From a virus: a DNA stretch of 47,008 bases. Location: the IMG/VR virus record IMGVR_UViG_3300045747_000694, positions 106,165-153,172 of that record, one strand, 5' to 3'. Of this stretch, positions 1-47,008 are shown piece by piece (positions within the stretch are counted from its first letter, which is position 1; every line of letters begins with the position of its first letter). The notes beneath the pieces are model-generated. The model ran no database searches. It saw only the letters and a list, made by a program, of their open reading frames with translations, and was not told the origin of the DNA. Both the position numbers and the translations under genes were made by a program.

Positions 1-35
1 CCAACCTCTCGCAGACCGCGCCGGGCCGCCTCATC

Positions 36-2306
36 ATGGCTGGCGCGATGACGAGGGGCAAAGACGGCAAGGTGAAGCTCGATGAGGAGATGATCAGGAA
101 GCTGAACCGCGGCGAGATCACCATCGACCAGCTCAAGGCGCGGGCCGGGAACCTCTCGGACAACGACAAGATCAGCTTCGCGGCCAACGCCAAGAACCTC
201 GGTGGCCAGTTCGCAGGACAGGTCGACCTCCCGAAGTTCATGCAGGGCCTCGTTGGCGGGAAGGGGCAGGAAGCAGCAAGCCTTCTCCTCCAGCAGTACT
301 CCGGCGGCCAGATGTCGGAGTCCGACGTCTCGCTGATGACGGCCATGGGGCGGGGCAACCAGGGCGTCGACATGGAGAGCTTCAAGGGCGTCCGCAGCCG
401 CGAGATGCAGATCCGGGAGAGCACCGACCCCGAGATCATGTGGAAGAGGATCAAGACCAAGATGCACAGCGCCACGTTCGGGCACGTCGAGCAGGCGGGT
501 GCGGACGTCTACTCTTCCATCGGCAAGATGTACGACAACTTCATCGACGACCTGGTCGGCCGCCACGTCGTCGCGCTCTCGAAGGAAGGGGCGAAGGCTC
601 TCCAGCAGGGCATGTCCGGCGTCGGCGGCAAGGAGATGCGGGACATGTTCGCCGCAGCTCACGGCCTCAAGCCAGGCTCCGACATCGGGAGCAGCTTCGG
701 GGAGAGCGGCATTGCCAACACGGTGCGGGGTTGGGGCGCTGCCTCCGGCTCTTCCGGCCTCACCTCGTTCGGGCAGAACAAGCAGGCCGCCGGCCTGGCC
801 GGCGCCAGCGGCTCTCTTCTCGACAAGATCAACGACCTCGCGGACTCCGGTCGCCTCGTGACGGCAGCAGGCAGGGCCTCCGCGGGAGACCTCCTCTCGC
901 TGAAGGTCAAGATCAACAAGGACACGGGTGGAGAGTTCAACGCGGCTGACCACGACGTGAGGTCGCAGATGACTCGGGAGGGGATGGCCAAGGTCATCGC
1001 CGCCTCGATGCGTGAGAAGGGTTACGGGACGACCGCTGGTGGAGACGATGGCTTGCCCGACCTCGAGGGCATGCTCATGCGCGGTGACACCAAGGGCATC
1101 GAGAGTCTCACCGGGAAGTCGATGGCAGAGCTCGGTACCGACCTCGGAGACACCTCGGGCGGTCGCTTCATTCGTACCGCGAACTCCCACCGGACGGAGA
1201 AGGGAGGCCTCTACAGCGACTACCTGTCCGGCGGTCTCTACTCCACCGAGCAGAACTCCATGAAGGTCAGTGCCCGAGAGGCTGCCGGCGGAAGCTCCGT
1301 CTCGAAGTACATCAAGACCCGCGACATCGACTCGCTTCGGAAGGATGCAGAATCGGAGCTGGGCAACCTCTCCGGGGACAGCAGAGCCATCATTCGGGGG
1401 AGCTCCAACGTCCGGTCCATCGCTCTCGCCATGCTCCAGAGCGATACGAAGAAGAAGCAGATCGAGGAGATCCTCCACAGCGGCGACAACGCAGAGGACC
1501 GTGCGAAGAAGTTGTCCGACATCGGAGTCCACGTCAGCGCGCAGGAGGCGGACCAGCTCTACCAGCTCACCTTGGATGGCGGGTTCACGAAGGCCCAAAA
1601 GGGCATCGAGATGTTCCACGCTGCTGGTGCCCTTGGCGACAAGTGGATTGGCGAGAACAAGATGGGCGAGATCTCGAAGGGGCTTCGCGAGAGCCTCGGG
1701 GCCCTGCCTGCGGGGGAGAAGGGATCCTCAGAGGCCGGCATGGCCGCGACGCTCTCGGCAGCTGCCAGCGCGATGAGCTCGGACATGAACGCGAAGACGA
1801 CCAAGGGCTGGGGTGCAGCGCTTCGGCAGACCATCGCGAGCTACCAAGGGGCAGATGATGAGGGGAAGAAGCGGTTGCTCAAGGCCCTCGGCCCTGCGGC
1901 CGCTTCGGCCATCCAGAGTGCCGCCGGTGTCGAGAAGGACCTCTCAGGGCTCGAGGGGTCACAGGTCTCGATGGAACAGCTCACCCAGCGAGGTCTGAGC
2001 CCCGGTGAGATCCTCAACGCAGCACCGGGAGCCGCGGAGAACGGAGTCAACCTCACGCCCTCCATGATCTCGAGGCTCGCCAGCTCCCGTGCTGCTTCTG
2101 GCCTTGCTGGCAGCTACGGCGCGAAGGAGGGTGCGGCCGAGACCGGACGTGAGATGGTCAAGACGTTGAAGGAGATCTCGACACTCACCGCGCAGAACAT
2201 GGCCTACGCGCAAGTCACGGCTTCCGCTATCGTCGGCAAGTTCGGGAACGATGAGACGAAGAAGAAGCTGGAACAGATCAAGCCGAATGCCCCGGAGTCC
2301 AAGTGA
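36..2306 (+). CDS. Large Gly/Ser/Ala/Lys-rich hydrophilic protein (756 aa in window); possibly a virion internal or minor structural protein; may be 5'-partial
   Basis: Long ORF with strong GC3 bias. The reading frame is open upstream of the first ATG to window position 1, so the true start may lie outside the window. Low-complexity GxSG/AAS-rich segments. No recognisable catalytic motif. Confidence 0.6.
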   Translation: MAGAMTRGKDGKVKLDEEMIRKLNRGEITIDQLKARAGNLSDNDKISFAANAKNLGGQFAGQVDLPKFMQGLVGGKGQEAASLLLQQYSGGQMSESDVSLMTAMGRGNQGVDMESFKGVRSREMQIRESTDPEIMWKRIKTKMHSATFGHVEQAGADVYSSIGKMYDNFIDDLVGRHVVALSKEGAKALQQGMSGVGGKEMRDMFAAAHGLKPGSDIGSSFGESGIANTVRGWGAASGSSGLTSFGQNKQAAGLAGASGSLLDKINDLADSGRLVTAAGRASAGDLLSLKVKINKDTGGEFNAADHDVRSQMTREGMAKVIAASMREKGYGTTAGGDDGLPDLEGMLMRGDTKGIESLTGKSMAELGTDLGDTSGGRFIRTANSHRTEKGGLYSDYLSGGLYSTEQNSMKVSAREAAGGSSVSKYIKTRDIDSLRKDAESELGNLSGDSRAIIRGSSNVRSIALAMLQSDTKKKQIEEILHSGDNAEDRAKKLSDIGVHVSAQEADQLYQLTLDGGFTKAQKGIEMFHAAGALGDKWIGENKMGEISKGLRESLGALPAGEKGSSEAGMAATLSAAASAMSSDMNAKTTKGWGAALRQTIASYQGADDEGKKRLLKALGPAAASAIQSAAGVEKDLSGLEGSQVSMEQLTQRGLSPGEILNAAPGAAENGVNLTPSMISRLASSRAASGLAGSYGAKEGAAETGREMVKTLKEISTLTAQNMAYAQVTASAIVGKFGNDETKKKLEQIKPNAPESK

Positions 2307-2506
2307 GGGAGATCATCGAGCAAGACATGGTCGTTGATGGGAAGGTCGTGCGGGTGACCCTCATCAACGATCCCAACATCGACGACGTTCTCATCGGCGA
2401 GTCGCAGGACTACGCCTACGGCCTCTCGAGTGGTACGACTGACCCCGAGCGCCGGGTGGTGAGAAGCGTCCGCGAGATCTTCCTGATGTTCGGGGTGCAG
2501 CGATGA
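2303..2506 (+). CDS. Small hypothetical protein (67 aa), translationally coupled
   Basis: GTG start overlaps the upstream TGA stop (GTGA). GC3-rich coding bias. Confidence 0.45.
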   Translation: MREIIEQDMVVDGKVVRVTLINDPNIDDVLIGESQDYAYGLSSGTTDPERRVVRSVREIFLMFGVQR

Positions 2507-2515
2507 GGAGCTCCA

Positions 2516-3970
2516 ATGGCCGCTAGCGCCGCCGCAACGAAGGCCACGGCGAAGGCCAAGCCGTCGACCCCCGTGAAGACCAACGGGCCCGCCCTGATGA
2601 AGGTCGCGGTGCCGCCTGAGCGCTTCGCCGACTCGAACCAGAAGACGTCGGTCGCCGCGCGGGGCAAGAACAACGTCCGGCGCCCCACGAGCGGCATCAC
2701 GCTGCGAGACGAGACCTTCGCCTCGATCCGTCTCGTCTCGGGGGACGGGGTCAACCAGAGGATCATCGACGCGGGCAGCCGGCTCCCGAACCCCGACAAG
2801 AGCGGGGAACCTCTGACCGTCAAGGTCGGAGACAAGACCTACGTGGCCAACGAGGTCTACTCGAACTTCCTCCTTCAGAACATCGCGGAGGAGCGCTCGG
2901 AGAAGGTGCAGGTGCTGGAGACCTTCGGCGAGCCCTACATCTTCCTCTTCGGAGAGCGGCCGCGCGTCCTGAACTGCCAGGGCATCCTGCTCAACACCTG
3001 GGACTTCAACTGGGAAGCGGAGTGGTGGGCCAACTACGACAACTTCCTCCGCGGCACGAAGTGCGTCGAGAACGATGCCCGCGTCTACATGGCCTTCGAC
3101 AACACGCTGGTCGGTGGCTACATCCTCTCTTCGAGCGCCACGAAGGTCGCGCAGGAGAGGCACTTCGTCCAGTTCCAGTTCCAGCTCTTCGTCACCTACT
3201 ACGAGAGCTTCTCGAACCTCGGTGATCCTAGCGTCTCTCCTTTCGGGGATCTCGCCTACTCTGGTAACGACGCGGCGGCTATCACCGCCGTGGGAGGGCC
3301 GAAGTACCCCATCGACGGCATCTTCGAGGGAGGACAGCGTATCTCCGTAGATGCTGCTGGTAACGTCACGGGCACCGACAACTACAAGCAGGCGGTCAAG
3401 GACGCGCAGCCAAGCACCTTGGCGCAGAGTTGGAGGAACATTCAGCAGGCCACTCGCTCCGTGCTCAGCACCGTGTCGCAGGTCTGGGAGGGAGAGGTGA
3501 TCAAGGTCCCGGACGGCTTCTCCGGGATGTTTGCCTTCGATGAGCAGGTGCAGGTGAAGGAGCGCAAGGACCTCACGAGCCAGACCATCAGGTACACCAC
3601 CTTCTCCGAGAACGATTCTGAGTACGTGGGTACCAGCTCCCACTACGGCTCTGCCGACCTGAGGTTCAATGGCCTCGGTGGCGGCTTCGTACAGGACTTC
3701 ACCGAGGCCAACAGGGCCTCGGCGCAAGCAGCCAAGTTCTTCAAGGACAACGGCATCACTCCTGGGCCCAGTGTGGCGGAGAACCTCGGCAAGCTCGTGA
3801 AGCAGGCGCGTGCGGGGCTGGTGGCTGTGAACGCGGCCACCGCCATCGCAGGCTTCGCTCGTCATGGCATCCAGCCCGCCACCCCTGACCTGTCTGGCTC
3901 CGTCTTCAACTGGAGCAACAACTACGGTGGGGCGATGAAGCGCTCTACCAGCAACTCCTACCCGGAGTAG
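2516..3970 (+). CDS. Structural (tail/baseplate-type) protein, 484 aa; ends at an in-frame TAG directly followed by the next ORF in the same frame
   Basis: Good RBS (GAGGAG) 7-9 nt upstream of the ATG. Beta-rich sequence (FDNTLVGGYILSSSATKVAQERHFVQFQFQLFV). The TAG stop at 3968-3970 is in the same frame as ORF 4061..7048. Confidence 0.75.
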   Translation: MAASAAATKATAKAKPSTPVKTNGPALMKVAVPPERFADSNQKTSVAARGKNNVRRPTSGITLRDETFASIRLVSGDGVNQRIIDAGSRLPNPDKSGEPLTVKVGDKTYVANEVYSNFLLQNIAEERSEKVQVLETFGEPYIFLFGERPRVLNCQGILLNTWDFNWEAEWWANYDNFLRGTKCVENDARVYMAFDNTLVGGYILSSSATKVAQERHFVQFQFQLFVTYYESFSNLGDPSVSPFGDLAYSGNDAAAITAVGGPKYPIDGIFEGGQRISVDAAGNVTGTDNYKQAVKDAQPSTLAQSWRNIQQATRSVLSTVSQVWEGEVIKVPDGFSGMFAFDEQVQVKERKDLTSQTIRYTTFSENDSEYVGTSSHYGSADLRFNGLGGGFVQDFTEANRASAQAAKFFKDNGITPGPSVAENLGKLVKQARAGLVAVNAATAIAGFARHGIQPATPDLSGSVFNWSNNYGGAMKRSTSNSYPE

Positions 3971-4060
3971 CCACTGTCTGCCATCGGCAAGCCACTTCGC
4001 CTCCGGCTCTTCCTCGAGGGCGTCGAGATCCCCATCGTCGCGGCTCAGGTCTCGATCGGG

Positions 4061-7048
4061 ATGAACTCGCCGGCGGCGGCATCCCTTCAGGTCGTTCCTA
4101 CGGACGCCGGGCTCTACCTCCGCCCGCGGACCATGGTGCACCTCTTCTACCTCGACGAGAGGGTGACGGAGACGAAGACCGGTCGGTCCGTCAGCCGCTC
4201 GCTGCGGGACTACAAGCTGCTCTTCTGTGGGGAGATCATCGCCCAGTCGATGCAGCAGACGCCACAGAGCCGGGGTCTGGTGCTCCAGTGCGTCGACTTC
4301 TCCTCCTACTGGGACTCGGCGCACCTGACTGCCATCGAGTACGGACCTGGGGGCAACTGGGCCACTCACTCGGCGGCGGTGTCCGGGTCCAACTCCGGCC
4401 TCGTGGACGACATCGTCAACCAGATGCCGGAGAAGCTGGTGCAGTGGCTCCGGCAGACGCCGCGCACTCCCGGACTGGCGACGGTCGACGGTCTGGCCGG
4501 GGGCATCATCCGCATGCTCGAGGCCATCGGCGGAGTGCCGGGGCATGAGCGCGGGGTGAACGACTTCTTCACCGTTGCTGAGCTGCGCTGCAAGCTCCTC
4601 CAGCAGATCACCGCCGAGGAGAACGACAACACGGCCTACAGGCTGCTCAAGGGGAAGGTCTTCGACGAGTGGGTGCGGAACGGGCTCTCGAACATGGGGC
4701 AGCAGGTCACCTTCCGCGACGTGATGAAGCTGCTCTTCCAGTACGTCTACTATGAGATGGTCCCCAACCCTGCCGCGAAGTACTCGCCGGCGATCGGCCA
4801 GGGAGGGTCGAAGACGAACACAGGTACCTCTTCTCTCCTGAAGACTGCGGAAGGCGGAAGCGCCAAGGTCACCATCTCCGGCGTCATCCAGGACCTGGGG
4901 GACTTCGTTGGTAAGACCGAAGCCTCAGGGGACTGGAAGAACTACCTCTCGGCGTTCTCCTCGTTGATCATGGGGGCAAAGAAGACGCTCGCGAAGCTGA
5001 CGAGCGGGGAGATCGGGAAGGAAGCTCGACAGGTGACGAGCTTCTTGGATGCGGCGTCTCAGAAGCTCGATGCCACCATGAAGGGGATCAAGCCGGGCAT
5101 GGTGGTGGCTGGGTTGCCTGAGACGGAGCAGAGCCTGGATGCGGAGATCAATGCGGTGCTGGAGCCGTTGAAGTCCGCCTTGGGCCTCATCACGAAGAGC
5201 CAGGACCATGCGTACTCGGTCACCAGCTCGACGGCGAGGACCGAGAGGCTCAGCACGCAGATCCTCCGCCCCGACTGTTGGTTCGCTCCGCCCCCGGTCT
5301 GCAACGTCATCTTCCCGGAGCAGTACGCGCAGCTCCAGTACGACAGGAACTTCCTCGGAGAGGTGACGAGGACGCTGGTGTGGATGAGCAACACATTGGT
5401 GGGGAACGACAAGCTGCTCGCAGACAAGGTACTCGCGCCGAATCCCACCTCCTTCAAGGACACTGGCTTGATGGGGGTGAAGGGCAGCCTGGGGTACCGG
5501 GAGCTGATGCCGCATGAGTACCACACAGGGATCGTGCCTCGCGAAGAGTGGCTCCCGAACACGGCGGCGACGTCGGCGGAAGGGCAGAGGACCGCGACGG
5601 AAGCGGCGATCAACAGTGATGTACTGTCCTGGGGTCAACGGACGGCGCTGTACCTCTTCTACAAGTACCGATTCGCTCAGCGCAGCGCCACCCTCGGCGG
5701 GCGGTTCAACCCCGGTCTCGTCTGCGGGTTCCCTGCTCTCGTGATTCGAGGACCGTACACGCCCACGGCCATGAACCTCACGGAGGCGCTCGACAACGCG
5801 GACGCCCTCGGCGCTCCTGTGCACCTGCTCGGCATGATCGGAACGCTGAGCCATTCCGTGGGGCAGGATGGGGGGACGTCTTCCTTCACGATGCACCACG
5901 TCAGGCACCACAACGGTTCCGACGACGAGTACCTGAACCTCATTCGAGGTCTCCGCACCGCTTCCCACACCTACGAGGAGGACCTGTCTCTCGCCAAGAT
6001 CAACGCCATGCCGGAGGGGACCGACAAGAAGAAGAGGCTGGAGTTCCTCGTGGGGTGCACCACGCAGGGGACCACGCCACCCCCACCCCCTGTCGCCAAG
6101 GCGGACGCCCAAGACGGCAACCTGGTGGAGATCGAGGAGGCGAACGACCAGATCCCGCCGGATGGCACCACCAAGTCTGGGAGGGTCTACATCCCGACCA
6201 ACTGCCGCATCAAGAGAGGCATGCCCGGCCTCTACGGCAAGGGGAAGGTCACATCCATCGTCGTGGTGAAGACCTCTCGGAGCAAGGTTGAGGGCGGCCT
6301 CGCCTTCGACCAGGTGAGGGTCTCTTGGACACAAGACCAAGACCTGCCAGTGGCGCAGCCCATCGAGCTCATCCTTCGTCCCAGGTCCTGGTTCTCTCCG
6401 AAGTACTCCAACGAGCTTGTGGGTCAGGAGATCTACCAGCCCTTCTTCGGGTGCAACTCCATCATCGACGAGTTCAAGGCAACCGTCGGAGACACCTCTT
6501 CCTCACCGGATGCGCCGGCCGCCATCGAGGAGGAGGGGAAGTACAAGCTCGACTCTTCGACGACCACTGTCGAGAGCGCGGAACTCAACTACGCTGACAA
6601 GATGAAGCACAGCGTGGAGCGTTCGGCCAACGCTCTGGCCTACCTCTACGGCAAGGTGAAGGAGCTGCGCGGAGACGTCGAGGACTTCATCCAGCAGTAC
6701 ACCTACCGCCCCATCGCCACGAAGGAAGAGATCCTCGGGTCGGACGACCTGGAGTTCGACGTCTTCACCAACGGCTCGGTGGAGGCCAAGACGGTGCCGG
6801 CGCCCGGCGGCGTCGGTCCTCCCTACGTCCCGACGGTGGGCTTCCACAGCACGGCGGTCCACCAGCAGATCGTCGAGAGCAAGGTCCCACTGGCGGGGCT
6901 GGTGAAGGACTACGCCACCAAGCTCACCCGCATCAACTCGACAGGACAGCCCACGGAGATCCAGGCGAAGTACGATGTGCGCCGGGACAAGCGGGGCAGG
7001 GTGATGGACTACTACAACTCCCTGAGCAAGAGGGGCCTCAGAGGTTAG
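4061..7048 (+). CDS. Large structural protein (at least 995 aa; the ORF is open and coding-like from 3971)
   Basis: Long GC3-biased ORF. Codons 3971-4060 (PLSAIGKPLRLRLFLEGVEIPIVAAQVSIG) are in frame and look coding, but contain no ATG/GTG/TTG. Coordinates are given from the first ATG. Confidence 0.8.
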   Translation: MNSPAAASLQVVPTDAGLYLRPRTMVHLFYLDERVTETKTGRSVSRSLRDYKLLFCGEIIAQSMQQTPQSRGLVLQCVDFSSYWDSAHLTAIEYGPGGNWATHSAAVSGSNSGLVDDIVNQMPEKLVQWLRQTPRTPGLATVDGLAGGIIRMLEAIGGVPGHERGVNDFFTVAELRCKLLQQITAEENDNTAYRLLKGKVFDEWVRNGLSNMGQQVTFRDVMKLLFQYVYYEMVPNPAAKYSPAIGQGGSKTNTGTSSLLKTAEGGSAKVTISGVIQDLGDFVGKTEASGDWKNYLSAFSSLIMGAKKTLAKLTSGEIGKEARQVTSFLDAASQKLDATMKGIKPGMVVAGLPETEQSLDAEINAVLEPLKSALGLITKSQDHAYSVTSSTARTERLSTQILRPDCWFAPPPVCNVIFPEQYAQLQYDRNFLGEVTRTLVWMSNTLVGNDKLLADKVLAPNPTSFKDTGLMGVKGSLGYRELMPHEYHTGIVPREEWLPNTAATSAEGQRTATEAAINSDVLSWGQRTALYLFYKYRFAQRSATLGGRFNPGLVCGFPALVIRGPYTPTAMNLTEALDNADALGAPVHLLGMIGTLSHSVGQDGGTSSFTMHHVRHHNGSDDEYLNLIRGLRTASHTYEEDLSLAKINAMPEGTDKKKRLEFLVGCTTQGTTPPPPPVAKADAQDGNLVEIEEANDQIPPDGTTKSGRVYIPTNCRIKRGMPGLYGKGKVTSIVVVKTSRSKVEGGLAFDQVRVSWTQDQDLPVAQPIELILRPRSWFSPKYSNELVGQEIYQPFFGCNSIIDEFKATVGDTSSSPDAPAAIEEEGKYKLDSSTTTVESAELNYADKMKHSVERSANALAYLYGKVKELRGDVEDFIQQYTYRPIATKEEILGSDDLEFDVFTNGSVEAKTVPAPGGVGPPYVPTVGFHSTAVHQQIVESKVPLAGLVKDYATKLTRINSTGQPTEIQAKYDVRRDKRGRVMDYYNSLSKRGLRG

Positions 7049-7101
7049 CGTTCCCAACCCACAGGGCCTGGTGTAACGTGCCCAGAAGAGGAGACTTCAC
7101 C

Positions 7102-7446
7102 ATGTCCAGCGACACCAAGTATCTCGCGTTCCGTGACGAGCTCACCAAGATCTCTGGCGAGTCCCGCATCGGTCGCAAGCCCATCGGCATCGAGAAGCTG
7201 CTGGAGAACGAGTCCGAGGTCACGGGCCTTCCCGAAGACTTCACGGCGGCGCCGGAAGTGGTCGAGGTGGCGCAGCAGGCCGCCAAGGCCCTCGTGAAGA
7301 TGTCGGCCTCCGTCAGCATCAAGGGCGGCCACGCCGCGCTCCTCGCCGCCGGCGCGGGCGGGGCGCTGTTCGCGCGCAAGGCCAACGAGGACCGCAAGAT
7401 GGGTCGCGCCATGCGGAAGCAGCAGCAGGCGCAGCAGGCGTACTGA
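7102..7446 (+). CDS. Small protein (114 aa) with a Gly-zipper-like hydrophobic segment and a basic C-terminus; paralog of the next gene
   Basis: RBS GAGGAG upstream of ATG 7102. N-terminal motif KYLAFRDELTKISGES is shared with the 7454 ORF (HTAFLDELQKISEVS). Confidence 0.6.
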   Translation: MSSDTKYLAFRDELTKISGESRIGRKPIGIEKLLENESEVTGLPEDFTAAPEVVEVAQQAAKALVKMSASVSIKGGHAALLAAGAGGALFARKANEDRKMGRAMRKQQQAQQAY

Positions 7447-7453
7447 GGCCAGC

Positions 7454-8065
7454 GTGCTCCGCGACCGAGTGCACACGGCCTTCCTGGACGAACTCCAGAA
7501 GATCAGCGAGGTGAGTCTCGCTGGTCTGTCGCATGAGAGCGTCCAGCGGATGGCGACTCCGGCGCAGCCCATGGAGACCGCGGGTCTCTCGAAGGCCCTC
7601 GCGGTCCTGGCGCGCTACGAAGGGATGCCGAAGATCGCGTTCGTCAACCGCGTCTCGAACCCCGATCTCCCGCAGATGCGGCGCACGACCGGGGTTCGGA
7701 AGAAGTCGGCGGACAAGGGCGCGGTCGAGCAGGGCAAGAACCTGGCCGGCTACACCGCCGGGGGCATGGGCATCGGGCGCATCGGAGGGTACGTGGCGCA
7801 GGGGCCCCACGCCGCGATCTCCGAGGCAGCGAAGAGGTCCGCCCACGGCAAGATGTGGTGGGGCACGGTGGCTGGAGGTGCCCTTGGCGCAGCGGAGTAC
7901 GCACGCAAGCGCATCAAGGCCAAGCAGCAAGAGAAGGTGGCCGCCCTCGTTCCCACCGTCCAGTCCCCTGCGAAGCAGCTGCACTACGGCCAGCAGACGG
8001 GGAAGACCCAGGCTCACGGGCTGAAGTCCGGCCCCTCCATCCACCGTCTCGCCACCAAGGTCTAG
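7454..8065 (+). CDS. Paralogous small protein (203 aa) with a Gly-rich amphipathic segment and a basic tail
   Basis: GTG start. Shares the N-terminal motif and the GGALxAxxYARK-type segment with the 7102 ORF. Confidence 0.55.
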   Translation: MLRDRVHTAFLDELQKISEVSLAGLSHESVQRMATPAQPMETAGLSKALAVLARYEGMPKIAFVNRVSNPDLPQMRRTTGVRKKSADKGAVEQGKNLAGYTAGGMGIGRIGGYVAQGPHAAISEAAKRSAHGKMWWGTVAGGALGAAEYARKRIKAKQQEKVAALVPTVQSPAKQLHYGQQTGKTQAHGLKSGPSIHRLATKV

Positions 8066-8074
8066 GAGACCACC

Positions 8075-8602
8075 ATGAAGCTCCGCCTCAAGAAGACCGC
8101 TGGCCGCTACGACACCGACGCCCCCTACCAGTCGTCGTTCATGCCCAGCGTCCCCGAGAACATGGCCTCTCAGCGGGACCGCGAGGAGCTCGACCGGTTC
8201 CACACAACCCTGGACTCCCGCGTGGACACTCAGGCGACCCTGAAGAAGCTCTTCGACTACGCCACCACCTCTCGCGAGAAGGAGCGCGCCAAGGCGAAGA
8301 AGCTCTTCACGCAGGCAGGCGTGGCCTCCACCAACTCCCCCGGCCTCCAGCCGAACGTGCTGGAGACGCCGGCGCTCGAGCAGGACGCGGGGCTGGCCCC
8401 TGCGGTGAAGACCGCCTCGGCGGAGTTCAGCATCGCCCCGCGCGTCGACGCCTGGTTCGAGAAGAACGCCAGCTCCCTGCTGACCGAGGCGCAGCGTCGC
8501 TACCCCGAGCTGCTGAAGGCCGCGGCCATCCCGTCCCCTTCCCTGAAGCGGGGGAAGAGCACCCCGGTCGTCGCGAGCAGCCTCTCCGGCGGCAGCGCGT
8601 AA
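8075..8602 (+). CDS. Hypothetical protein (175 aa)
   Basis: AGGAG RBS 7 nt upstream. GC3 bias. Confidence 0.65.
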   Translation: MKLRLKKTAGRYDTDAPYQSSFMPSVPENMASQRDREELDRFHTTLDSRVDTQATLKKLFDYATTSREKERAKAKKLFTQAGVASTNSPGLQPNVLETPALEQDAGLAPAVKTASAEFSIAPRVDAWFEKNASSLLTEAQRRYPELLKAAAIPSPSLKRGKSTPVVASSLSGGSA

Positions 8603-8606
8603 CGCC

Positions 8607-9464
8607 ATGATCGAGGTCTCGGACACAAGTCCGGACCTGGACTGGGTCCTGGGGAAGCTCGCGGCCGCCAAGAAGGCGCCTCCAGCTTCCCCTGCGGCTT
8701 CTCCAGAGCAGAAGAAGCTGGATCTCCGGGCGAAGCAGCCGAAGGAGCTCGAGCTCTGGAAGGCGTGGAAGGATGGCGGCCAGAAGCCCCACCTCCTCGA
8801 GCCCCTGCTGAAGTCCTTCGCCCCGCTCATCAACTCGCGCATCAACCTCTACAAGAGGGCGGAGATCCCCACCGCGGCGCTCGAGCAGGAACACCACAAG
8901 TGGTTCCTGAAGGGGCTTCAGACCTTCGACCCCTCCAAGGGCGCGGCGCTCAACACGCACCTCACCACCAACCTGAAGAAGGCCGGGCGGTGGATCGAGG
9001 CCAACAAGAACTTCGCGTACATCCCCGAGAACGTCTCGCGCAACATCGGCGCCTACAAGAACTTCAAGGGCGAGCTGGCGGACCGGCTGGGCTACGAGCC
9101 GGACGACAAGACCATCCTCGACTTCGCCATCAAGGAGAAGCACCCGAAGCTGGGTGTGCTCTCCTTGAAGGACATCAAGCGCATCAACACGGACCAGCGC
9201 AAGGGCCTCATCGAGAAGGGGCACGAAGACGACCTCCTCTCCAACAGCGGGATCGACCCGCGCGAGGTCGAGGTGGCTCACCTCATCATCCCGCAGCTCA
9301 CCCCGCAGGAGCGGCTGGTTCATGAGCACACGCTGGGGCTGAACGGGAAGGCGCAGCTCAAGCCGGGCGACATCGCCAAGAAGCTGAAGATGGACAACTC
9401 CAAGGTGGCGAAGCTGCGCTCCGCGATCTGGAACAAGATGAAGCCGTACCTGGGCGAGTCATGA
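8607..9464 (+). CDS. Sigma-70 family RNA polymerase sigma factor (phage-encoded; regions 2 and 4 recognisable)
   Basis: Region-2-like segment ELELWKAWKDGG...LLEPLLKSFAPLINSRINLYKR. C-terminal region-4 helix-turn-helix LTPQERLVHEHTLGLNGKAQLKPGDIAKKLKMDNSKVAKLRSAIWNKMKPYL. Confidence 0.8.
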   Translation: MIEVSDTSPDLDWVLGKLAAAKKAPPASPAASPEQKKLDLRAKQPKELELWKAWKDGGQKPHLLEPLLKSFAPLINSRINLYKRAEIPTAALEQEHHKWFLKGLQTFDPSKGAALNTHLTTNLKKAGRWIEANKNFAYIPENVSRNIGAYKNFKGELADRLGYEPDDKTILDFAIKEKHPKLGVLSLKDIKRINTDQRKGLIEKGHEDDLLSNSGIDPREVEVAHLIIPQLTPQERLVHEHTLGLNGKAQLKPGDIAKKLKMDNSKVAKLRSAIWNKMKPYLGES

Positions 9465-9721
9465 CGACCTTCCGCGTCGACCCCACGATGCCCTCTCGTG
9501 TCGTGACCATCGCGACGACGAGGGACTCCCGGATGACCAGGTTGCAGCAGGCGACCAATGCCTACGCCGAGGTCGAGTTGAGCCGTATCGACGAAGAGGT
9601 GGCCGCCCTCGAGGCGATCACGAAGGCGCGCCGCGCCGGCCAGGGTGCCGCGGAGGACGCGGTGGGGCCAGCTACAGCCATTGCAGAAGCAGACATCGAC
9701 TCGTATCTGAGGGGAGTGTAA
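9461..9721 (+). CDS. Hypothetical protein (86 aa), ATGA-coupled to the sigma factor gene
   Basis: Start/stop overlap (ATGA). GC3 bias. Confidence 0.5.
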   Translation: MTTFRVDPTMPSRVVTIATTRDSRMTRLQQATNAYAEVELSRIDEEVAALEAITKARRAGQGAAEDAVGPATAIAEADIDSYLRGV

Positions 9722-9723
9722 CC

Positions 9724-10047
9724 GTGGAGGAGCTCTTCCAGCTCATCATCAAGTCCTACGGGCTCCTCGGGCTCGTCATGCTCTCGCCCTTCGTGGCGCT
9801 GAAGTTCATGTGGAGCCACGCCAAGGACCTCCAGAAGGATCTGAAGGCGGCCAACGAGCGCATCAACGAGACGCACTCCCGCCGGGTCGAGGACTCGAAG
9901 GAGATTGCCGACAAGCTCATGGAGATGATCAAGGAGCACGCCGAGCTCTCGAAGGAGACCAACATCGCTCTCGAGCGGGTCGGCGACATGCTCTCTGTGC
10001 TCCAGAACACGGGCGTCAGCCACATGAGGCACAACGGGGGACGTTGA
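9724..10047 (+). CDS. Small membrane protein (107 aa) with an N-terminal TM helix and a C-terminal coiled coil
   Basis: GTG start 2 nt after the upstream TAA. GGGGAG RBS. Hydrophobic segment LLGLVMLSPFVALKFMW followed by charged helical sequence. Confidence 0.5.
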   Translation: MEELFQLIIKSYGLLGLVMLSPFVALKFMWSHAKDLQKDLKAANERINETHSRRVEDSKEIADKLMEMIKEHAELSKETNIALERVGDMLSVLQNTGVSHMRHNGGR

Positions 10048-10056
10048 GGAGAGGTC

Positions 10057-10236
10057 ATGCACTACGGACGAAAGCAGTCATCTGCTTTGCACCTCCAGCC
10101 ACCGGCGCTGGAGTCCGATCCCAAGCTGAAGCTCGCCATGGAGTCCATGGACCAGCTCATCCGAGAGGCCAAGGCCAACCGGACCAAGGTGAAGGAGCTC
10201 GAGGTCCAGCTCGAGCGCTTCACCAGGCAGAGGTAG
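10057..10236 (+). CDS. Small coiled-coil protein (59 aa; below the ORF-track size cut-off)
   Basis: GAGGAG RBS 5 nt upstream of ATG 10057. Ends at TAG 10234-10236. The track ORF covering this region is in another frame and has no RBS. Confidence 0.4.
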   Translation: MHYGRKQSSALHLQPPALESDPKLKLAMESMDQLIREAKANRTKVKELEVQLERFTRQR

Positions 10237-10239
10237 GCG

Positions 10240-10491
10240 ATGTTCCTTCGGTGGTGGAACGAGCGCAAGGCGCGCAAGGAGACGAAGCGGCGACTCAACG
10301 ACGTGGTCATCACCACGGCCGCCATCAAGAGCCTCGACATCCCACTCAAGGAGCCAACCGAGGAGCAGTACTCGGCCACTGCATCCTTCGCCATCGTGAA
10401 GAAGTCGATCGACAACGCCACGGAGGCCAAGCAGGAAGCCAGAGGAGCAGCGCGACGCATCCTGGCCATGTTCGAGAAGCCCAAGAAGTAG
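10240..10491 (+). CDS. Small basic hypothetical protein (83 aa)
   Basis: ATG 3 nt after the upstream TAG. Weak AGAGG RBS. Confidence 0.45.
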   Translation: MFLRWWNERKARKETKRRLNDVVITTAAIKSLDIPLKEPTEEQYSATASFAIVKKSIDNATEAKQEARGAARRILAMFEKPKK

Positions 10492-10567
10492 CCTGGCAAC
10501 TTTGCTCTACGCAGCGGGCTGCTCGCCCCGTAGGATGTAAACGGCCCGTCTCCAGAGGTACGCACCG

Positions 10568-13500
10568 GTGGCTCTCCGCATCCCGAAGTTCATCCAGGAC
10601 CTGCTCAACGTCCCCACCGGGGCGCCGAACCACTACCTGCGATGGGACCCGCTGGCCAAGGAGATCATCAACGACCCTGGCCTCGGGGGCGGCGGCATCG
10701 GACCAGAGGGTCCCGCAGGTGCGACCGGTCCGCAGGGCGTTCCTGGCGTCACCGGTCCTCAAGGCCCGCAGGGACCAACGGGAGCCGTCGGTGCTACCGG
10801 CGCCGGCGTCACCGGCCCTCTCGGCCCGCAGGGTGCGACGGGCGCTCAAGGCGTCATCGGTCCGACGGGGGCACGGGGTCAGACTGGTGCCCAAGGTGAT
10901 GTCGGTCCCATCGGGCCGACTGGCGCTCAGGGTCCTCAAGGGGACCAGGGTGCGACCGGCCCTGTCGGCGCTGACGGCCCGCAGGGAGTGACTGGTGCGA
11001 CCGGTCCCGTTGGTCCTCAAGGCCAGACGGGGGCCGCCATCACGGGAGCTCAGGGTCTGCCCGGCGCGACAGGTCCGACCGGAGCAACGGGGGCGCGCGG
11101 CGCCACCGGCGTGACTGGGTCGGTCGGTCCGCAGGGGCCGACCGGAGCCGCCATCACTGGGGCGCAGGGGCCACAGGGAGTCACCGGTCCGACTGGCCCG
11201 ACCGGTGCCGTGGGCCCGCAAGGGCCGACTGGCGCCGCCATCACCGGGGCGGCCGGGCCGCAAGGGGTGACGGGCGCCACCGGTCCCACGGGGCCGCAGG
11301 GCCCCACCGGCGCGGCCATCACCGGAGCGACTGGCGTCACCGGCGCCCGCGGCGCCACGGGCGTGACCGGAGCCACTGGCCCAGCTGGTGCCACGGGTGC
11401 GACCGGCCCGGCCGGGCCGCAGGGTGTCACTGGCGCCACCGGGCCTACCGGCGCCGTCGGTCCGCAGGGGTCGACTGGCGCGGCCATCACGGGAGCACAA
11501 GGACCGCAGGGAGCCACCGGCGTGCCGGGCGTCACCGGCGCCACCGGGCCGATGGGCCCGGGCAGCCCCTCCGCCGGACCGACGGGAGCGCAGGGCGCCA
11601 CCGGCCCAGCTGGGCCGCAGGGCGTGACGGGTGCCACTGGCCCGACGGGGCCGAAGGGCGACACGGGAGCGGCCATCACCGGGGCAGCTGGCGTGACCGG
11701 CGTCACGGGCCCTGCCGGCCCGCAAGGCGTCACGGGGGCCACGGGCCCCACTGGCGCTCGCGGCGCGACCGGCGTCGACGGCGTCACGGGAGTGACTGGC
11801 CCAACGGGGGCTCGAGGTGCGACCGGCGTCGATGGGGTGACGGGCGCTACCGGGCCGACGGGTGCTCGCGGCGTCACGGGGGCGACCGGCCCAACAGGTG
11901 CTCCAGGCGTCCAGGGCGTCACGGGGGCGACCGGGCCGACCGGGGCGCAGGGAATCCAGGGGGTGACTGGGGCCACCGGTCCTACGGGCTCTCAGGGCCC
12001 TCAGGGGGTCACTGGCTCGACGGGTCCGACCGGGGCACCTGGCCCGCAGGGCGCGACCGGGCCAACTGGCCCGACAGGTGCGGTCGGTCCCCAGGGACCC
12101 ACGGGTGCCGCCATCACCGGAGCTGTGGGTCCGACGGGACCGGCCGGGCCAACCGGGCCGAAGGGTGACACCGGCGCCGCCATCACCGGCGCGCAGGGCG
12201 CCACCGGCGTTCAGGGGGTCCAGGGAGCCACGGGGCCCACCGGGCCCGCCGGCACGCAAGGGGTCACCGGCGCGACCGGGCCCACCGGGCCCGCCGGAGC
12301 TCAGGGTGCTACCGGTGCGACTGGGCCAGTTGGTCCGCAAGGTCCGACGGGTGCCGCGATCACGGGCGCCACCGGGCCGCAGGGGCCGCAAGGCAACCCC
12401 GGCGTCACGGGGCTCACCGGTGCGACAGGGCCGCAGGGATCGCAGGGCCCCACGGGAGCTCTCGGCCCCACCGGTCCTGCCGGTTCACAGGGAGTGACTG
12501 GCGCTACTGGTCCGACCGGAGCGCAGGGTCTTCAGGGCGCCACCGGGGCGACAGGTCCGACTGGGCCAGCGGGAGCGCAGGGGGTCACTGGCGCAACCGG
12601 CCCGACGGGCCCAGCTGGCGCGCAAGGGGTCACTGGTGCTACGGGGCCGACGGGACCGCAGGGCGTGCAGGGACCGACGGGCTCGGCCATCACCGGCGCA
12701 ACGGGGCCGGCTGGCCCGCAGGGACCGACAGGCACGCAGGGCATCACCGGGGCCACGGGACCGACCGGCCCTCAGGGCACGCAAGGCGTGACCGGGGCGA
12801 CCGGCCCGACCGGGCCGGCAGGCGCGCAGGGAGTCACCGGAGCTACTGGCCCGACTGGTCCCGCTGGTACGCAGGGCGTGACTGGGTTCACGGGCCCCGT
12901 CGGTCCTCAGGGTCCGACGGGAGCGGCTATCACTGGCGCTACCGGCCCTGTTGGTCCTCAGGGCCCGACCGGAGCGCAGGGCATCACCGGCGTCACCGGT
13001 GTCACCGGACCCACAGGTGCTCAGGGGCCTGCGGGCCCGACAGGGGCACAGGGGGTCACCGGGCTCACTGGGCCTGTCGGCCCGCAGGGGCCGACAGGTG
13101 CTGCCATCACGGGAGCCACCGGGCCCACCGGAGCGATCGGGCCTCAGGGTGTGACGGGGGCAACCGGGCCAACGGGCCCCGCGGGCGCAACCGGCGCAAC
13201 CGGCGTGACCGGCGCGCGAGGCGCGACAGGCATCACCGGAGCTACCGGACCCACGGGGCCTGCCGGTCCTCAAGGAGTGACCGGAGCCACCGGCCCTACC
13301 GGCCCGGGCGGCCCCACCGGCTCAGTCGGACCGCAGGGCGTCACCGGGGCAACGGGGCCCACCGGTCCGGCTGGTGCCGACGGTGCGACTGGCCCTGCTG
13401 GTGCCGGTCTCGATGGCGCCACTGGACCTATCGGTCCGGCCGGCGCTACTGGGGCGACCGGGCCAGCTGGTCCTCAGGGTGTCACGGGAGCAACGGGACC

Positions 13501-14371
13501 AACCGGGCCCGCCGGAGCAACCGGTGCGACCGGCGTGACGGGAGCTCGAGGCGCGACCGGGGTCACGGGAGCCACTGGCCCGCAGGGCTCTCCTGGCCCA
13601 ACGGGCGCCGCGATCACGGGAGCCATCGGACCGCAAGGCGTGACTGGCTGGACTGGCCCTGTCGGGCCGCAGGGTCCCACCGGAGCAGCCATCACTGGTG
13701 CAACCGGTCCTGCTGGTCCGACAGGTGCGACTGGCGCGATTGGGCCGACCGGTCCTGCCGGCAGCGGCGCAGTGAAGACGCTGAACCAGGCCTACTGGGA
13801 CGGCGGTACCGGCCCCGGCGGCGTGGGCGGAGAGATCGACCTCAACGCCACCATCGGACCGGTACGCCTCATCGGCTCCGGTGCGGCATCCGGCGGCGTC
13901 TACTTCCAGGTGGCAGACGCCGCCGGCGGCCTGCCTCTCTTCGAGGTGCGCGAGGGCGGTGGCCGCGGCGTCATCATGATCCCGCGCATCGAGCTCGGCG
14001 GCACGCCCCTCACCCCGGCCAACTTCTCGCTCTCTCGTTGGGGCTCGGGTGCGTCTTCCCCCGGCAACTACGGCGTGACGGGAGTCTCCTGCTCCGACGC
14101 CGGCGGGTCGTTCACCGTCGTCGCGGGGCAGACGGGGTACTCGCCAGCGCCCCAGATCACCATCAACTTCAAGGATGGTCCTCGAGCGGGCAACCCCTTC
14201 GTCCTCGCTCGCGTGATGAACCCGTGCATCCCTACGAACGCGAGCCTCTGGGGCTACAGCGTCATCAACCCGGTGCTCATCACCCAGAGCCCGACCTTCA
14301 TCACGATGATGATCCCGGGCTCCCCCACGAACCGCTGCTCCATCACCATCCAGTTCGTCTCCTTCGCATAA
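10568..14371 (+). CDS. Collagen-like fibre protein (1267 aa): about 1060 aa of Thr-rich Gly-X-Y repeats plus a roughly 200-aa beta-rich C-terminal globular domain (BclA-like architecture)
   Basis: Continuous G-P/A/V-T/Q triplets ([13 protein letters not shown]...). A recurrent GAAITGA interruption occurs about 14 times. Non-collagenous C-terminus begins around [18 protein letters not shown] start with an AGAGG RBS. Confidence 0.9.
10700..13760 (+). repeat. Triplet (9/18-nt) coding tandem repeats encoding the Gly-X-Y collagen-like region
   Basis: Reiterated GGN-CCN/GCN/GTN-ACN/CAG units. They create spurious long ORFs in all six frames. Confidence 0.85.
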
Positions 14372-14416
14372 CAAGGTGTGGCATCCATCGTCTGTACTTA
14401 GTAGCATGCCGACCTC

Positions 14417-15073
14417 ATGGAGCTCCGCTCGTCATCCTTCCGCGGGAAGGACTTCAAGTTCCAATGCGATCCCGAGGATCACTCCTCGCATTGGACCTTT
14501 GAAGACGAGAGGGGCGTTCGAGACGAGCTCTGGGACGTCCACGAGGGCGACATCATCCTCGACGTAGGAGCTGCTTTCGGTTCCTATGCGCTCTCCGCCC
14601 TGGCCGTCGGCGCTTCCTTCGTGCACTCCTGGAGCATGGAGACGCACCATCAGATCATGATGGAAGAGTCGCTCAAGGCGAACAGGTGGGAGAAGCGGTG
14701 CACCGTCAACCGCTTCGGTCTCTTCCACCGCCCAGGCTGGTACCGCTGGCAGGACCGCAGGTTCTCGGAGACTCCCGAAGAAGGCTTCGTGGTGGTCGAC
14801 TCCATCGACCACATGATGGAGGACCCAGAGCTCTTCCCCTACGGTCCTCGCTACTTCATCAAGATCGACACCGAGGGGGCCGAGCCGGAGATCCTCAAGG
14901 GGGCCGAGAAGTTCCTCGAAGTCCACCGCCCCAACATCTTGGTGGAGAACCACGACTTCCTTCGTCCACACGCCACCTCTTTGGTGCGCGAGTACCTCGC
15001 AGAGCAGGGGTTCGAGCTGAGCGTCGACCGCCCCTCCGCCATGTGTTCCCACTCTCTGTACCTCCCAGACTAA
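14417..15073 (+). CDS. FkbM-family SAM-dependent methyltransferase
   Basis: Motifs ILDVGAAFGSYAL (SAM-binding G-loop) and YFIKIDTEGAEPEILKGAEKFL, typical of the FkbM methyltransferase domain. Confidence 0.75.
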   Translation: MELRSSSFRGKDFKFQCDPEDHSSHWTFEDERGVRDELWDVHEGDIILDVGAAFGSYALSALAVGASFVHSWSMETHHQIMMEESLKANRWEKRCTVNRFGLFHRPGWYRWQDRRFSETPEEGFVVVDSIDHMMEDPELFPYGPRYFIKIDTEGAEPEILKGAEKFLEVHRPNILVENHDFLRPHATSLVREYLAEQGFELSVDRPSAMCSHSLYLPD

Positions 15074-15100
15074 CTGCCCGCACTTGATCGGAAGGGCTAC

Positions 15101-18100
15101 ATGACCGTCTCGCTTTGCATGATCGTGCGCGACGTCGAAGAGCACCTCGACGCCTGCCTGGCCTCGGTGGAGAAGTACGTCGACGAGATCGTCATCGTCG
15201 ATACCGGGTCGGTGGATGGGACGAAGGCTGTGGCGCTGCGGCACGGTGCCAAGATCTTCGACTTCAGCCCGGAGACCAACCCCGAAGCCTTCCTGCTCGA
15301 CGATGAGAAGACGATGGCTCCTCCTCCCTACACGGGGAAGTGGATCCTCGCCGACTTCGCCGGCGCGAGGAACCTCTCGTTCGACAAGGCGACCAGCGAC
15401 TTCGTCTTCTGGATCGACTCCGATGATGTCGTGGTGGGTGCCGAGAACATCCCCTCCATCCTGAAGGAGCTCGAGGGGATGCAGATGGGATGTGCCTGGT
15501 TCCGCTACGACTACGCCTTCTCTCCCGACGGGCAGCCTACCTGCCAGCTCTGGCGAGAGCGGATCATGCGGAAGGGCGCGGGAAGGTGGACGAACCCCAT
15601 CCACGAGGTCTGCATCCCCACGCAGGGGTCCGTCAGCAAGAACTACGACTTCGTCGTCATCAAGCACCAGAGGGACGACAACAAGACGCCCGCGGTGGCA
15701 CACCGCAACTACAAGGTGCTGAAGAGGCAGTACGAGAAGGAGAAGGGCGCCAAGAACTTCGACGCCAGGACGCTCTTCTACCTGGGCAACGAGTCGAAGT
15801 TCATGAACGCCGACGAGGCCATCGGCTACTTCGAGCAGTACCTGCGCCTCTCGGGATGGGACGAGGAGCGCGCTGTGGCGCGGATCCTCATGGGCCAGCT
15901 GTTCGAGGTGAAGGGCGACATCGAGGGGGCCTTCCGCGCCTACTCTTCCGCGACCTACGACTACCCCTTCAACCCCGATCCGTACTTCGCCCTCGCCCGT
16001 CTCGCCTACAAGAAGGACGACTGGAGGAAGTGCATCGACTTCACCGAGCACGGGCTGTCCAAGGGGAACCCGCACTCGGCCATCATGTACAACCCCCTCG
16101 ACCGGAACTACTACCCGCACACCTACTACAACGTCGCCCTCAACAACGTGGGCCGGGTGGCTGATGCGGCGAAGTCCTGCGAGGAAGGCCTCAAGTCCGT
16201 TCCGGAAGACACCAACCTCAAGTTCAACAAGCATCTCTACGACGACTACCTGAAGAGGAACCCGCAGCCGGAGAAGCAGGCGACCGCGCAGTCGATCACC
16301 TTCGACGGCGCCTCCATCGACTCTCCGCCCAACCTGCCTTCCGGTGTCGTCGCGACGCTGGGTCTCCAGATCTGGAAGGAGCTGCTTCGCTACGACGAGG
16401 TGGTGAAGGCGCGGACCTTCCTCGAGTCCCTTCCCTATGTCACCGAGGGGAGCGAGGGACTCGAGAAGGCGAAGAAGCTCACCGACGAGATCCTCGAGTT
16501 CGCCACCTCGCCAACCAAGATGCAGGCGCAGTACAACGACTGGCATCACGTCGACGAGGCCATCCCCTTCACGGCACAGGTGCCGAAGCACTGGTCTCAG
16601 TACCCGCGCTTCAGCTCGGTCATGGCGTTCTTCGAGGGGAAGTCGAAGCTGCGGGTCCTCGACATCGGCTGCCAGGACGGCTGGATCTCGAACCGTGTCG
16701 CGCGTCTCGGCCATTCGGTGGTGGGTCTCGACTTCAGCCAGGCCTACCTCGAGATCGCCAAGAGGAACGCCCGGTGCGAAGGGCTCGATGCCACCTACAT
16801 CCTCGGCTTCATCGAGGAGCTCTCCAAGGCGGTCCCTGAGAAGTACGACGTCGTCATCTGCACGGAGGTCATCGAGCACTCCGCGGACCCGGACAAGCTC
16901 ATCAGGGACATCAAGCGTGTGCTGAAGCCGGGCGGGACGCTTCTGCTCTCGACGCCGAAGGGGCACTGGTTCCAGGGGCAGGCGCATGAGTTCGCTTCGG
17001 CATGGAACGCGCCTCGTCAGCACATCCAGGCCTTCACCGTGAAGTCGCTCTCCAAGGTCCTGGGGAACCATCTCCACGTCACCTCCTGCTACGAGATGCC
17101 GGTCCCCACGCCGGACGTCCCTGGGCAGGGCACTCTCTTCGCCGAGGCGGTCTTCGAGATCACCCTCGAGAAGGGCGGGCAGGACATCGTCTTCTACACG
17201 GGGCCAGCGTGGGAGTGGTGGAACGCCAACAGCCCCTACCGAGAGGGGACGGGAGGCTCCGAGCTGGCCTGTGTGGAGATGGCGAAGTCCTTCGCGAGGA
17301 TGGGGCACAGGGTCAGGGTCTACAGCGACTGCCCGGGGATGGAGGGCATCTACGACGAGGTCGAGTACCTGCACTTCTCCCACGCGCAGCCTGGGACCAT
17401 CACCTGCGACGTCTTCATCAGCTCGAGGCAGCCCACTGTTCTCCCGGCGCTCCAGCTCACCGCCAAGGCGCGGATCCTCTGGGTGCACGACATCCACGTG
17501 GGCGCCCCAGGATCGCAGCTGCATGAGGCCCTGCTCCACTACGACAGGATCTTCTGCCTCTCCAAGTGGCATCGCGACTACTTCCTCAGCGTCTACCCCT
17601 TCCTCGACCCGGAGAAGGTGGTCGTCTCGAGGAACGGCATCCTCATCGAGCGCTTCCCCTGTGCCGAGCACGCCAAGGAGAACAAGCTCATCTACACCTC
17701 CTCTGGCAACCGCGGCCTCGAGCTGCTGCTCGACCTCTTCCCCCGCATCAGGGAGAAGGTCCCTGACGTCGAGCTCGAGGTCTACTACGGCTTCAACGTG
17801 TGGAAGTCGGCGGCCAGGAACAGCCCCGACGAGATGGCTCAGATCGAGCGCATCGAGCAGAAGATGAAGAACACTCCCGGCGTCATCACGATGGGCCGGG
17901 AGAACCAGCAGGGGCTTGCCAAGGCCTGGCTTCAGGCCAAGGTCTGGGCCTACCCGACCTGGTTCACCGAGACCTACTGCATCTCGGCCCTCGAGGCACA
18001 GGCTGCCGGCGCCGTCCCCGTGACCACGAACCTCGCAGCCCTCGGGGAGACCGTGCAGTCCGGCTTCCTCCTCAGTCCTCCTCTCAACGAGGAGTACAAC

Positions 18101-18286
18101 AAGGACTTCGTGGACTCGGTGGTGGAGCTGCTCACGGACGAGGAGGAGCGGCAGAAGCACGTCAAGATCGGAAGAGAGGCGGCCGAGAAGCTCACGTGGA
18201 GCAGCTTGGCCCTCGACTGGCGCAAGCAGTTCGATGAGGTGATCGAGGCGGTGAAGGTGAACCCCATCCACAGGTATATGCCATGA
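15101..18286 (+). CDS. Trifunctional glycosylation enzyme: N-terminal GT2 glycosyltransferase, TPR-like linker, class I SAM methyltransferase, C-terminal GT4 (GT-B) glycosyltransferase
   Basis: GT2 signature: IVRDVEEHLDACLASV...IVIVDTGSVDGT and a DSDD (DxD) motif. Methyltransferase motif I VLDIGCQDGWIS and ...VLKPGGTLLLSTP. GT4-like C-terminus: GGSELACVEMAKSFARMGHRV and EAQAAGAVPVTTN. Confidence 0.85.
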   Translation: MTVSLCMIVRDVEEHLDACLASVEKYVDEIVIVDTGSVDGTKAVALRHGAKIFDFSPETNPEAFLLDDEKTMAPPPYTGKWILADFAGARNLSFDKATSDFVFWIDSDDVVVGAENIPSILKELEGMQMGCAWFRYDYAFSPDGQPTCQLWRERIMRKGAGRWTNPIHEVCIPTQGSVSKNYDFVVIKHQRDDNKTPAVAHRNYKVLKRQYEKEKGAKNFDARTLFYLGNESKFMNADEAIGYFEQYLRLSGWDEERAVARILMGQLFEVKGDIEGAFRAYSSATYDYPFNPDPYFALARLAYKKDDWRKCIDFTEHGLSKGNPHSAIMYNPLDRNYYPHTYYNVALNNVGRVADAAKSCEEGLKSVPEDTNLKFNKHLYDDYLKRNPQPEKQATAQSITFDGASIDSPPNLPSGVVATLGLQIWKELLRYDEVVKARTFLESLPYVTEGSEGLEKAKKLTDEILEFATSPTKMQAQYNDWHHVDEAIPFTAQVPKHWSQYPRFSSVMAFFEGKSKLRVLDIGCQDGWISNRVARLGHSVVGLDFSQAYLEIAKRNARCEGLDATYILGFIEELSKAVPEKYDVVICTEVIEHSADPDKLIRDIKRVLKPGGTLLLSTPKGHWFQGQAHEFASAWNAPRQHIQAFTVKSLSKVLGNHLHVTSCYEMPVPTPDVPGQGTLFAEAVFEITLEKGGQDIVFYTGPAWEWWNANSPYREGTGGSELACVEMAKSFARMGHRVRVYSDCPGMEGIYDEVEYLHFSHAQPGTITCDVFISSRQPTVLPALQLTAKARILWVHDIHVGAPGSQLHEALLHYDRIFCLSKWHRDYFLSVYPFLDPEKVVVSRNGILIERFPCAEHAKENKLIYTSSGNRGLELLLDLFPRIREKVPDVELEVYYGFNVWKSAARNSPDEMAQIERIEQKMKNTPGVITMGRENQQGLAKAWLQAKVWAYPTWFTETYCISALEAQAAGAVPVTTNLAALGETVQSGFLLSPPLNEEYNKDFVDSVVELLTDEEERQKHVKIGREAAEKLTWSSLALDWRKQFDEVIEAVKVNPIHRYMP

Positions 18287-19425
18287 AGTTCGCCCTCATC
18301 TACGGTCGCTTCTGCTCCGCCGCCCGAGGCCCCTACAAGGCCCACGACATCGCCAGCCACGGCCTGACTGGCTCGGAGAGCTTCTACTTCAACACGGTGA
18401 AGGCGCTCTCCGAGGCTGGGCACACCGTCGACGCCTTCGGGTGGTGGGAGAAGGAGCACGTGGACGGCCTCGTCCACTACTACCCCTTCACCAAGAACGG
18501 GGACGACATGCACGTCCCCGATCCCGCGTCCTACGACGTGGCCATCGCATGGAGCGAGCCGGACTACCTTCGCGTCTTCCCCCCGACCGTTCTTCGGATC
18601 TGCGAGCAGCAGCTCAACGACTTCCCCTACGCCGGCGAGGGCTTCGAGAAGAGCGTCGATCTCTTCCTGTTCCCCTCCGACACCCACCGGAAGCACATCC
18701 TCTCCGTCACCCCCTGCATCGACCCGGCGAAGACGGACGTCTGGGGCAACTGCATCAGCAACGAGGACTACTTCACGGGGGAAGAGAAGGCTCGCGGGAA
18801 GAGCATCACCTACTGCTCCTCTCCGGACCGGGGACTGCACTGGCTCTGCGAGCTCTTCCCCCGGGTGAGGGCGAAAGTTCCCGAAGCCACCCTGCACGTG
18901 TACTATCGCTTCATGCCGTGGTACCAGCAGATGGCTGGTGAGTGGAACCCCGGCAACCCGGCCGCGCACCAGCAGGGCATGCGGGCCAGGTACGCGGGGT
19001 CGTTCTTCTACAAGATGGGAGCGATGGGAGAGAGCGGGGTCTTCTTGCACGGGGCAGTCACCAACCAGCAGATGGTCGCTGCCCTGGAGAGCTCTCGAGT
19101 CCTCGCGTATCCCTGTGACCCCGTCGTCTTCACCGAGGGCTTCGGGGTTTCCGTCCTCGATGCCTGCGCTGCTGGCGCCATCCCCATCATCAGCGACGTC
19201 GACGCGTTTGGAGAGGTCTACGGCGGCACGGCCATGGTCATCCCGGGACGGCCTGGCGACCACCGGGACGAGTGGGTCGCTGCGATGGTGAAGGCCCTCA
19301 CCGATGACGACCTCCAGAAGGAAGTCACCACCAGGTGCAGGGCCTTCTCGAAGAAGTTCACGAGGAAGGCCAGGGTGAAGCAGCTGCTCAAGATCATCTC
19401 CTCCCTGAAGAAGGCTGCCGCATGA
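18283..19425 (+). CDS. GT4-family (GT-B fold) glycosyltransferase
   Basis: ATGA overlap with the upstream gene. GT4-like segment VLAYPCDPVVFTEGFGVSVLDACAAGAIPIISDVDAFGEV. Confidence 0.75.
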   Translation: MKFALIYGRFCSAARGPYKAHDIASHGLTGSESFYFNTVKALSEAGHTVDAFGWWEKEHVDGLVHYYPFTKNGDDMHVPDPASYDVAIAWSEPDYLRVFPPTVLRICEQQLNDFPYAGEGFEKSVDLFLFPSDTHRKHILSVTPCIDPAKTDVWGNCISNEDYFTGEEKARGKSITYCSSPDRGLHWLCELFPRVRAKVPEATLHVYYRFMPWYQQMAGEWNPGNPAAHQQGMRARYAGSFFYKMGAMGESGVFLHGAVTNQQMVAALESSRVLAYPCDPVVFTEGFGVSVLDACAAGAIPIISDVDAFGEVYGGTAMVIPGRPGDHRDEWVAAMVKALTDDDLQKEVTTRCRAFSKKFTRKARVKQLLKIISSLKKAAA

Positions 19426-20909
19426 AGGGCGCTCTCGTCATCCCACCCTCCGCCTTCCTGCTCGACGCGAGGGTCTTCGTCAGTCTGGGCATCCTGAAGG
19501 TCGCCGCGGCGCTCGAGGCGAGAGGGGTCATGGTGGACGTCATCGACCTCTCCGGGGTCGCCAACTACAAGGACGCCCTCAGCGACTACCTCCACAACTC
19601 TCGGCCGGAGTGGGTCGGCATCACGGCGACGACTCCGCAGATGCCCTACGTCACGGAGCTCTCCCGGCTGGTCCGCTCTCACGGGGCCAAGGCCATCCTG
19701 GGCGGCCCGCACCCCACCCTCACCAACGCGGCCTACAAGAACGAGAAGAAGCTCCACCGTTCTGGCCGTGGGGGCAAGGCTTGGGAGCAGCTCCTCGAGG
19801 AGTTCGATGTCGTCGTGACCGGGGATGGGGAGAAGGCCATCTTCGAGGCCATCGACAAGAGCTGCGGCCACGTCGATGCCGACGATCCGAGAAGCGAGCT
19901 GTGGGTCTCCGAGAAGGAGATGATGGACCTCCAGCCGGCCCGCCACCTGGTCGACCTCTCCAGCTACCACTACTCCATCGACGGGGAACGGGCGACGAGC
20001 CTCATCGGCCAGCTGGGCTGTCCCTTCCAGTGCGCCTTCTGTGGCGGCCGCGCCTCTCCGATGCTGCGGCGCTCGAGGGTGCGGACGGTGCCGGACATCA
20101 TCGCCGAGGTGGCCCACCTGCATGACCGGCACGGCTACAAGGGCTTCATGTTCTACGACGACGAGCTCAACGTCGCGAAGAGCATGCCAGCCCTCATGGA
20201 CGCCATCCACCTCCTGGCCGTGAGCCGCAAGACGGAGTTCCGCCTGAGGGGCTTCATCAAGGCCGAGCTCTTCACCGACGAGCAGGCAGCCTCCATGGTG
20301 AGGGCCGGGTTCAAGTGGATCCTGGTGGGCTTCGAGTCGGGGTCGCCGAGGATCCTGGAGAACATCCGGAAGCAGGCCACCGTCGAGGACAACACCCGCT
20401 GCCTCGAGATCGCCAGGCGCCACGGGCTGAAGGTGAAGGCCCTGATGTCCATCGGCCACGCTGGCGAGTCGGCCGAGACCATCGCCGAGACGCAGGCCTG
20501 GCTCCTCAAGATGATGGTGGACGACTTCGACGCCACCATCATCACCACCTACCCCGGCACGCCCTACTACGACGAGGCCTACGAGTCGTCGGCAGGCATC
20601 TGGACCTACCAGGCCAAGGGCGGGGACAAGCTGCACGCCTACGCTCTCGACTACTCGAAGGTCTCCGACTACTACAAGGGCGACCCCAACGCCGGCTACA
20701 AGGCGTACGTCTTCACCGACCACCTCTCTTCCGAGGACCTTGTAGGTCTTCGTGGGCAATTGGAGCAGAAGGTAAGGACGGAGCTTTCTATTCCCTTCTA
20801 CCCAGGCGCGCCTGCGGTACAGTACGAACATTCCATGGGGATGGCCGGGCTTCCCGACACCATCCTACGGTCCTCGCACTTCGCGACCGCGCAAGGAGTG
20901 GGGACATGA
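19422..20909 (+). CDS. B12-binding-domain radical SAM enzyme
   Basis: N-terminal Rossmann-like B12-binding region (KGALVIPP...LGILKVAAALEARGVMVDVIDL). Radical SAM CxxxCxxC motif (GCPFQCAFCGG). Start chosen at the ATGA overlap with the upstream stop rather than the longer in-gene track start. Confidence 0.8.
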   Translation: MKGALVIPPSAFLLDARVFVSLGILKVAAALEARGVMVDVIDLSGVANYKDALSDYLHNSRPEWVGITATTPQMPYVTELSRLVRSHGAKAILGGPHPTLTNAAYKNEKKLHRSGRGGKAWEQLLEEFDVVVTGDGEKAIFEAIDKSCGHVDADDPRSELWVSEKEMMDLQPARHLVDLSSYHYSIDGERATSLIGQLGCPFQCAFCGGRASPMLRRSRVRTVPDIIAEVAHLHDRHGYKGFMFYDDELNVAKSMPALMDAIHLLAVSRKTEFRLRGFIKAELFTDEQAASMVRAGFKWILVGFESGSPRILENIRKQATVEDNTRCLEIARRHGLKVKALMSIGHAGESAETIAETQAWLLKMMVDDFDATIITTYPGTPYYDEAYESSAGIWTYQAKGGDKLHAYALDYSKVSDYYKGDPNAGYKAYVFTDHLSSEDLVGLRGQLEQKVRTELSIPFYPGAPAVQYEHSMGMAGLPDTILRSSHFATAQGVGT

Positions 20910-22111
20910 TCGCAACCATCCGAGACGCGAAGGGCCTGGGCAACTTCGCCGTCTACATTCGTTTCCGCAACGACATCACGAACTACTGGAACTTCGTGAC
21001 GCAGGCGTGGGAGGCGCTGGAGACCTCCGACTGCCGGCAGTTCCTCACCGAGTACCCGGACTCCAGCACCGTCGAGTCCCGCTACCAGCTCGAGCTCGCC
21101 AGCAACGTCATCCCGCCCGGCACCTTCATCGTCGAGTACGTTCACAGCTCGGACGAGATGGTCATCGGCGAAGAGACCTTCGCCGGCCCGCCGCCGCCCA
21201 TCTCCGGCACCGGGGCGAACCTCGTCACGGTCACGGTGACCGACGGTTCCGTCCCCATCGCCGGCGCCTTGGTGCAGGCCTGGCAGGCGGGGGTGCTCCT
21301 CGCCGCGGTGCTGTCCGACACCCAGGGAGTCGCGGCACTCGGTCTGCCTGCCGGCACCATCAACCTCGTCGTCACGAAGACGAGCTGGGGCTCCTTCCCG
21401 CAGCACACGATGACGGTGGTGGCTGGCCCGCAGGCAGTGGCCATCCAGGGGACGGCGACGCCGCCTGGCGCCCTTCCCCCGAGCGGCTTCGGGATCCTCA
21501 TCGCGGTGGGCGACGCGGACGCCAAGCTCCAGATGGGCTACTCCGTCATCGAGGTGCAGTCCTCGGACGATGAGGGCAACTCGTGGCAGGCCCTCACCGC
21601 GCCAGTCGCTGCCCCGCCGATTCAGGTCCACATCCCCCTGATGCCGGCGACCTACGCCTACTCCTTCCTCGACCCCCAGGGGACCTCGAAGCGTCGCTAC
21701 CGCTGGCGCTTCTCGGCCAACGGCGTGGCCCCGATCTCCCCCTTCGTGAAGTGGGTCTTCGGCACGCAGCGCGTCTCCACCGTCCCCATCTCCGTGGGGA
21801 CGATGCGTTTCGTTGGGCTGGACGGCATCATTCGTCCAGGCACCCTGCTGGCGGCCGCGCTGGATGCCTCTTCCGGCGGCTCGGTGTTCGTCGGAGTCAT
21901 GCTCGCCTACAACACCGACGAGTCCGGCTTCCTCGCCATCCCTCTCGTGCAGGGGTCGAAGGTGAGAGTTGCCATCGAGGGCACCAGCATCGTGAGGGAC
22001 ATCACCGTCCCCACCACCGAGACCTTCGACATCATGCAAGCCATCACCGCCGCGCCTGACATGTTCACGGTCCAGACGGTGCCTCCGATGCTCACGAAGA
22101 GGGCTCTCTAA
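20906..22111 (+). CDS. Structural protein (401 aa) with a carboxypeptidase-regulatory-like (transthyretin-like beta-sandwich) domain
   Basis: AAGGAG RBS. ATGA overlap with the rSAM gene. Segment GANLVTVTVTDGSVPIAGALVQAWQAGVLLAAVLSDTQGVAALGLPAGTINLVV. The track's longer 20315 start lies inside the upstream gene. Confidence 0.7.
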   Translation: MIATIRDAKGLGNFAVYIRFRNDITNYWNFVTQAWEALETSDCRQFLTEYPDSSTVESRYQLELASNVIPPGTFIVEYVHSSDEMVIGEETFAGPPPPISGTGANLVTVTVTDGSVPIAGALVQAWQAGVLLAAVLSDTQGVAALGLPAGTINLVVTKTSWGSFPQHTMTVVAGPQAVAIQGTATPPGALPPSGFGILIAVGDADAKLQMGYSVIEVQSSDDEGNSWQALTAPVAAPPIQVHIPLMPATYAYSFLDPQGTSKRRYRWRFSANGVAPISPFVKWVFGTQRVSTVPISVGTMRFVGLDGIIRPGTLLAAALDASSGGSVFVGVMLAYNTDESGFLAIPLVQGSKVRVAIEGTSIVRDITVPTTETFDIMQAITAAPDMFTVQTVPPMLTKRAL

Positions 22112-23016
22112 TGTCGACAGTGAACATCCTGGTGACGTCGGACGGGACCACTCCCTCACCCATCGCTGGTGCCGTCGTCTCCATCGTGGACCCCGCCACG
22201 AACCTGGCGCTCGTGGCCCGCGCGACCACCAACTCCTCGGGCATCGCTGGCTTCGACATCCCGGATGGCGTCTACGAGCTCCGTCTCTACAAGCGGAACG
22301 TCGTCTTCGGCGGGCCCGTGGCCATCACCGTCCTCGGCAACGGGGCGTACACGGTGACCGGCACGCTGATGCTCCTGCCGGTGGCGACCGACCCCCTGCT
22401 CTGCCGCTGCACGGGCCGCTTCGTCGGCTTCTCGGGACAGCCCCTCGCCAACGTCACGCTCGTCTTCACGCAGCGGGGTGACACCGAGAACATCGTCCCT
22501 CGGGTGTTCGACTCGCAGCTCGTGGGGCAGTCCGACCTCATCGCGCACACCAACACGGAGGGCTTCATCACCCTCGACCTCATCCGCACCGGAGAGTTCA
22601 AGCTCTCCATCTCCGGTGAGGAGCTGGTCTGGGACTTCAGGGTCCCCGACCGTTCTTCCGCAAACCTCATCGACCTTCTGCATCCTCAGCCGGTGTCTCT
22701 GACGTGGGATCCCACCTTGGCACCGGCGAATGCCATCACGGTGCAGGTGGGGCAGACCATCACGGTCCCGGTGTCCCTCGTACTGTCGAACTACGAGGTC
22801 CTCAACAACGGAGCTACCGAGCTATGGCTGGCGTATCTGAACTCAGACTCGATCATCGCCCCCGCGGCAATCGGGGACGCCGGAATGGAAGTGACGGGCG
22901 GGGCCGTCGGAACGGCGCAGATCTCCGCGTCTGCACGCCAGGGGTTCTACCCGCGAAGGGTGCCCGACCCGCCGGTGCTGGTCACGACCCCGCTGACCAT
23001 CAACGTTACACCCTGA
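22111..23016 (+). CDS. Structural protein (301 aa) with an N-terminal CarboxypepD_reg-like domain
   Basis: TAATG overlap. ILVTSDGTTPSPIAGAVVSIVDPATNLALVARATTNSSGIAGFDIPDGVYELRLYKRN. Confidence 0.7.
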   Translation: MSTVNILVTSDGTTPSPIAGAVVSIVDPATNLALVARATTNSSGIAGFDIPDGVYELRLYKRNVVFGGPVAITVLGNGAYTVTGTLMLLPVATDPLLCRCTGRFVGFSGQPLANVTLVFTQRGDTENIVPRVFDSQLVGQSDLIAHTNTEGFITLDLIRTGEFKLSISGEELVWDFRVPDRSSANLIDLLHPQPVSLTWDPTLAPANAITVQVGQTITVPVSLVLSNYEVLNNGATELWLAYLNSDSIIAPAAIGDAGMEVTGGAVGTAQISASARQGFYPRRVPDPPVLVTTPLTINVTP

Positions 23017-23156
23017 CCAACTTCGTCTTCGGGCTCATCGAGAGGGGGAAGCTCTACCCCTCGACGGAGCGCCACGCCGGCATCAGGACCCTCTGGGTGA
23101 AGGTCGTCATCCGGGCGGTCTTCGATTGGGTCTCCTATCGGGACTCGACGAAGCTC

Positions 23157-23402
23157 ATGCAGCTCAAGCTGGCGGAGAGTGCTCACGCCTGGCTCTTCAA
23201 GGAGAGCGAGGTCTTCAACAGCTTCGAGAACGTGTGCTTCTACCTCGACATGTCTCCGTCGAACATCCGCAACTGGGCCAAGGCCCTCTCCCGCGACCAG
23301 GTGCTGAAGATCGAACTGGCCGACCGCGCCCCTTCCCCGAAGCAGGTGTACGAGGCGCTCAACTTGAAGTACCTCGTTAACGAGGAAGACCTCGAGACCT
23401 GA
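23157..23402 (+). CDS. Small hypothetical protein; start uncertain (frame 0 is open and coding-like from about 23004; alternative GTG at 23097)
   Basis: Non-repetitive sequence FKESEVFNSFENVCFYLDMSPSNIRNWAKALSRDQVLKIELADRAPSPKQVYEALNLKYLVNEEDLET. Ends in a TGATG overlap with the next gene. No convincing RBS. Confidence 0.3.
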   Translation: MQLKLAESAHAWLFKESEVFNSFENVCFYLDMSPSNIRNWAKALSRDQVLKIELADRAPSPKQVYEALNLKYLVNEEDLET

Positions 23403-25549
23403 TGGCCCTGTTGACGGTACAGGAGCAGATCTCCACCCTCCTCCAACGGAACCTCGTTGAGGACAAGACCAAGGGCACGCCCTCGGTCCAGGTGGAAGCT
23501 GCTGCCGTCATGGACTCGGTGGCTCTGAACTTCGTCTTCAACCCTCGCATCACTCTCTACTTCGCCCATCTCGCCAGGAACGCCCTGCTGAAGCTCGCCA
23601 CCGACGAGTGCAACGCGGCGCTGGCGCTGATGGAGACCATCAGAGATCTCGGCAACCAGAGCTACGCCCTCCACGACCTGAAGGCGCTCGAGCGCGCCAA
23701 GAGCTCCCTGCTCCAGATCGAGACGCAGGGGCAGATCCTCTCGACAGAGGGCGCCTTCAAGGGCTTCGACTCCGCCGCGAAGGAGTTCCTGGACAAGCAG
23801 CTCTCGAAGAACGTTCGTCGACAGGGGACTCAGGGTCTCGTGCGGCCGAGCATCGAGGCGGCCGCGGCACTCCCAGGGGACTACGCGACCCTGAAGAGCC
23901 TCCACGCCCAGGTCGACTCGCGGCTGGGCTACCTGACGAACGGCGTGCGAGCCTTCTCGACCTCGAGCATCGCCGGAACCCTGGGCCTCAACGCGGCCTT
24001 CAGGGTCAGGAAGGACATCGAGAGCATCATCTCCGACCTCGAGACGGATCCCACTGCCGCAGGCTCAAGAGAGTACGCCATCCGCATCAGCGCGGCTCGA
24101 ACGGCTCTTCGGCTTCTCGGTACGCCGCCGGGAGTCTTCGACCCGAAGGTCAGCACGCAGGACTCTCTTCCGTACGGCTACTCCCTCCACGGAGTCTCCG
24201 CGGTAGAGCCCCTCACGCTGACCTCCTCTCTTGGCCCCTGGCCGGTCAGCTACCTCACCCCTTTCGTCGTGACGAAGTACCCGGTGGCGGGGGCGCCTCA
24301 GGTCACTTCCAAGTCCTTCGCCCTGACCTCCTCGGCCCTCATGATCGGGACCATCAGCTCGACCTGGACCATCCCACCGCAAGGCGGACTCTTCTTCTCC
24401 TTCAGCGGTGTGCCGGTGCGTGTCGTTCTGAACTCCTCTACCTCGTCTGCGCTCAAGACGGCTGCCGACGTTGCAGCTGCCATCAACGCCCAGGCTGGTG
24501 GGTACGTCCAGGCGGAAGAGATCTGGGAGACGGGCGGCAGTAGGGTCGGGATCTGGTCGCACAGTGGGCTGGAGTTCAGCCTGACTGACCTGATCTCGGA
24601 GGACCACTCGGGCTCCACGAGCGGTAGCCCCACGCTCTGGACGAACTCGATGAGAGAGCTCCTCGGGCTCCCCAACGAGTCCACCGACCACCACGGCACC
24701 CTGAGCGCAGTGCAGATGAAGGACTGTCTCGACAGCCTTCTCGGCACGTCCGGTGCGATCTTCGACGTCGATGGCGACTACCTCGTGATGAGCGTCCCTC
24801 TTCTTCCTGGGGAGACCTTCAAGACCTCCATCCCTTGTGCGCTCCCCGCGCCCATCTTCGACAGCCCGGCAGTCCCGGCCGTCAGCTCTTCCGTCGTGCT
24901 GGTGGGGACGTACCTCGGCAAGGCCGTGACTCCCTCCGCCTATGGCTTGGTGGCCGCGGGCGACACCCTCTCCTCCCCCACCGGGAAGTCGGCCATCGCC
25001 TCCGTGGCGGACACCCTCACGCTCACGGACAGCCTTCCCATCTTCGACGGCCCCATCACCATCACGAGTGGCCTCGTCTTGATGTGGCAGCCTCTTCAGC
25101 TCGCACTTGATGCCTTCGAGAGCGTGTGGGCCAAGGACGGGAGCATCGCTCGATTGGACACCGTCATTGCTCCGCTCTACGGCTCTCCGACGCTGGCGCG
25201 GCGGAACGACGCCATGAAGGTCCTACAAGTTCTTGTAGATACTCTCCAGTCCTTGCAGACTGTCCTCTCCAGCTATCCCGTCTCCTCCGATGTCTCGGTG
25301 GAGAAGGCCATCGCAGAGGGGATCATGAGCACGTTGACGGAGAGGAAGTTCGACAGGGCTCAGTCCTTCCTCCTCCAGGGGCAGTTCGTGGAGGTCTTCT
25401 CTCTCGACTGGCAGACTGCCTCCTTCTCCGGTGAGCTCTTGGCGGCCGCTACCGACGTCGCCCAGAACGACCTCAACTGGCCGCGCGTCAACAACGACGA
25501 GCAGGTGGGCGTGCCGTACGCCACCGACGACTCCCTCGAGGTCCAGTGA
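23402..25549 (+). CDS. Large structural protein (715 aa), baseplate/tail-associated, function unknown
   Basis: Long GC3-biased ORF. Helical N-terminal half and beta-rich C-terminal half. Sits immediately upstream of the gp25-like and J-like genes. Confidence 0.75.
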   Translation: MALLTVQEQISTLLQRNLVEDKTKGTPSVQVEAAAVMDSVALNFVFNPRITLYFAHLARNALLKLATDECNAALALMETIRDLGNQSYALHDLKALERAKSSLLQIETQGQILSTEGAFKGFDSAAKEFLDKQLSKNVRRQGTQGLVRPSIEAAAALPGDYATLKSLHAQVDSRLGYLTNGVRAFSTSSIAGTLGLNAAFRVRKDIESIISDLETDPTAAGSREYAIRISAARTALRLLGTPPGVFDPKVSTQDSLPYGYSLHGVSAVEPLTLTSSLGPWPVSYLTPFVVTKYPVAGAPQVTSKSFALTSSALMIGTISSTWTIPPQGGLFFSFSGVPVRVVLNSSTSSALKTAADVAAAINAQAGGYVQAEEIWETGGSRVGIWSHSGLEFSLTDLISEDHSGSTSGSPTLWTNSMRELLGLPNESTDHHGTLSAVQMKDCLDSLLGTSGAIFDVDGDYLVMSVPLLPGETFKTSIPCALPAPIFDSPAVPAVSSSVVLVGTYLGKAVTPSAYGLVAAGDTLSSPTGKSAIASVADTLTLTDSLPIFDGPITITSGLVLMWQPLQLALDAFESVWAKDGSIARLDTVIAPLYGSPTLARRNDAMKVLQVLVDTLQSLQTVLSSYPVSSDVSVEKAIAEGIMSTLTERKFDRAQSFLLQGQFVEVFSLDWQTASFSGELLAAATDVAQNDLNWPRVNNDEQVGVPYATDDSLEVQ

Positions 25550-25830
25550 GCAACGCGCCCGACAGAGACACCAGGGAGATCCTCCACTCGGCGTTTGCCT
25601 TCGTGCGCTCCGTGGAGGCCAATCGGGCATCTGCCGCGATCACGATTGACCACGTCATCCAGCAGCAGGTGAAGTTCCTGAAGGCCGGAGAGATCCGCCC
25701 CATCGTCGATGCCTCTGGCTCCTCAACGGGAAGCCGCACCTCTCGGTACGACGAGATCAAGCAGCTCCAGGATCAGGTCAACAAGCTCGTCACGGTGGCC
25801 AGGGAGTACTTCGGATCGGTGACCTCATGA
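25546..25830 (+). CDS. Hypothetical protein (94 aa)
   Basis: GTGA-coupled to the upstream gene. Its own stop overlaps the next start (ATGA). Confidence 0.5.
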   Translation: MSNAPDRDTREILHSAFAFVRSVEANRASAAITIDHVIQQQVKFLKAGEIRPIVDASGSSTGSRTSRYDEIKQLQDQVNKLVTVAREYFGSVTS

Positions 25831-26474
25831 AGGACCTCCGCGTCGTCACAGCCAAGGTGATGCTCTCCATCCAGTCCATCTCCCCGGTGAGAGGGTTCTA
25901 CCCGCCCTCCATCATGGTGCAGGGCAAGGACCTCTTCCAGACCACCGAGGTCGAGATCAACGGGATCTTGGCGAAGGAGTTCATCATCCAGTCGCCGACC
26001 GTCCTCGTCGTCCGCATCCCTGATGGACAGGTGGGCCAGGTGCTGACCTCGGTCAAGGCCTACGCCCCGATCTCTCCCTCCTACGACAAGGCCGCCCTGA
26101 ACCTCGGCGTGGCTCGGCCCATCAAGTACATCACCGGCATCGACAGGCTGGTGCAGGCGTGGCTGCTCCTCTTCTTCACCTCTCCTGGCACCGACATCTT
26201 CTCGGTCAACAGCGGTGGAGGTGCGCGCAGCCTCATCGGGAAGACGACTGACGCCGGGCACCAGAGTGTGGCGGCCGACTTGGCCCTCTGCATCGACCGC
26301 ACGAAGATGGAGCTGATGAGGCTCCAGGCCAATGCTCCCTACTTGCCGATGGAAGAGAGGCTCATGAGCAGCAGCCTCGTCGGCGTCAACTTCAACAGGG
26401 AGTCCTCGACTCTCTTCGCGGACGTCTCGCTCATCAGCATGGCCGGAACGGCCGCACAGCTCTCCTTGGGGTAA
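25827..26474 (+). CDS. Baseplate wedge protein, gp25/GPW-like domain with an N-terminal extension
   Basis: LVQAWLLLFFTSPGTDIFSVNSGGGARSLIG and ALCIDRTKMELMRLQANAPYLP resemble the conserved GPW/gp25 core (L..L.T..G.R...P.fGs.l...EPR). Recognition is from memory, not from a search. Confidence 0.55.
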   Translation: MKDLRVVTAKVMLSIQSISPVRGFYPPSIMVQGKDLFQTTEVEINGILAKEFIIQSPTVLVVRIPDGQVGQVLTSVKAYAPISPSYDKAALNLGVARPIKYITGIDRLVQAWLLLFFTSPGTDIFSVNSGGGARSLIGKTTDAGHQSVAADLALCIDRTKMELMRLQANAPYLPMEERLMSSSLVGVNFNRESSTLFADVSLISMAGTAAQLSLG

Positions 26475-26477
26475 CGC

Positions 26478-29400
26478 ATGGCACAGGCCGAACTGAAGAC
26501 CTTCGTAGAGGACCGCCTTCAGGCGCTGGTCCCAGGCATCGACGTCTCGGCCGGGTCTCCCGCGCAGACGACCTTCGTCGATCCGCTGATGCAGTACCTC
26601 GGGACCGACCCCTTCGAGACGGACATCGACAAGTTCCTCTCGGACCGCTTCCGCCAGGAGTACCCCGACATCTACGCCGGCGACCCGAGCGCCATCCGCG
26701 ACCTCTTCGTGAAGCCGCTCATCACCTTCCTCGAGCCCATCAAGCGGGAGATCCTGACCGTCCGCAGGAACCAGTCGTTGCAGGACCCGGCGCTCCTCTC
26801 GGACGACGATGCCGATGCGCTGGTGGCCAACTTCTACGACCAGCGTGCGCAGGGCGCCCTCGCCGGCGGCACGGTCCGGGCCTACTACTCCAACCCCGCC
26901 AACGTCCCCATCGAGACCACGGTCCGCTTCTCCACGGCCGGCGGTCTCGCGTTCTTCCCTACGGCCCCCACCTCCATCACGGCGGAGGAGATGGTCTTCA
27001 ATCGGGACGGGACGCTCTACTACGCCGACATCCCGGTGAAGGCGGAGAAGGAGGGGGCCGCCTACAACGTTGGGGTCGGGACCATCGTCAACGTCGATGG
27101 CCTCTTCGGCATCGTGAAGGTCTCGAACCTCCAGGTCTTCCAGAGCGGGGCCGACAAGATCTCCACCGATGCCTTCGTCTCCCAGTCGCGCGAGGCACTG
27201 AACGAGCGGTCGCTGCTCAACCGCCGCGGCGCCGTGCCCCGGCTGCGGGATGCCTTCCCGGGCCAGCTGCGCGCCGTGCAGGTCATCGGGGCTCAGGACA
27301 AGGAGATGGAGCGCGACATCCTGGTGGGCCACACCAAGGGCCACACCTGGCTCACTGGCCGCGTCACCCTCTACGAGAGCATGGCCCTCGTGCAGGCTCG
27401 CACGGTCGATGATGGCGCCGAGTCGGCCCCCGTCGCCGGGGACACGCTCTACGTCTACCTCGACAAGACGACCTGGCCGTCCGGGATCTTGCAGAAGGAC
27501 AGGTTCGTGGAGCTCACCGTGGAGGAGACGATCCTCGACGGCATCGGCGGATCTGGGGCCTTCCAGTGCAGCTTCCTGGTGAGGTGGTCTGGCTCCCTCC
27601 CGACGGGCATCCTCGCTCCCCTGTCGGTGGAGGGGGGCTGCACGAGGAAGGGGACGATCTCCATCACCTCGATCCCAGGCATCGGAGCCCTCACGGCCGA
27701 TGTCCCGGACCAGTCGGTGCACATCTACGGGCACACCGACATCTACGTTCGCCCCACGGCCGACGTGGTGTCGAAGTCGGTGCTGTCTCCCGTCGTCGAC
27801 GCCTCCCCGGTCATGGAGTACACGACGCTCTCCACGGCGGCCACGGTGCCCACCAACTCGGTGCTGGACTCGGTGGGCCGAGACTTCGCGGTGGCCGGCG
27901 TCCTCCCCGGGGACGTCCTCTACATCGAGTCGAGTGACGCCGCGGGCACCTACACCATCGCCGACGTCACGGGGTCGGGTTCCGGATCGCGGCTCCTCCT
28001 CGCCACCAACATCGAGAGAGCGGCGACGAACGCCAGGTACCGGATCTCCCGTACCGTGAAGGTCGACCTCTTCAGCCCCAAGATCCCCAAGCTCCCCTTC
28101 TCCAACCTGCCGGCGGACGACCTCACCACGCAGATCGGGTCGCTGCTCTTCTCCTTCTCCACGAACACCGTCGACTACGGCGTCCGCATCGGGGACACGG
28201 TCCGCGTCACCTCGGGTCCGGACGTCGGGGACTTCACGATCACCGGCTTCGACGGCGTCCTCGGGGGCCGTGGGGTTCTCGTGGACCGTCGGGCCACGGC
28301 ATCCGTGGCCGGGGTCAAGTACGAGATCTTCACGCTCCTGGAGCCGGTGCAGAAGCCCCTCATCCGCCTCAAGGAGGTCATGCTCCTCGACTCCTCCAAG
28401 AAGGCCACGGGGGTCACGGTGCCTCCGGCGCTTCCGGTAGCGGTGCGGTCCCTGAGCGACTTCACCTCGGCCAGCGCCAAGGGGCGCAGCTACCAGAACG
28501 GCGGCATCGTCCTCCCGAAGCTCGACACGCTCTTCACCACGACGAACGTGCCCGCCATCAACGGGGACATGCGCTACTCGACGGGGAGTGAGCCGGCCGA
28601 CGGGGGCTCCTACAAGGCGTTCGAGCTCAACTACTCCGGGCATGTGGAGGGAGAGATCCTCGTCCCCTCCTCGGCCTACTCGGAGTGCTCCTGGTTCCTC
28701 GCCCTGGTGGAGGACGTCGATGCCGTCAGCGGGAAGCCGCCGGTGGTCTTCGAGGTTGGCGGAGTGCTCAACCTCTTGAGCGGGCCGAACAAGGGCGGCT
28801 ACCTCATCCGCGAGGTGAAGAAGGTCAGGTACTACCCGATCGCCACGCCGACCGTCCCCTACTGGCTCACCTTCGTCCGGATCCATGGGACGTTCCCGGT
28901 CGACACCTTCCGCTCGGTGATCGACTTCATCGCAGCCAACCCTGTGCCCATCACCGGCTTCCCCGGCATCCCGACACTGCGTGCCGAGATCGACGGGACT
29001 CCCGTGCTCGAGACGTGGTTCGGCGACTTCTGGGCCAACCTCCCGACCTGGGTGAACGGCTCCATCGGCCTGCTTGGCGGGTCCCCTCCCAGCACGACAG
29101 TGGCAGCCATCGACACGCTCCTGGCGACGGACTACGAGGTGGGCACTCCTGCGCGGGGCATCCTCCGCTCCTACTTCCAGCAGCCTACCCTCTTCACGCA
29201 GAACACCGCCGGGTCCCCGACCCCCACCGTCTACGACTTCAAGGCCGTCACGGGGGACATCCTCTCCTTCCGCCCGGACCCCTTCCGCTACGAGGAGCAG
29301 AACATCCTCCCGGCGCGCGAGGTCTCGGACGTCGACGTGTTCAGCTCCCCTCGAGACGTGCTGCCGTCGGTTCCGACGGCAGCCTCTGGGACGTCGGCCG

Positions 29401-30941
29401 TCTTCTCTCTCACGGACAAGCCGAGCATCTTCTCCATCGGGGTTCGTCCTGGCGACGTGCTCGAGCTGTACGAGGAGAAGCCCTTCTTCGACCCCAACGA
29501 CTACGCCTACCTGGTGGGGGTCAGCACGGAGGCCGACAGCCCTCGGGTGACGCGTCCTGCGTCAGCTCCCGCGTTCACCTCCATGCTGGGCGGGCTCCTC
29601 TTCTCCATCGTGGACGGCCCGGATGCCGGGCTCTACCGCATCGTCGACGTGCCGGACTCGTACACGCTGGTGCTCGACCGCCCCCTGACCACGTCGACTC
29701 AGGAGGTCCTCGCCCACGCTTCCAGCGTCTCCTATGGCTACGTCGGGACGGAGGACCGCATCGGCGCGCCTGGGATCGACTTCTCCCAGCACATCGACAG
29801 GTACGTCTCCCTCTACTGCGTGCAGGCGAGCACGTACCGCATCTACCTCGCTGGGACGTACCGCATCATGAGCGTCGTCTCGGGCGACGTCCACATTGCC
29901 GTGGTGGACCGCCCCACGCTCTTCGTCGGGGCGTACCAGGCGGATGCCAGGGCCTGCGTCGTCATCACGGATGCCCCTCCCTCCGCCCCTGAGGCCCGCG
30001 CCGGTGCACAGAGCGGGACCGGCACAGAGGTCGTCGGGGTTCGCCTGGCGCGCTTCTACCAGGACCTGCCCACTCTCCGGACCATCGTGTCGGTGGGGAC
30101 CAACATCACCACCTCCACGGTCACCGTCGACACTGCCTTCGGGGCTGGCATCAACAACCCCTACCGCATCTACCGGAAGGACATCCGGAGAGTGGGGGCG
30201 ATGGAGATGCTGGAGAACAAGGAGAACTCGCTCTACTACTTCGACACCGAGGTGCTCTCCCTCTCGTCGAGCCCGGCGGCGAACATCCCCGTCAACTCCT
30301 ACCTCGTGCCGAGGGAGGGGACCTTCGCCTCCAACGGGTACAAGCACATCGTCGATGACCGGACCCTGACCTTCTCGACCAAGGAGGAGGGGAAGCTCGA
30401 GCTCCCTCTTCGCATCATCCCCTCCTTCAGCGCCGACCGGCTGGACAACTCCCTCTCCATCCCAGGGGCCTCGCTCCAGATCACCTACGACATGTCGACG
30501 GTCGTGGACAGCGTCCAGACCTTCATCGGCTCTGTCGAAGACCGGGTCACCGCGGCGAACATGCTCGCCAGGCACTTCCTTCCCTCTTACGCCTCCTACG
30601 ACGCGACCTACATCGGGGGGTCCACCCCGGACATCGTCGCGAAGGACATCATCTCCTACATCGAGAGCCTCGCGGTGGAGACGCCTCTCGATGTCTCGGT
30701 GGTGCAGGACCTCATCGCCAAGCGGGGAGGGAACCTCCTCACGCCGTCGGCAGTCGTCACCATCATGCACGACTGGAGTCGGAGGATGTGGATGGAGATG
30801 TCGGCCAACCAGCTGGGCGGGACGGGCTCAGCGGTCCCCTACGACGGGTCCTCCCGGGTCACCTTCTTCATCCCAGGAGCGGACATCTCCCTGAAGACGT
30901 CCGAGCCCTACGGGGAGCGCATCAAGCTGGTCCGGAAGTGA
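26478..30941 (+). CDS. Very large baseplate J/gp6-like wedge protein (1487 aa)
   Basis: Position directly after the gp25-like gene. N-terminal region (FVDPLMQYLGTDPFETDIDKFL...LVANFYDQRAQGALAGGTVRAYYSNPANV...) is loosely reminiscent of Baseplate_J. Long beta-rich C-terminal extension. Confidence 0.6.
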   Translation: MAQAELKTFVEDRLQALVPGIDVSAGSPAQTTFVDPLMQYLGTDPFETDIDKFLSDRFRQEYPDIYAGDPSAIRDLFVKPLITFLEPIKREILTVRRNQSLQDPALLSDDDADALVANFYDQRAQGALAGGTVRAYYSNPANVPIETTVRFSTAGGLAFFPTAPTSITAEEMVFNRDGTLYYADIPVKAEKEGAAYNVGVGTIVNVDGLFGIVKVSNLQVFQSGADKISTDAFVSQSREALNERSLLNRRGAVPRLRDAFPGQLRAVQVIGAQDKEMERDILVGHTKGHTWLTGRVTLYESMALVQARTVDDGAESAPVAGDTLYVYLDKTTWPSGILQKDRFVELTVEETILDGIGGSGAFQCSFLVRWSGSLPTGILAPLSVEGGCTRKGTISITSIPGIGALTADVPDQSVHIYGHTDIYVRPTADVVSKSVLSPVVDASPVMEYTTLSTAATVPTNSVLDSVGRDFAVAGVLPGDVLYIESSDAAGTYTIADVTGSGSGSRLLLATNIERAATNARYRISRTVKVDLFSPKIPKLPFSNLPADDLTTQIGSLLFSFSTNTVDYGVRIGDTVRVTSGPDVGDFTITGFDGVLGGRGVLVDRRATASVAGVKYEIFTLLEPVQKPLIRLKEVMLLDSSKKATGVTVPPALPVAVRSLSDFTSASAKGRSYQNGGIVLPKLDTLFTTTNVPAINGDMRYSTGSEPADGGSYKAFELNYSGHVEGEILVPSSAYSECSWFLALVEDVDAVSGKPPVVFEVGGVLNLLSGPNKGGYLIREVKKVRYYPIATPTVPYWLTFVRIHGTFPVDTFRSVIDFIAANPVPITGFPGIPTLRAEIDGTPVLETWFGDFWANLPTWVNGSIGLLGGSPPSTTVAAIDTLLATDYEVGTPARGILRSYFQQPTLFTQNTAGSPTPTVYDFKAVTGDILSFRPDPFRYEEQNILPAREVSDVDVFSSPRDVLPSVPTAASGTSAVFSLTDKPSIFSIGVRPGDVLELYEEKPFFDPNDYAYLVGVSTEADSPRVTRPASAPAFTSMLGGLLFSIVDGPDAGLYRIVDVPDSYTLVLDRPLTTSTQEVLAHASSVSYGYVGTEDRIGAPGIDFSQHIDRYVSLYCVQASTYRIYLAGTYRIMSVVSGDVHIAVVDRPTLFVGAYQADARACVVITDAPPSAPEARAGAQSGTGTEVVGVRLARFYQDLPTLRTIVSVGTNITTSTVTVDTAFGAGINNPYRIYRKDIRRVGAMEMLENKENSLYYFDTEVLSLSSSPAANIPVNSYLVPREGTFASNGYKHIVDDRTLTFSTKEEGKLELPLRIIPSFSADRLDNSLSIPGASLQITYDMSTVVDSVQTFIGSVEDRVTAANMLARHFLPSYASYDATYIGGSTPDIVAKDIISYIESLAVETPLDVSVVQDLIAKRGGNLLTPSAVVTIMHDWSRRMWMEMSANQLGGTGSAVPYDGSSRVTFFIPGADISLKTSEPYGERIKLVRK

Positions 30942-31221
30942 CCCGGGTAGCCATCCCGGTGTAGGCGTCGTACTCCGTCTTGCACTCGACGCAGCGCAGA
31001 AGACGGTGGGGAAGGGCAGAGCCGGCAACGAAGGGACGAGAAGGGTCGACGAAGGCCTCGTAGGCGGGGCCCCTACAGTTCGGGCAGGAGGCACGCTGGA
31101 AGACCGCCTCCTCTCGCGCGATGAGAGGAGTGAGGATGTCCTGGTGGATCTTGGCGCCTGACGCGTCCGTCTCATCGAGGATCGCCCGGATCTGCGCTGG
31201 GTCCATCGGCTTGAAGTTCAT
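30922..31221 (-). CDS. Small zinc-ribbon protein (99 aa; CPNC...CVEC). The only minus-strand gene inside the structural operon.
   Basis: Minus-strand ORF with a strong GGAAGGA RBS 5 nt upstream of its ATG. Four Cys arranged as two CxxC pairs. Converges on and overlaps the 3' end of the J-like gene by 20 nt. Confidence 0.55.
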   Translation of the reverse strand: MNFKPMDPAQIRAILDETDASGAKIHQDILTPLIAREEAVFQRASCPNCRGPAYEAFVDPSRPFVAGSALPHRLLRCVECKTEYDAYTGMATRVTSGPA

Positions 31222-31284
31222 GTTCCTTCCCCCGGTGTGCCCTGAAGTCTATACTCGTTCCACCTTGAACTTCATGGACTTCTA

Positions 31285-33558
31285 GTGCCTCTCCGACTCG
31301 TGAACACCGTGCCAGGGAAGAGCCAGGAGGCCATGTGGCCCGGTGGCCCCTACCGCTTCGGCCTTCGCTCCGTGCCCCCGTCTGCTCGAGTGGCGCTCGG
31401 AGGTACGCTTCTGCACGTCGGCACCTCCGATGTCCGACGGCACCCTACCAACCTTCCCGAGACGGATGAAGTCCTCATCGCGTACGGCTCGGAGGTCTCC
31501 TTCCGCTCCATGGAGCACCTCTCTCCTGAGGTCTCCGGGGTGTGCACCGTGGCGGAGAGCTCGAGCTCCCTGTCCCTGACGAGAGTCGGCGGCAACCCCT
31601 ACGGGAAGAGCGTCTACGAGGTCAAGCAGCCCCTCCCGGTGAGCGCCAACGTCATGGGGCACGTGAGGCTTCGCAAGGAGGCATGGCCTCTCTCGCAGCC
31701 CGACTGGTTCTACAAGGCCAACACCGCCAGCCCCTACGTCGGGCTCCGCCACAACCAGTACACCTCGGGGGTCGATGTCTTCTTCCAAGGCGGCGGGTCG
31801 CCAGGCCTCTGGATCGTGGGGCCCCTTCAGGCCTTCCAGCAGGTCCGGTACTACGAGCACTTCGTCGCCTTCGACTGGGTGAGCCTGCCGAACGGGACCC
31901 CCATCGACATCTGGATCGTGGTCGCGGCCGACGGCTTCATCCCCCCGGCATCCCCGGCGTACGCGCCCACGGCGGAGGTGTGGGCCGGGGCCGGCTCCTA
32001 CATCCCCGCCAGCCGCCTCGTTCGCCTGCCCATCGGCAACTTCGGACTGGTGCCGGGCGGTGTCGCCGAGGACTCCGTCTCGCTGCTCTTCGGGAACGGC
32101 TCGGCCGTCGCCAGCACGATCAACATCGAGGACTGGGGCATCTACCCGGACTTCCGGGTGGCCATCGACAACGGAGACCCCCGCACCCAGCATGAGGTTG
32201 TCTTCTCGGCGGCGAGTCCTACGACGTACAGGGCCGCCACCAAGAAGGAGCCGGAAGGCTGGGACTTCGTGGCATCCGGGGCCGCTACCTCGAGGACGTT
32301 CGGGTACCAGCCTGGCAACCGGGCTGCCTCCCAGGCTCTCAGGGTGACGAAGACGGGGACGGGGTACGCGCGCTACGAGAGGGACGAGCCCATCCTCGCA
32401 ACCGCAACAGAGGCCTCTCTCGAGGTCTTCTGTGCAGGCCTTCCTACCACCTACGACGGCAACGTCTTCGGGGCGGGCATCGAGCTCGACGATGGGACTC
32501 ACGTCTTCCGGGTGATGATGCTGAGGGAGGGCACCGGGAGCTACAGTCTCGGCCTCGCTCTCGACGGGGCACCGAACGCCGACGCGTCGTACTTCAGTCG
32601 GTACGTCATCGACTTCCAGTCTCTTCGCATCATCCGCCTCACGGTGGACAAGGTGAGGGACGAGGTTCGTCTGTACGTCGACGGCAACCTGGTGCTCAGC
32701 GTCCCCCTCAGCACGACGGCATGGCCCGCCACCGTGGGGACTCCTGCGGCGAGGATGGGGCACCTCATCAACGTCAACTCCACCGGAAGGTTCGACCTCG
32801 TCCTCTCGAACCTCTACACGACGGCGTCCTCCTTCGAGACCGCGCCAGACGGCGGGCTCCCGCCGGCACCCTTCGTCCTCGCCGCCACCACCGGCAACAC
32901 GGCGACAGCGGGGCTCGTCCTCCACAAGACGGACTTCGGTGTCCCCTTCAGTGGGGCGGTCTACTCCGCTCCCATCGACATGGACCCGTACTGCGGTGCC
33001 TGGACCGAGTTCTCGGTGAAGGTCGTGCACTACTCCGACAGCCACGGCACGGACCTGGCCACGGTGTCCTCCACCGGCGTCGGCGTGAAGCTGAACTTCG
33101 GGCAGAGCCTCCTGACCCTCGTCTTCGTCGACAGCGGCTCCGCTGGGCGCTACGTCGGCATCGTCCCGGGGAGCGGCTCAATCGACGACCTCGTGAACCA
33201 GACGCAGTTGGGGAGGAAGTTCTCGACCCCATTCGACTGGACGGAGAAGCAGACCTACCGCCTCCACTACAAGCCCTACGAGTCGATCGAGGTCTGGGTG
33301 GGGAGCGTGGTCTCGTCTCCCCAGATCGTGATCCCTTGGAGCGATGGCTTCGACATCCCGGCCATCACCCTCGGGACTTCGGGGATCACCTTCGGCCACA
33401 TCTCTTCGGACGAGTCTGGGCAGAGCGAGTGGGACTTCTTCCGCTTCGGCGGCCCGACCGGCTACGACATCAACGTCGAGCAGCTCTTCTCGGCGGACCC
33501 CGCCCCGTACCACTACGGCGGCCAGTCCGCCTACCTCTTGCAGTTCCTCGACGGGTAA
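31285..33558 (+). CDS. Large baseplate/tail protein (757 aa) with a probable concanavalin-A-like (LamG-type) lectin domain
   Basis: Segment FQSLRIIRLTVDKVRDEVRLYVDGNLVLSVPL is typical of LamG/ConA-like folds. Start ambiguous (GTG 31285/31300/31309, or ATG 31333 preceded by AGGAGG with a short spacer). Confidence 0.7.
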   Translation: MPLRLVNTVPGKSQEAMWPGGPYRFGLRSVPPSARVALGGTLLHVGTSDVRRHPTNLPETDEVLIAYGSEVSFRSMEHLSPEVSGVCTVAESSSSLSLTRVGGNPYGKSVYEVKQPLPVSANVMGHVRLRKEAWPLSQPDWFYKANTASPYVGLRHNQYTSGVDVFFQGGGSPGLWIVGPLQAFQQVRYYEHFVAFDWVSLPNGTPIDIWIVVAADGFIPPASPAYAPTAEVWAGAGSYIPASRLVRLPIGNFGLVPGGVAEDSVSLLFGNGSAVASTINIEDWGIYPDFRVAIDNGDPRTQHEVVFSAASPTTYRAATKKEPEGWDFVASGAATSRTFGYQPGNRAASQALRVTKTGTGYARYERDEPILATATEASLEVFCAGLPTTYDGNVFGAGIELDDGTHVFRVMMLREGTGSYSLGLALDGAPNADASYFSRYVIDFQSLRIIRLTVDKVRDEVRLYVDGNLVLSVPLSTTAWPATVGTPAARMGHLINVNSTGRFDLVLSNLYTTASSFETAPDGGLPPAPFVLAATTGNTATAGLVLHKTDFGVPFSGAVYSAPIDMDPYCGAWTEFSVKVVHYSDSHGTDLATVSSTGVGVKLNFGQSLLTLVFVDSGSAGRYVGIVPGSGSIDDLVNQTQLGRKFSTPFDWTEKQTYRLHYKPYESIEVWVGSVVSSPQIVIPWSDGFDIPAITLGTSGITFGHISSDESGQSEWDFFRFGGPTGYDINVEQLFSADPAPYHYGGQSAYLLQFLDG

Positions 33559-33561
33559 CCG

Positions 33562-36500
33562 ATGGCGACCTTCAACTCAGGAGGATTCGGAACCGTCTCG
33601 TCCCTGGTGGAGAGGCCGACAGCCGTAGTCGTTGGCCTGCCCTCGGTGGCTGTTCTTGGGGCAACGGTTCGGCTCGACGGGTCGGGGAGCGTCAACCCCA
33701 CCACCACCGAGCTCGTCTACACGTGGGCCATCACCGCGGCGCCCATCGGGTCGAAGACCCCCTACGAGCCCTTCAAGCAGATCACCGAGGACTGGTCCTC
33801 TGTCTGGTTCTCCCCGGACCTCGTGGGCGAGTACATCATCGAGCTCACCGTCTCCTCCGGCAACTTCGAGAGCAAGGCGCAGACGAGGATCTCGGTCCGC
33901 GCCATCCTCATCCCGGACGGCCGCGCCATCGTCCCGGACGGCAAGTTCATCTGGAGCTACCTGCGCGACGTGTGGCAGCAGGTGGAGGACAGGCAGATCT
34001 TCGAGACCCTCTGGTCGGCTCTCATCCAGATCTGCGGTGCCGAGCTGCTGAAGCTCTACCAGTTCGACTTCAACAAGAGCATCAGGGACATCCAGGAGAA
34101 GATGCAGCGCCGGTGGCTGGCCTACGAGCCGCGGCTCGAGCTCGACCCCGCCGGCATGACCGCCTTCCTTGGGAACGAGGAGGCCGGGCAGGGAGGCTCC
34201 ACGCAGGCGCTGGGCAGGGAGGCGAAGGCCGTCATCTTCGCCTCCAACGAGCTCATCGTGGTCGAAGGGTCCGTCATCGCCGACGTCCCCCCTTACCTCG
34301 ACATCCTCTACAGCCGCTCCTCTTCGAACGTCGGAGAGTACCGGACCATGGGGACGAACGCCGGAGCCACTGGCTACCGGATCAACGGGAGCATCCCCTC
34401 CACAACGGCCGACCGCGTCCCCGGGCCGACCTCGGTGTTCACCCCGCAGTTCCCCTTCCAGTCGCGGACGTGGGCTCTCCAGGCCCCGCCGGCTCCTCAG
34501 TACGCGCTGAAGATGTCGATGTACCCGCCAACGGTGGACGAGCTCTCCGACATCTACAGTGTGGCGGGGTCCATCGGGGATGTCCGGGTCGGGGACGTGG
34601 CGTACATCGCGACGGGCGTCAACGTCGGCTTCTACCGCATCACCGCGTCCACGGGCATCTTCATCGAGGTGGACCGCGCCCCGCCGAGCTCTTCCCAGCC
34701 CTCGGACCAGGTGATCATCTTCCGCCCGGTGGGCATCAAGTTCGCTCCCCTCCCGGGGGCCGTCTCGACGAGCTTCACCGTTCCGCAGGCCACCCCCGCT
34801 TCCGCCATCGCCAACCTCGCCAAGGGTCGGCTCATCACCATCGGCGGCAGGGCCTACCCTGTCCTGCGCTCGACGCTCGACATCCGCCAGCCGGTCCCGA
34901 CCTTCATCATCACGACGGACGACTCGGAGGTCGTGACTGGCCGGTCGAACCTGAACTGGCGAGTGCCCAACACTCTCGTGTCCCCGACCGTGGACTTCGA
35001 GGCGAAGGGCGTAACCTCCGGAGACCTGCTCCTCTTCGACGTCAGGATGGAGGGCGGGAGCGGTGTCGCTCAGGTGGCGGCACAGGTCATCGGGGTGCAC
35101 GGCTACAGGCTTGCCTTCGTGGTGACGACCGCGGTGCTCTCCCCCGGAGAGGGCTACACCGTCTCGGACTCGACCATCGCCGAGGCCTTCGGTGCTCTCG
35201 GCATTCGCTCGGTCACCATCTCTCCGACTGGGGAAGTGTCCTTCTCGGGCGACGCGGCGGTGCTCTACACCTTCATCAAGAGCGGCCTCTTCGCACAGCA
35301 GTTCTGGAACACGGAGATCGACCTGTCGACCGGCTTCGTCACGCCGGTGGGCCGCTTCTTCGTCACCCCTCGTGCTGTCATCCGGAACAGCAAGATCCCG
35401 GTGGACGACACGGTCTTGTCCGTGCCCGTGCTCCAAGAGTGGGTGGCGCAGCCAACGCTCGTCGAGAAGGACGGGAAGGTCTACCAGAAGAAGGGTGATG
35501 TCGAGTACGAGCTCCCACGGCGGCCCGTGATGCTGGTGGAGGGGAACGACTACCTCACCGACGGCACCACTGCCTTCGATGACACCGTCCCGTTCCTCAC
35601 TGGGACCGCCACGCTCGAGGTGGAGGGGGCCGGCTTCCTCTCCCGGCAGGTGGCTCCTGGGGACAAGGTGTCCATCCCCACCGCCGTCAGCCTGAACCTG
35701 CCCTACATCGTCGTGGAGGTGCTGTCTGAGGACAAGCTCCTGCTCTCGACGATGATCCCGGCGCTGCTCGTGCCCGTGACCACGGAGAGGGTCGTCGTCA
35801 CGCGCAGGGCGGGCGGCAAGTACCTCAGGCTCCTTCCCGGCGGGTTCACCGCGGCGAAGCCTGCCCCGGATCGGTTCTGGGCCGAGGTCAGCTACTTCGA
35901 CAACTCGGACGCCATCGAGGCGAACTTCGGCATCATGGTGGGCCTCAAGAGAGAGGACCTCGACAAGATCACCACGCGGGTCTCCTACCGCCAGGCGGTG
36001 GCAGGGCTGATGTTCGCCTACACCCGCGGCTCGACCATCGAGAAGGTGCGCCTCGGCGCTCAGATCCTGCTCGGCCTCCCCTTCGCAGAGCACCGCGGCA
36101 TCATCAGGTCGATGGAGAGCAACTACCGCACCGACGCTTCTGGCGTCCCCATCCTCGGGCGGCTTCTCATCGAGGACGTCGATGACGTCGGAGTCCCGGC
36201 AGGCATCCAGCGCGTCTACACCTACCCCATCGACAACCAGTCCTCGGACCTCTCCGGCGTGGAGGTCAACCCAGCCACCGGGGCCATCTACGCGGTCGAC
36301 GACATCGTGGAGGCCTTCGCTCCTCTGGCGAAGGGGGTCGGGGTCAGCGACTACCTGACGGACCCGCTCAACAGCCAGTCCTCCGGCATCTCGCAGCTCC
36401 AGAAGTTCCACTCCTTCAGGCTGCGGGCCAACGACAACCTCTTCAACATCGAGGAGATCACTCTCGTCTCTTCGTTCCTCCGTCGCATCACCCCGTCCTA

Positions 36501-37851
36501 CGTGGCCTTCATCATCTCGGAGGTGATGCAGTTCGGGGATGATGTCTCCGTCCTGGACTCCGTCGCGATGGTGCTCAGCCGTGGCGGGAGGTGGGGCGGG
36601 CTCGCCGGCCTCAACGACAACGTGGGGACCGGCCTCGGCACTCCCTTCATGTTCGACCAGATGGACTTCTCGGGCCACCACCTGATCCGCTGGGACGATG
36701 GCGTCTTCAAGCTGCGCCGGTCAGGGAAGGACGCCGTCGTTGCAGACGTCGACCACGTGACCGGCACGGTCAGCTTCTCGGGAGACATCGTCTCCACGGT
36801 CATGCCGGGCGCACTCATCAAGGTCGGCGACTACGTCATCTTCGGAAGCGGCCCGAACGCGGGGATCTACCCCATCACGGTGGTGACGGAGGGCGTGGGG
36901 GTGACCGTCGATACGACGGGGAAGTCGCTCACGTCGGGCATCGACCAGCTCTTCCTTGTCGCCAGGAAGATCAGCGAGGTCATCCGCTCTGGTCTCTGCA
37001 ACCGCATCCAGATCGTGGACGCCAGCGGGGTCATGGGGACAACGCGGTACGGGACCAACACCACGGACCCCTACGGCTTCGTCATCGACGCGGGGGACGT
37101 CATCGCCGACATCCCCAGCTCTGCTACGCGAACCGCACGATTCACGGTGACAGGGAACGTCTTGGACGGGGTCATGCCGGGAGACTGGCTCCTCACCTGC
37201 GGAGGTCGGCTCCTCATCACGGATGTGCAGGCCATGATCGTGACGGTCATCGGAGAGACAGACTTCACGCCGGAGGGGAACGCCCCTTACGTCATTGTCC
37301 GCCCCAGCCTGCTCTCTTCCCCATCGGAGAGCTCGTGGTCCATCGTCTCGGACGGCTCTTCGTACTCTTGCGACGATGACCTTCGGCTGATGGCCGACCC
37401 GGGCGACTACCTCGAGGTCGTGTCCCCTACCGGCTTCGCCGAGGTCTATGTCGTCGATGCGAAGTGGAACAACTACCTCCCCGTCCTCCCGGCGGACACC
37501 TACACCGTCCGGCTGAAGAAGAAGAACCGGCCGCAGGGGCCCCTCGGCTTCGACTTCATCCTGAGCGGCGACATCAACGACCAGGTGGACATCTACCTCC
37601 GGTCCCCGAACACCATCATCTCCGACGCCACGGGGACGATCACCATCCCGGCGCATGAGGCGCTCGACATGGGCGCGCAGATCGGGGACTTCATCCGCCT
37701 CTACGACATCACCCAGATCGACAACGGCTACGGCCCTGGGGTCTACCCAATCGCCTCCATCGCTGCCAGCGGAGGAGATGACGTTGTTGTACTCTCCGGC
37801 GGCATGGTTGACGGTGGGACGACCGCCTGGTCCCTTCTCAGGAGACGATGA
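33562..37851 (+). CDS. Giant structural protein (1429 aa) with an N-terminal PKD-like Ig domain; baseplate/fibre-associated
   Basis: PKD-type motif VRLDGSGSVNPTTTELVYTWAITAAP. Long beta-rich body. Operon position between baseplate and fibre genes. Confidence 0.8.
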   Translation: MATFNSGGFGTVSSLVERPTAVVVGLPSVAVLGATVRLDGSGSVNPTTTELVYTWAITAAPIGSKTPYEPFKQITEDWSSVWFSPDLVGEYIIELTVSSGNFESKAQTRISVRAILIPDGRAIVPDGKFIWSYLRDVWQQVEDRQIFETLWSALIQICGAELLKLYQFDFNKSIRDIQEKMQRRWLAYEPRLELDPAGMTAFLGNEEAGQGGSTQALGREAKAVIFASNELIVVEGSVIADVPPYLDILYSRSSSNVGEYRTMGTNAGATGYRINGSIPSTTADRVPGPTSVFTPQFPFQSRTWALQAPPAPQYALKMSMYPPTVDELSDIYSVAGSIGDVRVGDVAYIATGVNVGFYRITASTGIFIEVDRAPPSSSQPSDQVIIFRPVGIKFAPLPGAVSTSFTVPQATPASAIANLAKGRLITIGGRAYPVLRSTLDIRQPVPTFIITTDDSEVVTGRSNLNWRVPNTLVSPTVDFEAKGVTSGDLLLFDVRMEGGSGVAQVAAQVIGVHGYRLAFVVTTAVLSPGEGYTVSDSTIAEAFGALGIRSVTISPTGEVSFSGDAAVLYTFIKSGLFAQQFWNTEIDLSTGFVTPVGRFFVTPRAVIRNSKIPVDDTVLSVPVLQEWVAQPTLVEKDGKVYQKKGDVEYELPRRPVMLVEGNDYLTDGTTAFDDTVPFLTGTATLEVEGAGFLSRQVAPGDKVSIPTAVSLNLPYIVVEVLSEDKLLLSTMIPALLVPVTTERVVVTRRAGGKYLRLLPGGFTAAKPAPDRFWAEVSYFDNSDAIEANFGIMVGLKREDLDKITTRVSYRQAVAGLMFAYTRGSTIEKVRLGAQILLGLPFAEHRGIIRSMESNYRTDASGVPILGRLLIEDVDDVGVPAGIQRVYTYPIDNQSSDLSGVEVNPATGAIYAVDDIVEAFAPLAKGVGVSDYLTDPLNSQSSGISQLQKFHSFRLRANDNLFNIEEITLVSSFLRRITPSYVAFIISEVMQFGDDVSVLDSVAMVLSRGGRWGGLAGLNDNVGTGLGTPFMFDQMDFSGHHLIRWDDGVFKLRRSGKDAVVADVDHVTGTVSFSGDIVSTVMPGALIKVGDYVIFGSGPNAGIYPITVVTEGVGVTVDTTGKSLTSGIDQLFLVARKISEVIRSGLCNRIQIVDASGVMGTTRYGTNTTDPYGFVIDAGDVIADIPSSATRTARFTVTGNVLDGVMPGDWLLTCGGRLLITDVQAMIVTVIGETDFTPEGNAPYVIVRPSLLSSPSESSWSIVSDGSSYSCDDDLRLMADPGDYLEVVSPTGFAEVYVVDAKWNNYLPVLPADTYTVRLKKKNRPQGPLGFDFILSGDINDQVDIYLRSPNTIISDATGTITIPAHEALDMGAQIGDFIRLYDITQIDNGYGPGVYPIASIAASGGDDVVVLSGGMVDGGTTAWSLLRRR

Positions 37852-38489
37852 GCATGAACATCAGCGATGCAGTTCGAGTCAGCGACGCCGGCCTTGTCCG
37901 GGCCGGCACCACTGAGCGCAGCTGGGGCTCCGAGAGGAGCGTCGTCGAGGTGAAGGGCTGGGTGAAGCTGGTCCTGCGAGAGCGGGGCAAGAAGGTCACC
38001 GAGCGCGAGGGGCACAACGTCTGGACCAACACCGGGCGCGAGTTCCTGACCCAGCGCATCAGCCTCGACCTCGCCTCTCCCTCGAGCACCCTTCGGACGG
38101 ACGCGGTCGCCTTCGTCGGAGCCGGCATCGGGGCGAGCACGGAGGAGCCGGGGGTCCTGGCCTTGCAGGACCCGGTGGCCTACGACACCTCGCTCTTCCT
38201 CGCCGAGATCACGGGGGTGTCCTTCCCGGCCTACCCGGTCCGCACCACGGTCGAGTACCAGCGGACCTTCGCCGAGTCCGAGATCACCATCATCCCCGGC
38301 ACCGTCCTCATCTCGGAGCTCGGGCTCTTCACGAACGGCGACCCTGCCGGCACGCCCGCCAACGGCTTCGGCACCAGGAGCCGGGCCCTCAGCAGCTTCA
38401 CGGCGGCCCCCGTGGCGTACAAGAGCTTCGAGCCCGTGGCCAAGACCGAGAACATGCAGCTCGAAGTCTTCTGGCAGATCCGCTTCTAG
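37848..38489 (+). CDS. Tail-associated protein (213 aa); alternative start ATG 37854
   Basis: ATGA overlap with the upstream stop. The AGGAGA RBS is better spaced for ATG 37854. Confidence 0.6.
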   Translation: MSMNISDAVRVSDAGLVRAGTTERSWGSERSVVEVKGWVKLVLRERGKKVTEREGHNVWTNTGREFLTQRISLDLASPSSTLRTDAVAFVGAGIGASTEEPGVLALQDPVAYDTSLFLAEITGVSFPAYPVRTTVEYQRTFAESEITIIPGTVLISELGLFTNGDPAGTPANGFGTRSRALSSFTAAPVAYKSFEPVAKTENMQLEVFWQIRF

Positions 38490-38498
38490 GAGTGAACC

Positions 38499-41400
38499 AT
38501 GTCGATGGACTTCTACAGGCGGCCGCAGCTCGCTGGGACCGCACTCCGCTTCCCCGACTACCCTGTGCTGCGGGGGTCGGTGCACCGGCATGACCCCGAC
38601 GGCGTGTCGTCCGCCCCGTACTTCCCCCTCGCGGCGGGAGGGGACTTCAACCTCCTGGTGGACGACACCCCCTTCACCGTCACGCTGACGGCGAACCCTT
38701 CGGTGCAGACGGTCATCACGTCCGTCAACACGGTGATCTCCAGCAAGGGCTACGCCTACGACGAGGGCGGGGTCCTGCACATCCGCACCTTGTCGAAGAC
38801 CGGCAGCGTCGAGGTGACGGGGACCGCCTCCGTCGCTCTCGCCCTCGGCTTCGACCTGAGGCTCGGCATGCTGCGCACGTACGCCGGCGACGTGGCCAGC
38901 TCCGGGGAGGGTCGGATCAACAACCCCTTCGGCGCCACCATGCCCGTGCCTGGGGAGGGGCTCAACTCGGAGAGCTTCGTTCGGGCCCTGGCCCGCCTCT
39001 CTGCGAACCTGGACGTCCTGCTGTCGGACGGGAACAGGACGACTCCGCAGTTCGTGGAGTGGGGGACCGTCACCGCCATCGACGACACCTCGGGCAACTA
39101 CTCGCTCGTCACCATCACCCCGAGCGCTCCCTACGTCGGGCTTGGGGTCTCCAACGGCCTGGGCTCGCTGCACTCCGGCGTCACACTCGCCAAGGCCGCG
39201 ATCACCCCGTTCTTCTACCTGACCGCCGCTCTCGGCTACTACCCGTCCCCCCACCAGGCGGTGGGGGTGGTGAAGGCGACCGTCCTGGCAGACCTCACCG
39301 GGGCCGCGCCGTACGCCAACGCGGCCACCGCGGCCGGGCCGGGCAACGTCTTCGGCATCAACCTGGTCAAGGCTGGCCCCTATACCGTCGAGGAGGTTCT
39401 CGGCGGCCGGGTCGTCTACCGTGCTGGCGGCTTCGGTGCAGCTCGAGTGGGCGACTACGTCGAGATCCGCCCCGACGCCAACACCACGAAGATCCCGTGG
39501 GCCAACGACGGCATCCGCTGGAAGGTGGAGGACATCATCGGGGACGGACTGAGCCTGGCCCCTCTGTCGAGGGCAGAGCTCACCGACGCCGGGCTCTCGG
39601 GAGCCGGCGAGCGTCAGCCGGTCGTCAGCCTCAACGACAAGCGCGGCAACACCGAGAACTTCGGGTACCTCTACCTCTGGACCGGTCCCGTCATCGACAG
39701 CCCGAAGCTCGTGGTCTCTCCCCCCATGCCTGCCAGCGGCGTCGGCACGGTGGTGTGGGCGGCGATCCCGTCTTCCCCGCGCACGCGCGGGCACGGCGAG
39801 GGGATGAGCAACCCTGCCTTGAACATCCTCACGCAGGGGTTCCCGCACAACGATGTCATCATCTCCAAGGGGTCGATGGACCTCACGGTGGGCACGCTCA
39901 CCGTCTCCGGGATGGTGATCCGCAAGAACGGTCTCCACACCGACGTGAGCTCGACGCTCACGGGGCTGGGCAGCTACACCGGCTACATCGTCCTCACGAC
40001 CAGCGGCACGCCTACCCTCTCCCAGTGCAGCCCGCCGCTGCTTCCTGGCGGTGGCATCCCGCTCGCCAGGGTGGTCAGCGGGGCCATCACTCACGACCTT
40101 CGCATCGTGGGAGAGGTGGGCAGCTACGTCTCCTCGGGGATGACCTACGGGCAGCTCCCCAACCTCGATACGGCCATCCAGTACTGCTACCTGTGCCAGG
40201 TCTCGGTCAAGGAGATCGTTTCTCTCTACGGTGAGACGAGCCCCGCCGGCGGTTGGTTCGTGGAGAACAGCTCGCTCACCATCCGAGGGGCGTCTCCCTC
40301 CATCGTTCTCACGCGGAACGCGACCGACCCGCTCTTCACCACGACGACCTCGGCCAAGGTGATCCTCAAGAACTTGACCCTGCCGACCAGCGGCGAGCCC
40401 GCTCTGACGGCGCTCTTCACTGCCAACGCGGACACCATCTGGGCCGTCGACTGCTTCGATGCGTCTGGCCGGTTCATCTCTCTCGCCAACTTCTCCACCA
40501 CCAACACGTCGTACAGGGTGGGGATCTACGGCGGCAGCGGGGACTTCAACATCCGGGCGACGAACAACGTCCGCATCGGCGAGGGCGCGTCTTCCCTGTT
40601 GCTCGGGTCAACCGCCGCGAGCGTCTGGCTCGGCGCCAACGCAACCACCCTCGCCATCGGCGGAGCCAGCTCCCTCCTCACGTCCTACTGCATCACGCGG
40701 CTCCAGAAGGACACGAGCATCGGCCTGCTGACGGATGGCGTTACCTACTCCCTTACCGCCGCGGCCGTGACCCACACCACGAAGCAGGGCTCCATCGTCT
40801 TCCGCAAGGACGGCGGCTTCTCGGTCGAGCTCTACTACGACCGGGTGGCGACGCTGGTCGGTGGCGGCCTCGACGCGTCGGCGCTGCACTACCACACGGC
40901 CGCCAACATCGTGCCCACCACCGGGGCCTTCAACAAGATCCTGACGGCCACCGAGAACACGGTGCAGAAGGCCCTCGACAAGCTCGATGACCACACGCAC
41001 ACCACCTCGGACATCACCAACTGGGTCGCTCCGATGTTGCTTACGACGGATCAGACCGCCGCAGGCATCAAGACCTTCAGCTCGACGCCGAGGTCCTCCG
41101 CCGGAGCCCCGACGTTGGACTCGGAGCTCACGCGCAAGAGCTACGTCGATGACGCGGCTTTCATCGTGCAGAAGATCGCGCCCAACACCTTCGTCACCCC
41201 CTACTCCATCGGTGGTGACGGGTACACCATGAGCGCGGTTCACGACTCTGGGACGATCACCATCCCCGTTCTCTCTCTCCCTCACGATGTCTACGGGAAC
41301 AGGGCCACCCTGCGGCTCAAGTTCCAGGACAGCGGGGACGACAATGACTACGTTCTCCGGTTCACCCTCAACGGGGTGATCCACGCTGCCAGCTCGCTGA

Positions 41401-41756
41401 ACGGCGTCGTGATGGCGTACGGCGGAGAGACCAACTACGCCGGTGGGCCCATCAACGTCGGCACGTACAACGCCTACAAGCCCCTGCTCGGCTACAGCGG
41501 CGCCAACCCCGAGCTTCAGTTCCTCGCCGTCGACTCCTACGGCGGTGGTGGTGGTTGGCGGAAGTGGTACATCGACCTCGATGCCACGGTCGTGAACACC
41601 TTCCGCCTGGAGCTGCACCCGTTCCACTCCGGCTACGGGCCTTCTTCCTGGCACAACTCGCTCGTCTGCGAGTTGCAGGTCCTCCTCGGTAGCACCACCT
41701 TCCCGTGGCCGTGCGACGTGTGGTCGGCGGACATGTCAACCTCGCAGCTCCCCTAG
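38499..41756 (+). CDS. Tail fibre protein (1085 aa)
   Basis: AGGAGTG RBS. Near the C-terminus, GIKTFSSTPRSSAGAPTLDSELTRKSYVDD matches the widespread phage tail-fibre motif (G.KTF...P....P....ELvTK.YVD). Gly-rich beta-repeat body. Confidence 0.8.
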   Translation: MSMDFYRRPQLAGTALRFPDYPVLRGSVHRHDPDGVSSAPYFPLAAGGDFNLLVDDTPFTVTLTANPSVQTVITSVNTVISSKGYAYDEGGVLHIRTLSKTGSVEVTGTASVALALGFDLRLGMLRTYAGDVASSGEGRINNPFGATMPVPGEGLNSESFVRALARLSANLDVLLSDGNRTTPQFVEWGTVTAIDDTSGNYSLVTITPSAPYVGLGVSNGLGSLHSGVTLAKAAITPFFYLTAALGYYPSPHQAVGVVKATVLADLTGAAPYANAATAAGPGNVFGINLVKAGPYTVEEVLGGRVVYRAGGFGAARVGDYVEIRPDANTTKIPWANDGIRWKVEDIIGDGLSLAPLSRAELTDAGLSGAGERQPVVSLNDKRGNTENFGYLYLWTGPVIDSPKLVVSPPMPASGVGTVVWAAIPSSPRTRGHGEGMSNPALNILTQGFPHNDVIISKGSMDLTVGTLTVSGMVIRKNGLHTDVSSTLTGLGSYTGYIVLTTSGTPTLSQCSPPLLPGGGIPLARVVSGAITHDLRIVGEVGSYVSSGMTYGQLPNLDTAIQYCYLCQVSVKEIVSLYGETSPAGGWFVENSSLTIRGASPSIVLTRNATDPLFTTTTSAKVILKNLTLPTSGEPALTALFTANADTIWAVDCFDASGRFISLANFSTTNTSYRVGIYGGSGDFNIRATNNVRIGEGASSLLLGSTAASVWLGANATTLAIGGASSLLTSYCITRLQKDTSIGLLTDGVTYSLTAAAVTHTTKQGSIVFRKDGGFSVELYYDRVATLVGGGLDASALHYHTAANIVPTTGAFNKILTATENTVQKALDKLDDHTHTTSDITNWVAPMLLTTDQTAAGIKTFSSTPRSSAGAPTLDSELTRKSYVDDAAFIVQKIAPNTFVTPYSIGGDGYTMSAVHDSGTITIPVLSLPHDVYGNRATLRLKFQDSGDDNDYVLRFTLNGVIHAASSLNGVVMAYGGETNYAGGPINVGTYNAYKPLLGYSGANPELQFLAVDSYGGGGGWRKWYIDLDATVVNTFRLELHPFHSGYGPSSWHNSLVCELQVLLGSTTFPWPCDVWSADMSTSQLP

Positions 41757-41768
41757 TAAGGAGGCCGC

Positions 41769-42113
41769 ATGAAGAAGCTCAGCGCGATGTACAAGCAGTT
41801 CCAGGAGTTCATCAAGCCCTACAAGCAGACGATCCGCGGCTTCATCGGCTGGACCGCCGGCATGCTCCTCCAGGTCGTTCCCCAGGGCGGCTACGACGTG
41901 GCCATCACCTGGCCCTGGAAGAAGTGGGCCTTCACCCTCGGCATCGCCGCGCTGCCCGGCATCATGGGCTTCATGCGCGGCGGGGACCCGAACCCCACCA
42001 ACGACGAGCTCCTGGTCAAGGTCCACGAGGCGAAGCTGGCGCGAGTCGAGGCCGGCATCGAGACCACCGGGGCCCACCCCCTCTCGTCCGCCCCTGTCCT
42101 GCCCAACCCCTGA
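41769..42113 (+). CDS. Holin-like small membrane protein (114 aa, 2 predicted TM helices)
   Basis: Strong AAGGAGG RBS. TM1 IRGFIGWTAGMLLQVV. TM2 WAFTLGIAALPGIMGFM. Charged C-terminus. Immediately downstream of the tail fibre gene. Confidence 0.6.
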   Translation: MKKLSAMYKQFQEFIKPYKQTIRGFIGWTAGMLLQVVPQGGYDVAITWPWKKWAFTLGIAALPGIMGFMRGGDPNPTNDELLVKVHEAKLARVEAGIETTGAHPLSSAPVLPNP

Positions 42114-42114
42114 C

Positions 42115-42477
42115 ATGGCGGACCTGCCTCGCATCATCTGGGGCATGACCTACACCCAGGCGACCTGGGTGTTCTTGGGCATCGGCTTGCTCGTCGTCGA
42201 GGTCATCGCCCTCATCCGCGGCGACCCTCCCCTCACCGACGCCATGAGGATGGGGGCGCATCGGTGGACGCTCTGGCCGGCGCTCTTCGGCACGCTCTCC
42301 GGTCACTTCTTCGGGAGCAGTGGCGGCCCGACGTGGGGTCCCTGGCTCCTCGTTGGCCTCGGGCTCTTCGTGCTGTACCACGACTTCTTCATGCGGTCTG
42401 ACGTCTTGCACTACTCCCAGCTCGAGATCTGCATCATCTTCCTCGGACTGGGGGCCTGGCTTTGGGGGAGCAGATGA
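42115..42477 (+). CDS. Small 4-TM membrane protein (120 aa); second holin/antiholin candidate
   Basis: Four hydrophobic segments (ATWVFLGIGLLVVEVIALI; WTLWPALFGTLSGHFF; WGPWLLVGLGLFVLY; LEICIIFLGLGAWLW). Confidence 0.55.
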   Translation: MADLPRIIWGMTYTQATWVFLGIGLLVVEVIALIRGDPPLTDAMRMGAHRWTLWPALFGTLSGHFFGSSGGPTWGPWLLVGLGLFVLYHDFFMRSDVLHYSQLEICIIFLGLGAWLWGSR

Positions 42478-43232
42478 GTGACTGGATCAAGAGCTACGGG
42501 GCCTGGGTCGTTCGCGCCTTGGTGGTCATCGTCCTCGCCGCCTTGGTCTGGGCGCTGAACTCCGAGCGCACTGCCAAGGCAGATCTCTCCAAGGAGCTCG
42601 AGCGGGAGAAGCTGGAGAAGGCCAAGCTCAACGTCGAGGTGGAGGCGAAGAAGAAGGACCTGAACGCTGCCGAGAAGCTCATCGCCAGCAAGGACGCCGA
42701 CTTCACCGCAGAGCGGGAGAAGCTCTGGAAGGCGCTGGGGGAGAAGCCCAAGGTCATCACGGTGGTGGAGTGGCGAACCGTCCCAAGCCCCACTCTCCCC
42801 GCTGCGCCGGGGACGGCCGCGAGAGACTGCCCGGTGGCGGGCCCCGACGGCAAGAAGCCCGACATCCTGGTGGTCGAGGGAGACACCGGCCACATCGAGG
42901 TCTCCGAGGTCACCTACGAGACCAAGAACAACAACCACGTCTTCGTCGCCACGGGCTCTTGCTGGCGTGACACCCCGACCGGCCGAAAGCTCTGGGCAAA
43001 TGCTGTGCAGGGGCAGGCCCCTGTGGCATTGAGAGAGGTGGAGCCCACACCGTTCCGCTGGGGAGTCGGCGGCACCGTGGTGGCCACCTCAGACAAGCTA
43101 GGAGCAGGACCGGCACTGCTGTTCCCCCACTTCGAGACGTGGGGGCTTCAGTGGGATGGGTCAGCTGGGGCGGCCTTCAGCGCCAAGGGATTCGTTGCCG
43201 CACAAGGGCAGCTCGGAGTGCGGTGGAGATAG
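42474..43232 (+). CDS. Spanin-like protein: N-terminal signal-anchor TM, coiled coil, Cys-containing beta C-terminal domain (253 aa)
   Basis: ATGA-coupled. TM AWVVRALVVIVLAALVWAL. Coiled coil ERTAKADLSKELEREKLEKAKLNVEVEAKKKDLNAAEKL. An alternative TTG start at 42462 is listed in the track. Confidence 0.5.
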   Translation: MSDWIKSYGAWVVRALVVIVLAALVWALNSERTAKADLSKELEREKLEKAKLNVEVEAKKKDLNAAEKLIASKDADFTAEREKLWKALGEKPKVITVVEWRTVPSPTLPAAPGTAARDCPVAGPDGKKPDILVVEGDTGHIEVSEVTYETKNNNHVFVATGSCWRDTPTGRKLWANAVQGQAPVALREVEPTPFRWGVGGTVVATSDKLGAGPALLFPHFETWGLQWDGSAGAAFSAKGFVAAQGQLGVRWR

Positions 43233-43238
43233 CGGCCT

Positions 43239-43259
43239 CCCGCAGGATTGGCCTGCGGG
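43239..43259 (+). promoter_or_regulatory. Perfect 8-bp stem / 5-nt loop hairpin (CCCGCAGG attgg CCTGCGGG) between the spanin-like gene and the next gene. No U-tract follows.
   Basis: Inverted repeat read directly from the sequence. Function (attenuator, processing site or weak terminator) not determined. Confidence 0.4.
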
Positions 43260-43277
43260 GTAACAAGGAGGTCGCAG

Positions 43278-43541
43278 ATGGACAGGAAGCTCGAGGTTGG
43301 CAGCAGCATCATCTTCGTGGATGCGAAGGCGGTTCGTCACAACGCGCTGGTCACCATCGTGTGGGGTCAGGTCGAGTCCTACAAGGCGGAGAACGGCGAG
43401 CCCGGTTGCAACCTGGTCTTCATCAGCGGGGACCCGGATCGCAACGACTCGTGCGGTCGGCAGATGGAGCGCTCGACCAGCGTGGTGCACAAGACGAAGC
43501 AGCCCGCCCACGGGATGTACTGGTGCTGGCCGGATGAGTAG
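43278..43541 (+). CDS. Hypothetical protein (87 aa)
   Basis: AAGGAGG RBS 6 nt upstream of ATG 43278. The longer track start at 43248 lacks an RBS. Confidence 0.5.
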   Translation: MDRKLEVGSSIIFVDAKAVRHNALVTIVWGQVESYKAENGEPGCNLVFISGDPDRNDSCGRQMERSTSVVHKTKQPAHGMYWCWPDE

Positions 43542-43606
43542 CCACTAGGGGCGAACGGGAACCTTCCAATGGGACCTGGGACCTCCACTATCTGCGACCA
43601 CCCATC

Positions 43607-44083
43607 ATGCTGAAGCTCGCCAAGGTCAGACCGCACCAGCAAGAGACGCAGCGGACCTGCTCTGCGGCCTGCCTTCGTGCTGTGCTGTTGCACCATGGCA
43701 AGGACGTACCCGAGAGCCTGCTGTCGAAGGCCATCGGGGTAGGGCACTACGGGGCCGAGCTCTACCAGATCGTGGGAGCGGCAAGGGCGTTGGGGTTCAC
43801 AGCGAAGCAAGTCGAGTTCAAGAGCTTGTCAGACGCCTTCGAGCTCCTCGAGAAGGACGTCCCGCTCATCTGCGATGTGCAGAGCTGGACGAAGAAGGGT
43901 AGTGGGCACTACGTCGTTCTCGTGAACGAGAGCGGTGGCCGGGTCAACATCATGGACCCGAACGTCTCAGGCAACTGGCGCACGATGTCCTCGAAGGACT
44001 TCGACAAGCGCTGGTGGGACGGAGACAACGTCTACAGGGGTCGCGTACTTCGTCGACCTTCTGTCATCGTTCGACCGAGGTAG
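43607..44083 (+). CDS. Peptidase C39-like (papain-fold) cysteine peptidase; candidate endolysin/peptidoglycan peptidase
   Basis: Catalytic-type motifs Q-x5-C (QQETQRTCSAACLRAVLLHHG), GHYVVL (His) and DPN...W, as in the C39-like peptidase family. Adjacent to holin/spanin-like genes. Confidence 0.65.
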   Translation: MLKLAKVRPHQQETQRTCSAACLRAVLLHHGKDVPESLLSKAIGVGHYGAELYQIVGAARALGFTAKQVEFKSLSDAFELLEKDVPLICDVQSWTKKGSGHYVVLVNESGGRVNIMDPNVSGNWRTMSSKDFDKRWWDGDNVYRGRVLRRPSVIVRPR

Positions 44084-44086
44084 CAC

Positions 44087-44263
44087 ATGGCAGGGACCGA
44101 CAAGCGCAAGCAGTCACTCTACTTCCCCGAGGACATGCTGGACGAGATGCAGGCGGAGGCCACGAGGCAGGACCGCTCGCTCTCCTGGATCGTGCAGCAG
44201 GCCTGGAAGGTGGCGAAGGAGCAGCTCGCCAAGTACCCAGGCATCAACGACCTGAGTCCGTGA
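44087..44263 (+). CDS. Ribbon-helix-helix (CopG/Arc-type) DNA-binding protein, 58 aa
   Basis: GAGGT RBS. KRKQSLYFPEDMLDEMQAEATRQDRSLSWIVQQAWKVAKEQL matches the RHH beta-strand / helix / helix pattern. Below the ORF-track size threshold. Confidence 0.5.
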   Translation: MAGTDKRKQSLYFPEDMLDEMQAEATRQDRSLSWIVQQAWKVAKEQLAKYPGINDLSP

Positions 44264-44270
44264 GGGCTAA

Positions 44271-44313
44271 AGAAGAAGGGGCGCCCCAGCTGCACGGAGC
44301 GCCCCTCTTCTCT
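44271..44313. terminator. Bidirectional rho-independent terminator between the + strand late operon and the - strand tRNA array
   Basis: agaagaa-GGGGCGC-(14-nt loop)-GCGCCCC-tcttctc. GC-rich stem flanked by T-rich runs on both strands. Confidence 0.6.
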
Positions 44314-44332
44314 CCCTGAACAGCAGTGACAG

Positions 44333-44406
44333 TGCCCCCGGCAGGACTCGAACCTGCGGCCGTGCGCTTAGAAGGCGCCTGCTCTCGTCCTCTGAGCTAC
44401 GGGGGC
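44333..44406 (-). tRNA. tRNA-Arg (anticodon TCT)
   Basis: Manual cloverleaf: acceptor GCCCCCG/CGGGGGC; T-arm GCAGG-TTCGAGT-CCTGC; anticodon loop CTTCTAA; no encoded CCA. Confidence 0.75.
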
Positions 44407-44409
44407 ATG

Positions 44410-44500
44410 TGGCGGAGAGAGAGGGATTCGAACCCTCGCTTTGATGTGATCGCAGACTGGTTTAGCAAACCAGCGGCATGAGCCACTCGCCCATCTCTCC
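44410..44500 (-). tRNA. tRNA-Ser (GCT), class II with long variable arm, CCA encoded
   Basis: Acceptor GGAGAGA; anticodon arm CTGGT-TTGCTAA-ACCAG; T-loop TTCGAAT; discriminator G. Confidence 0.8.
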
Positions 44501-44503
44501 ATG

Positions 44504-44591
44504 TGGCGGAAACGGTGGGATTCGAACCCACGGAGACTTGCGCCTCGCCAGCTTTCCAAGCTGGTGCCTTGAGCCACTCGGCCACGTTTCC
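44504..44591 (-). tRNA. tRNA-Ser (GGA), class II, CCA encoded
   Basis: Anticodon arm CCAGC-TTGGAAA-GCTGG; long variable arm; T-arm GTGGG-TTCGAAT-CCCAC. Confidence 0.8.
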
Positions 44592-44595
44592 ATGA

Positions 44596-44683
44596 TGGCG
44601 GAAGAGGAAGGATTCGAACCTTCGAGGACTTGCGCCCTGCCCGCTTTCGAGACGGGTACCTTGAGCCACTCGGTCACTCTTCC
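44596..44683 (-). tRNA. tRNA-Ser (CGA), class II, CCA encoded
   Basis: Anticodon loop CTCGAAA; long variable arm; T-arm GAAGG-TTCGAAT-CCTTC. Confidence 0.75.
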
Positions 44684-44691
44684 AGAAGGAT

Positions 44692-44711
44692 GCCTCAGAG
44701 AAGGCTGAGGC
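44692..44711. promoter_or_regulatory. 7-bp hairpin (GCCTCAG agaagg CTGAGGC) in the only long (36-nt) spacer of the tRNA array
   Basis: Perfect inverted repeat between tRNA-Ser(CGA) and tRNA-Ser(TGA). Possible processing site or remnant. Confidence 0.35.
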
Positions 44712-44719
44712 GCCCTGTG

Positions 44720-44809
44720 TGGCGGAAGAGGAGAGATTCGAACTCTCGGGAAGCTTGCGCCTCCTGCGGGTTTCAAAGCCGCTGGTTTGAGCCACTCACC
44801 CACTCTTCC
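44720..44809 (-). tRNA. tRNA-Ser (TGA), class II, CCA encoded
   Basis: Anticodon loop TTTGAAA (one mismatch at the stem closure); long variable arm; T-arm GAGAG-TTCGAAT-CTCTC. Confidence 0.7.
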
Positions 44810-44810
44810 C

Positions 44811-45359
44811 TTACTCGTCGTGCTCGAGCTCTCCCTGCCAGTAGCCGTAGTCCGTGAGGAGCTGCTTCCAGGACTGGGGCACCTTCTTGTCCAGGAGGAA
44901 GGTGAGCTTCATCGTGGTCTGGAGGTGTTCCGGCTTCGCTGGGGTCGAGAGGATGTGCATCCTCGCCTGCGCCGGCGTGCAGTCCCTCTTCTTCTGGTTG
45001 CAAGGGGTGCAGCAGACGACGACGTTGGTCCAGTTGGTCTGGCCGCCTTGCGCCCGCGGCGTGACGTGGTCGTAGGTGAAGTCCGACCTCGGAACCTTGT
45101 TGCCGCAGTACTGGCAGCGGCCCTTGTCCCTGGCGTAGACGTTCTCTCGGCTGAACTTCACCGCCGGCTTCCTGCGCCGGATGGTGGAGAGGAACCGGAT
45201 GACCGAGGGCATCTTGAACTCCAAGGTCACCGACCTCACCGTCTTGCTCTCGTACTCCTGCACGACTTCGACCTTGCCCTCCCAGAGCAGGGTCACCGCG
45301 CGTTGCCAGGGAACCCGAGCCACGGGTTCATAGGCATTCGTCAGCACCAGCGTGTCCAT
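44811..45359 (-). CDS. HNH endonuclease (homing-endonuclease-like) embedded in the tRNA array
   Basis: HNH/zinc-finger motif CQYCGNKVPRSDFTYDHVTPRAQGGQTNWTNVVVCCTPCNQKK. Start at MDTLV with an AAAGGAGAG RBS. The longer track ORF would overlap tRNA genes. Confidence 0.8.
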   Translation of the reverse strand: MDTLVLTNAYEPVARVPWQRAVTLLWEGKVEVVQEYESKTVRSVTLEFKMPSVIRFLSTIRRRKPAVKFSRENVYARDKGRCQYCGNKVPRSDFTYDHVTPRAQGGQTNWTNVVVCCTPCNQKKRDCTPAQARMHILSTPAKPEHLQTTMKLTFLLDKKVPQSWKQLLTDYGYWQGELEHDE

Positions 45360-45388
45360 CGGGCTCTCCTTTCTTGGTGTCGTGCTGC

Positions 45389-45465
45389 GTGGTACCCCAG
45401 GAGGGACTCGAACCCTCATCGACGCGGAGTTTGAGTCCGCCGCATGTACCATTCTGCTACTGGGG
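45389..45465 (-). tRNA. Atypical tRNA: anticodon CAA (Leu by anticodon) but class-I structure with a short variable loop; CCA encoded
   Basis: Acceptor GCCCCAG/CTGGGGT; discriminator A; anticodon arm GCGGA-CTCAAAC-TCCGC; T-arm GAGGG-TTCGAGT-CCCTC; no long variable arm. Confidence 0.55.
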
Positions 45466-45468
45466 CGT

Positions 45469-45554
45469 GTGGTGGCCAAGGAGAGAGTCGAACTCTCACG
45501 GTGTTACCCGCACGCTTCTGAGGCGTGTGCGTCTACCAGTTCCGCCACTCGGCC
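45469..45554 (-). tRNA. tRNA-Leu (CAG), class II, CCA encoded
   Basis: Anticodon arm CACGC-CTCAGAA-GCGTG; 13-nt variable arm; T-arm GAGAG-TTCGACT-CTCTC. Confidence 0.8.
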
Positions 45555-45558
45555 ATGA

Positions 45559-45643
45559 TGGTACTCAGGAGGGGAGTCGAACCCCTACGGTGTTACCCGC
45601 CGGCACCTCAAGCCGGTGCGTCTACCAGTTCCGCCACCTGAGC
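45559..45643 (-). tRNA. tRNA-Leu (GAG), class II, CCA encoded
   Basis: Anticodon arm CCGGC-TTGAGGT-GCCGG; long variable arm; T-arm AGGGG-TTCGACT-CCCCT. Confidence 0.8.
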
Positions 45644-45652
45644 GTGAAGAAG

Positions 45653-45725
45653 TACAGGGCCTGGGAATCGAACCCAGCAACTCCGGAGTGTGGAACCGGG
45701 GGAGTCACCAGCTTCCTCGCCCTGC
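45653..45725 (-). tRNA. Atypical tRNA, probably tRNA-Val (CAC). The loop TCCACAC has C at position 33, and there is a T:T mismatch closing the stem.
   Basis: Acceptor GCAGGGC/GCCCTGT; T-arm CTGGG-TTCGATT-CCCAG; anticodon arm CCGG(T)-TCCACAC-(T)CCGG. Isotype uncertain; CCA/Trp is an alternative reading. Confidence 0.45.
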
Positions 45726-45731
45726 ATGAAG

Positions 45732-45803
45732 TTGCGAGCCAGGGATTCGAACCCTGATGTCCGTGGTTATGGGCCACGTGCCTTGCCAGTCGGCCAGCTC
45801 GCA
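45732..45803 (-). tRNA. tRNA with anticodon CAT (elongator Met or Ile2-lysidine type); loop CCCATAA has C33
   Basis: Acceptor TGCGAGC/GCTCGCA; anticodon arm CGTGG-CCCATAA-CCACG; T-arm CAGGG-TTCGAAT-CCCTG. Confidence 0.65.
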
Positions 45804-45808
45804 GTGAG

Positions 45809-45886
45809 TGGTTGCGGGCACGAGGAATCGAACCTCGCTGTTCTCGGGTTATGAGCCCGATGTGTAAGCCGTTTCACTCGCCCGCA
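45809..45886 (-). tRNA. Initiator-like tRNA-fMet (CAT), CCA encoded
   Basis: Anticodon arm TCGGG-CTCATAA-CCCGA (three G:C pairs) and 3' end ...CCCGCAACCA, identical to bacterial initiator tRNA. One extra nucleotide in the acceptor/T-stem junction makes the 5' boundary uncertain by about 1 nt. Confidence 0.65.
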
Positions 45887-45889
45887 GCT

Positions 45890-45966
45890 TGGTGCTCCTG
45901 GAGGGACTCGAACCCCCGGCCCGTTCTTTAGGAAAGAACTGCTCTTGTCCACTGAGCTACAGGAGC
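45890..45966 (-). tRNA. tRNA-Arg (CCT), CCA encoded
   Basis: Anticodon arm GTTCT-TTCCTAA-AGAAC; T-arm GGGGG-TTCGAGT-CCCTC. Confidence 0.8.
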
Positions 45967-45971
45967 GAAGA

Positions 45972-46049
45972 TGGTGCGCCCGGCCAGACTCGAACTGGCG
46001 GCCTCTGGTTTCGGAAACCAGCGCTCTCGTCCATCTGAGCTACGGGCGC
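45972..46049 (-). tRNA. tRNA-Arg (CCG), CCA encoded
   Basis: Anticodon arm CTGGT-TTCCGAA-ACCAG; T-arm GCCAG-TTCGAGT-CTGGC. Confidence 0.8.
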
Positions 46050-46056
46050 GAAGAAG

Positions 46057-46131
46057 TCTCCTCGGAGGGAGTCGAACCCCCGGCCTCATGGTTCGTAGCC
46101 ATGCGCTCTGGTCCAGCTGAGCTACGAGGAG
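46057..46131 (-). tRNA. tRNA-Arg (ACG), no encoded CCA
   Basis: Anticodon arm CATGG-CTACGAA-CCATG; T-arm GGGGG-TTCGACT-CCCTC. Confidence 0.75.
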
Positions 46132-46135
46132 ATGA

Positions 46136-46209
46136 TGGTGCTCCTAGAGAGAATCGAACTCTCGCCTCACCCTTACCAAGGGCGTGCTCTGCCTTAGAGC
46201 TACAGGAGC
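46136..46209 (-). tRNA. tRNA-Thr (GGT), CCA encoded
   Basis: Anticodon arm CGCCC-TTGGTAA-GGGTG; T-arm GAGAG-TTCGATT-CTCTC. Confidence 0.75.
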
Positions 46210-46213
46210 AAGA

Positions 46214-46288
46214 TGGTGGATGTGATCGGGGTCGAACCGACAACCTTCGGCTTGCAAAGCCGCTGCGCTCCCATTGCGCTACACACCC
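46214..46288 (-). tRNA. tRNA-Ala (TGC) with the G3:U70 identity pair, CCA encoded
   Basis: Acceptor GGGTGTG/CACATCC gives a G3-T70 wobble; anticodon loop TTTGCAA. Confidence 0.8.
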
Positions 46289-46294
46289 ATGAAG

Positions 46295-46366
46295 TGGACC
46301 CCCAGGGAGTTGAACCCTGACCTCTGCCTTGCCGAGGCAGCGTCCAGACCGCTAGACGAGGAGCCC
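46295..46366 (-). tRNA. tRNA-Ala (GGC) with G3:U70; loop TCGGCAA has C33; no encoded CCA
   Basis: Acceptor GGGCTCC/GGGGTCC (G3-T70); anticodon arm CTGCC-TCGGCAA-GGCAG; T-arm CAGGG-TTCAACT-CCCTG. Confidence 0.6.
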
Positions 46367-46372
46367 ATGAAG

Positions 46373-46445
46373 TACGCGTGGAGGGAATCGAACCCCCGAT
46401 CTCTGCCATGTCAAGGCAGCACTCTGGCCGCTGAGCTACACGCGC
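46373..46445 (-). tRNA. tRNA-Val (GAC), no encoded CCA
   Basis: Anticodon arm CTGCC-TTGACAT-GGCAG; T-arm GGGGG-TTCGATT-CCCTC. Confidence 0.75.
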
Positions 46446-46449
46446 ATGC

Positions 46450-46525
46450 TGGTGGACCCGAGGGGAGTTGAACCCCTTGCCTCTCGGATGCGAACCGAGC
46501 GCTCTACCAGGTGAGCTACGGGCCC
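46450..46525 (-). tRNA. tRNA-Ala (CGC) with G3:U70, CCA encoded
   Basis: Acceptor GGGCCCG/CGGGTCC; anticodon arm CTCGG-TTCGCAT-CCGAG. Confidence 0.8.
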
Positions 46526-46531
46526 ATGAAG

Positions 46532-46607
46532 TGGTGCGCCCTCTCGGAGTCGAACCGAGATGTCTCGCTCTTCAGGCGAGTGCTTGAACCGTCACAGCCA
46601 AAGGCGC
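46532..46607 (-). tRNA. tRNA-Phe (GAA), CCA encoded
   Basis: Anticodon arm CTCGC-CTGAAGA-GCGAG; T-arm CTCGG-TTCGACT-CCGAG. Confidence 0.75.
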
Positions 46608-46614
46608 AAAGGAA

Positions 46615-46689
46615 TGGCGGGGCCACGGGGAGTTGAACCCCGCTCTCCGGCGTGACAGGCCGGTGTCCTGACCGATGAACGATGACCCC
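46615..46689 (-). tRNA. tRNA-Asp (GTC), discriminator G, CCA encoded
   Basis: Anticodon arm CCGGC-CTGTCAC-GCCGG; T-arm CGGGG-TTCAACT-CCCCG. Confidence 0.8.
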
Positions 46690-46694
46690 TCTGC

Positions 46695-46768
46695 TGGGGT
46701 GAGGTACGGGAGTTGAACCCGCGTTGCGAGAGCCACAATCTCGTGTCCTACCGTTGGACGAACCTCAC
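46695..46768 (-). tRNA. tRNA-His (GTG), discriminator C73, CCA encoded; no encoded G-1
   Basis: Anticodon arm CGAGA-TTGTGGC-TCTCG; acceptor GTGAGGT/ACCTCAC; the base preceding G1 is T. Confidence 0.75.
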
Positions 46769-46771
46769 ACT

Positions 46772-46845
46772 TGGTCCCCCAGCCAGGGGTCGAACCTGGA
46801 CCTGTCGCTTATCAGGCGACTGCTCTACCTCTGAGCTACCGGGGG
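46772..46845 (-). tRNA. tRNA-Ile (GAT), CCA encoded
   Basis: Anticodon arm GTCGC-CTGATAA-GCGAC; T-arm CCAGG-TTCGACC-CCTGG. Confidence 0.8.
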
Positions 46846-46849
46846 AAGA

Positions 46850-46926
46850 TGGTCAAGGTGAGAGGAATCGAACCTCCGGCCTCCTGGTCCCGAACCAGGC
46901 GCTCTGCCAGTCTGAGCTACACCTTG
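46850..46926 (-). tRNA. tRNA-Pro (CGG), CCA encoded
   Basis: Anticodon arm CCTGG-TTCGGGA-CCAGG; T-arm GGAGG-TTCGATT-CCTCT. Confidence 0.8.
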
Positions 46927-46933
46927 ATGAAGA

Positions 46934-47008
46934 TGGTCAGCGTGAGAGGATTCGGACCTCCGGCCTCCTGCACCCCAAGCAGGCGCTCTACCAGGCTGAG
47001 CTACACGC
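46934..47008 (-). tRNA. tRNA-Pro (GGG), 5'-truncated by the window edge; unusual T-loop TCCGAAT
   Basis: Anticodon arm CCTGC-TTGGGGT-GCAGG; CCA encoded; the last 2 nt of the 5' acceptor strand lie outside the window. Confidence 0.65.

Follow-up and report, generated by a model that had tools for sequence, protein, structure and literature searches.

A probable baseplate-wedge gene block with greatly enlarged proteins in large uncultivated phages that are distant relatives of Salmonella phage Arash

Gene organization of the locus

The window analyzed here is a 47,008-nucleotide stretch of the IMG/VR virus record IMGVR_UViG_3300045747_000694 (positions 106,165 to 153,172). The ORF listing contains four plus-strand ORFs, coding for proteins of 215, 1487, 757 and 1429 amino acids (aa), the positions and sizes of which are identical to those given in the original prediction (span 25827-37851; 1487, 757 and 1429 aa for the three large proteins), and all of these are conserved genes. 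The block and its neighbors comprise the following features:

23402..25549, plus strand: 715-aa conserved protein, occupying this place in 20 related loci as well
25546..25830, plus strand: 94-aa small protein, overlapping both neighbors; conserved in 12 loci, no family match
25827..26474, plus strand: 215-aa gp25/W-like wedge protein (ATG start; Pfam TIG, AF2 model, Foldseek, hhalign to Arash gp12)
26478..30941, plus strand: 1487-aa J/gp6-like wedge protein (ATG start; Pfam Baseplate_J, phrog_6, Arash gp13 match)
30922..31221, minus strand: 99-aa zinc-ribbon ORF (CPNC...CVEC) between the J-like and LamG genes
31285..33558, plus strand: 757-aa all-beta protein with two ConA/LamG-type jelly rolls (GTG start; AF2 model, Foldseek)
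33562..37851, plus strand: 1429-aa protein, candidate third wedge subunit (ATG start; PKD matches, Arash gp14 match, repeats shared with J)
37848..38489, plus strand: 213-aa conserved small protein following the 1429-aa gene; 30 loci, phrog_5417 at E = 2.2e-7
38499..41756, plus strand: 1085-aa candidate tail fiber or spike, outside the originally predicted span; Streptomyces phage matches

The genes are tightly spaced, with gaps or overlaps of 4 nt, the exception being a 344-bp gap 3' of the J-like gene, in which no promoter-like or terminator-like site was found. This gap contains a conserved reverse-strand gene. The 99-aa zinc-ribbon ORF shows a GGGGGAAGG ribosome-binding site. In 33 related loci, tblastn detected it on the opposite strand just 3' of J, the Cys pairs being retained; its product is probably not a structural part.

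The GC content of the window is ~65%, and long antisense ORFs are present as well, such as 25773-28886(-), 1037 aa, and 33577-36681(-), 1034 aa. That the plus-strand ORFs are real genes rather than GC artefacts follows from the homologs of the 1487-aa protein (at least 120 full-length sequences of 1443-1632 aa, with 40-76% identity), from the gene order, which is repeated in ENA, NCBI and IMG/VR contigs, and from the recovery of the 215-aa and 757-aa families in a cluster search. In this search, the two proteins joined end to end served as the query and yielded 543 cluster representatives at E<=1e-3, both families combined. A word-indexed homolog search with the 757-aa protein returned only 3 close matches, whether alone or in the 14-row joined alignment of the 215-aa and 757-aa proteins; both families were recovered in the exhaustive search of representatives with the joined sequence.

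Pfam, PHROG and NCBIfam scans of the 757-, 1429-, 715- and 94-aa proteins gave no match, phmmer comparison of each target protein with PDB sequences produced nothing useful, and none of the 50,697 phage records searched by tblastn matched the J-like, 215-aa or 995-aa protein. The 715-aa protein likewise lacks a PDB-sequence match, and a PDB search with its family profile was also empty; going by its position alone, it may act as a hub, spike or tape measure. Within the window, no sheath, tube, hub or spike gene was identified, and contractility is therefore deduced from the gp25 fold and the kinship with phage Arash described below. Residues 844-947 of the 1085-aa protein match Streptomyces phage proteins, two of which are annotated as tailspike (E = 5e-5 to 5e-3), and its N-terminal part is conserved in 12 loci; encoded just outside the originally predicted span, this protein is the better fiber candidate.

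A cassette of glycosyltransferase, methyltransferase and radical-SAM genes is inserted in the tail operon, where a collagen-like protein is encoded as well in this sublineage. The window further includes an array of 23 tRNA genes; an additional ARAGORN tRNA call at 37797-37893 was rejected as lying inside coding sequence and unconfirmed by Rfam.

The gp25-like and J-like wedge proteins

The closest cultured relative of this lineage is the contractile-tailed Salmonella phage Arash (OQ632216). Comparison with single Arash sequences as templates yielded a collinear series of matches that connects g484 with gp6, g995 with gp8, g285 with gp10, and the 215-aa, J-like, 1429-aa and 213-aa proteins with gp12, gp13, gp14 and gp15, respectively. 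TEM shows Arash to be a contractile-tailed myovirus, and gp12-gp15 were all detected in its virions by LC-MS/MS (PMC10585845). The virion proteome lists 116 proteins, with RNA polymerase and ribonucleotide reductase among them (PMC10585845), so that being detected in Arash virions does little to prove that a protein is structural.

The 215-aa protein consists of an IPT/TIG Ig-like domain at the N-terminus (residues ~1-95) and a gp25 fold at the C-terminus (residues ~100-215). The former is recognized by Pfam TIG (21.9 bits against a cutoff of 20.9, residues 14-77). Foldseek comparison of the AF2 model (pLDDT 89.6) with the PDB retrieved the Photorhabdus PVC baseplate chain 9qgl_9A (E = 6.6e-4) and T4 gp25 (5iw9_B/5iv5_BD; prob 1.0, TM 0.55, rmsd 3.7 A over 111 columns), with further matches to 6rao_H (Afp9), 9gtp_S, 7b5h_AI and 2ia7. 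The alignment suggests that the PVC chain has the same two-domain layout, an N-terminal beta domain followed by gp25. The family profile also matches gp25-like proteins, namely Afp9 (E = 0.0058 against PDB sequences), 9qgl_9A and 9euf_L, and hhalign with Arash gp12 gives 97.2% (E = 3.9e-11). The Pfam family GPW_gp25 (PF04965) does not match the protein from the window and was detected in 1 of 32 homologs, at E = 0.06. In two distant loci (L043 and L045), the gp25-like protein is only ~140 aa long and has no TIG domain. The 215-aa gene ends at 26474 and the J-like gene starts at 26478, a layout repeated in 37 related loci and in phage P2. In contractile tails, gp25 is the initiator of sheath assembly.

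In the 1487-aa protein, Pfam Baseplate_J (PF04865) scores 23.5 bits against a gathering cutoff of 21.1 (residues 121-234), and phrog_6, 'baseplate wedge subunit', matches residues 79-245 (E = 3.6e-14); PF04865 is also precomputed for some of the 120 listed homologs. The best match among PDB sequences is diffocin TRI-2 (E = 0.05). All four family assignments made by eye in the original prediction were borne out, among them gp25/W for the 215-aa protein (through the fold matches of residues ~100-215 to T4 gp25, Afp9 and 9qgl_9A and the Afp9 profile matches) and J/gp6 for the 1487-aa protein (through Baseplate_J and phrog_6).

Relative to Arash gp13, the J core appears to be in two parts, N-terminal (residues ~50-283) and C-terminal (~1343-1437), with about 1,060 inserted residues between them. 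Residues 51-280 match gp13 residues 22-268 (97.4%), and residues 1343-1437, in which there is no Pfam match, match gp13 residues 400-499 (92.9%); the alignment of the latter segment with the J proteins of distant loci (655-858 aa) is weak (14.7%). The insertion contains at least 3, and probably 4, copies of a 60-75-aa repeat (~455-530, 545-625, 1016-1077 and a shorter match at 759-780) with the motif GDxLxIxxGxxxGxYxI, which is shared with the 1429-aa protein. At 1487 aa, where ~300-660 aa is usual, the protein is 4.9 times as long as J of P2 (302 aa) and about 2.3 times as long as T4 gp6 (660 aa); its relatives range from 655 aa to about 2690 aa, the latter figure being measured from stop to stop.

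The LamG-type protein and the candidate third wedge subunit

The 757-aa protein begins with a beta region (~1-300), which is followed by a tandem pair of homologous jelly rolls (~330-515 and ~530-757), the internal duplication being evident from the comparison of residues 348-510 with 540-721 (98.2%). Searches of the PDB with the AF2 model (pLDDT 92.7, pTM 0.87) found the lectin domain of the V. cholerae sialidase (2w68_B, TM 0.73, rmsd 3.5 A), laminin LG1-3 (E = 1.5e-9) and, more generally, laminin LG, neurexin LNS and BoNT Hc domains (E = 1e-9 to 1e-6), and in BFVD the model matched phage ConA-like/LamG proteins and putative adhesins, with E-values down to 1e-14. The family profile found no match among PDB sequences, and no Pfam match, to LamG or otherwise, was found in 18 or in 51 homologs, so that the predicted ConA/LamG-type domain is borne out at the level of the fold only. 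The carbohydrate binding proposed in the original prediction is plausible. The N-terminus encoded from the GTG start, (M)xLRLVNTxPG, is retained in 18 homologs, and the JGI call of this gene (P0126, 722 aa) starts 35 codons too late.

The 1429-aa protein has a PKD domain at ~20-113 and a conserved core at ~770-1020 in common with Arash gp14; the repeat found in J is present in it at least four times. The copy in the window falls below the PKD threshold (K319L-like_PKD, 14.3 bits against 27, E = 0.042). The N-terminal PKD domain that had been assigned by eye is nonetheless confirmed at the family level: PKD_4 is matched by 17 of the 29 homologs (best E = 5.6e-8) and K319L-like_PKD by 16 of the 29, and the family profile retrieves collagenase PKD domains (E = 1.3e-4). 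The hhalign comparison with Arash gp14 gives 95.6% (E = 1.2e-8); possible pointers to N-terminal helices of the kind that would bundle with two J/gp6 chains are a conserved stretch at ~125-190 and a weak collinear match to gp14 residues 29-84 (12.8%). For the adjacent 213-aa protein, hhalign with Arash gp15 gives 87% (E = 4.1e-6).

Because the adjacent Arash virion proteins gp12-gp15 match the 215-, 1487-, 1429- and 213-aa proteins, the wedge trio is probably 215/1487/1429. Given the Arash gp14 core, encoded in the gene that follows J, and the repeat domain shared with J, the 1429-aa protein, as a candidate, suits the role of third wedge subunit, assigned by position, better than that of a fiber. 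The 757-aa protein is a lineage-specific accessory insertion rather than an I/gp7 equivalent, as it is all-beta, has no Arash counterpart and is absent after J in one related locus (L028). The role order W-J-(I-like)-fiber proposed in the original prediction is thus not upheld.

Alternative interpretations

We consider it probable (roughly 0.8) that the region is the gene block for the baseplate wedge and periphery of a contractile-tailed phage, from an uncultivated lineage with genomes of ~200 kb that is distantly related to Salmonella phage Arash. Under the role assignment that we do not favor, the 757-aa LamG protein would take the place of I/gp7 as third wedge subunit, leaving the 1429-aa PKD protein as the tail fiber. 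The gene order in the window (gp25-like, J, 757, 1429) does mimic W-J-I-H of P2, with the 757-aa gene and the antisense ORF separating J from the 1429-aa gene, and phrog_1980, 'tail fiber protein', weakly matches 2 of the 29 homologs of the 1429-aa protein (E = 0.0054). However, the 757-aa protein has an all-beta fold that begins at its very N-terminus, and no counterpart was found for it among Arash gp4-gp17; by BLAST it is detected in only 17 of 59 loci, and in L028 it is missing, with the 1429-like gene located directly after J. A homolog of the 1429-aa core also follows J in Arash and in distant loci, and a separate fiber- or spike-like protein, that of 1085 aa, is encoded downstream. Neither the 757-aa nor the 1429-aa family resembles P2 gpI by hhalign (probability 0.1%), although this comparison with single P2 tail proteins (W, J, I and others) is too insensitive to prove unrelatedness because even J gave no signal; PDB profile searches with the two families retrieved no gp7, TssG or Afp12 chains. 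On this balance, the swapped assignment appears decidedly improbable.

That the block belongs to a bacterial phage-tail-like particle, an extracellular contractile injection system (eCIS) or a tailocin, is brought to mind by the best matches of the gp25-like protein (PVC 9qgl_9A and Afp9) and by the diffocin match of J, and one relative comes from an NCBI MAG assembly. Against this, relatives are encoded in 57 IMG/VR viral loci and in none of the 185,579 GTDB species genomes scanned, the contigs of the relatives cluster at 195-204 kb, the window carries spanin-like lysis genes along with the tRNA array, and the locus is collinear with a cultured lytic myovirus, Arash, downstream of the Arash terminase gene, all of which makes such a particle very unlikely. 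Equally far-fetched is the notion that the LamG and PKD proteins are not parts of the virion but adhesins or enzymes that are secreted or displayed on the cell surface, with accessory genes carried in a tail operon. The 757-aa protein indeed has no Arash homolog, sialidase and GH43 accessory domains are among those that resemble it in fold, and the glycosyltransferase/methyltransferase/radical-SAM cassette is inserted in the same operon. Yet the genes are translationally coupled inside the wedge block, the 1429-aa protein contains the core of a virion-detected Arash protein, the viral fold neighbors are annotated as tail proteins or adhesins, and no catalytic domain was found.

A proposed route of baseplate growth

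As a phage baseplate block, the locus is an elaborate version of a known machine, with greatly enlarged wedge proteins joined by lectin-fold and PKD domains, and not a new kind of system. The gp25-like protein would have gained the N-terminal Ig-like IPT/TIG domain; J would have grown by the central insertion between its conserved N- and C-terminal parts; a ConA/LamG jelly-roll protein would have come in after J, ahead of the third wedge gene; and the third wedge protein would have acquired its N-terminal PKD domain. Displayed on the exterior of the baseplate, the LamG, PKD and TIG domains could mediate multivalent, low-affinity adhesion to glycans or proteins of the host surface, with the downstream 1085-aa protein possibly serving as the fiber or spike, and receptor binding might be relayed through the wedge so as to set off contraction of the sheath, in the manner of T4, P2 and Mu.

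A bolder scenario, which we consider rather unlikely, is that the three wedge proteins were enlarged together by repeated insertion of the one shared 60-75-residue domain (3-4 copies in J, at least 4 in the 1429-aa protein), giving a wedge with ~2.2 times as many residues as that of Arash and, in some relatives, a J of about 2,700 aa. With the LamG, PKD and TIG domains and, in this sublineage, the collagen-like protein and the glycosylation/radical-SAM cassette, they could make up a separate type of baseplate, a 'decorated giant baseplate' that recognizes the host surface in a way of its own.

These findings provide functional names for genes that carry the label 'hypothetical' in hundreds of contigs from metagenomes and are annotated only as 'structural protein' in Arash, an orphan Salmonella phage, in which gp12 becomes gp25-like, gp13 J-like and gp14 a candidate third wedge subunit. 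The locus also presents a clear case of baseplate growth, with an apparently split J core, a repeat common to two wedge proteins and peripheral addition of Ig-like, PKD and LamG modules, and it makes host recognition by these large uncultivated phages, a widespread lineage, open to experimental study. The accepted model of the contractile-tail baseplate is unchanged.

Comparison with known systems

The adjacent Arash genes gp12-gp15 match the gp25-like domain, both ends of J, the 1429-aa core and the 213-aa protein, and gp6, gp8 and gp10 are collinear upstream, but the Arash proteins are much smaller (168, 528, 723 and 164 aa, compared with 215, 1487, 1429 and 213 aa). In the alignment, gp12 has only ~25 residues before the gp25-like domain, too few for a TIG domain; gp13 has the J core without the large central insertion; and there is no LamG gene between gp13 and gp14. 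The Arash record labels all four genes only as 'structural protein'. The 'moraphage' (PMC12619734), also considered, was set aside as an unrelated lineage with predicted hosts among Bacteroidota.

Multi-LamG/ConA-like phage tail proteins in BFVD, such as a putative adhesin of Pseudomonas phage PaBG and minor tail proteins of actinophages, share tandem jelly rolls with the 757-aa protein (E = 1e-14 to 1e-8); they differ in showing no detectable sequence similarity, and the placement right after J is specific to part of the present lineage. The eCIS, represented by Photorhabdus PVC (9qgl_9A, aligned over 196 of the 215 columns) and Serratia Afp9, provide the best structural and profile matches of the 215-aa protein, but identity is 14-18%, their J-like proteins show no such enlargement, and the context here is a large phage rather than a chromosomal injection-system locus. 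With the T4 gp25-gp6-gp7 and P2 W-J-I modules, the locus shares the gp25 fold and the Baseplate_J domain and, as in P2, the gp25-like gene lies directly upstream of J. It differs from both in the larger J, the extra Ig-like domain of the gp25-like protein and the LamG protein between J and the third subunit, and from P2 in that the candidate third subunit has no detectable similarity to gpI.

Composition of the baseplate gene block

The block comprises gp25-like and J-like wedge genes together with genes for one protein of LamG fold and another that carries a PKD domain. All four ORFs that the original prediction had placed here were recovered in our ORF listing with identical positions and lengths, and the sole gap in this operon is occupied by a fifth ORF on the opposite strand:

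25827-26474, plus strand: 215-aa ORF, gp25-like
26478-30941, plus strand: 1487-aa ORF, J-like
30922-31221, minus strand: 99-aa ORF with a CPNC...CVEC zinc-ribbon motif and a strong ribosome-binding site
31285-33558, plus strand: 757-aa ORF with a GTG start, LamG fold
33562-37851, plus strand: 1429-aa ORF, PKD-bearing

Because the GC content of the window is about 65%, long antisense ORFs occur as well, for example 25773-28886 on the minus strand, but the plus-strand ORFs can be recognized as the real genes by their conservation: for the 1487-aa protein, at least 120 full-length homologues were found (1443-1632 aa, 40-76% identity), and the identical gene order recurs across contigs from ENA, NCBI and IMG/VR. 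For the 757-aa gene, a conserved N-terminus supports initiation at the GTG, the JGI call being 35 codons too short. In 33 related loci, tblastn detected relatives of the zinc-ribbon ORF directly behind J on the opposite strand, with identity down to about 25% and the cysteine pairs retained.

Upstream of the block, at 20315-23402 (plus strand), some mechanically assigned ORF starts are set too early. Homologues of a nominal 598-aa ORF are only 306-404 aa long, and those of a nominal 232-aa ORF cover only its last ~110 residues (the counterpart in the related locus L001 is called at 113 aa), so that the true starts are likely near 20860 and 23061, respectively. Two proteins in this region show weak matches to CarboxypepD_reg-like beta-sandwich domains.

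Domain architecture of the baseplate proteins

The only Pfam match of the 215-aa protein is an IPT/TIG domain (residues 14-77, 21.9 bits against a cutoff of 20.9), and the N-terminal domain of its AlphaFold model (pLDDT 89.6, from a 67-sequence alignment) likewise matches IPT/TIG domains in Foldseek searches. Against the PDB, the model retrieved the PVC baseplate chain 9qgl_9A (E 6.6e-4, 196 columns), T4 gp25 (probability 1.0, TM-score 0.55, rmsd 3.7 A), Afp9, and gp25-like chains of the Streptomyces and Anabaena contractile injection systems (CIS). The family profile also matches Afp9 (E 0.0058), but Pfam GPW_gp25 itself is matched by no more than one of 32 homologues (E 0.06). Thus, the predicted gp25/W-like assignment holds, with a TIG domain joined to a gp25-like one in a single protein; gp25-like counterparts in distant loci measure about 140 aa and have no TIG domain.

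The J/gp6-like assignment of the 1487-aa protein is borne out by matches to Pfam Baseplate_J (23.5 bits against 21.1) and to phrog_6, 'baseplate wedge subunit' (E 3.6e-14); the top PDB-sequence match is diffocin TRI-2 (E 0.05). In distant loci (L039-L059), J spans 655-858 aa from the start codon, whereas in seven other loci (L012, L014, L015, L018, L023, L024 and L040) the J-like ORF extends over approximately 2,100-2,700 aa from stop to stop, a roughly four-fold size variation of one baseplate protein across the lineage. Profile comparison further revealed a repeat unit of 60-75 residues, with the motif GDxLxIxxGxxxGxYxI, that is common to J (residues ~455-530, 545-625 and 1016-1077, with a shorter match at 759-780) and the 1429-aa protein (~339-379, 675-749, 1086-1140 and 1369-1429, with weaker copies elsewhere).

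For the 757-aa protein, no Pfam, PHROG or PDB-sequence match was found, even among 51 homologues. The predicted ConA/LamG-type domain is nevertheless apparent at the level of the modeled fold: the all-beta model (51-sequence alignment, pLDDT 92.7, pTM 0.87) matches the sialic-acid-binding lectin domain of Vibrio cholerae sialidase (2w68_B, TM-score 0.73, rmsd 3.5 A), laminin LG1-3 (E 1.5e-9), neurexin LNS, BoNT Hc and GH43 accessory domains, and its BFVD matches include many phage proteins annotated as 'ConA-like lectin/glucanase', LamG, putative adhesin or minor tail proteins. The protein contains an internal duplication, with residues 348-510 matching residues 540-721 (98.2%). In the 1429-aa protein, the N-terminal PKD domain was recovered as predicted: PKD_4 is matched by 17 of the 29 homologues (best E 5.6e-8), the window copy shows a weak K319L-like_PKD match, and the family profile retrieves PKD domains of collagenases (E 1.3e-4). 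Outside the PKD domain, no match was found in any library searched.

Comparison with Salmonella phage Arash

Searches (tblastn) with two upstream window proteins identified Salmonella phage Arash (180.8 kb) and three Vibrio phages, and profile comparisons, for which the Arash proteins served as single-sequence templates, revealed collinearity between the window and Arash gp6-gp15.

Window proteins (g, upstream proteins named by length in aa), Arash counterparts and hhalign probabilities
g484: gp6, 98.6%
g995: gp8 (cell wall hydrolase), 94.5%
g285: gp10 (sigma-like), 99.9%
215 aa, residues 86-215: gp12 (168 aa), 97.2%, E 3.9e-11
J, residues 51-280 and 1343-1437: gp13 (528 aa), residues 22-268 and 400-499, 97.4% and 92.9%
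1429 aa, residues 769-1020: gp14 (723 aa), residues 160-391, 95.6%, E 1.2e-8
213 aa: gp15, 87%

TEM shows Arash to have a contractile tail, and LC-MS/MS of its virions identified gp12-gp15 (PMC10585845), although detection alone is weak evidence of a structural role given that the virion proteome also includes many enzymes (PMC10585845).

Of the upstream proteins, those of 484 and 995 aa (2516-7048, plus strand) have no family matches; their Arash homologues are annotated 'structural protein' and 'cell wall hydrolase, structural protein', respectively, and judging by this similarity, the 995-aa protein may be a tail-associated lysin or a tape-measure-like protein. The 285-aa sigma-factor-like protein (8607-9464, plus strand; phrog_351, E 2.6e-8), encoded inside the structural block, is conserved in 28 loci, and Arash gp10 has been reported in virions (PMC10585845).

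Probable roles of the baseplate proteins

The original prediction read the gene order as W-J-(I-like)-fibre. The domain and family assignments stand, but the order of roles, in which the 757-aa protein is I-like and the 1429-aa protein is the fibre, is disfavored. The 757-aa family has no match among the Arash proteins tested (gp4-gp17), its model is all-beta, and in locus L028 a 1429-like gene directly follows J; the 1429-aa protein, for its part, contains the gp14-like region and shares its repeat with J. It appears, therefore, that the 215-, 1487- and 1429-aa proteins form the wedge trio, with the 757-aa LamG protein added at the periphery. Its LamG domains and the TIG and PKD domains of the trio are probably exposed on the outer side of the baseplate, where they would attach the particle to the host surface; transmission of the signal to the sheath would follow the T4/P2/Mu scheme.

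An accessory, non-virion role of the LamG and PKD proteins is disfavored by their operon coupling and by the gp14 core within the 1429-aa protein. Derivation of the block from an eCIS or a tailocin is likewise disfavored by the location of the relatives on viral contigs, the collinearity with Arash, and the tRNA array and lysis genes in the window.

A candidate fibre or spike is the 1085-aa protein (38499-41756, plus strand). Its only cultured-phage matches, within residues 844-947, are to Streptomyces phages (12 records, E 5e-5 to 5e-3), and two of the ten such matches listed are annotated as tailspike. The similarity points weakly to an actinobacterial host, or may do no more than reflect a fibre motif that is widespread.

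Phage lineage and neighboring genes

Relatives of the J-like protein sit on contigs whose lengths cluster at 195-204 kb, and such a relative is encoded by 57 IMG/VR viral loci; none was found in 185,579 GTDB species genomes or, by tblastn, in 50,697 phage records. Together with spanin-like genes and a dense tRNA array (44332-47008, minus strand, reaching the window end; 25 by ARAGORN, 23 confirmed by Rfam at 44333-47008), this indicates a large, uncultivated phage lineage. A further 97-nt tRNA-Arg (37797-37893, plus strand), lying where the 1429-aa and 213-aa coding regions meet, was called by ARAGORN without Rfam confirmation and is probably a false positive. The 256-aa protein (42462-43232, plus strand) shows weak Rz-like spanin matches (phrog_13, E 8e-4), so lysis genes may follow the tail block. 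No sheath, tube, hub or spike genes were recognized in the window.

The tail-gene block also contains a cassette (10568-20909) that encodes a 1267-aa protein with collagen repeats (Pfam Collagen, E 2.4e-122; GC locally 72-78%), an FkbM methyltransferase, a 1061-aa protein with glycosyltransferase family 2, methyltransferase and glycosyltransferase group 1 domains, a GT1 glycosyltransferase and a B12-binding radical SAM enzyme. The enzyme genes were found again only in the two closest relatives, L001 and L006; the cassette is absent from L002.

These assignments are of most use for annotating Arash-like phages and their metagenomic relatives. As a whole, the module is an enlarged, decorated form of a known baseplate type: the cultured myovirus Arash carries a homologous block, but that of the window is much larger.

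Follow-up and report, generated by a model that had tools for sequence, protein, structure and literature searches.

The window (the whole 47,008-nt stretch analysed) carries 25 tRNA genes on its minus strand, which ARAGORN places between positions 44332 and 47008, up to the window edge. The Rfam model RF00005 supports 23 of them at its gathering threshold and 24 once the second Met-CAU gene (52 bits under laxer filters) is counted, while tRNA-Val(CAC) fails. The original prediction of a dense minus-strand array of at least 25 tRNA genes is thus confirmed by the gene finder and by the covariance model, and the isoacceptors that it had listed match the ARAGORN content. Phage features of this kind are known, but here the form is unusually compact: a tRNA array almost without gaps.

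The genes are given below from the window edge towards lower coordinates, all on the minus strand and all called by ARAGORN, with the Rfam score and the spacer preceding the 5′ end; CCA is encoded unless otherwise stated. The array enters the window with tRNA-Pro(GGG) (46934-47008; 53.1 bits with a 5′-cut flag, the window edge removing 2 nt of the 5′ end), followed by tRNA-Pro(CGG) (46850-46926; 64.8 bits; TCTTCAT), tRNA-Ile(GAU) (46772-46845; 67.5 bits; TCTT) and tRNA-His(GUG) (46695-46768; 58.1 bits). The latter has C73 and a T at position -1, so that G-1 is not encoded. Next come tRNA-Asp(GUC) (46615-46689; 57 bits), preceded by the off-pattern spacer GCAGA, tRNA-Phe(GAA) (46532-46607; 54.7 bits; TTCCTTT), tRNA-Ala(CGC) (46450-46525; 62.9 bits; CTTCAT), tRNA-Val(GAC) (46372-46445; 66.5 bits; GCAT), in which the discriminator is followed by CTTCAT without CCA, tRNA-Ala(GGC) (46294-46366; 50.9 bits; CTTCAT), which also lacks CCA and has C33 and a G3:U70 pair, and tRNA-Ala(UGC) (46214-46288; 64.1 bits; CTTCAT). 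The central part consists of tRNA-Thr(GGU) (46136-46209; 61.2 bits; TCTT), tRNA-Arg(ACG) (46056-46131; 62.8 bits; TCAT; no CCA), tRNA-Arg(CCG) (45972-46049; 67.8 bits; CTTCTTC), tRNA-Arg(CCU) (45890-45966; 66.1 bits; TCTTC), an initiator-like tRNA-Met(CAU) (45809-45886; 41.7 bits; AGC) with three G:C pairs at the base of the anticodon stem, an elongator-like tRNA-Met(CAU) (45731-45803; 52.1 bits with lax filters; CTCAC; no CCA) and the non-canonical tRNA-Val(CAC) (45652-45725; CTTCAT; no CCA). Finally, tRNA-Leu(GAG) (45559-45643; 52.3 bits; CTTCTTCAC), tRNA-Leu(CAG) (45470-45554; 53.1 bits; TCAT) and tRNA-Leu(CAA) (45390-45466; 57.8 bits; CAC) are followed by tRNA-Ser(UGA) (44720-44809; 51.1 bits), tRNA-Ser(CGA) (44596-44683; 53.6 bits), tRNA-Ser(GGA) (44504-44591; 61.7 bits; TCAT), tRNA-Ser(GCU) (44410-44500; 58.3 bits; CAT) and the last gene of the array, tRNA-Arg(UCU) (44332-44406; 64.5 bits; CAT; no CCA).

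Ser and Arg are thus represented by four genes each, Leu and Ala by three, Pro, Val and Met by two, and Thr, Phe, Asp, His and Ile by one. CCA is encoded by 19 of the 25 genes (76%), a majority somewhat larger than the two-thirds proposed before, and C74 is kept in all six of the others. The earlier claim of a bias toward six-codon and GC-rich codon families is not supported: isoacceptors are grouped along the array, of which the window holds only the half from Pro to Arg, and the apparent bias arises because the window edge cuts the array. Indeed, the array of the closest relative, the IMG/VR contig L001 (78% tRNA identity to the window), comprises 41 tRNAs in the same order and covers all 20 amino acids, the Trp, Thr, Gly, Tyr, Lys, Gln, Asn, Cys and Glu genes lying at the position past the window edge, which agrees with the near-complete tRNA complement suggested originally. 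By analogy, the full operon of the window would number about 41 tRNAs and serve all 20 amino acids.

Three of the tRNAs have C33. The anticodon loop is UCGGCAA in tRNA-Ala(GGC) and CCCAUAA in the elongator-like tRNA-Met(CAU), whose orthologue in the relative L007 likewise has C33, while tRNA-Val(CAC) combines C33 with G8 in place of U8 and a U31-U39 mismatch; its best Rfam match is tRNA-Sec, at 28 bits and under the cut-off of that family. This G8-type Val-CAC is common to four phages (the window, L001, L007 and L021), with compensatory stem changes. The main role of the array could accordingly be sought in counter-defence, with replacement tRNAs, some with altered anticodon loops, resisting host tRNA-cleaving nucleases, and it has been proposed that changes to the anticodon loop protect phage tRNAs from anticodon nucleases (PMC10264068). 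C33 is also found in these isoacceptors in distant arrays, again with compensatory stem changes, and the tRNA set is complete, extending to hardly used codons instead of being limited to those that differ from the host. On the other hand, the closest relative has no C33 tRNA at all. We regard this role as possible, but only tentatively so; it concerns the purpose of the array and not its anatomy, and is compatible with a polycistronic operon.

The original prediction overlooked three features, namely a protein-coding gene, a hairpin spacer and a terminator. The gene (44811-45359, minus strand) encodes an HNH endonuclease of 182 aa (Pfam HNH_5, 6e-16; phrog_16726, 5e-33) and lies, co-oriented with the tRNAs, between tRNA-Leu(CAA) and tRNA-Ser(UGA). 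Its start codon, which alignment with homologues confirms, is found 30 nt from the 3′ end of tRNA-Leu(CAA) and is served by the ribosome-binding site AAGGAG; its TAA stop ends 1 nt ahead of tRNA-Ser(UGA) and overlaps the tRNA in L001. A dN/dS of 0.25 was obtained against L001. Relatives carry the gene at the same position of the array, and a search with it retrieved IMG/VR viral contigs of 105-209 kb which share the tRNA order. Among named, cultured phages the best match is Myxococcus phage Mx1 (43% identity), surpassed by the metagenome-derived Virus Rctr197k (48%). Most likely, this is a resident homing-type endonuclease travelling with the tRNA-Leu(CAA)/tRNA-Ser junction. As for the other two features, the 36-nt spacer at 44684-44719 (minus strand) folds into a 7-bp G+C-rich hairpin and ends with CATCCTTCT (-17 kcal/mol, z = -4.05, with none of 200 shuffles equally stable), and the terminator scan detected an intrinsic-terminator-like hairpin at 44276-44307 on the minus strand (13 pairs, 9 of them G:C, then CTTCTTT; -38.8 kcal/mol, z = -3.25). 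The latter is located 25 nt past the last tRNA, between the array and a convergent plus-strand gene (44087-44263). The array in the window contains neither a promoter-like site nor an internal terminator.

Bacterial tRNA arrays of 20-40 tRNAs exist (PMC5966550, PMC10272220), and a 58-aa gene neighbouring the array belongs to TIGR04563 (E = 2e-32), a family otherwise bacterial, and the homologues of this gene at 70-80% identity come almost exclusively from Myxococcota genomes. The segment might then be a bacterial or plasmid array unit like those of mycobacteria, Firmicutes and cyanobacteria. This can hardly be credited, since the 47-kb window encodes a baseplate-J/wedge protein as well as very large structural-type ORFs in a run, and the syntenic relatives found are all IMG/VR viral contigs or, like Mx1 and Rctr197k, deposited phages. 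The phage origin assumed from the outset is borne out by the baseplate protein, by the 105-209 kb contigs with the same tRNA order and by the partial array synteny with Mx1. Judging from the TIGR04563 homologues and from Mx1 as the best HNH match among named, cultured phages, the host is probably a member of the Myxococcota (myxobacteria); the 80 Myxococcota loci that were fetched for host leaders contained no tRNA gene.

The spacers are 3-9 nt long at 22 of the 24 tRNA-tRNA junctions, in line with the original description; the two exceptions are the 580-nt gap that holds the HNH gene (44810-45389) and the 36-nt hairpin spacer. The statement that (T)CTTCAT stands before each tRNA was too strong: the exact CTTCAT is present at 5 junctions, and the final three bases are CAT in 11 spacers. 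What actually precedes the tRNAs is a spacer poor in G and rich in pyrimidines, in which -1 is usually U and -2 usually A: 16 of the 22 short spacers fit (T)CTT(CTT)CA(T/C), being substrings of TCTTCTTCA(T/C), and six are off-pattern. When the spacers' own bases were shuffled 20,000 times, the mean number of fits was 2.3 and the maximum 8. Furthermore, G accounts for 5 of the 108 spacer bases where 33 would be expected (p = 1e-11); position -1 is T in 15 spacers, C in six, A in one and G in none, A occupies -2 in 14 of the 22 and C occupies -3 in 16. The pattern is far beyond chance.

Such a motif could nevertheless have no specific function, having been inherited and homogenised by gene conversion or replication slippage, with selection at most removing G. 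The common T-arm and CCA sequences of the tRNA genes could seed these events, and the spacers resemble variable numbers of CTT and CAT units (CAT, TCAT, CTTCAT, CTTCTTC, CTTCTTCAC). In addition, the compact pattern is limited to the window and L001, two related genomes. More distant relatives, among them Mx1 (where synteny is partial), retain the gene order but not the compaction. Arrays with the same tRNA order have long spacers and no CCA in L002 and in Mx1, 1-2 nt spacers in L003, and no such pattern in L007; function therefore does not depend on the CTT-rich part of the leader. Spacer length and CCA status also flip freely across orthologous junctions, CCA status differing at 8 of 18 between the window and L001. 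However, these two genomes are about 22% diverged in their tRNA bodies and only 2 of their 18 orthologous spacers are identical (16 differ), yet L001 shows the same G-avoidance (p = 7e-15) and the same preference at -3/-2/-1, so that a constraint on the spacers has been maintained through their turnover. Moreover, A(-2)U(-1) and the lack of G recur in unrelated arrays with long spacers and a G+C content of 41-65%, a recurrence that homogenisation within one array cannot explain: for the 343 tRNAs of 22 other arrays, position -1 is T in 56%, C in 27%, A in 15% and G in 3%, and AT at -2/-1 is found 99 times against 17.8 expected. We thus consider a motif without function unlikely.

The leader had been proposed as a processing context for RNase P or RNase E. 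RNase E begins the processing of many polycistronic tRNA transcripts in E. coli, and the spacers of the window are single-stranded and contain U, so the leader might be cleaved by RNase E (or RNase G), with RNase P and exonucleases only finishing the ends. We judge this very improbable. RNase E prefers an A/U-rich stretch with a purine two bases upstream, which the spacers do not have, and 3-9 nt spacers consisting mostly of C and U are described as non-canonical sites for this enzyme (PMC4176162). Indeed, the comparable spacers of the E. coli valV-valW, valU and lysT transcripts (UCCU, CUUC, CC and CUC) are not RNase E sites, and these transcripts are separated by RNase P alone, the terminator being removed first (PMC4176162). 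The window operon resembles these operons with short pyrimidine spacers, and a role of the leader as RNase P context is plausible, fitting both this precedent and the U(-1)/A(-2)/no-G signature of the 22 other arrays.

Taken together, we think it likely that the window holds the 3′ half of one polycistronic tRNA operon belonging to a large, uncultivated tailed phage, its tRNAs separated mainly by RNase P and providing a decoding set. Transcription of the minus strand would start at a promoter outside the window, past its edge, and proceed to the terminator at 44276-44307. Given spacers of only 3-9 nt that consist of pyrimidines plus A, RNase P cuts at each 5′ end most likely separate the tRNAs, the G-poor leader with U(-1)/A(-2) offering a favourable and uniform context that would be unable to pair with the 3′-CCA. 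Each cut would leave a 3-9 nt tail on the upstream tRNA; exonucleases would trim it to the CCA in the 19 CCA-encoding genes, while in the six CCA-less ones RNase Z or exonucleases would remove it before the CCA-adding enzyme completes the end. The HNH mRNA, with a stop codon that ends 1 nt ahead of a tRNA, would be freed by these cuts as well.

The suggestion that the complement is tuned to GC3-rich codon usage is weakly supported. The window ORFs have a GC3 of 0.87, and the anticodons absent from the full set of 41 (UAC, UAG, UAA and Ile-CAU) correspond to codons used at 0-2%; but tRNAs are also present for AAA, AGA and UCA, which the phage almost never uses, and the matching is therefore only partial. 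The array may then supply a nearly self-sufficient decoding set matched to phage codon usage. Phage tRNA sets have been proposed to be driven by tRNA depletion and by defences that cleave tRNAs (PMC10264068). If the decoding set is indeed supplied by the phage, translation would be independent of the host tRNA pool, which may be depleted or cleaved during infection.

ARAGORN places 25 minus-strand tRNA genes between position 44332 and the window edge, which shortens the last of them, Pro-GGG, by 2 nt. At the curated threshold of the Rfam family RF00005 (gathering cut-off 29 bits) 23 of the 25 genes are supported, and a rescan of 45640-45900 with a lax filter recovered the second Met-CAU gene (45732-45803) at 52.1 bits; in total, 24/25 genes pass, with scores of 41.7-67.8 bits. 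The covariance model thereby supports all but one of the manual folds behind the original prediction, whose list of isoacceptors is also correct. The exception is Val-CAC (45652-45725), which fails RF00005 and has as its top match tRNA-Sec, at 28 bits and under the cut-off of that family. This gene carries G8 for U8 and C33 for U33, and its anticodon stem is closed by a U-U mismatch. A tRNA-Val type with the G8 D-arm is found at the equivalent array position in the window, in L001 (the closest relative, an IMG/VR contig), and in L007 and L021 (two further loci found with the HNH endonuclease encoded in the array), with compensatory changes in the stems. We accept Val-CAC as a tRNA because it is called by ARAGORN and its G8 variant is conserved in four phages. 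Decay of Val-CAC and of the second Met gene into pseudogenes was considered and rejected, both types being conserved with compensatory changes. An additional ARAGORN call on the plus strand, a tRNA-Arg(CCU) at 37797-37893, is probably a false positive: it is 97 nt long, has no Rfam match and spans the junction of two large ORFs.

With the 3′ end of each gene set by acceptor-stem pairing, 22 of the 24 tRNA-tRNA junctions measure 3-9 nt. Over the whole array this amounts to 25 genes in 2,677 nt (9.3 per kb), and the density peaks locally at 12.4 tRNA/kb (20 genes in 1,619 nt). Two longer intervals, both missing from the original prediction, are a gap at 44810-45389, which contains the HNH ORF, and a 36-nt spacer between Ser-UGA and Ser-CGA (44684-44719, minus strand). 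The latter is the sole long tRNA-tRNA spacer without a gene in the window and can form the hairpin GCCUCAG/CUGAGGC (-17 kcal/mol, z = -4.05); its counterpart in L001 is 68 nt long and has no significant fold. An intrinsic-terminator-like hairpin of 13 bp followed by CTTCTTT (44276-44307, minus strand) lies 25 nt past tRNA-Arg(UCU) and separates the array from a convergent plus-strand gene. Scanning inside the array revealed no promoter-like site and no further terminator-like site, and promoter scans found none upstream of the L001 array either; two plus-strand terminator matches correspond to a T-arm and to a site within the HNH ORF. The CCA end is encoded in 19/25 genes (76%). The six genes without it (Val-GAC, Ala-GGC, Arg-ACG, Met-CAU no. 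2, Val-CAC and Arg-UCU) all keep C74, which continues as CTT in five of them. In tRNA-His (46695-46768) the base at -1 is T, so G-1 is not encoded, and C73 is retained; L001, L002, L023, L025, L045 and Myxococcus phage Mx1 encode G-1, and L003 and L015 do not. Myxococcus xanthus has a Thg1-like enzyme able to add G-1 opposite C73.

Viral tRNA gene clusters have been defined by at least 15 tRNA genes and at least 2 tRNA per kb (Morgado and Vicente 2019; PMC6409571), and the array agrees with this definition in number, density and location in a virus genome. Judged from its sequence, it belongs to the phage tRNA gene clusters, a feature of a known kind, and comes from a lineage without deposited relative. 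As in the clusters of mycobacteriophage cluster C1, T4, T5 and Xanthomonas phage XacN1 (PMC6409571), many co-oriented tRNAs are carried by a large tailed phage of virulent type, amino-acid coverage is near-complete, small ORFs and an HNH endonuclease lie inside the cluster, and the proposed roles are codon supply and replacement of lost host tRNAs. On the other hand, surveyed virus clusters hold 15-37 genes at 2-10 per kb (PMC6409571), so that the window is locally denser; it also differs from them in its common G-poor spacer pattern, in the high share of encoded CCA ends, which flip between close relatives, and in having neither a DNA match nor a match of its baseplate-J-like protein among deposited phages. 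A megablast search of 50,697 deposited phages gave no match to the array, a sensitive blastn search only generic tRNA-to-tRNA matches, and tblastn with the baseplate-J-like protein none.

The spacers had been described as a recurring CTTCAT leader. The motif is real; its uniformity was overstated, since exact CTTCAT occurs at only 5 junctions. Half of the short spacers (11/22) end in CAT, and 16/22 are substrings of TCTTCTTCA(T/C), a fit reached by a mean of 2.3 and a maximum of 8 spacers when their own bases were reshuffled in 20,000 trials. The spacers outside the pattern are AGT, GCAGA, TTCCTTT, GCAT, AGC and CTCAC. Overall composition is T49, C36, A18 and G5, compared with 33 G expected (p = 1e-11); position -1 is T15, C6, A1 and G0, position -2 is A in 14/22 and position -3 is C in 16/22. 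In L001, 16/31 spacers fit the same pattern and G makes up 10/164 bases (p = 7e-15). Only 2/18 orthologous spacers are identical between the two arrays, and encoded-CCA status differs at 8/18. Since spacers and CCA ends have diverged and the pattern is nevertheless common to both, the spacer style has been maintained through turnover. More distant arrays share the gene order but not the CTT-rich spacers, which are a trait of one sublineage. The general feature across arrays is confined to the last two spacer bases: among 343 tRNAs in 22 other arrays (41-65% G+C), -1 is T in 56%, C in 27%, A in 15% and G in 3%, and AT at -2/-1 was observed 99 times versus 17.8 expected (p = 3e-45). Antisense coding of the spacers, which read ATGAAG on the plus strand, was ruled out because the tRNA genes leave an ORF no room.

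Comparable spacers are known from the E. coli valV-valW, valU and lysT transcripts, in which UCCU, CUUC, CC and CUC separate the tRNAs and RNase P strips the terminator first and then proceeds 3′ to 5′ (PMC4176162). These 2-4 nt pyrimidine spacers are not RNase E sites, and CCA is encoded (PMC4176162); the window spacers TCTT, TCTTC, CTTCTTC and CTTCAT are of the same kind, and a Rho-independent terminator, predicted in the window, follows the last tRNA in both. The window thus appears to combine the elements of a short-spacer polycistron, namely pyrimidine-rich 3-9 nt spacers without RNase E site and a terminator. It differs in having at least 20 consecutive different tRNAs, as against 2-7 mostly identical ones in E. 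coli, and six genes without CCA. Separation by RNase P only, as in the E. coli operons, would extend to this array.

Which genes the array contains, how they are oriented and spaced, the terminator, the statistics of the spacers and their conservation are observed here; that the array is transcribed as one unit and cut apart mainly by RNase P is our proposal. Bacterial RNase P RNA prefers U at -1, and the U(-1) preference of the window matches this. A leader lacking G at -1 to -3 would be unable to pair with C74-C75 and would leave the CCA free. The G-free style is best explained as an RNase P context; the RNase E context proposed as an alternative in the original prediction is unlikely. Each RNase P cut would leave a 3-9 nt tail on the upstream tRNA. 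Going by standard bacterial pathways, exonucleases would trim this tail to CCA where CCA is encoded, while the six genes without CCA would need RNase Z or exonucleases plus the CCA-adding enzyme. The HNH mRNA would be freed by the same cuts as the tRNAs, because the gene has tRNAs 30 nt upstream and 1 nt downstream.

Syntenic arrays on IMG/VR contigs were found with the in-array HNH protein as probe, and all relatives were collected in this way. L001 (78% HNH identity) has 41 tRNAs in 4.9 kb and is compact, with spacers of the window type; a search of IMG/VR for the exact junction pattern recovered its contig as the sole one. L002 (61%) has 30 tRNAs with spacers of 50-600 nt and CCA not encoded, and L003 (62%) has 34 tRNAs plus a tmRNA and several 1-2 nt spacers. 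A metagenome scan with the HNH protein yielded short contigs, which confirmed the link between Leu(CAA) and HNH and added no genome to the compact sublineage. The L001 array covers all 20 amino acids in the order Trp...Pro-Pro-Pro-Ile-His-Asp-Phe-Ala-Val-Ala-Ala-Thr-Arg-Arg-Arg-Met-Val-Leu-Leu-Leu-HNH-Ser-Ser-Ser-Ser-Arg. From this order and the 41 genes of L001, the window contains the 3′ part of an array with probably about 41 genes in all. The enrichment of six-codon families seen in the original prediction is then an artefact of which half of an isoacceptor-grouped array falls in the window.

The tRNA bodies of the window and L001 are 78% identical (range 61-95%), and the HNH DNA 79%. Four tRNAs (Phe, Ala-GGC, Ile and Thr-GGU) have the same anticodon and position in both and are only 61-67% identical, and the window Ala-GGC is of the type found in L007, not in L001. 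The low identity at matched positions and the L007-type Ala-GGC suggest that single tRNA genes have been replaced inside a fixed array order. In L003, a tmRNA gene (8192-8543; Rfam 121.9 bits) lies between Ala-CGC and Thr-GGU; the corresponding Ala-UGC/Thr-GGU interval is a 4-nt spacer in the window and a 231-nt gap in L001, and no Rfam family was found in the long gaps of the L001 array.

The protein gene within the array, unreported in the original prediction, encodes a putative HNH endonuclease of 182 aa (44811-45359, minus strand) between tRNA-Leu(CAA) and tRNA-Ser(UGA). It runs in the same direction as the tRNAs, with AAGGAG as its ribosome-binding site, starts 30 nt past tRNA-Leu(CAA) and ends with a TAA stop 1 nt before tRNA-Ser(UGA). 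The protein matches Pfam HNH_5 (6e-16; 58.5 bits versus a cut-off of 27.5) and phrog_16726 (5e-33), and its Pfam domains are HNH_5, HNH and HNH_4 only. The zinc-binding cysteine pairs and the motif of PF14279/PF01844 are present, with the zinc-binding and catalytic residues C82, C85, H98, N112, C117 and C120 invariant in four homologues, and in the PDB the protein matches HNH domains of IscB/Cas9-like proteins. Purifying selection acts on the gene (dN/dS 0.25 versus L001). Homologues of at least 40% identity occur in co-oriented tRNA arrays on many viral contigs (41-65% G+C), in Mx1 and in Rctr197k, a metagenome-derived virus (L178). The loci were all retrieved through the HNH protein, so that positional counts concern HNH-bearing sites: the HNH start codon lies within 120 nt of the upstream tRNA in 19/24 loci, this tRNA is Leu(CAA) in 14/24, and a tRNA-Ser follows in 9/24. 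HNH-bearing arrays include L001-L003, L007, L008, L011, L014, L017, L023, L166, L169, L170 and L178; the HNH stop codon abuts or overlaps the 5′ end of tRNA-Ser in the window, L001 and L166. HNH genes have been noted before in phage tRNA clusters (PMC6409571).

A related arrangement is that of SegB, a homing endonuclease encoded inside the T4 tRNA gene cluster and believed to favour transmission of the tRNA region around it (PMC2330249). In both cases a free-standing nuclease gene lies among tRNA genes and is co-transcribed with them, as predicted here. We rejected membership in the SegB family because SegB is a GIY-YIG enzyme and the Pfam domains of our protein are HNH only. Unlike SegB, the window nuclease, whose cleavage activity is putative, occupies one position, tRNA-Leu(CAA)/tRNA-Ser, across very divergent phages in the loci found through HNH, and it evolves under purifying selection. 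The HNH protein may nonetheless work like SegB, and the most economical reading would give it a homing-type role linked to the Leu(CAA)/Ser junction.

The window (about 65% G+C) contains a 1,487-aa baseplate-J/wedge-like protein (Baseplate J, Pfam 4e-05; phrog_6 baseplate wedge, 4e-14). The baseplate genes and the syntenic arrays on IMG/VR contigs, Mx1 and Rctr197k support a viral location; the window itself has no gene for a capsid or terminase. Among the phage structural-type genes sit a 1,267-aa protein (10568-14371, plus strand) with nine stretches of collagen triple-helix repeats (Pfam 2e-122), encoded in a segment of 72-75% G+C, and a 1,061-aa fusion (15101-18286, plus strand) of glycosyltransferase family 2, methyltransferase, TPR repeat and glycosyltransferase group 1 domains. 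Two plus-strand genes converge on the terminator of the array. One (43607-44083) encodes a protein of 158 aa similar to the C39-type peptidase domain of ABC transporters that export bacteriocins, and the other (44087-44263) a 58-aa TIGR04563 family protein (E = 2e-32), for which an exact look-up found no record. Homologues with 70-80% identity to the 58-aa protein are almost all in Myxococcota genomes, and it looks like a host-derived gene in the phage. The closest HNH match among named, cultured phages is that of Mx1 (43% identity over 96% of the protein); metagenome-derived Rctr197k is higher, at 48%. Because of the TIGR04563 homologues and the Mx1 match, the host is probably in Myxococcota. 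In 80 Myxococcota loci retrieved for a comparison with host tRNA leaders, no tRNA gene was present.

Mx1 (OR576727), with a genome of 55.5% G+C (PMC10720576), shares with the window the orders Pro-Pro-Ile-Asp-Phe and Arg(ACG)-Arg(CCG)-Arg(CCU)-Met-Met-Val-Leu, an HNH homologue directly past a tRNA-Leu and probably the host phylum. Unlike those of the window, its tRNAs are scattered across some 20 kb and interspersed with small ORFs, CCA is encoded in 1/37 ARAGORN calls, a leader of the CTTCAT type is absent, and the baseplate-J-like protein, the sole structural protein tested, has no detectable homologue. The 37 ARAGORN calls (at 43-64 kb of the record) compare with 22 annotated tRNAs; because their order partly matches the window array, the additional calls are suggested to be real, diverged tRNAs.

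U33 is almost universal in tRNAs. Three genes of the window, Ala-GGC (46294-46366), Met-CAU no. 2 (45731-45803) and Val-CAC (45652-45725), carry C33 in the anticodon loops UCGGCAA, CCCAUAA and UCCACAC, respectively. C33 occurs in 3/6 genes without CCA and in 0/19 genes encoding it. The matching isoacceptors of distant arrays (L007, L025, L171 and L178) also have C33, with compensatory changes in the stems, and these are therefore conserved variants rather than products of decay. Across the arrays 26/388 tRNAs are non-U33, and every one has C33; none is present in L001. A full-text literature search for C33 in phage tRNAs yielded no paper. A speculative reading, to which we give little credence, is that the operon was shaped by conflict with host tRNA-targeting defences, C33 conferring resistance to anticodon nucleases and the tRNA-Leu(CAA)-HNH-tRNA-Ser module acting as a mobile driver that spreads arrays between phages. 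If true, C33 would be an undescribed route to phage tRNAs resistant to host anticodon nucleases.

GC3 of the window ORFs is 0.87. The anticodons absent from the 41-gene set (UAC, UAG, UAA and Ile-CAU) read codons at 0-2% usage, and tRNAs are present for the near-unused codons AAA (0.00), AGA (0.02) and UCA (0.02). The array is a near-complete decoding set of the high-G+C type rather than a supplement for a handful of rare codons. Phage tRNA sets have been viewed as freeing translation from a depleted or attacked host tRNA pool (PMC10264068), and the array would fit such independence.

The array and its spacer pattern are real and far exceed what chance would give, and the original interpretation, a near-complete tRNA complement tuned to the phage's codon usage with a leader that may serve RNase P or RNase E, is borne out in part. 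The array is distinctive in its near-maximal packing, maintained G-free spacers, rapid CCA flipping and an HNH gene embedded at a conserved position. Present views on the reasons for phage tRNA carriage are unchanged; what is added is a phage lineage, probably infecting Myxococcota, with about 41 tRNAs packed near the physical limit. The HNH gene positionally conserved in the arrays of many phages and the recurrent C33 tRNAs are worth studies of their own. Finally, two diverged genomes keep the G-free spacer pattern while single spacers and CCA ends turn over, and the array is a natural setting in which to test how far a long tRNA polycistron can be processed by RNase P alone, and which features of the leader count.

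Follow-up and report, generated by a model that had tools for sequence, protein, structure and literature searches.

Related systems

Bacterial L-arrays are dense, same-strand arrays of about 20-43 tRNA genes that contain an embedded homing-type endonuclease and spread horizontally (PMC8421152, PMC4758250), and horizontal transfer and a common ancestry have been described for such tRNA arrays (PMC8421152). The descriptions of L-arrays in these two papers mention neither short-arm tRNA-Leu nor tRNAs with a C in place of the near-universal U at position 33 (C33). In phages, a comparable case is cluster C1 of the mycobacteriophages (van den Berg et al., eLife 2023, PMC10264068). Its array tRNAs include a Val(cac) with the anticodon loop UCCACAC and a Val(gac) with UCGACAC, both with C33 and each loop present in identical form in 88-89% of 161 C1 phages, and most Leu tRNAs have class-I length. 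C33 is found in only 2 of 42 tRNAs there, and C33 forms of Ala(GGC) and Met were not found in the portion of the C1 catalogue considered here. The study provides a framework in which phage tRNAs escape anticodon nucleases; it does not single out position 33, and nuclease resistance is a prediction there too. A literature search turned up no published remark on C33 in the tRNAs of phages or of arrays.

Short-arm leucine tRNAs are better described. Streptomyces coelicolor possesses a native type I tRNA-Leu(CAA) that is leucylated by its own LeuRS (Fan et al., NAR 2019, PMC6614811). The length of the variable loop, which is 5 nt in S. coelicolor, matters for charging, and the variants in that study had bases removed, carried single-base substitutions or were given the long loop of tRNA-Leu(UAA) in exchange (PMC6614811). 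The premise of the original prediction that bacterial tRNA-Leu always belongs to class II is thus wrong for the CAA isoacceptor.

Layout of the array

The window, i.e. the whole stretch of 47,008 nucleotides that was analysed, derives from a high-GC tailed phage and ends in an array of 25 tRNA genes within 2.7 kb of the minus strand (44332..47008), and as the window end cuts the array, at least 25 genes are present. Genes were called with ARAGORN and scored with the Rfam covariance model RF00005 (gathering score 29 bits), which matches 24 of the 25. Both methods place the anticodon loops as originally predicted, with coordinates that agree within one base and all genes on the minus strand. An additional ARAGORN "tRNA-Arg" at 37797..37893 on the plus strand is without Rfam support and was taken as a false positive. 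The array is interrupted once, by an HNH endonuclease gene (44811..45371, minus strand; Pfam HNH_5, 4.5e-16) that lies directly downstream of tRNA-Leu(CAA) and for whose protein an exact look-up returned no record. The array has the properties by which L-arrays or tRNA array units are delimited: 20 or more tRNA genes on a single strand, packed at two or more per kb and frequently accompanied by a homing endonuclease. L-arrays in the sampled loci also carry short Leu tRNAs and C33 tRNAs, as the window array does, but the window array sits in a phage genome beside structural genes.

The same gene order is found in a 42-tRNA array on a 209-kb viral contig (L030), which also has an HNH_5 gene at the equivalent position. 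Related arrays contain or adjoin genes for RNA repair, namely RlaP in L030, and RNA ligase together with polynucleotide kinase in the Streptomyces phage Jay2Jay. Other searches were negative within their scope. Neither the array (megablast) nor ORF1 (tblastn) had a match among deposited phages, and blastn with the Met-C33 and Val(CAC) genes gave none either. In the two genomes nearest by flanking genes (L001 and L002, about 83% nucleotide identity), synteny ends at window position 44255 and no tRNAs follow within 10 kb, so that they provide no orthologs. Exact 17-mer scans of viral contigs with the CAA and Val arms retrieved unrelated DNA and one class II Leu.

The type I tRNA-Leu(CAA)

A CAA anticodon combined with a short variable loop had been predicted at 45389..45465, and this stands: the gene at 45390..45466 (minus strand; ARAGORN; RF00005, 57.8 bits) comprises 77 nt including an encoded CCA, with an unpaired variable region of 6 nt (GUCGAU) and the anticodon loop CUCAAAC. 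Further features are a 3-bp D-stem with G13.A22, U8-A9, G1.U72 and A73. Two canonical class II tRNA-Leu genes on the same strand, CAG (45470..45554) and GAG (45559..45643), serve as internal comparators. With its CAA anticodon and short stemless variable loop, the tRNA corresponds to type I, and the U8:A14 tertiary pair and the A73-C74-C75-A76 end of that type are both present, whereas its loop departs from exactly 5 nt. The variable region has 7 nt in the L030 ortholog and 6 nt in Jay2Jay, and over the three phages 8 of 20 pairs show compensatory changes and none is broken.

A genome scan found at least 103 class-I tRNA(CAA) genes among the 120 matches listed, mostly in Actinomycetota. The type I copies of S. 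coelicolor and other Actinomycetota, the former compared via Streptomyces genome copies that bear the reported ACAGC loop, share with the window gene the short unpaired variable loop, U8, A14, the 3-bp D-stem, CUCAAAC and A73. The acceptor form GCCCCNG/CNGGGGU is shared as well, with G1.U72 in the copies from Streptomyces. In contrast to the cellular copies, the window gene encodes CCA and its D-arm, GCAGAAUGGUACAUGC, bears a closer resemblance to those of class II Leu tRNAs; it agrees with the nearest copies among the matches listed at only 56-58 of 74 positions. Closer still are Streptomyces phages (Jay2Jay, StarPlatinum and others; Samistivirus and relatives), 75 of which annotate a tRNA-Leu(caa) that is about 85% identical to the window gene over the full length without gaps, with the same D-arm, G26, anticodon loop and 6-nt variable region (GUCAAU instead of GUCGAU). 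Their remaining genome is nevertheless unrelated in DNA, ORF1 is unrelated in protein, and the array of Jay2Jay is dispersed among many small ORFs. Judged by architecture and sequence family, the CAA tRNA of the window is a type I tRNA-Leu(CAA). As the LeuRS of S. coelicolor leucylates the type I tRNA-Leu(CAA) of its own cell, a similar host could, by analogy, charge the window tRNA to read the rare UUG codon.

The C33 tRNAs and tRNA-Pro(GGG)

C33 had been predicted for Val(CAC), Met(CAU) and Ala(GGC), together with a mismatch that closes the anticodon stem of the first. ARAGORN and Rfam bear this out, and refolding with ViennaRNA gave no alternative register that would restore U33.

The tRNA-Val(CAC)-like gene (45652..45725, minus strand) is folded by ARAGORN into a cloverleaf with the loop UCCACAC, G8, a 3-bp D-stem and the U31.U39 mismatch, and it lacks an encoded CCA. 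Its RF00005 score lies under that of a 28.3-bit tRNA-Sec match and hence below the gathering score, and its minimum free energy fold (ViennaRNA) is not a cloverleaf. The L030 ortholog also remains below the Rfam tRNA threshold (the retained match is a 23.1-bit tRNA-Sec), but has the loop CCCACAC, a U31-A39 pair and six compensatory double changes relative to the window. These pairs, which support the cloverleaf, were counted in a hand-set register, as a gap in the MAFFT alignment of the two sequences led RNAalifold to a structure other than a cloverleaf. The identical loop, UCCACAC, is found in Val(cac) of the C1 mycobacteriophages and in an array from a planctomycete. Val(CAC) is the least certain of the flagged tRNAs.

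The tRNA(CAU) at 45731..45803 (minus strand; 52.1 bits) has C32-C33 in the loop CCCAUAA, U1-A72 and A73, and no encoded CCA. Relatives in L030 and a further locus (L022) retain the loop, with 12 of 20 pairs compensatory and none broken. An identity as initiator tRNA-fMet was rejected: such a tRNA is recognized by a mismatch at 1:72, by A11:U24 and by a run of three G-C pairs that ends the anticodon stem next to the loop, whereas this one has U1-A72, C11:G24 and the stem CGUGG/CCACG with two G-C pairs by the loop. A lysidine-modified tRNA-Ile2 reading AUA was likewise rejected, as none of the 10,233 codons in the long ORFs of the window is AUA. The eukaryotic cytoplasmic initiator tRNA-Met has the very same loop, CCCAUAA with C33, as seen in L012, which we take to be such a tRNA, but the window tRNA is without A54, A60 and the three anticodon-stem G-C pairs, its T-loop is of the bacterial type, and it has U1-A72 where the eukaryotic tRNA has A1-U72. 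By bacterial as by eukaryotic criteria it is therefore no initiator, and it most likely represents an elongator tRNA-Met, which MetRS, by analogy, should accept via the anticodon and A73. An initiator-like tRNA(CAU) lies nearby (45809..45886, minus strand; 41.7 bits). Its anticodon stem is GGG/CCC, it has U1-A72, and its acceptor can be read as a stem of 8 bp or, stacked with the T-stem, as a helix of 13 bp. In the L030 ortholog, C1xA72 is mismatched and the variable region carries an insertion of 17 nt.

The tRNA-Ala(GGC) (46294..46366, minus strand; 50.9 bits) combines C33 in the loop UCGGCAA with G3.U70 and A73, the two features that define tRNA-Ala and via which AlaRS should, by analogy, accept it; it also lacks an encoded CCA. 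The C33 arm recurs on different tRNA bodies in L030 and four metagenomic arrays. Among the five aligned tRNAs G3.U70 is invariant, and 10 of 22 pairs are compensatory with none broken. Ten of the 14 metagenome matches to the Ala arm are chance coding sequence.

The T-loop TCCGAAT noted for tRNA-Pro(GGG) can be read directly in the sequence as UCCGAAU, i.e. with C55. This gene (46934 to the window end at 47008, minus strand), whose 5' end is cut by the window, still scores 53.1 bits and has a normal anticodon loop, UUGGGGU, whereas the L030 ortholog has the T-loop UUCGAAU and C33 in the anticodon loop. On this comparison, C55 is a private substitution of the window genome with no sign of function.

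C33 thus occurs in 3 of 25 tRNAs in the window, all of which fall in the subset without encoded CCA, and in 6-7 of 42 in L030. Among array tRNAs it was counted in 76 of 604 (12.6%) and is isoacceptor-specific, in a sample that is biased, as loci were picked for a class-I CAA tRNA or a C33 Ala arm and the arrays share ancestry. By locus type, it is present in 59 of 437 tRNAs in array loci and in none of 91 in ordinary chromosomal loci, where the reference for U33 is ordinary cellular tRNAs rather than those of the phage's host. The count in the window exceeds chance (3/25 versus 0/91). Loops with C33 are also seen in other tRNA arrays, of phages and of mobile elements alike, and they are an under-described pattern.

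Conservation and possible reasons for C33

Every flagged feature of an anticodon loop or variable arm is found again in the syntenic L030 array, accompanied by compensatory stem changes, which amount to 4-7 double changes in each C33 tRNA; only C55 is not conserved there. At the level of sequence, this comparison shows that the cloverleaf of the three C33 tRNAs and the short-arm Leu is under purifying selection between two diverged phages. Together with the recurrence in other actinophage and mobile arrays, it favours the option of lineage-specific features that the original prediction had listed. We consider it probable that the flagged tRNAs are working tRNAs of a horizontally mobile, phage-borne array, and that their oddities are typical of the lineage and not defects.

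As to why C33 is kept, we infer that escape from nucleases that attack the anticodon loop is the likeliest reason. The ribosome would tolerate C33, as it does with eukaryotic initiator tRNAs, and the altered loop, retained in particular isoacceptors, would make these tRNAs poor substrates for host enzymes that act on the anticodon loop, with VapC-, PrrC- or colicin-like anticodon nucleases as leading candidates. Once host tRNAs are cleaved, the phage could go on translating its abundant GUG, GCC and AUG codons. This last step of the explanation, from the altered loop to evasion, appears possible, if somewhat doubtful. Several points count against evasion. We know of no nuclease directed at Val(CAC), Ala(GGC) or the elongator tRNA-Met. 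The sole nuclease data found for position 33 concern the Kluyveromyces lactis gamma-toxin, where U33C was without effect on cleavage (PMC2275089). In tRNAs of the phage Sf14, the loop changes affect positions 32 and 38 instead of 33, and they were considered to have no connection with the evasion of nucleases (PMC12482277). A broader proposal, which we put forward tentatively and which may well not hold as a whole, is that C33 is a selected, isoacceptor-specific hallmark of mobile tRNA arrays, in phages as in bacterial L-arrays, across several phyla and often together with short-arm Leu, and that both features make the mobile set orthogonal to the host's tRNA enzymes, be they anticodon nucleases or modification enzymes.

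Alternatively, the tRNAs may work while C33 and the short Leu arm are nearly neutral, inherited from an ancestral array and tolerated because supernumerary tRNAs are under relaxed constraint. Such drift would agree with the gain or loss of C33 between close relatives, as Pro(GGG) and Ile(GAU) have C33 in L030 and U33 in the window, with the shared ancestry of horizontally spreading arrays (PMC8421152) and with the indifference of gamma-toxin to U33C. The lack of an encoded CCA in all three C33 tRNAs of the window also suggests a shared origin, which fits inheritance. However, C33 is strongly isoacceptor-specific and not scattered. The C33 loop of Val(CAC) is kept between actinophages and a planctomycete array though only 45-49 of about 80 other positions are identical, and it is present in nearly nine tenths of the C1 phages. 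A neutral U/C transition is not expected to remain fixed across such divergence, and we think that drift is unlikely to be the explanation.

That some or all flagged tRNAs are decaying, non-functional duplicates, as had also been suggested, is far less probable. This reading can draw on the lack of encoded CCA in the three C33 genes, on the unconserved C55 of Pro(GGG), and above all on Val(CAC), with its sub-threshold score in both phages, G8, the 3-bp D-stem, U31.U39 in the window copy and the non-cloverleaf fold. Yet Leu, Met and Ala show many compensatory changes and no broken pairs, Val shows its six double changes, and tRNAs conserved in this manner are not decaying copies. Low scores were likewise expected of pseudogenes, whereas three of the four flagged tRNAs reach 51-58 bits, well above the gathering score, and only Val(CAC) falls below it. 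Moreover, the window holds no second isoacceptor for these anticodons, and the flagged tRNAs are therefore not redundant copies. Decay thus drops out for Leu, Met and Ala and is a minor possibility for the window copy of Val(CAC) and for C55 of Pro(GGG).

A role outside of translation, in which the variant tRNAs do not decode and act as decoys or inhibitors of host tRNA-directed defence proteins, has a documented precedent in a phage tRNA that neutralises PARIS (PMC11464382), and in its favour Val(CAC) departs furthest from canonical form. We regard it as highly improbable, as the acceptor stems and discriminator bases have been kept, along with the identity elements G3.U70 and CAU anticodon, in the manner of aminoacylated tRNAs, and as the variant tRNAs read codons that are abundant in the phage.

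Codon meaning

The phage uses GUG, GCC and AUG abundantly and UUG rarely. Ten of 12 aligned in-frame UUG codons stand opposite Leu codons of a relative, which leaves the suggested recoding or non-Leu tRNA reading UUG unsupported, and opposite GUG, GCC and AUG the related phage has codons for Val, Ala and Met. Judged by these alignments, the phage reads all four codons with their standard meanings. LeuRS does not read the anticodon, and changes of U33 can alter the behaviour of a tRNA in the A site, so that phage-specific recoding, by a non-Leu amino acid on the CAA tRNA or by C33-dependent frameshifting or misreading, is a formal possibility, but with the codon matches, a CAA tRNA family annotated and experimentally established as tRNA-Leu, and the invariant G3.U70 of the Ala tRNA it is the least probable reading of all.

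Implications

A suspected case of recoding is thereby removed for the window. The short-armed leucine tRNA is of a type previously described in Streptomyces and in phages of that genus, and it points to a host of actinobacterial type with a LeuRS that accepts such tRNAs. The conserved C33 variants provide comparable cases for the debate whether phage tRNAs serve codon supply or the escape from tRNA-cleaving defences, and they name the isoacceptors for nuclease testing: Val-CAC, Val-GAC, Ala-GGC, Met-CAU, Pro-GGG, Leu-GAG and Glu-CUC. If C33 is protective, it would offer a simple design rule for nuclease-resistant tRNAs.

The tRNA array and its genomic setting

The window is a tailed-phage-like contig of ~65% GC, and its proteins include a baseplate J domain protein and an HNH endonuclease. 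Its tRNA array lies on the minus strand from 44332 to the window end (47008) and comprises 25 tRNA genes, 24 of which have Rfam tRNA matches. The original prediction had described a tRNA(CAA) with a short variable region, three tRNAs with C instead of the near-universal U at anticodon-loop position 33 (C33) and a tRNA-Pro(GGG) with a deviating T-loop. These observations hold: ARAGORN cloverleaves and Infernal alignments give the same folds as the manual ones, including the T:T (U31.U39) mismatch of Val(CAC), and thermodynamic folding yielded no register of the flagged loops that restores U33.

Among deposited phages, neither DNA shared with the array nor a tblastn match to ORF1 was found. The flanking genes have ~83% nucleotide identity in two IMG/VR contigs (L001, L002), with the C39 peptidase being 94% identical, but synteny with these ends exactly at 44255 and no tRNAs occur in them within 10 kb, so that the whole tRNA array is a variable module, gained or lost. 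The last conserved genes before the array encode this C39-family cysteine peptidase (PF03412, 2e-18) and a small, weakly matching ribbon-helix-helix protein (43607..44263, plus strand).

Searching for exact copies of the C33 Ala arm located a 209-kb viral contig, of which 20 kb were fetched (L030). Its 42-tRNA array matches the window in gene order from Pro(GGG) through Arg(UCU), so that every flagged tRNA has a positional ortholog there, at 70-83% identity. The L030 array also encloses an RNA-repair nucleotidyltransferase of the RlaP family (PF10127, 3.6e-14) and an ATPase that is AAA/STAND-like (4210..5172 and 6812..8299). In both phages an HNH_5 endonuclease gene is found directly downstream of tRNA-Leu(CAA) (window 44811..45371, minus strand; L030 14767..15309), an arrangement that recalls the homing endonucleases associated with the tRNA clusters of T4 and of L-arrays. 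Elsewhere in the window, a 97-nt "tRNA-Arg(cct)" called by ARAGORN where two long ORFs meet (37797..37893, plus strand) has no Rfam match and is probably a false positive, and positions 10001..14000 reach 72-75% GC against ~65% elsewhere, coinciding with a 1267-aa ORF at 10568..14371.

A known kind of tRNA-Leu with a short arm

The tRNA(CAA) gene (45390..45466, minus strand; 57.8 bits) has a 6-nt unpaired variable region. Its D-arm, with a 3-bp stem, G13.A22 and GAAUGGUA, resembles that of leucine tRNAs, as do A73 and the anticodon arm. In the L030 ortholog the D-arm is canonical for Leu, the CUCAAAC loop is kept and the variable region comprises 7 nt without structure. When the window, L030 and Streptomyces phage Jay2Jay are compared, compensatory changes are seen at 8 of 20 stem pairs and none is broken.

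Such a tRNA is known from Streptomyces coelicolor, whose single type I tRNA-Leu is the CAA isoacceptor with the 5-nt variable loop ACAGC (Fan et al. 2019, PMC6614811); it is leucylated by the single LeuRS of that species, but not by E. coli LeuRS (PMC6614811). In low-stringency blastn, annotated tRNA-Leu genes of 75 Streptomyces phages align with the entire window gene at ~85% identity, and the Jay2Jay copy shares with it the D-arm, G26, the loop and the 6-nt variable region. When one genome per species was scanned for CUCAAA lying at class-I spacing from the T-arm, the pattern gave at least 120 matches; 103 of the 120 listed are 73-79 nt tRNA(CAA) genes by ARAGORN, and among the matches listed these are mostly single chromosomal genes of Actinomycetota, including Streptomyces, Kitasatospora, Micromonospora, Nocardioides, Bifidobacterium and Planktophila. 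The Streptomyces genome copies carry an ACAGC or CCAGC variable loop and have the acceptor GCCCCNG...CNGGGGU-A with G1.U72 in common with the window gene. The phage genes differ from the S. coelicolor tRNA in their 6-7 nt variable loop, and the window D-arm is nearer to class II Leu.

The suggestion of recoding by the CAA tRNA finds no support, since in-frame UUG codons of window ORFs aligned with the related phage L002 stand opposite Leu codons in 10 of 12 cases, six being CUN. Together with the work of Fan et al. and the database matches, this argues that the window gene is a phage copy of a known kind of tRNA-Leu, for which charging was demonstrated experimentally in S. coelicolor. The short-arm Leu(CAA) is thus already known biology, and it hints at an actinobacterial-type host.

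In Jay2Jay (L031/L032; 87588..87896, 95284..95355), two annotated tRNA-Leu(tag) of 75-76 nt and a 72-nt tRNA-Tyr occur, the latter without an ARAGORN call. Leu and Tyr tRNAs are normally class II, and 72-76 nt are class-I lengths. The tRNA region of this phage also contains a T4-like RNA ligase and a polynucleotide kinase.

The C33 tRNAs and the C55 variant

All three C33 tRNAs keep C33 in L030 with stems that are altered in a compensatory way. For Met(CAU) (45731..45803, minus strand; loop CCCAUAA), CGUGG/CCACG is replaced by CUCGC/GCGAG and U1-A72 by A1-U72, and 12 of 20 pairs are compensatory when the relative in L022 is included. For Ala(GGC) (46294..46366, minus strand; loop UCGGCAA), U7-A66 takes the place of C7-G66 and three pairs of the T-stem are swapped; the same arm with C33 is found on otherwise different Ala bodies in four further metagenomic arrays, and in an alignment of five sequences G3.U70 is invariant and 10 of 22 pairs are compensatory. 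Val(CAC) (45652..45725, minus strand; loop UCCACAC) shows six double changes. Its L030 ortholog closes the stem by a U31-A39 pair, so that only the window has the U.U mismatch. Of the readings originally offered, lineage-specific features was thus the right one, for C33 as for the short Leu arm, and decay is not supported, given the compensatory pairs in Leu, Met and Ala and the double changes in Val.

Covariance scoring favors Leu(CAA), Met (52.1 bits) and Ala (50.9 bits), but fails for Val(CAC), where a 28.3-bit tRNA-Sec match beat RF00005 and the gene stays under the 29-bit gathering threshold; the L030 ortholog (12665..12740) likewise scores below threshold. Both Val genes have G8, U8 being near-invariant in tRNAs, and an imperfect D-stem, of 3 bp in the window and with a U11.C24 mismatch in L030. 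Of the flagged genes, Val(CAC) departs furthest from the canonical form; its cloverleaf covaries, but its activity is the least certain.

The C32-C33 CAU arm has exact matches in 19 viral contigs, with 16 called tRNA-Met. An initiator identity is out, in view of U1-A72, only two G-C pairs beside the loop and C11:G24, and an Ile2 role is unlikely because AUA appears 0 times in 10,233 sampled codons. The target codons of the Val and Ala tRNAs are abundant (GUG 32 and GCC 44 per thousand).

None of the three window C33 tRNAs encodes CCA; CUU comes next. Of the 6 CCA-less genes 3 have C33, as against 0 of the 19 that encode CCA (Fisher p = 0.009), and this enrichment suggests two subsets of differing origin inside one array. 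The T-loop UCCGAAU of Pro(GGG), i.e. C55, is present as predicted; neither the L030 ortholog nor the paralogous Pro(CGG), whose T-stem is the same, has it, and it looks like a private substitution.

The window also has an initiator-like tRNA(CAU) (45809..45886, minus strand) with a GGG/CCC anticodon stem, U1-A72 and only 41.7 bits, which forms an 8-bp acceptor stem or a 13-bp acceptor-plus-T stack. Its 87-nt L030 ortholog (12278..12364) has the bacterial C1xA72 mismatch and a 17-nt variable-region insertion. A eukaryote-type initiator tRNA (A1-U72, GAUCGAAAC T-loop, CCCAUAA loop) in viral contig L012 (787..858) suggests a eukaryotic virus or contaminant among the matches.

C33 in other tRNA arrays

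L030 has further C33 tRNAs (Pro(GGG), Ile(GAU)), the unrelated viral array L008 has four, and Jay2Jay has one, Val(GAC), with the loop UCGACAC. The published cluster C1 mycobacteriophage tRNA catalogue lists a Val(cac) loop identical to that of the window and a Val(gac) loop UCGACAC, both tRNAs occurring in 88-89% of 161 phages with tRNAscan-SE scores of 61 and 59 bits, as well as class-I length in 6 of 7 Leu tRNAs. The C33 Val(CAC) sequences of the window, L030, C1 phages and a planctomycete array have just 45-54 of ~80 positions in common.

Among the genome loci retrieved in the CAA scan are 20 dense arrays, from Planctomycetota, Acidobacteriota, an Actinomycetota chromosome, a cyanobacterium and others. 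C33 was found in 59 of their 437 tRNAs versus 0 of 91 in ordinary loci, and over 29 arrays in 76 of 604 tRNAs with well-paired anticodon stems (12.6%), counts from a biased and phylogenetically non-independent sample that are indicative and not a census. The distribution is uneven by isoacceptor: C33 is frequent in Val-CAC (3/3), Pro-GGG (3/3), Leu-GAG (8/14), Val-UAC (6/12) and Glu-CUC (8/17), and never occurs in Arg-CCU, Arg-CCG, Arg-ACG, His, Trp, Gln, Cys, Lys-UUU and Leu-CAA.

In an Actinomycetota MAG (L062, 1763..4640 on a 5.8-Mb contig), 10 of 33 array tRNAs have C32-C33, and dense arrays with many such tRNAs are also present in the bacterial contigs L055, L063, L069, L097 and L124. These arrays contain several class-I-length Leu tRNAs, and their C32-C33 tRNAs include GUN-anticodon Asp and Asn (and Tyr in L124). 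As tRNA-guanine transglycosylase uses the U33-G34-U35 motif, C33 would break it in these tRNAs.

Possible function

It has been proposed that anticodon-loop substitutions spare phage tRNAs from host anticodon nucleases (van den Berg et al. 2023, PMC10264068). The window loop variants would likewise escape such nucleases, which we consider the best available framework. Compatible with evasion is the RNA-repair context, namely the nucleotidyltransferase in the L030 array, the ligase and kinase in Jay2Jay, and the co-regulation of L-arrays with RtcB in Anabaena (PMC8421152). The main rival explanation is that C33 represents an ancestral state that persists neutrally. The evasion step is one that we infer, because we know of no nuclease for these isoacceptors. 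A further reason is that cleavage by the K. lactis gamma-toxin is unaltered by U33C (PMC2275089).

A statement of isoacceptor-specific C33 in mobile tRNA arrays was not found in the searchable literature, and it is possibly an under-described regularity. For the phage itself, the facts point to functional tRNAs that are under purifying selection and decode with standard meaning.
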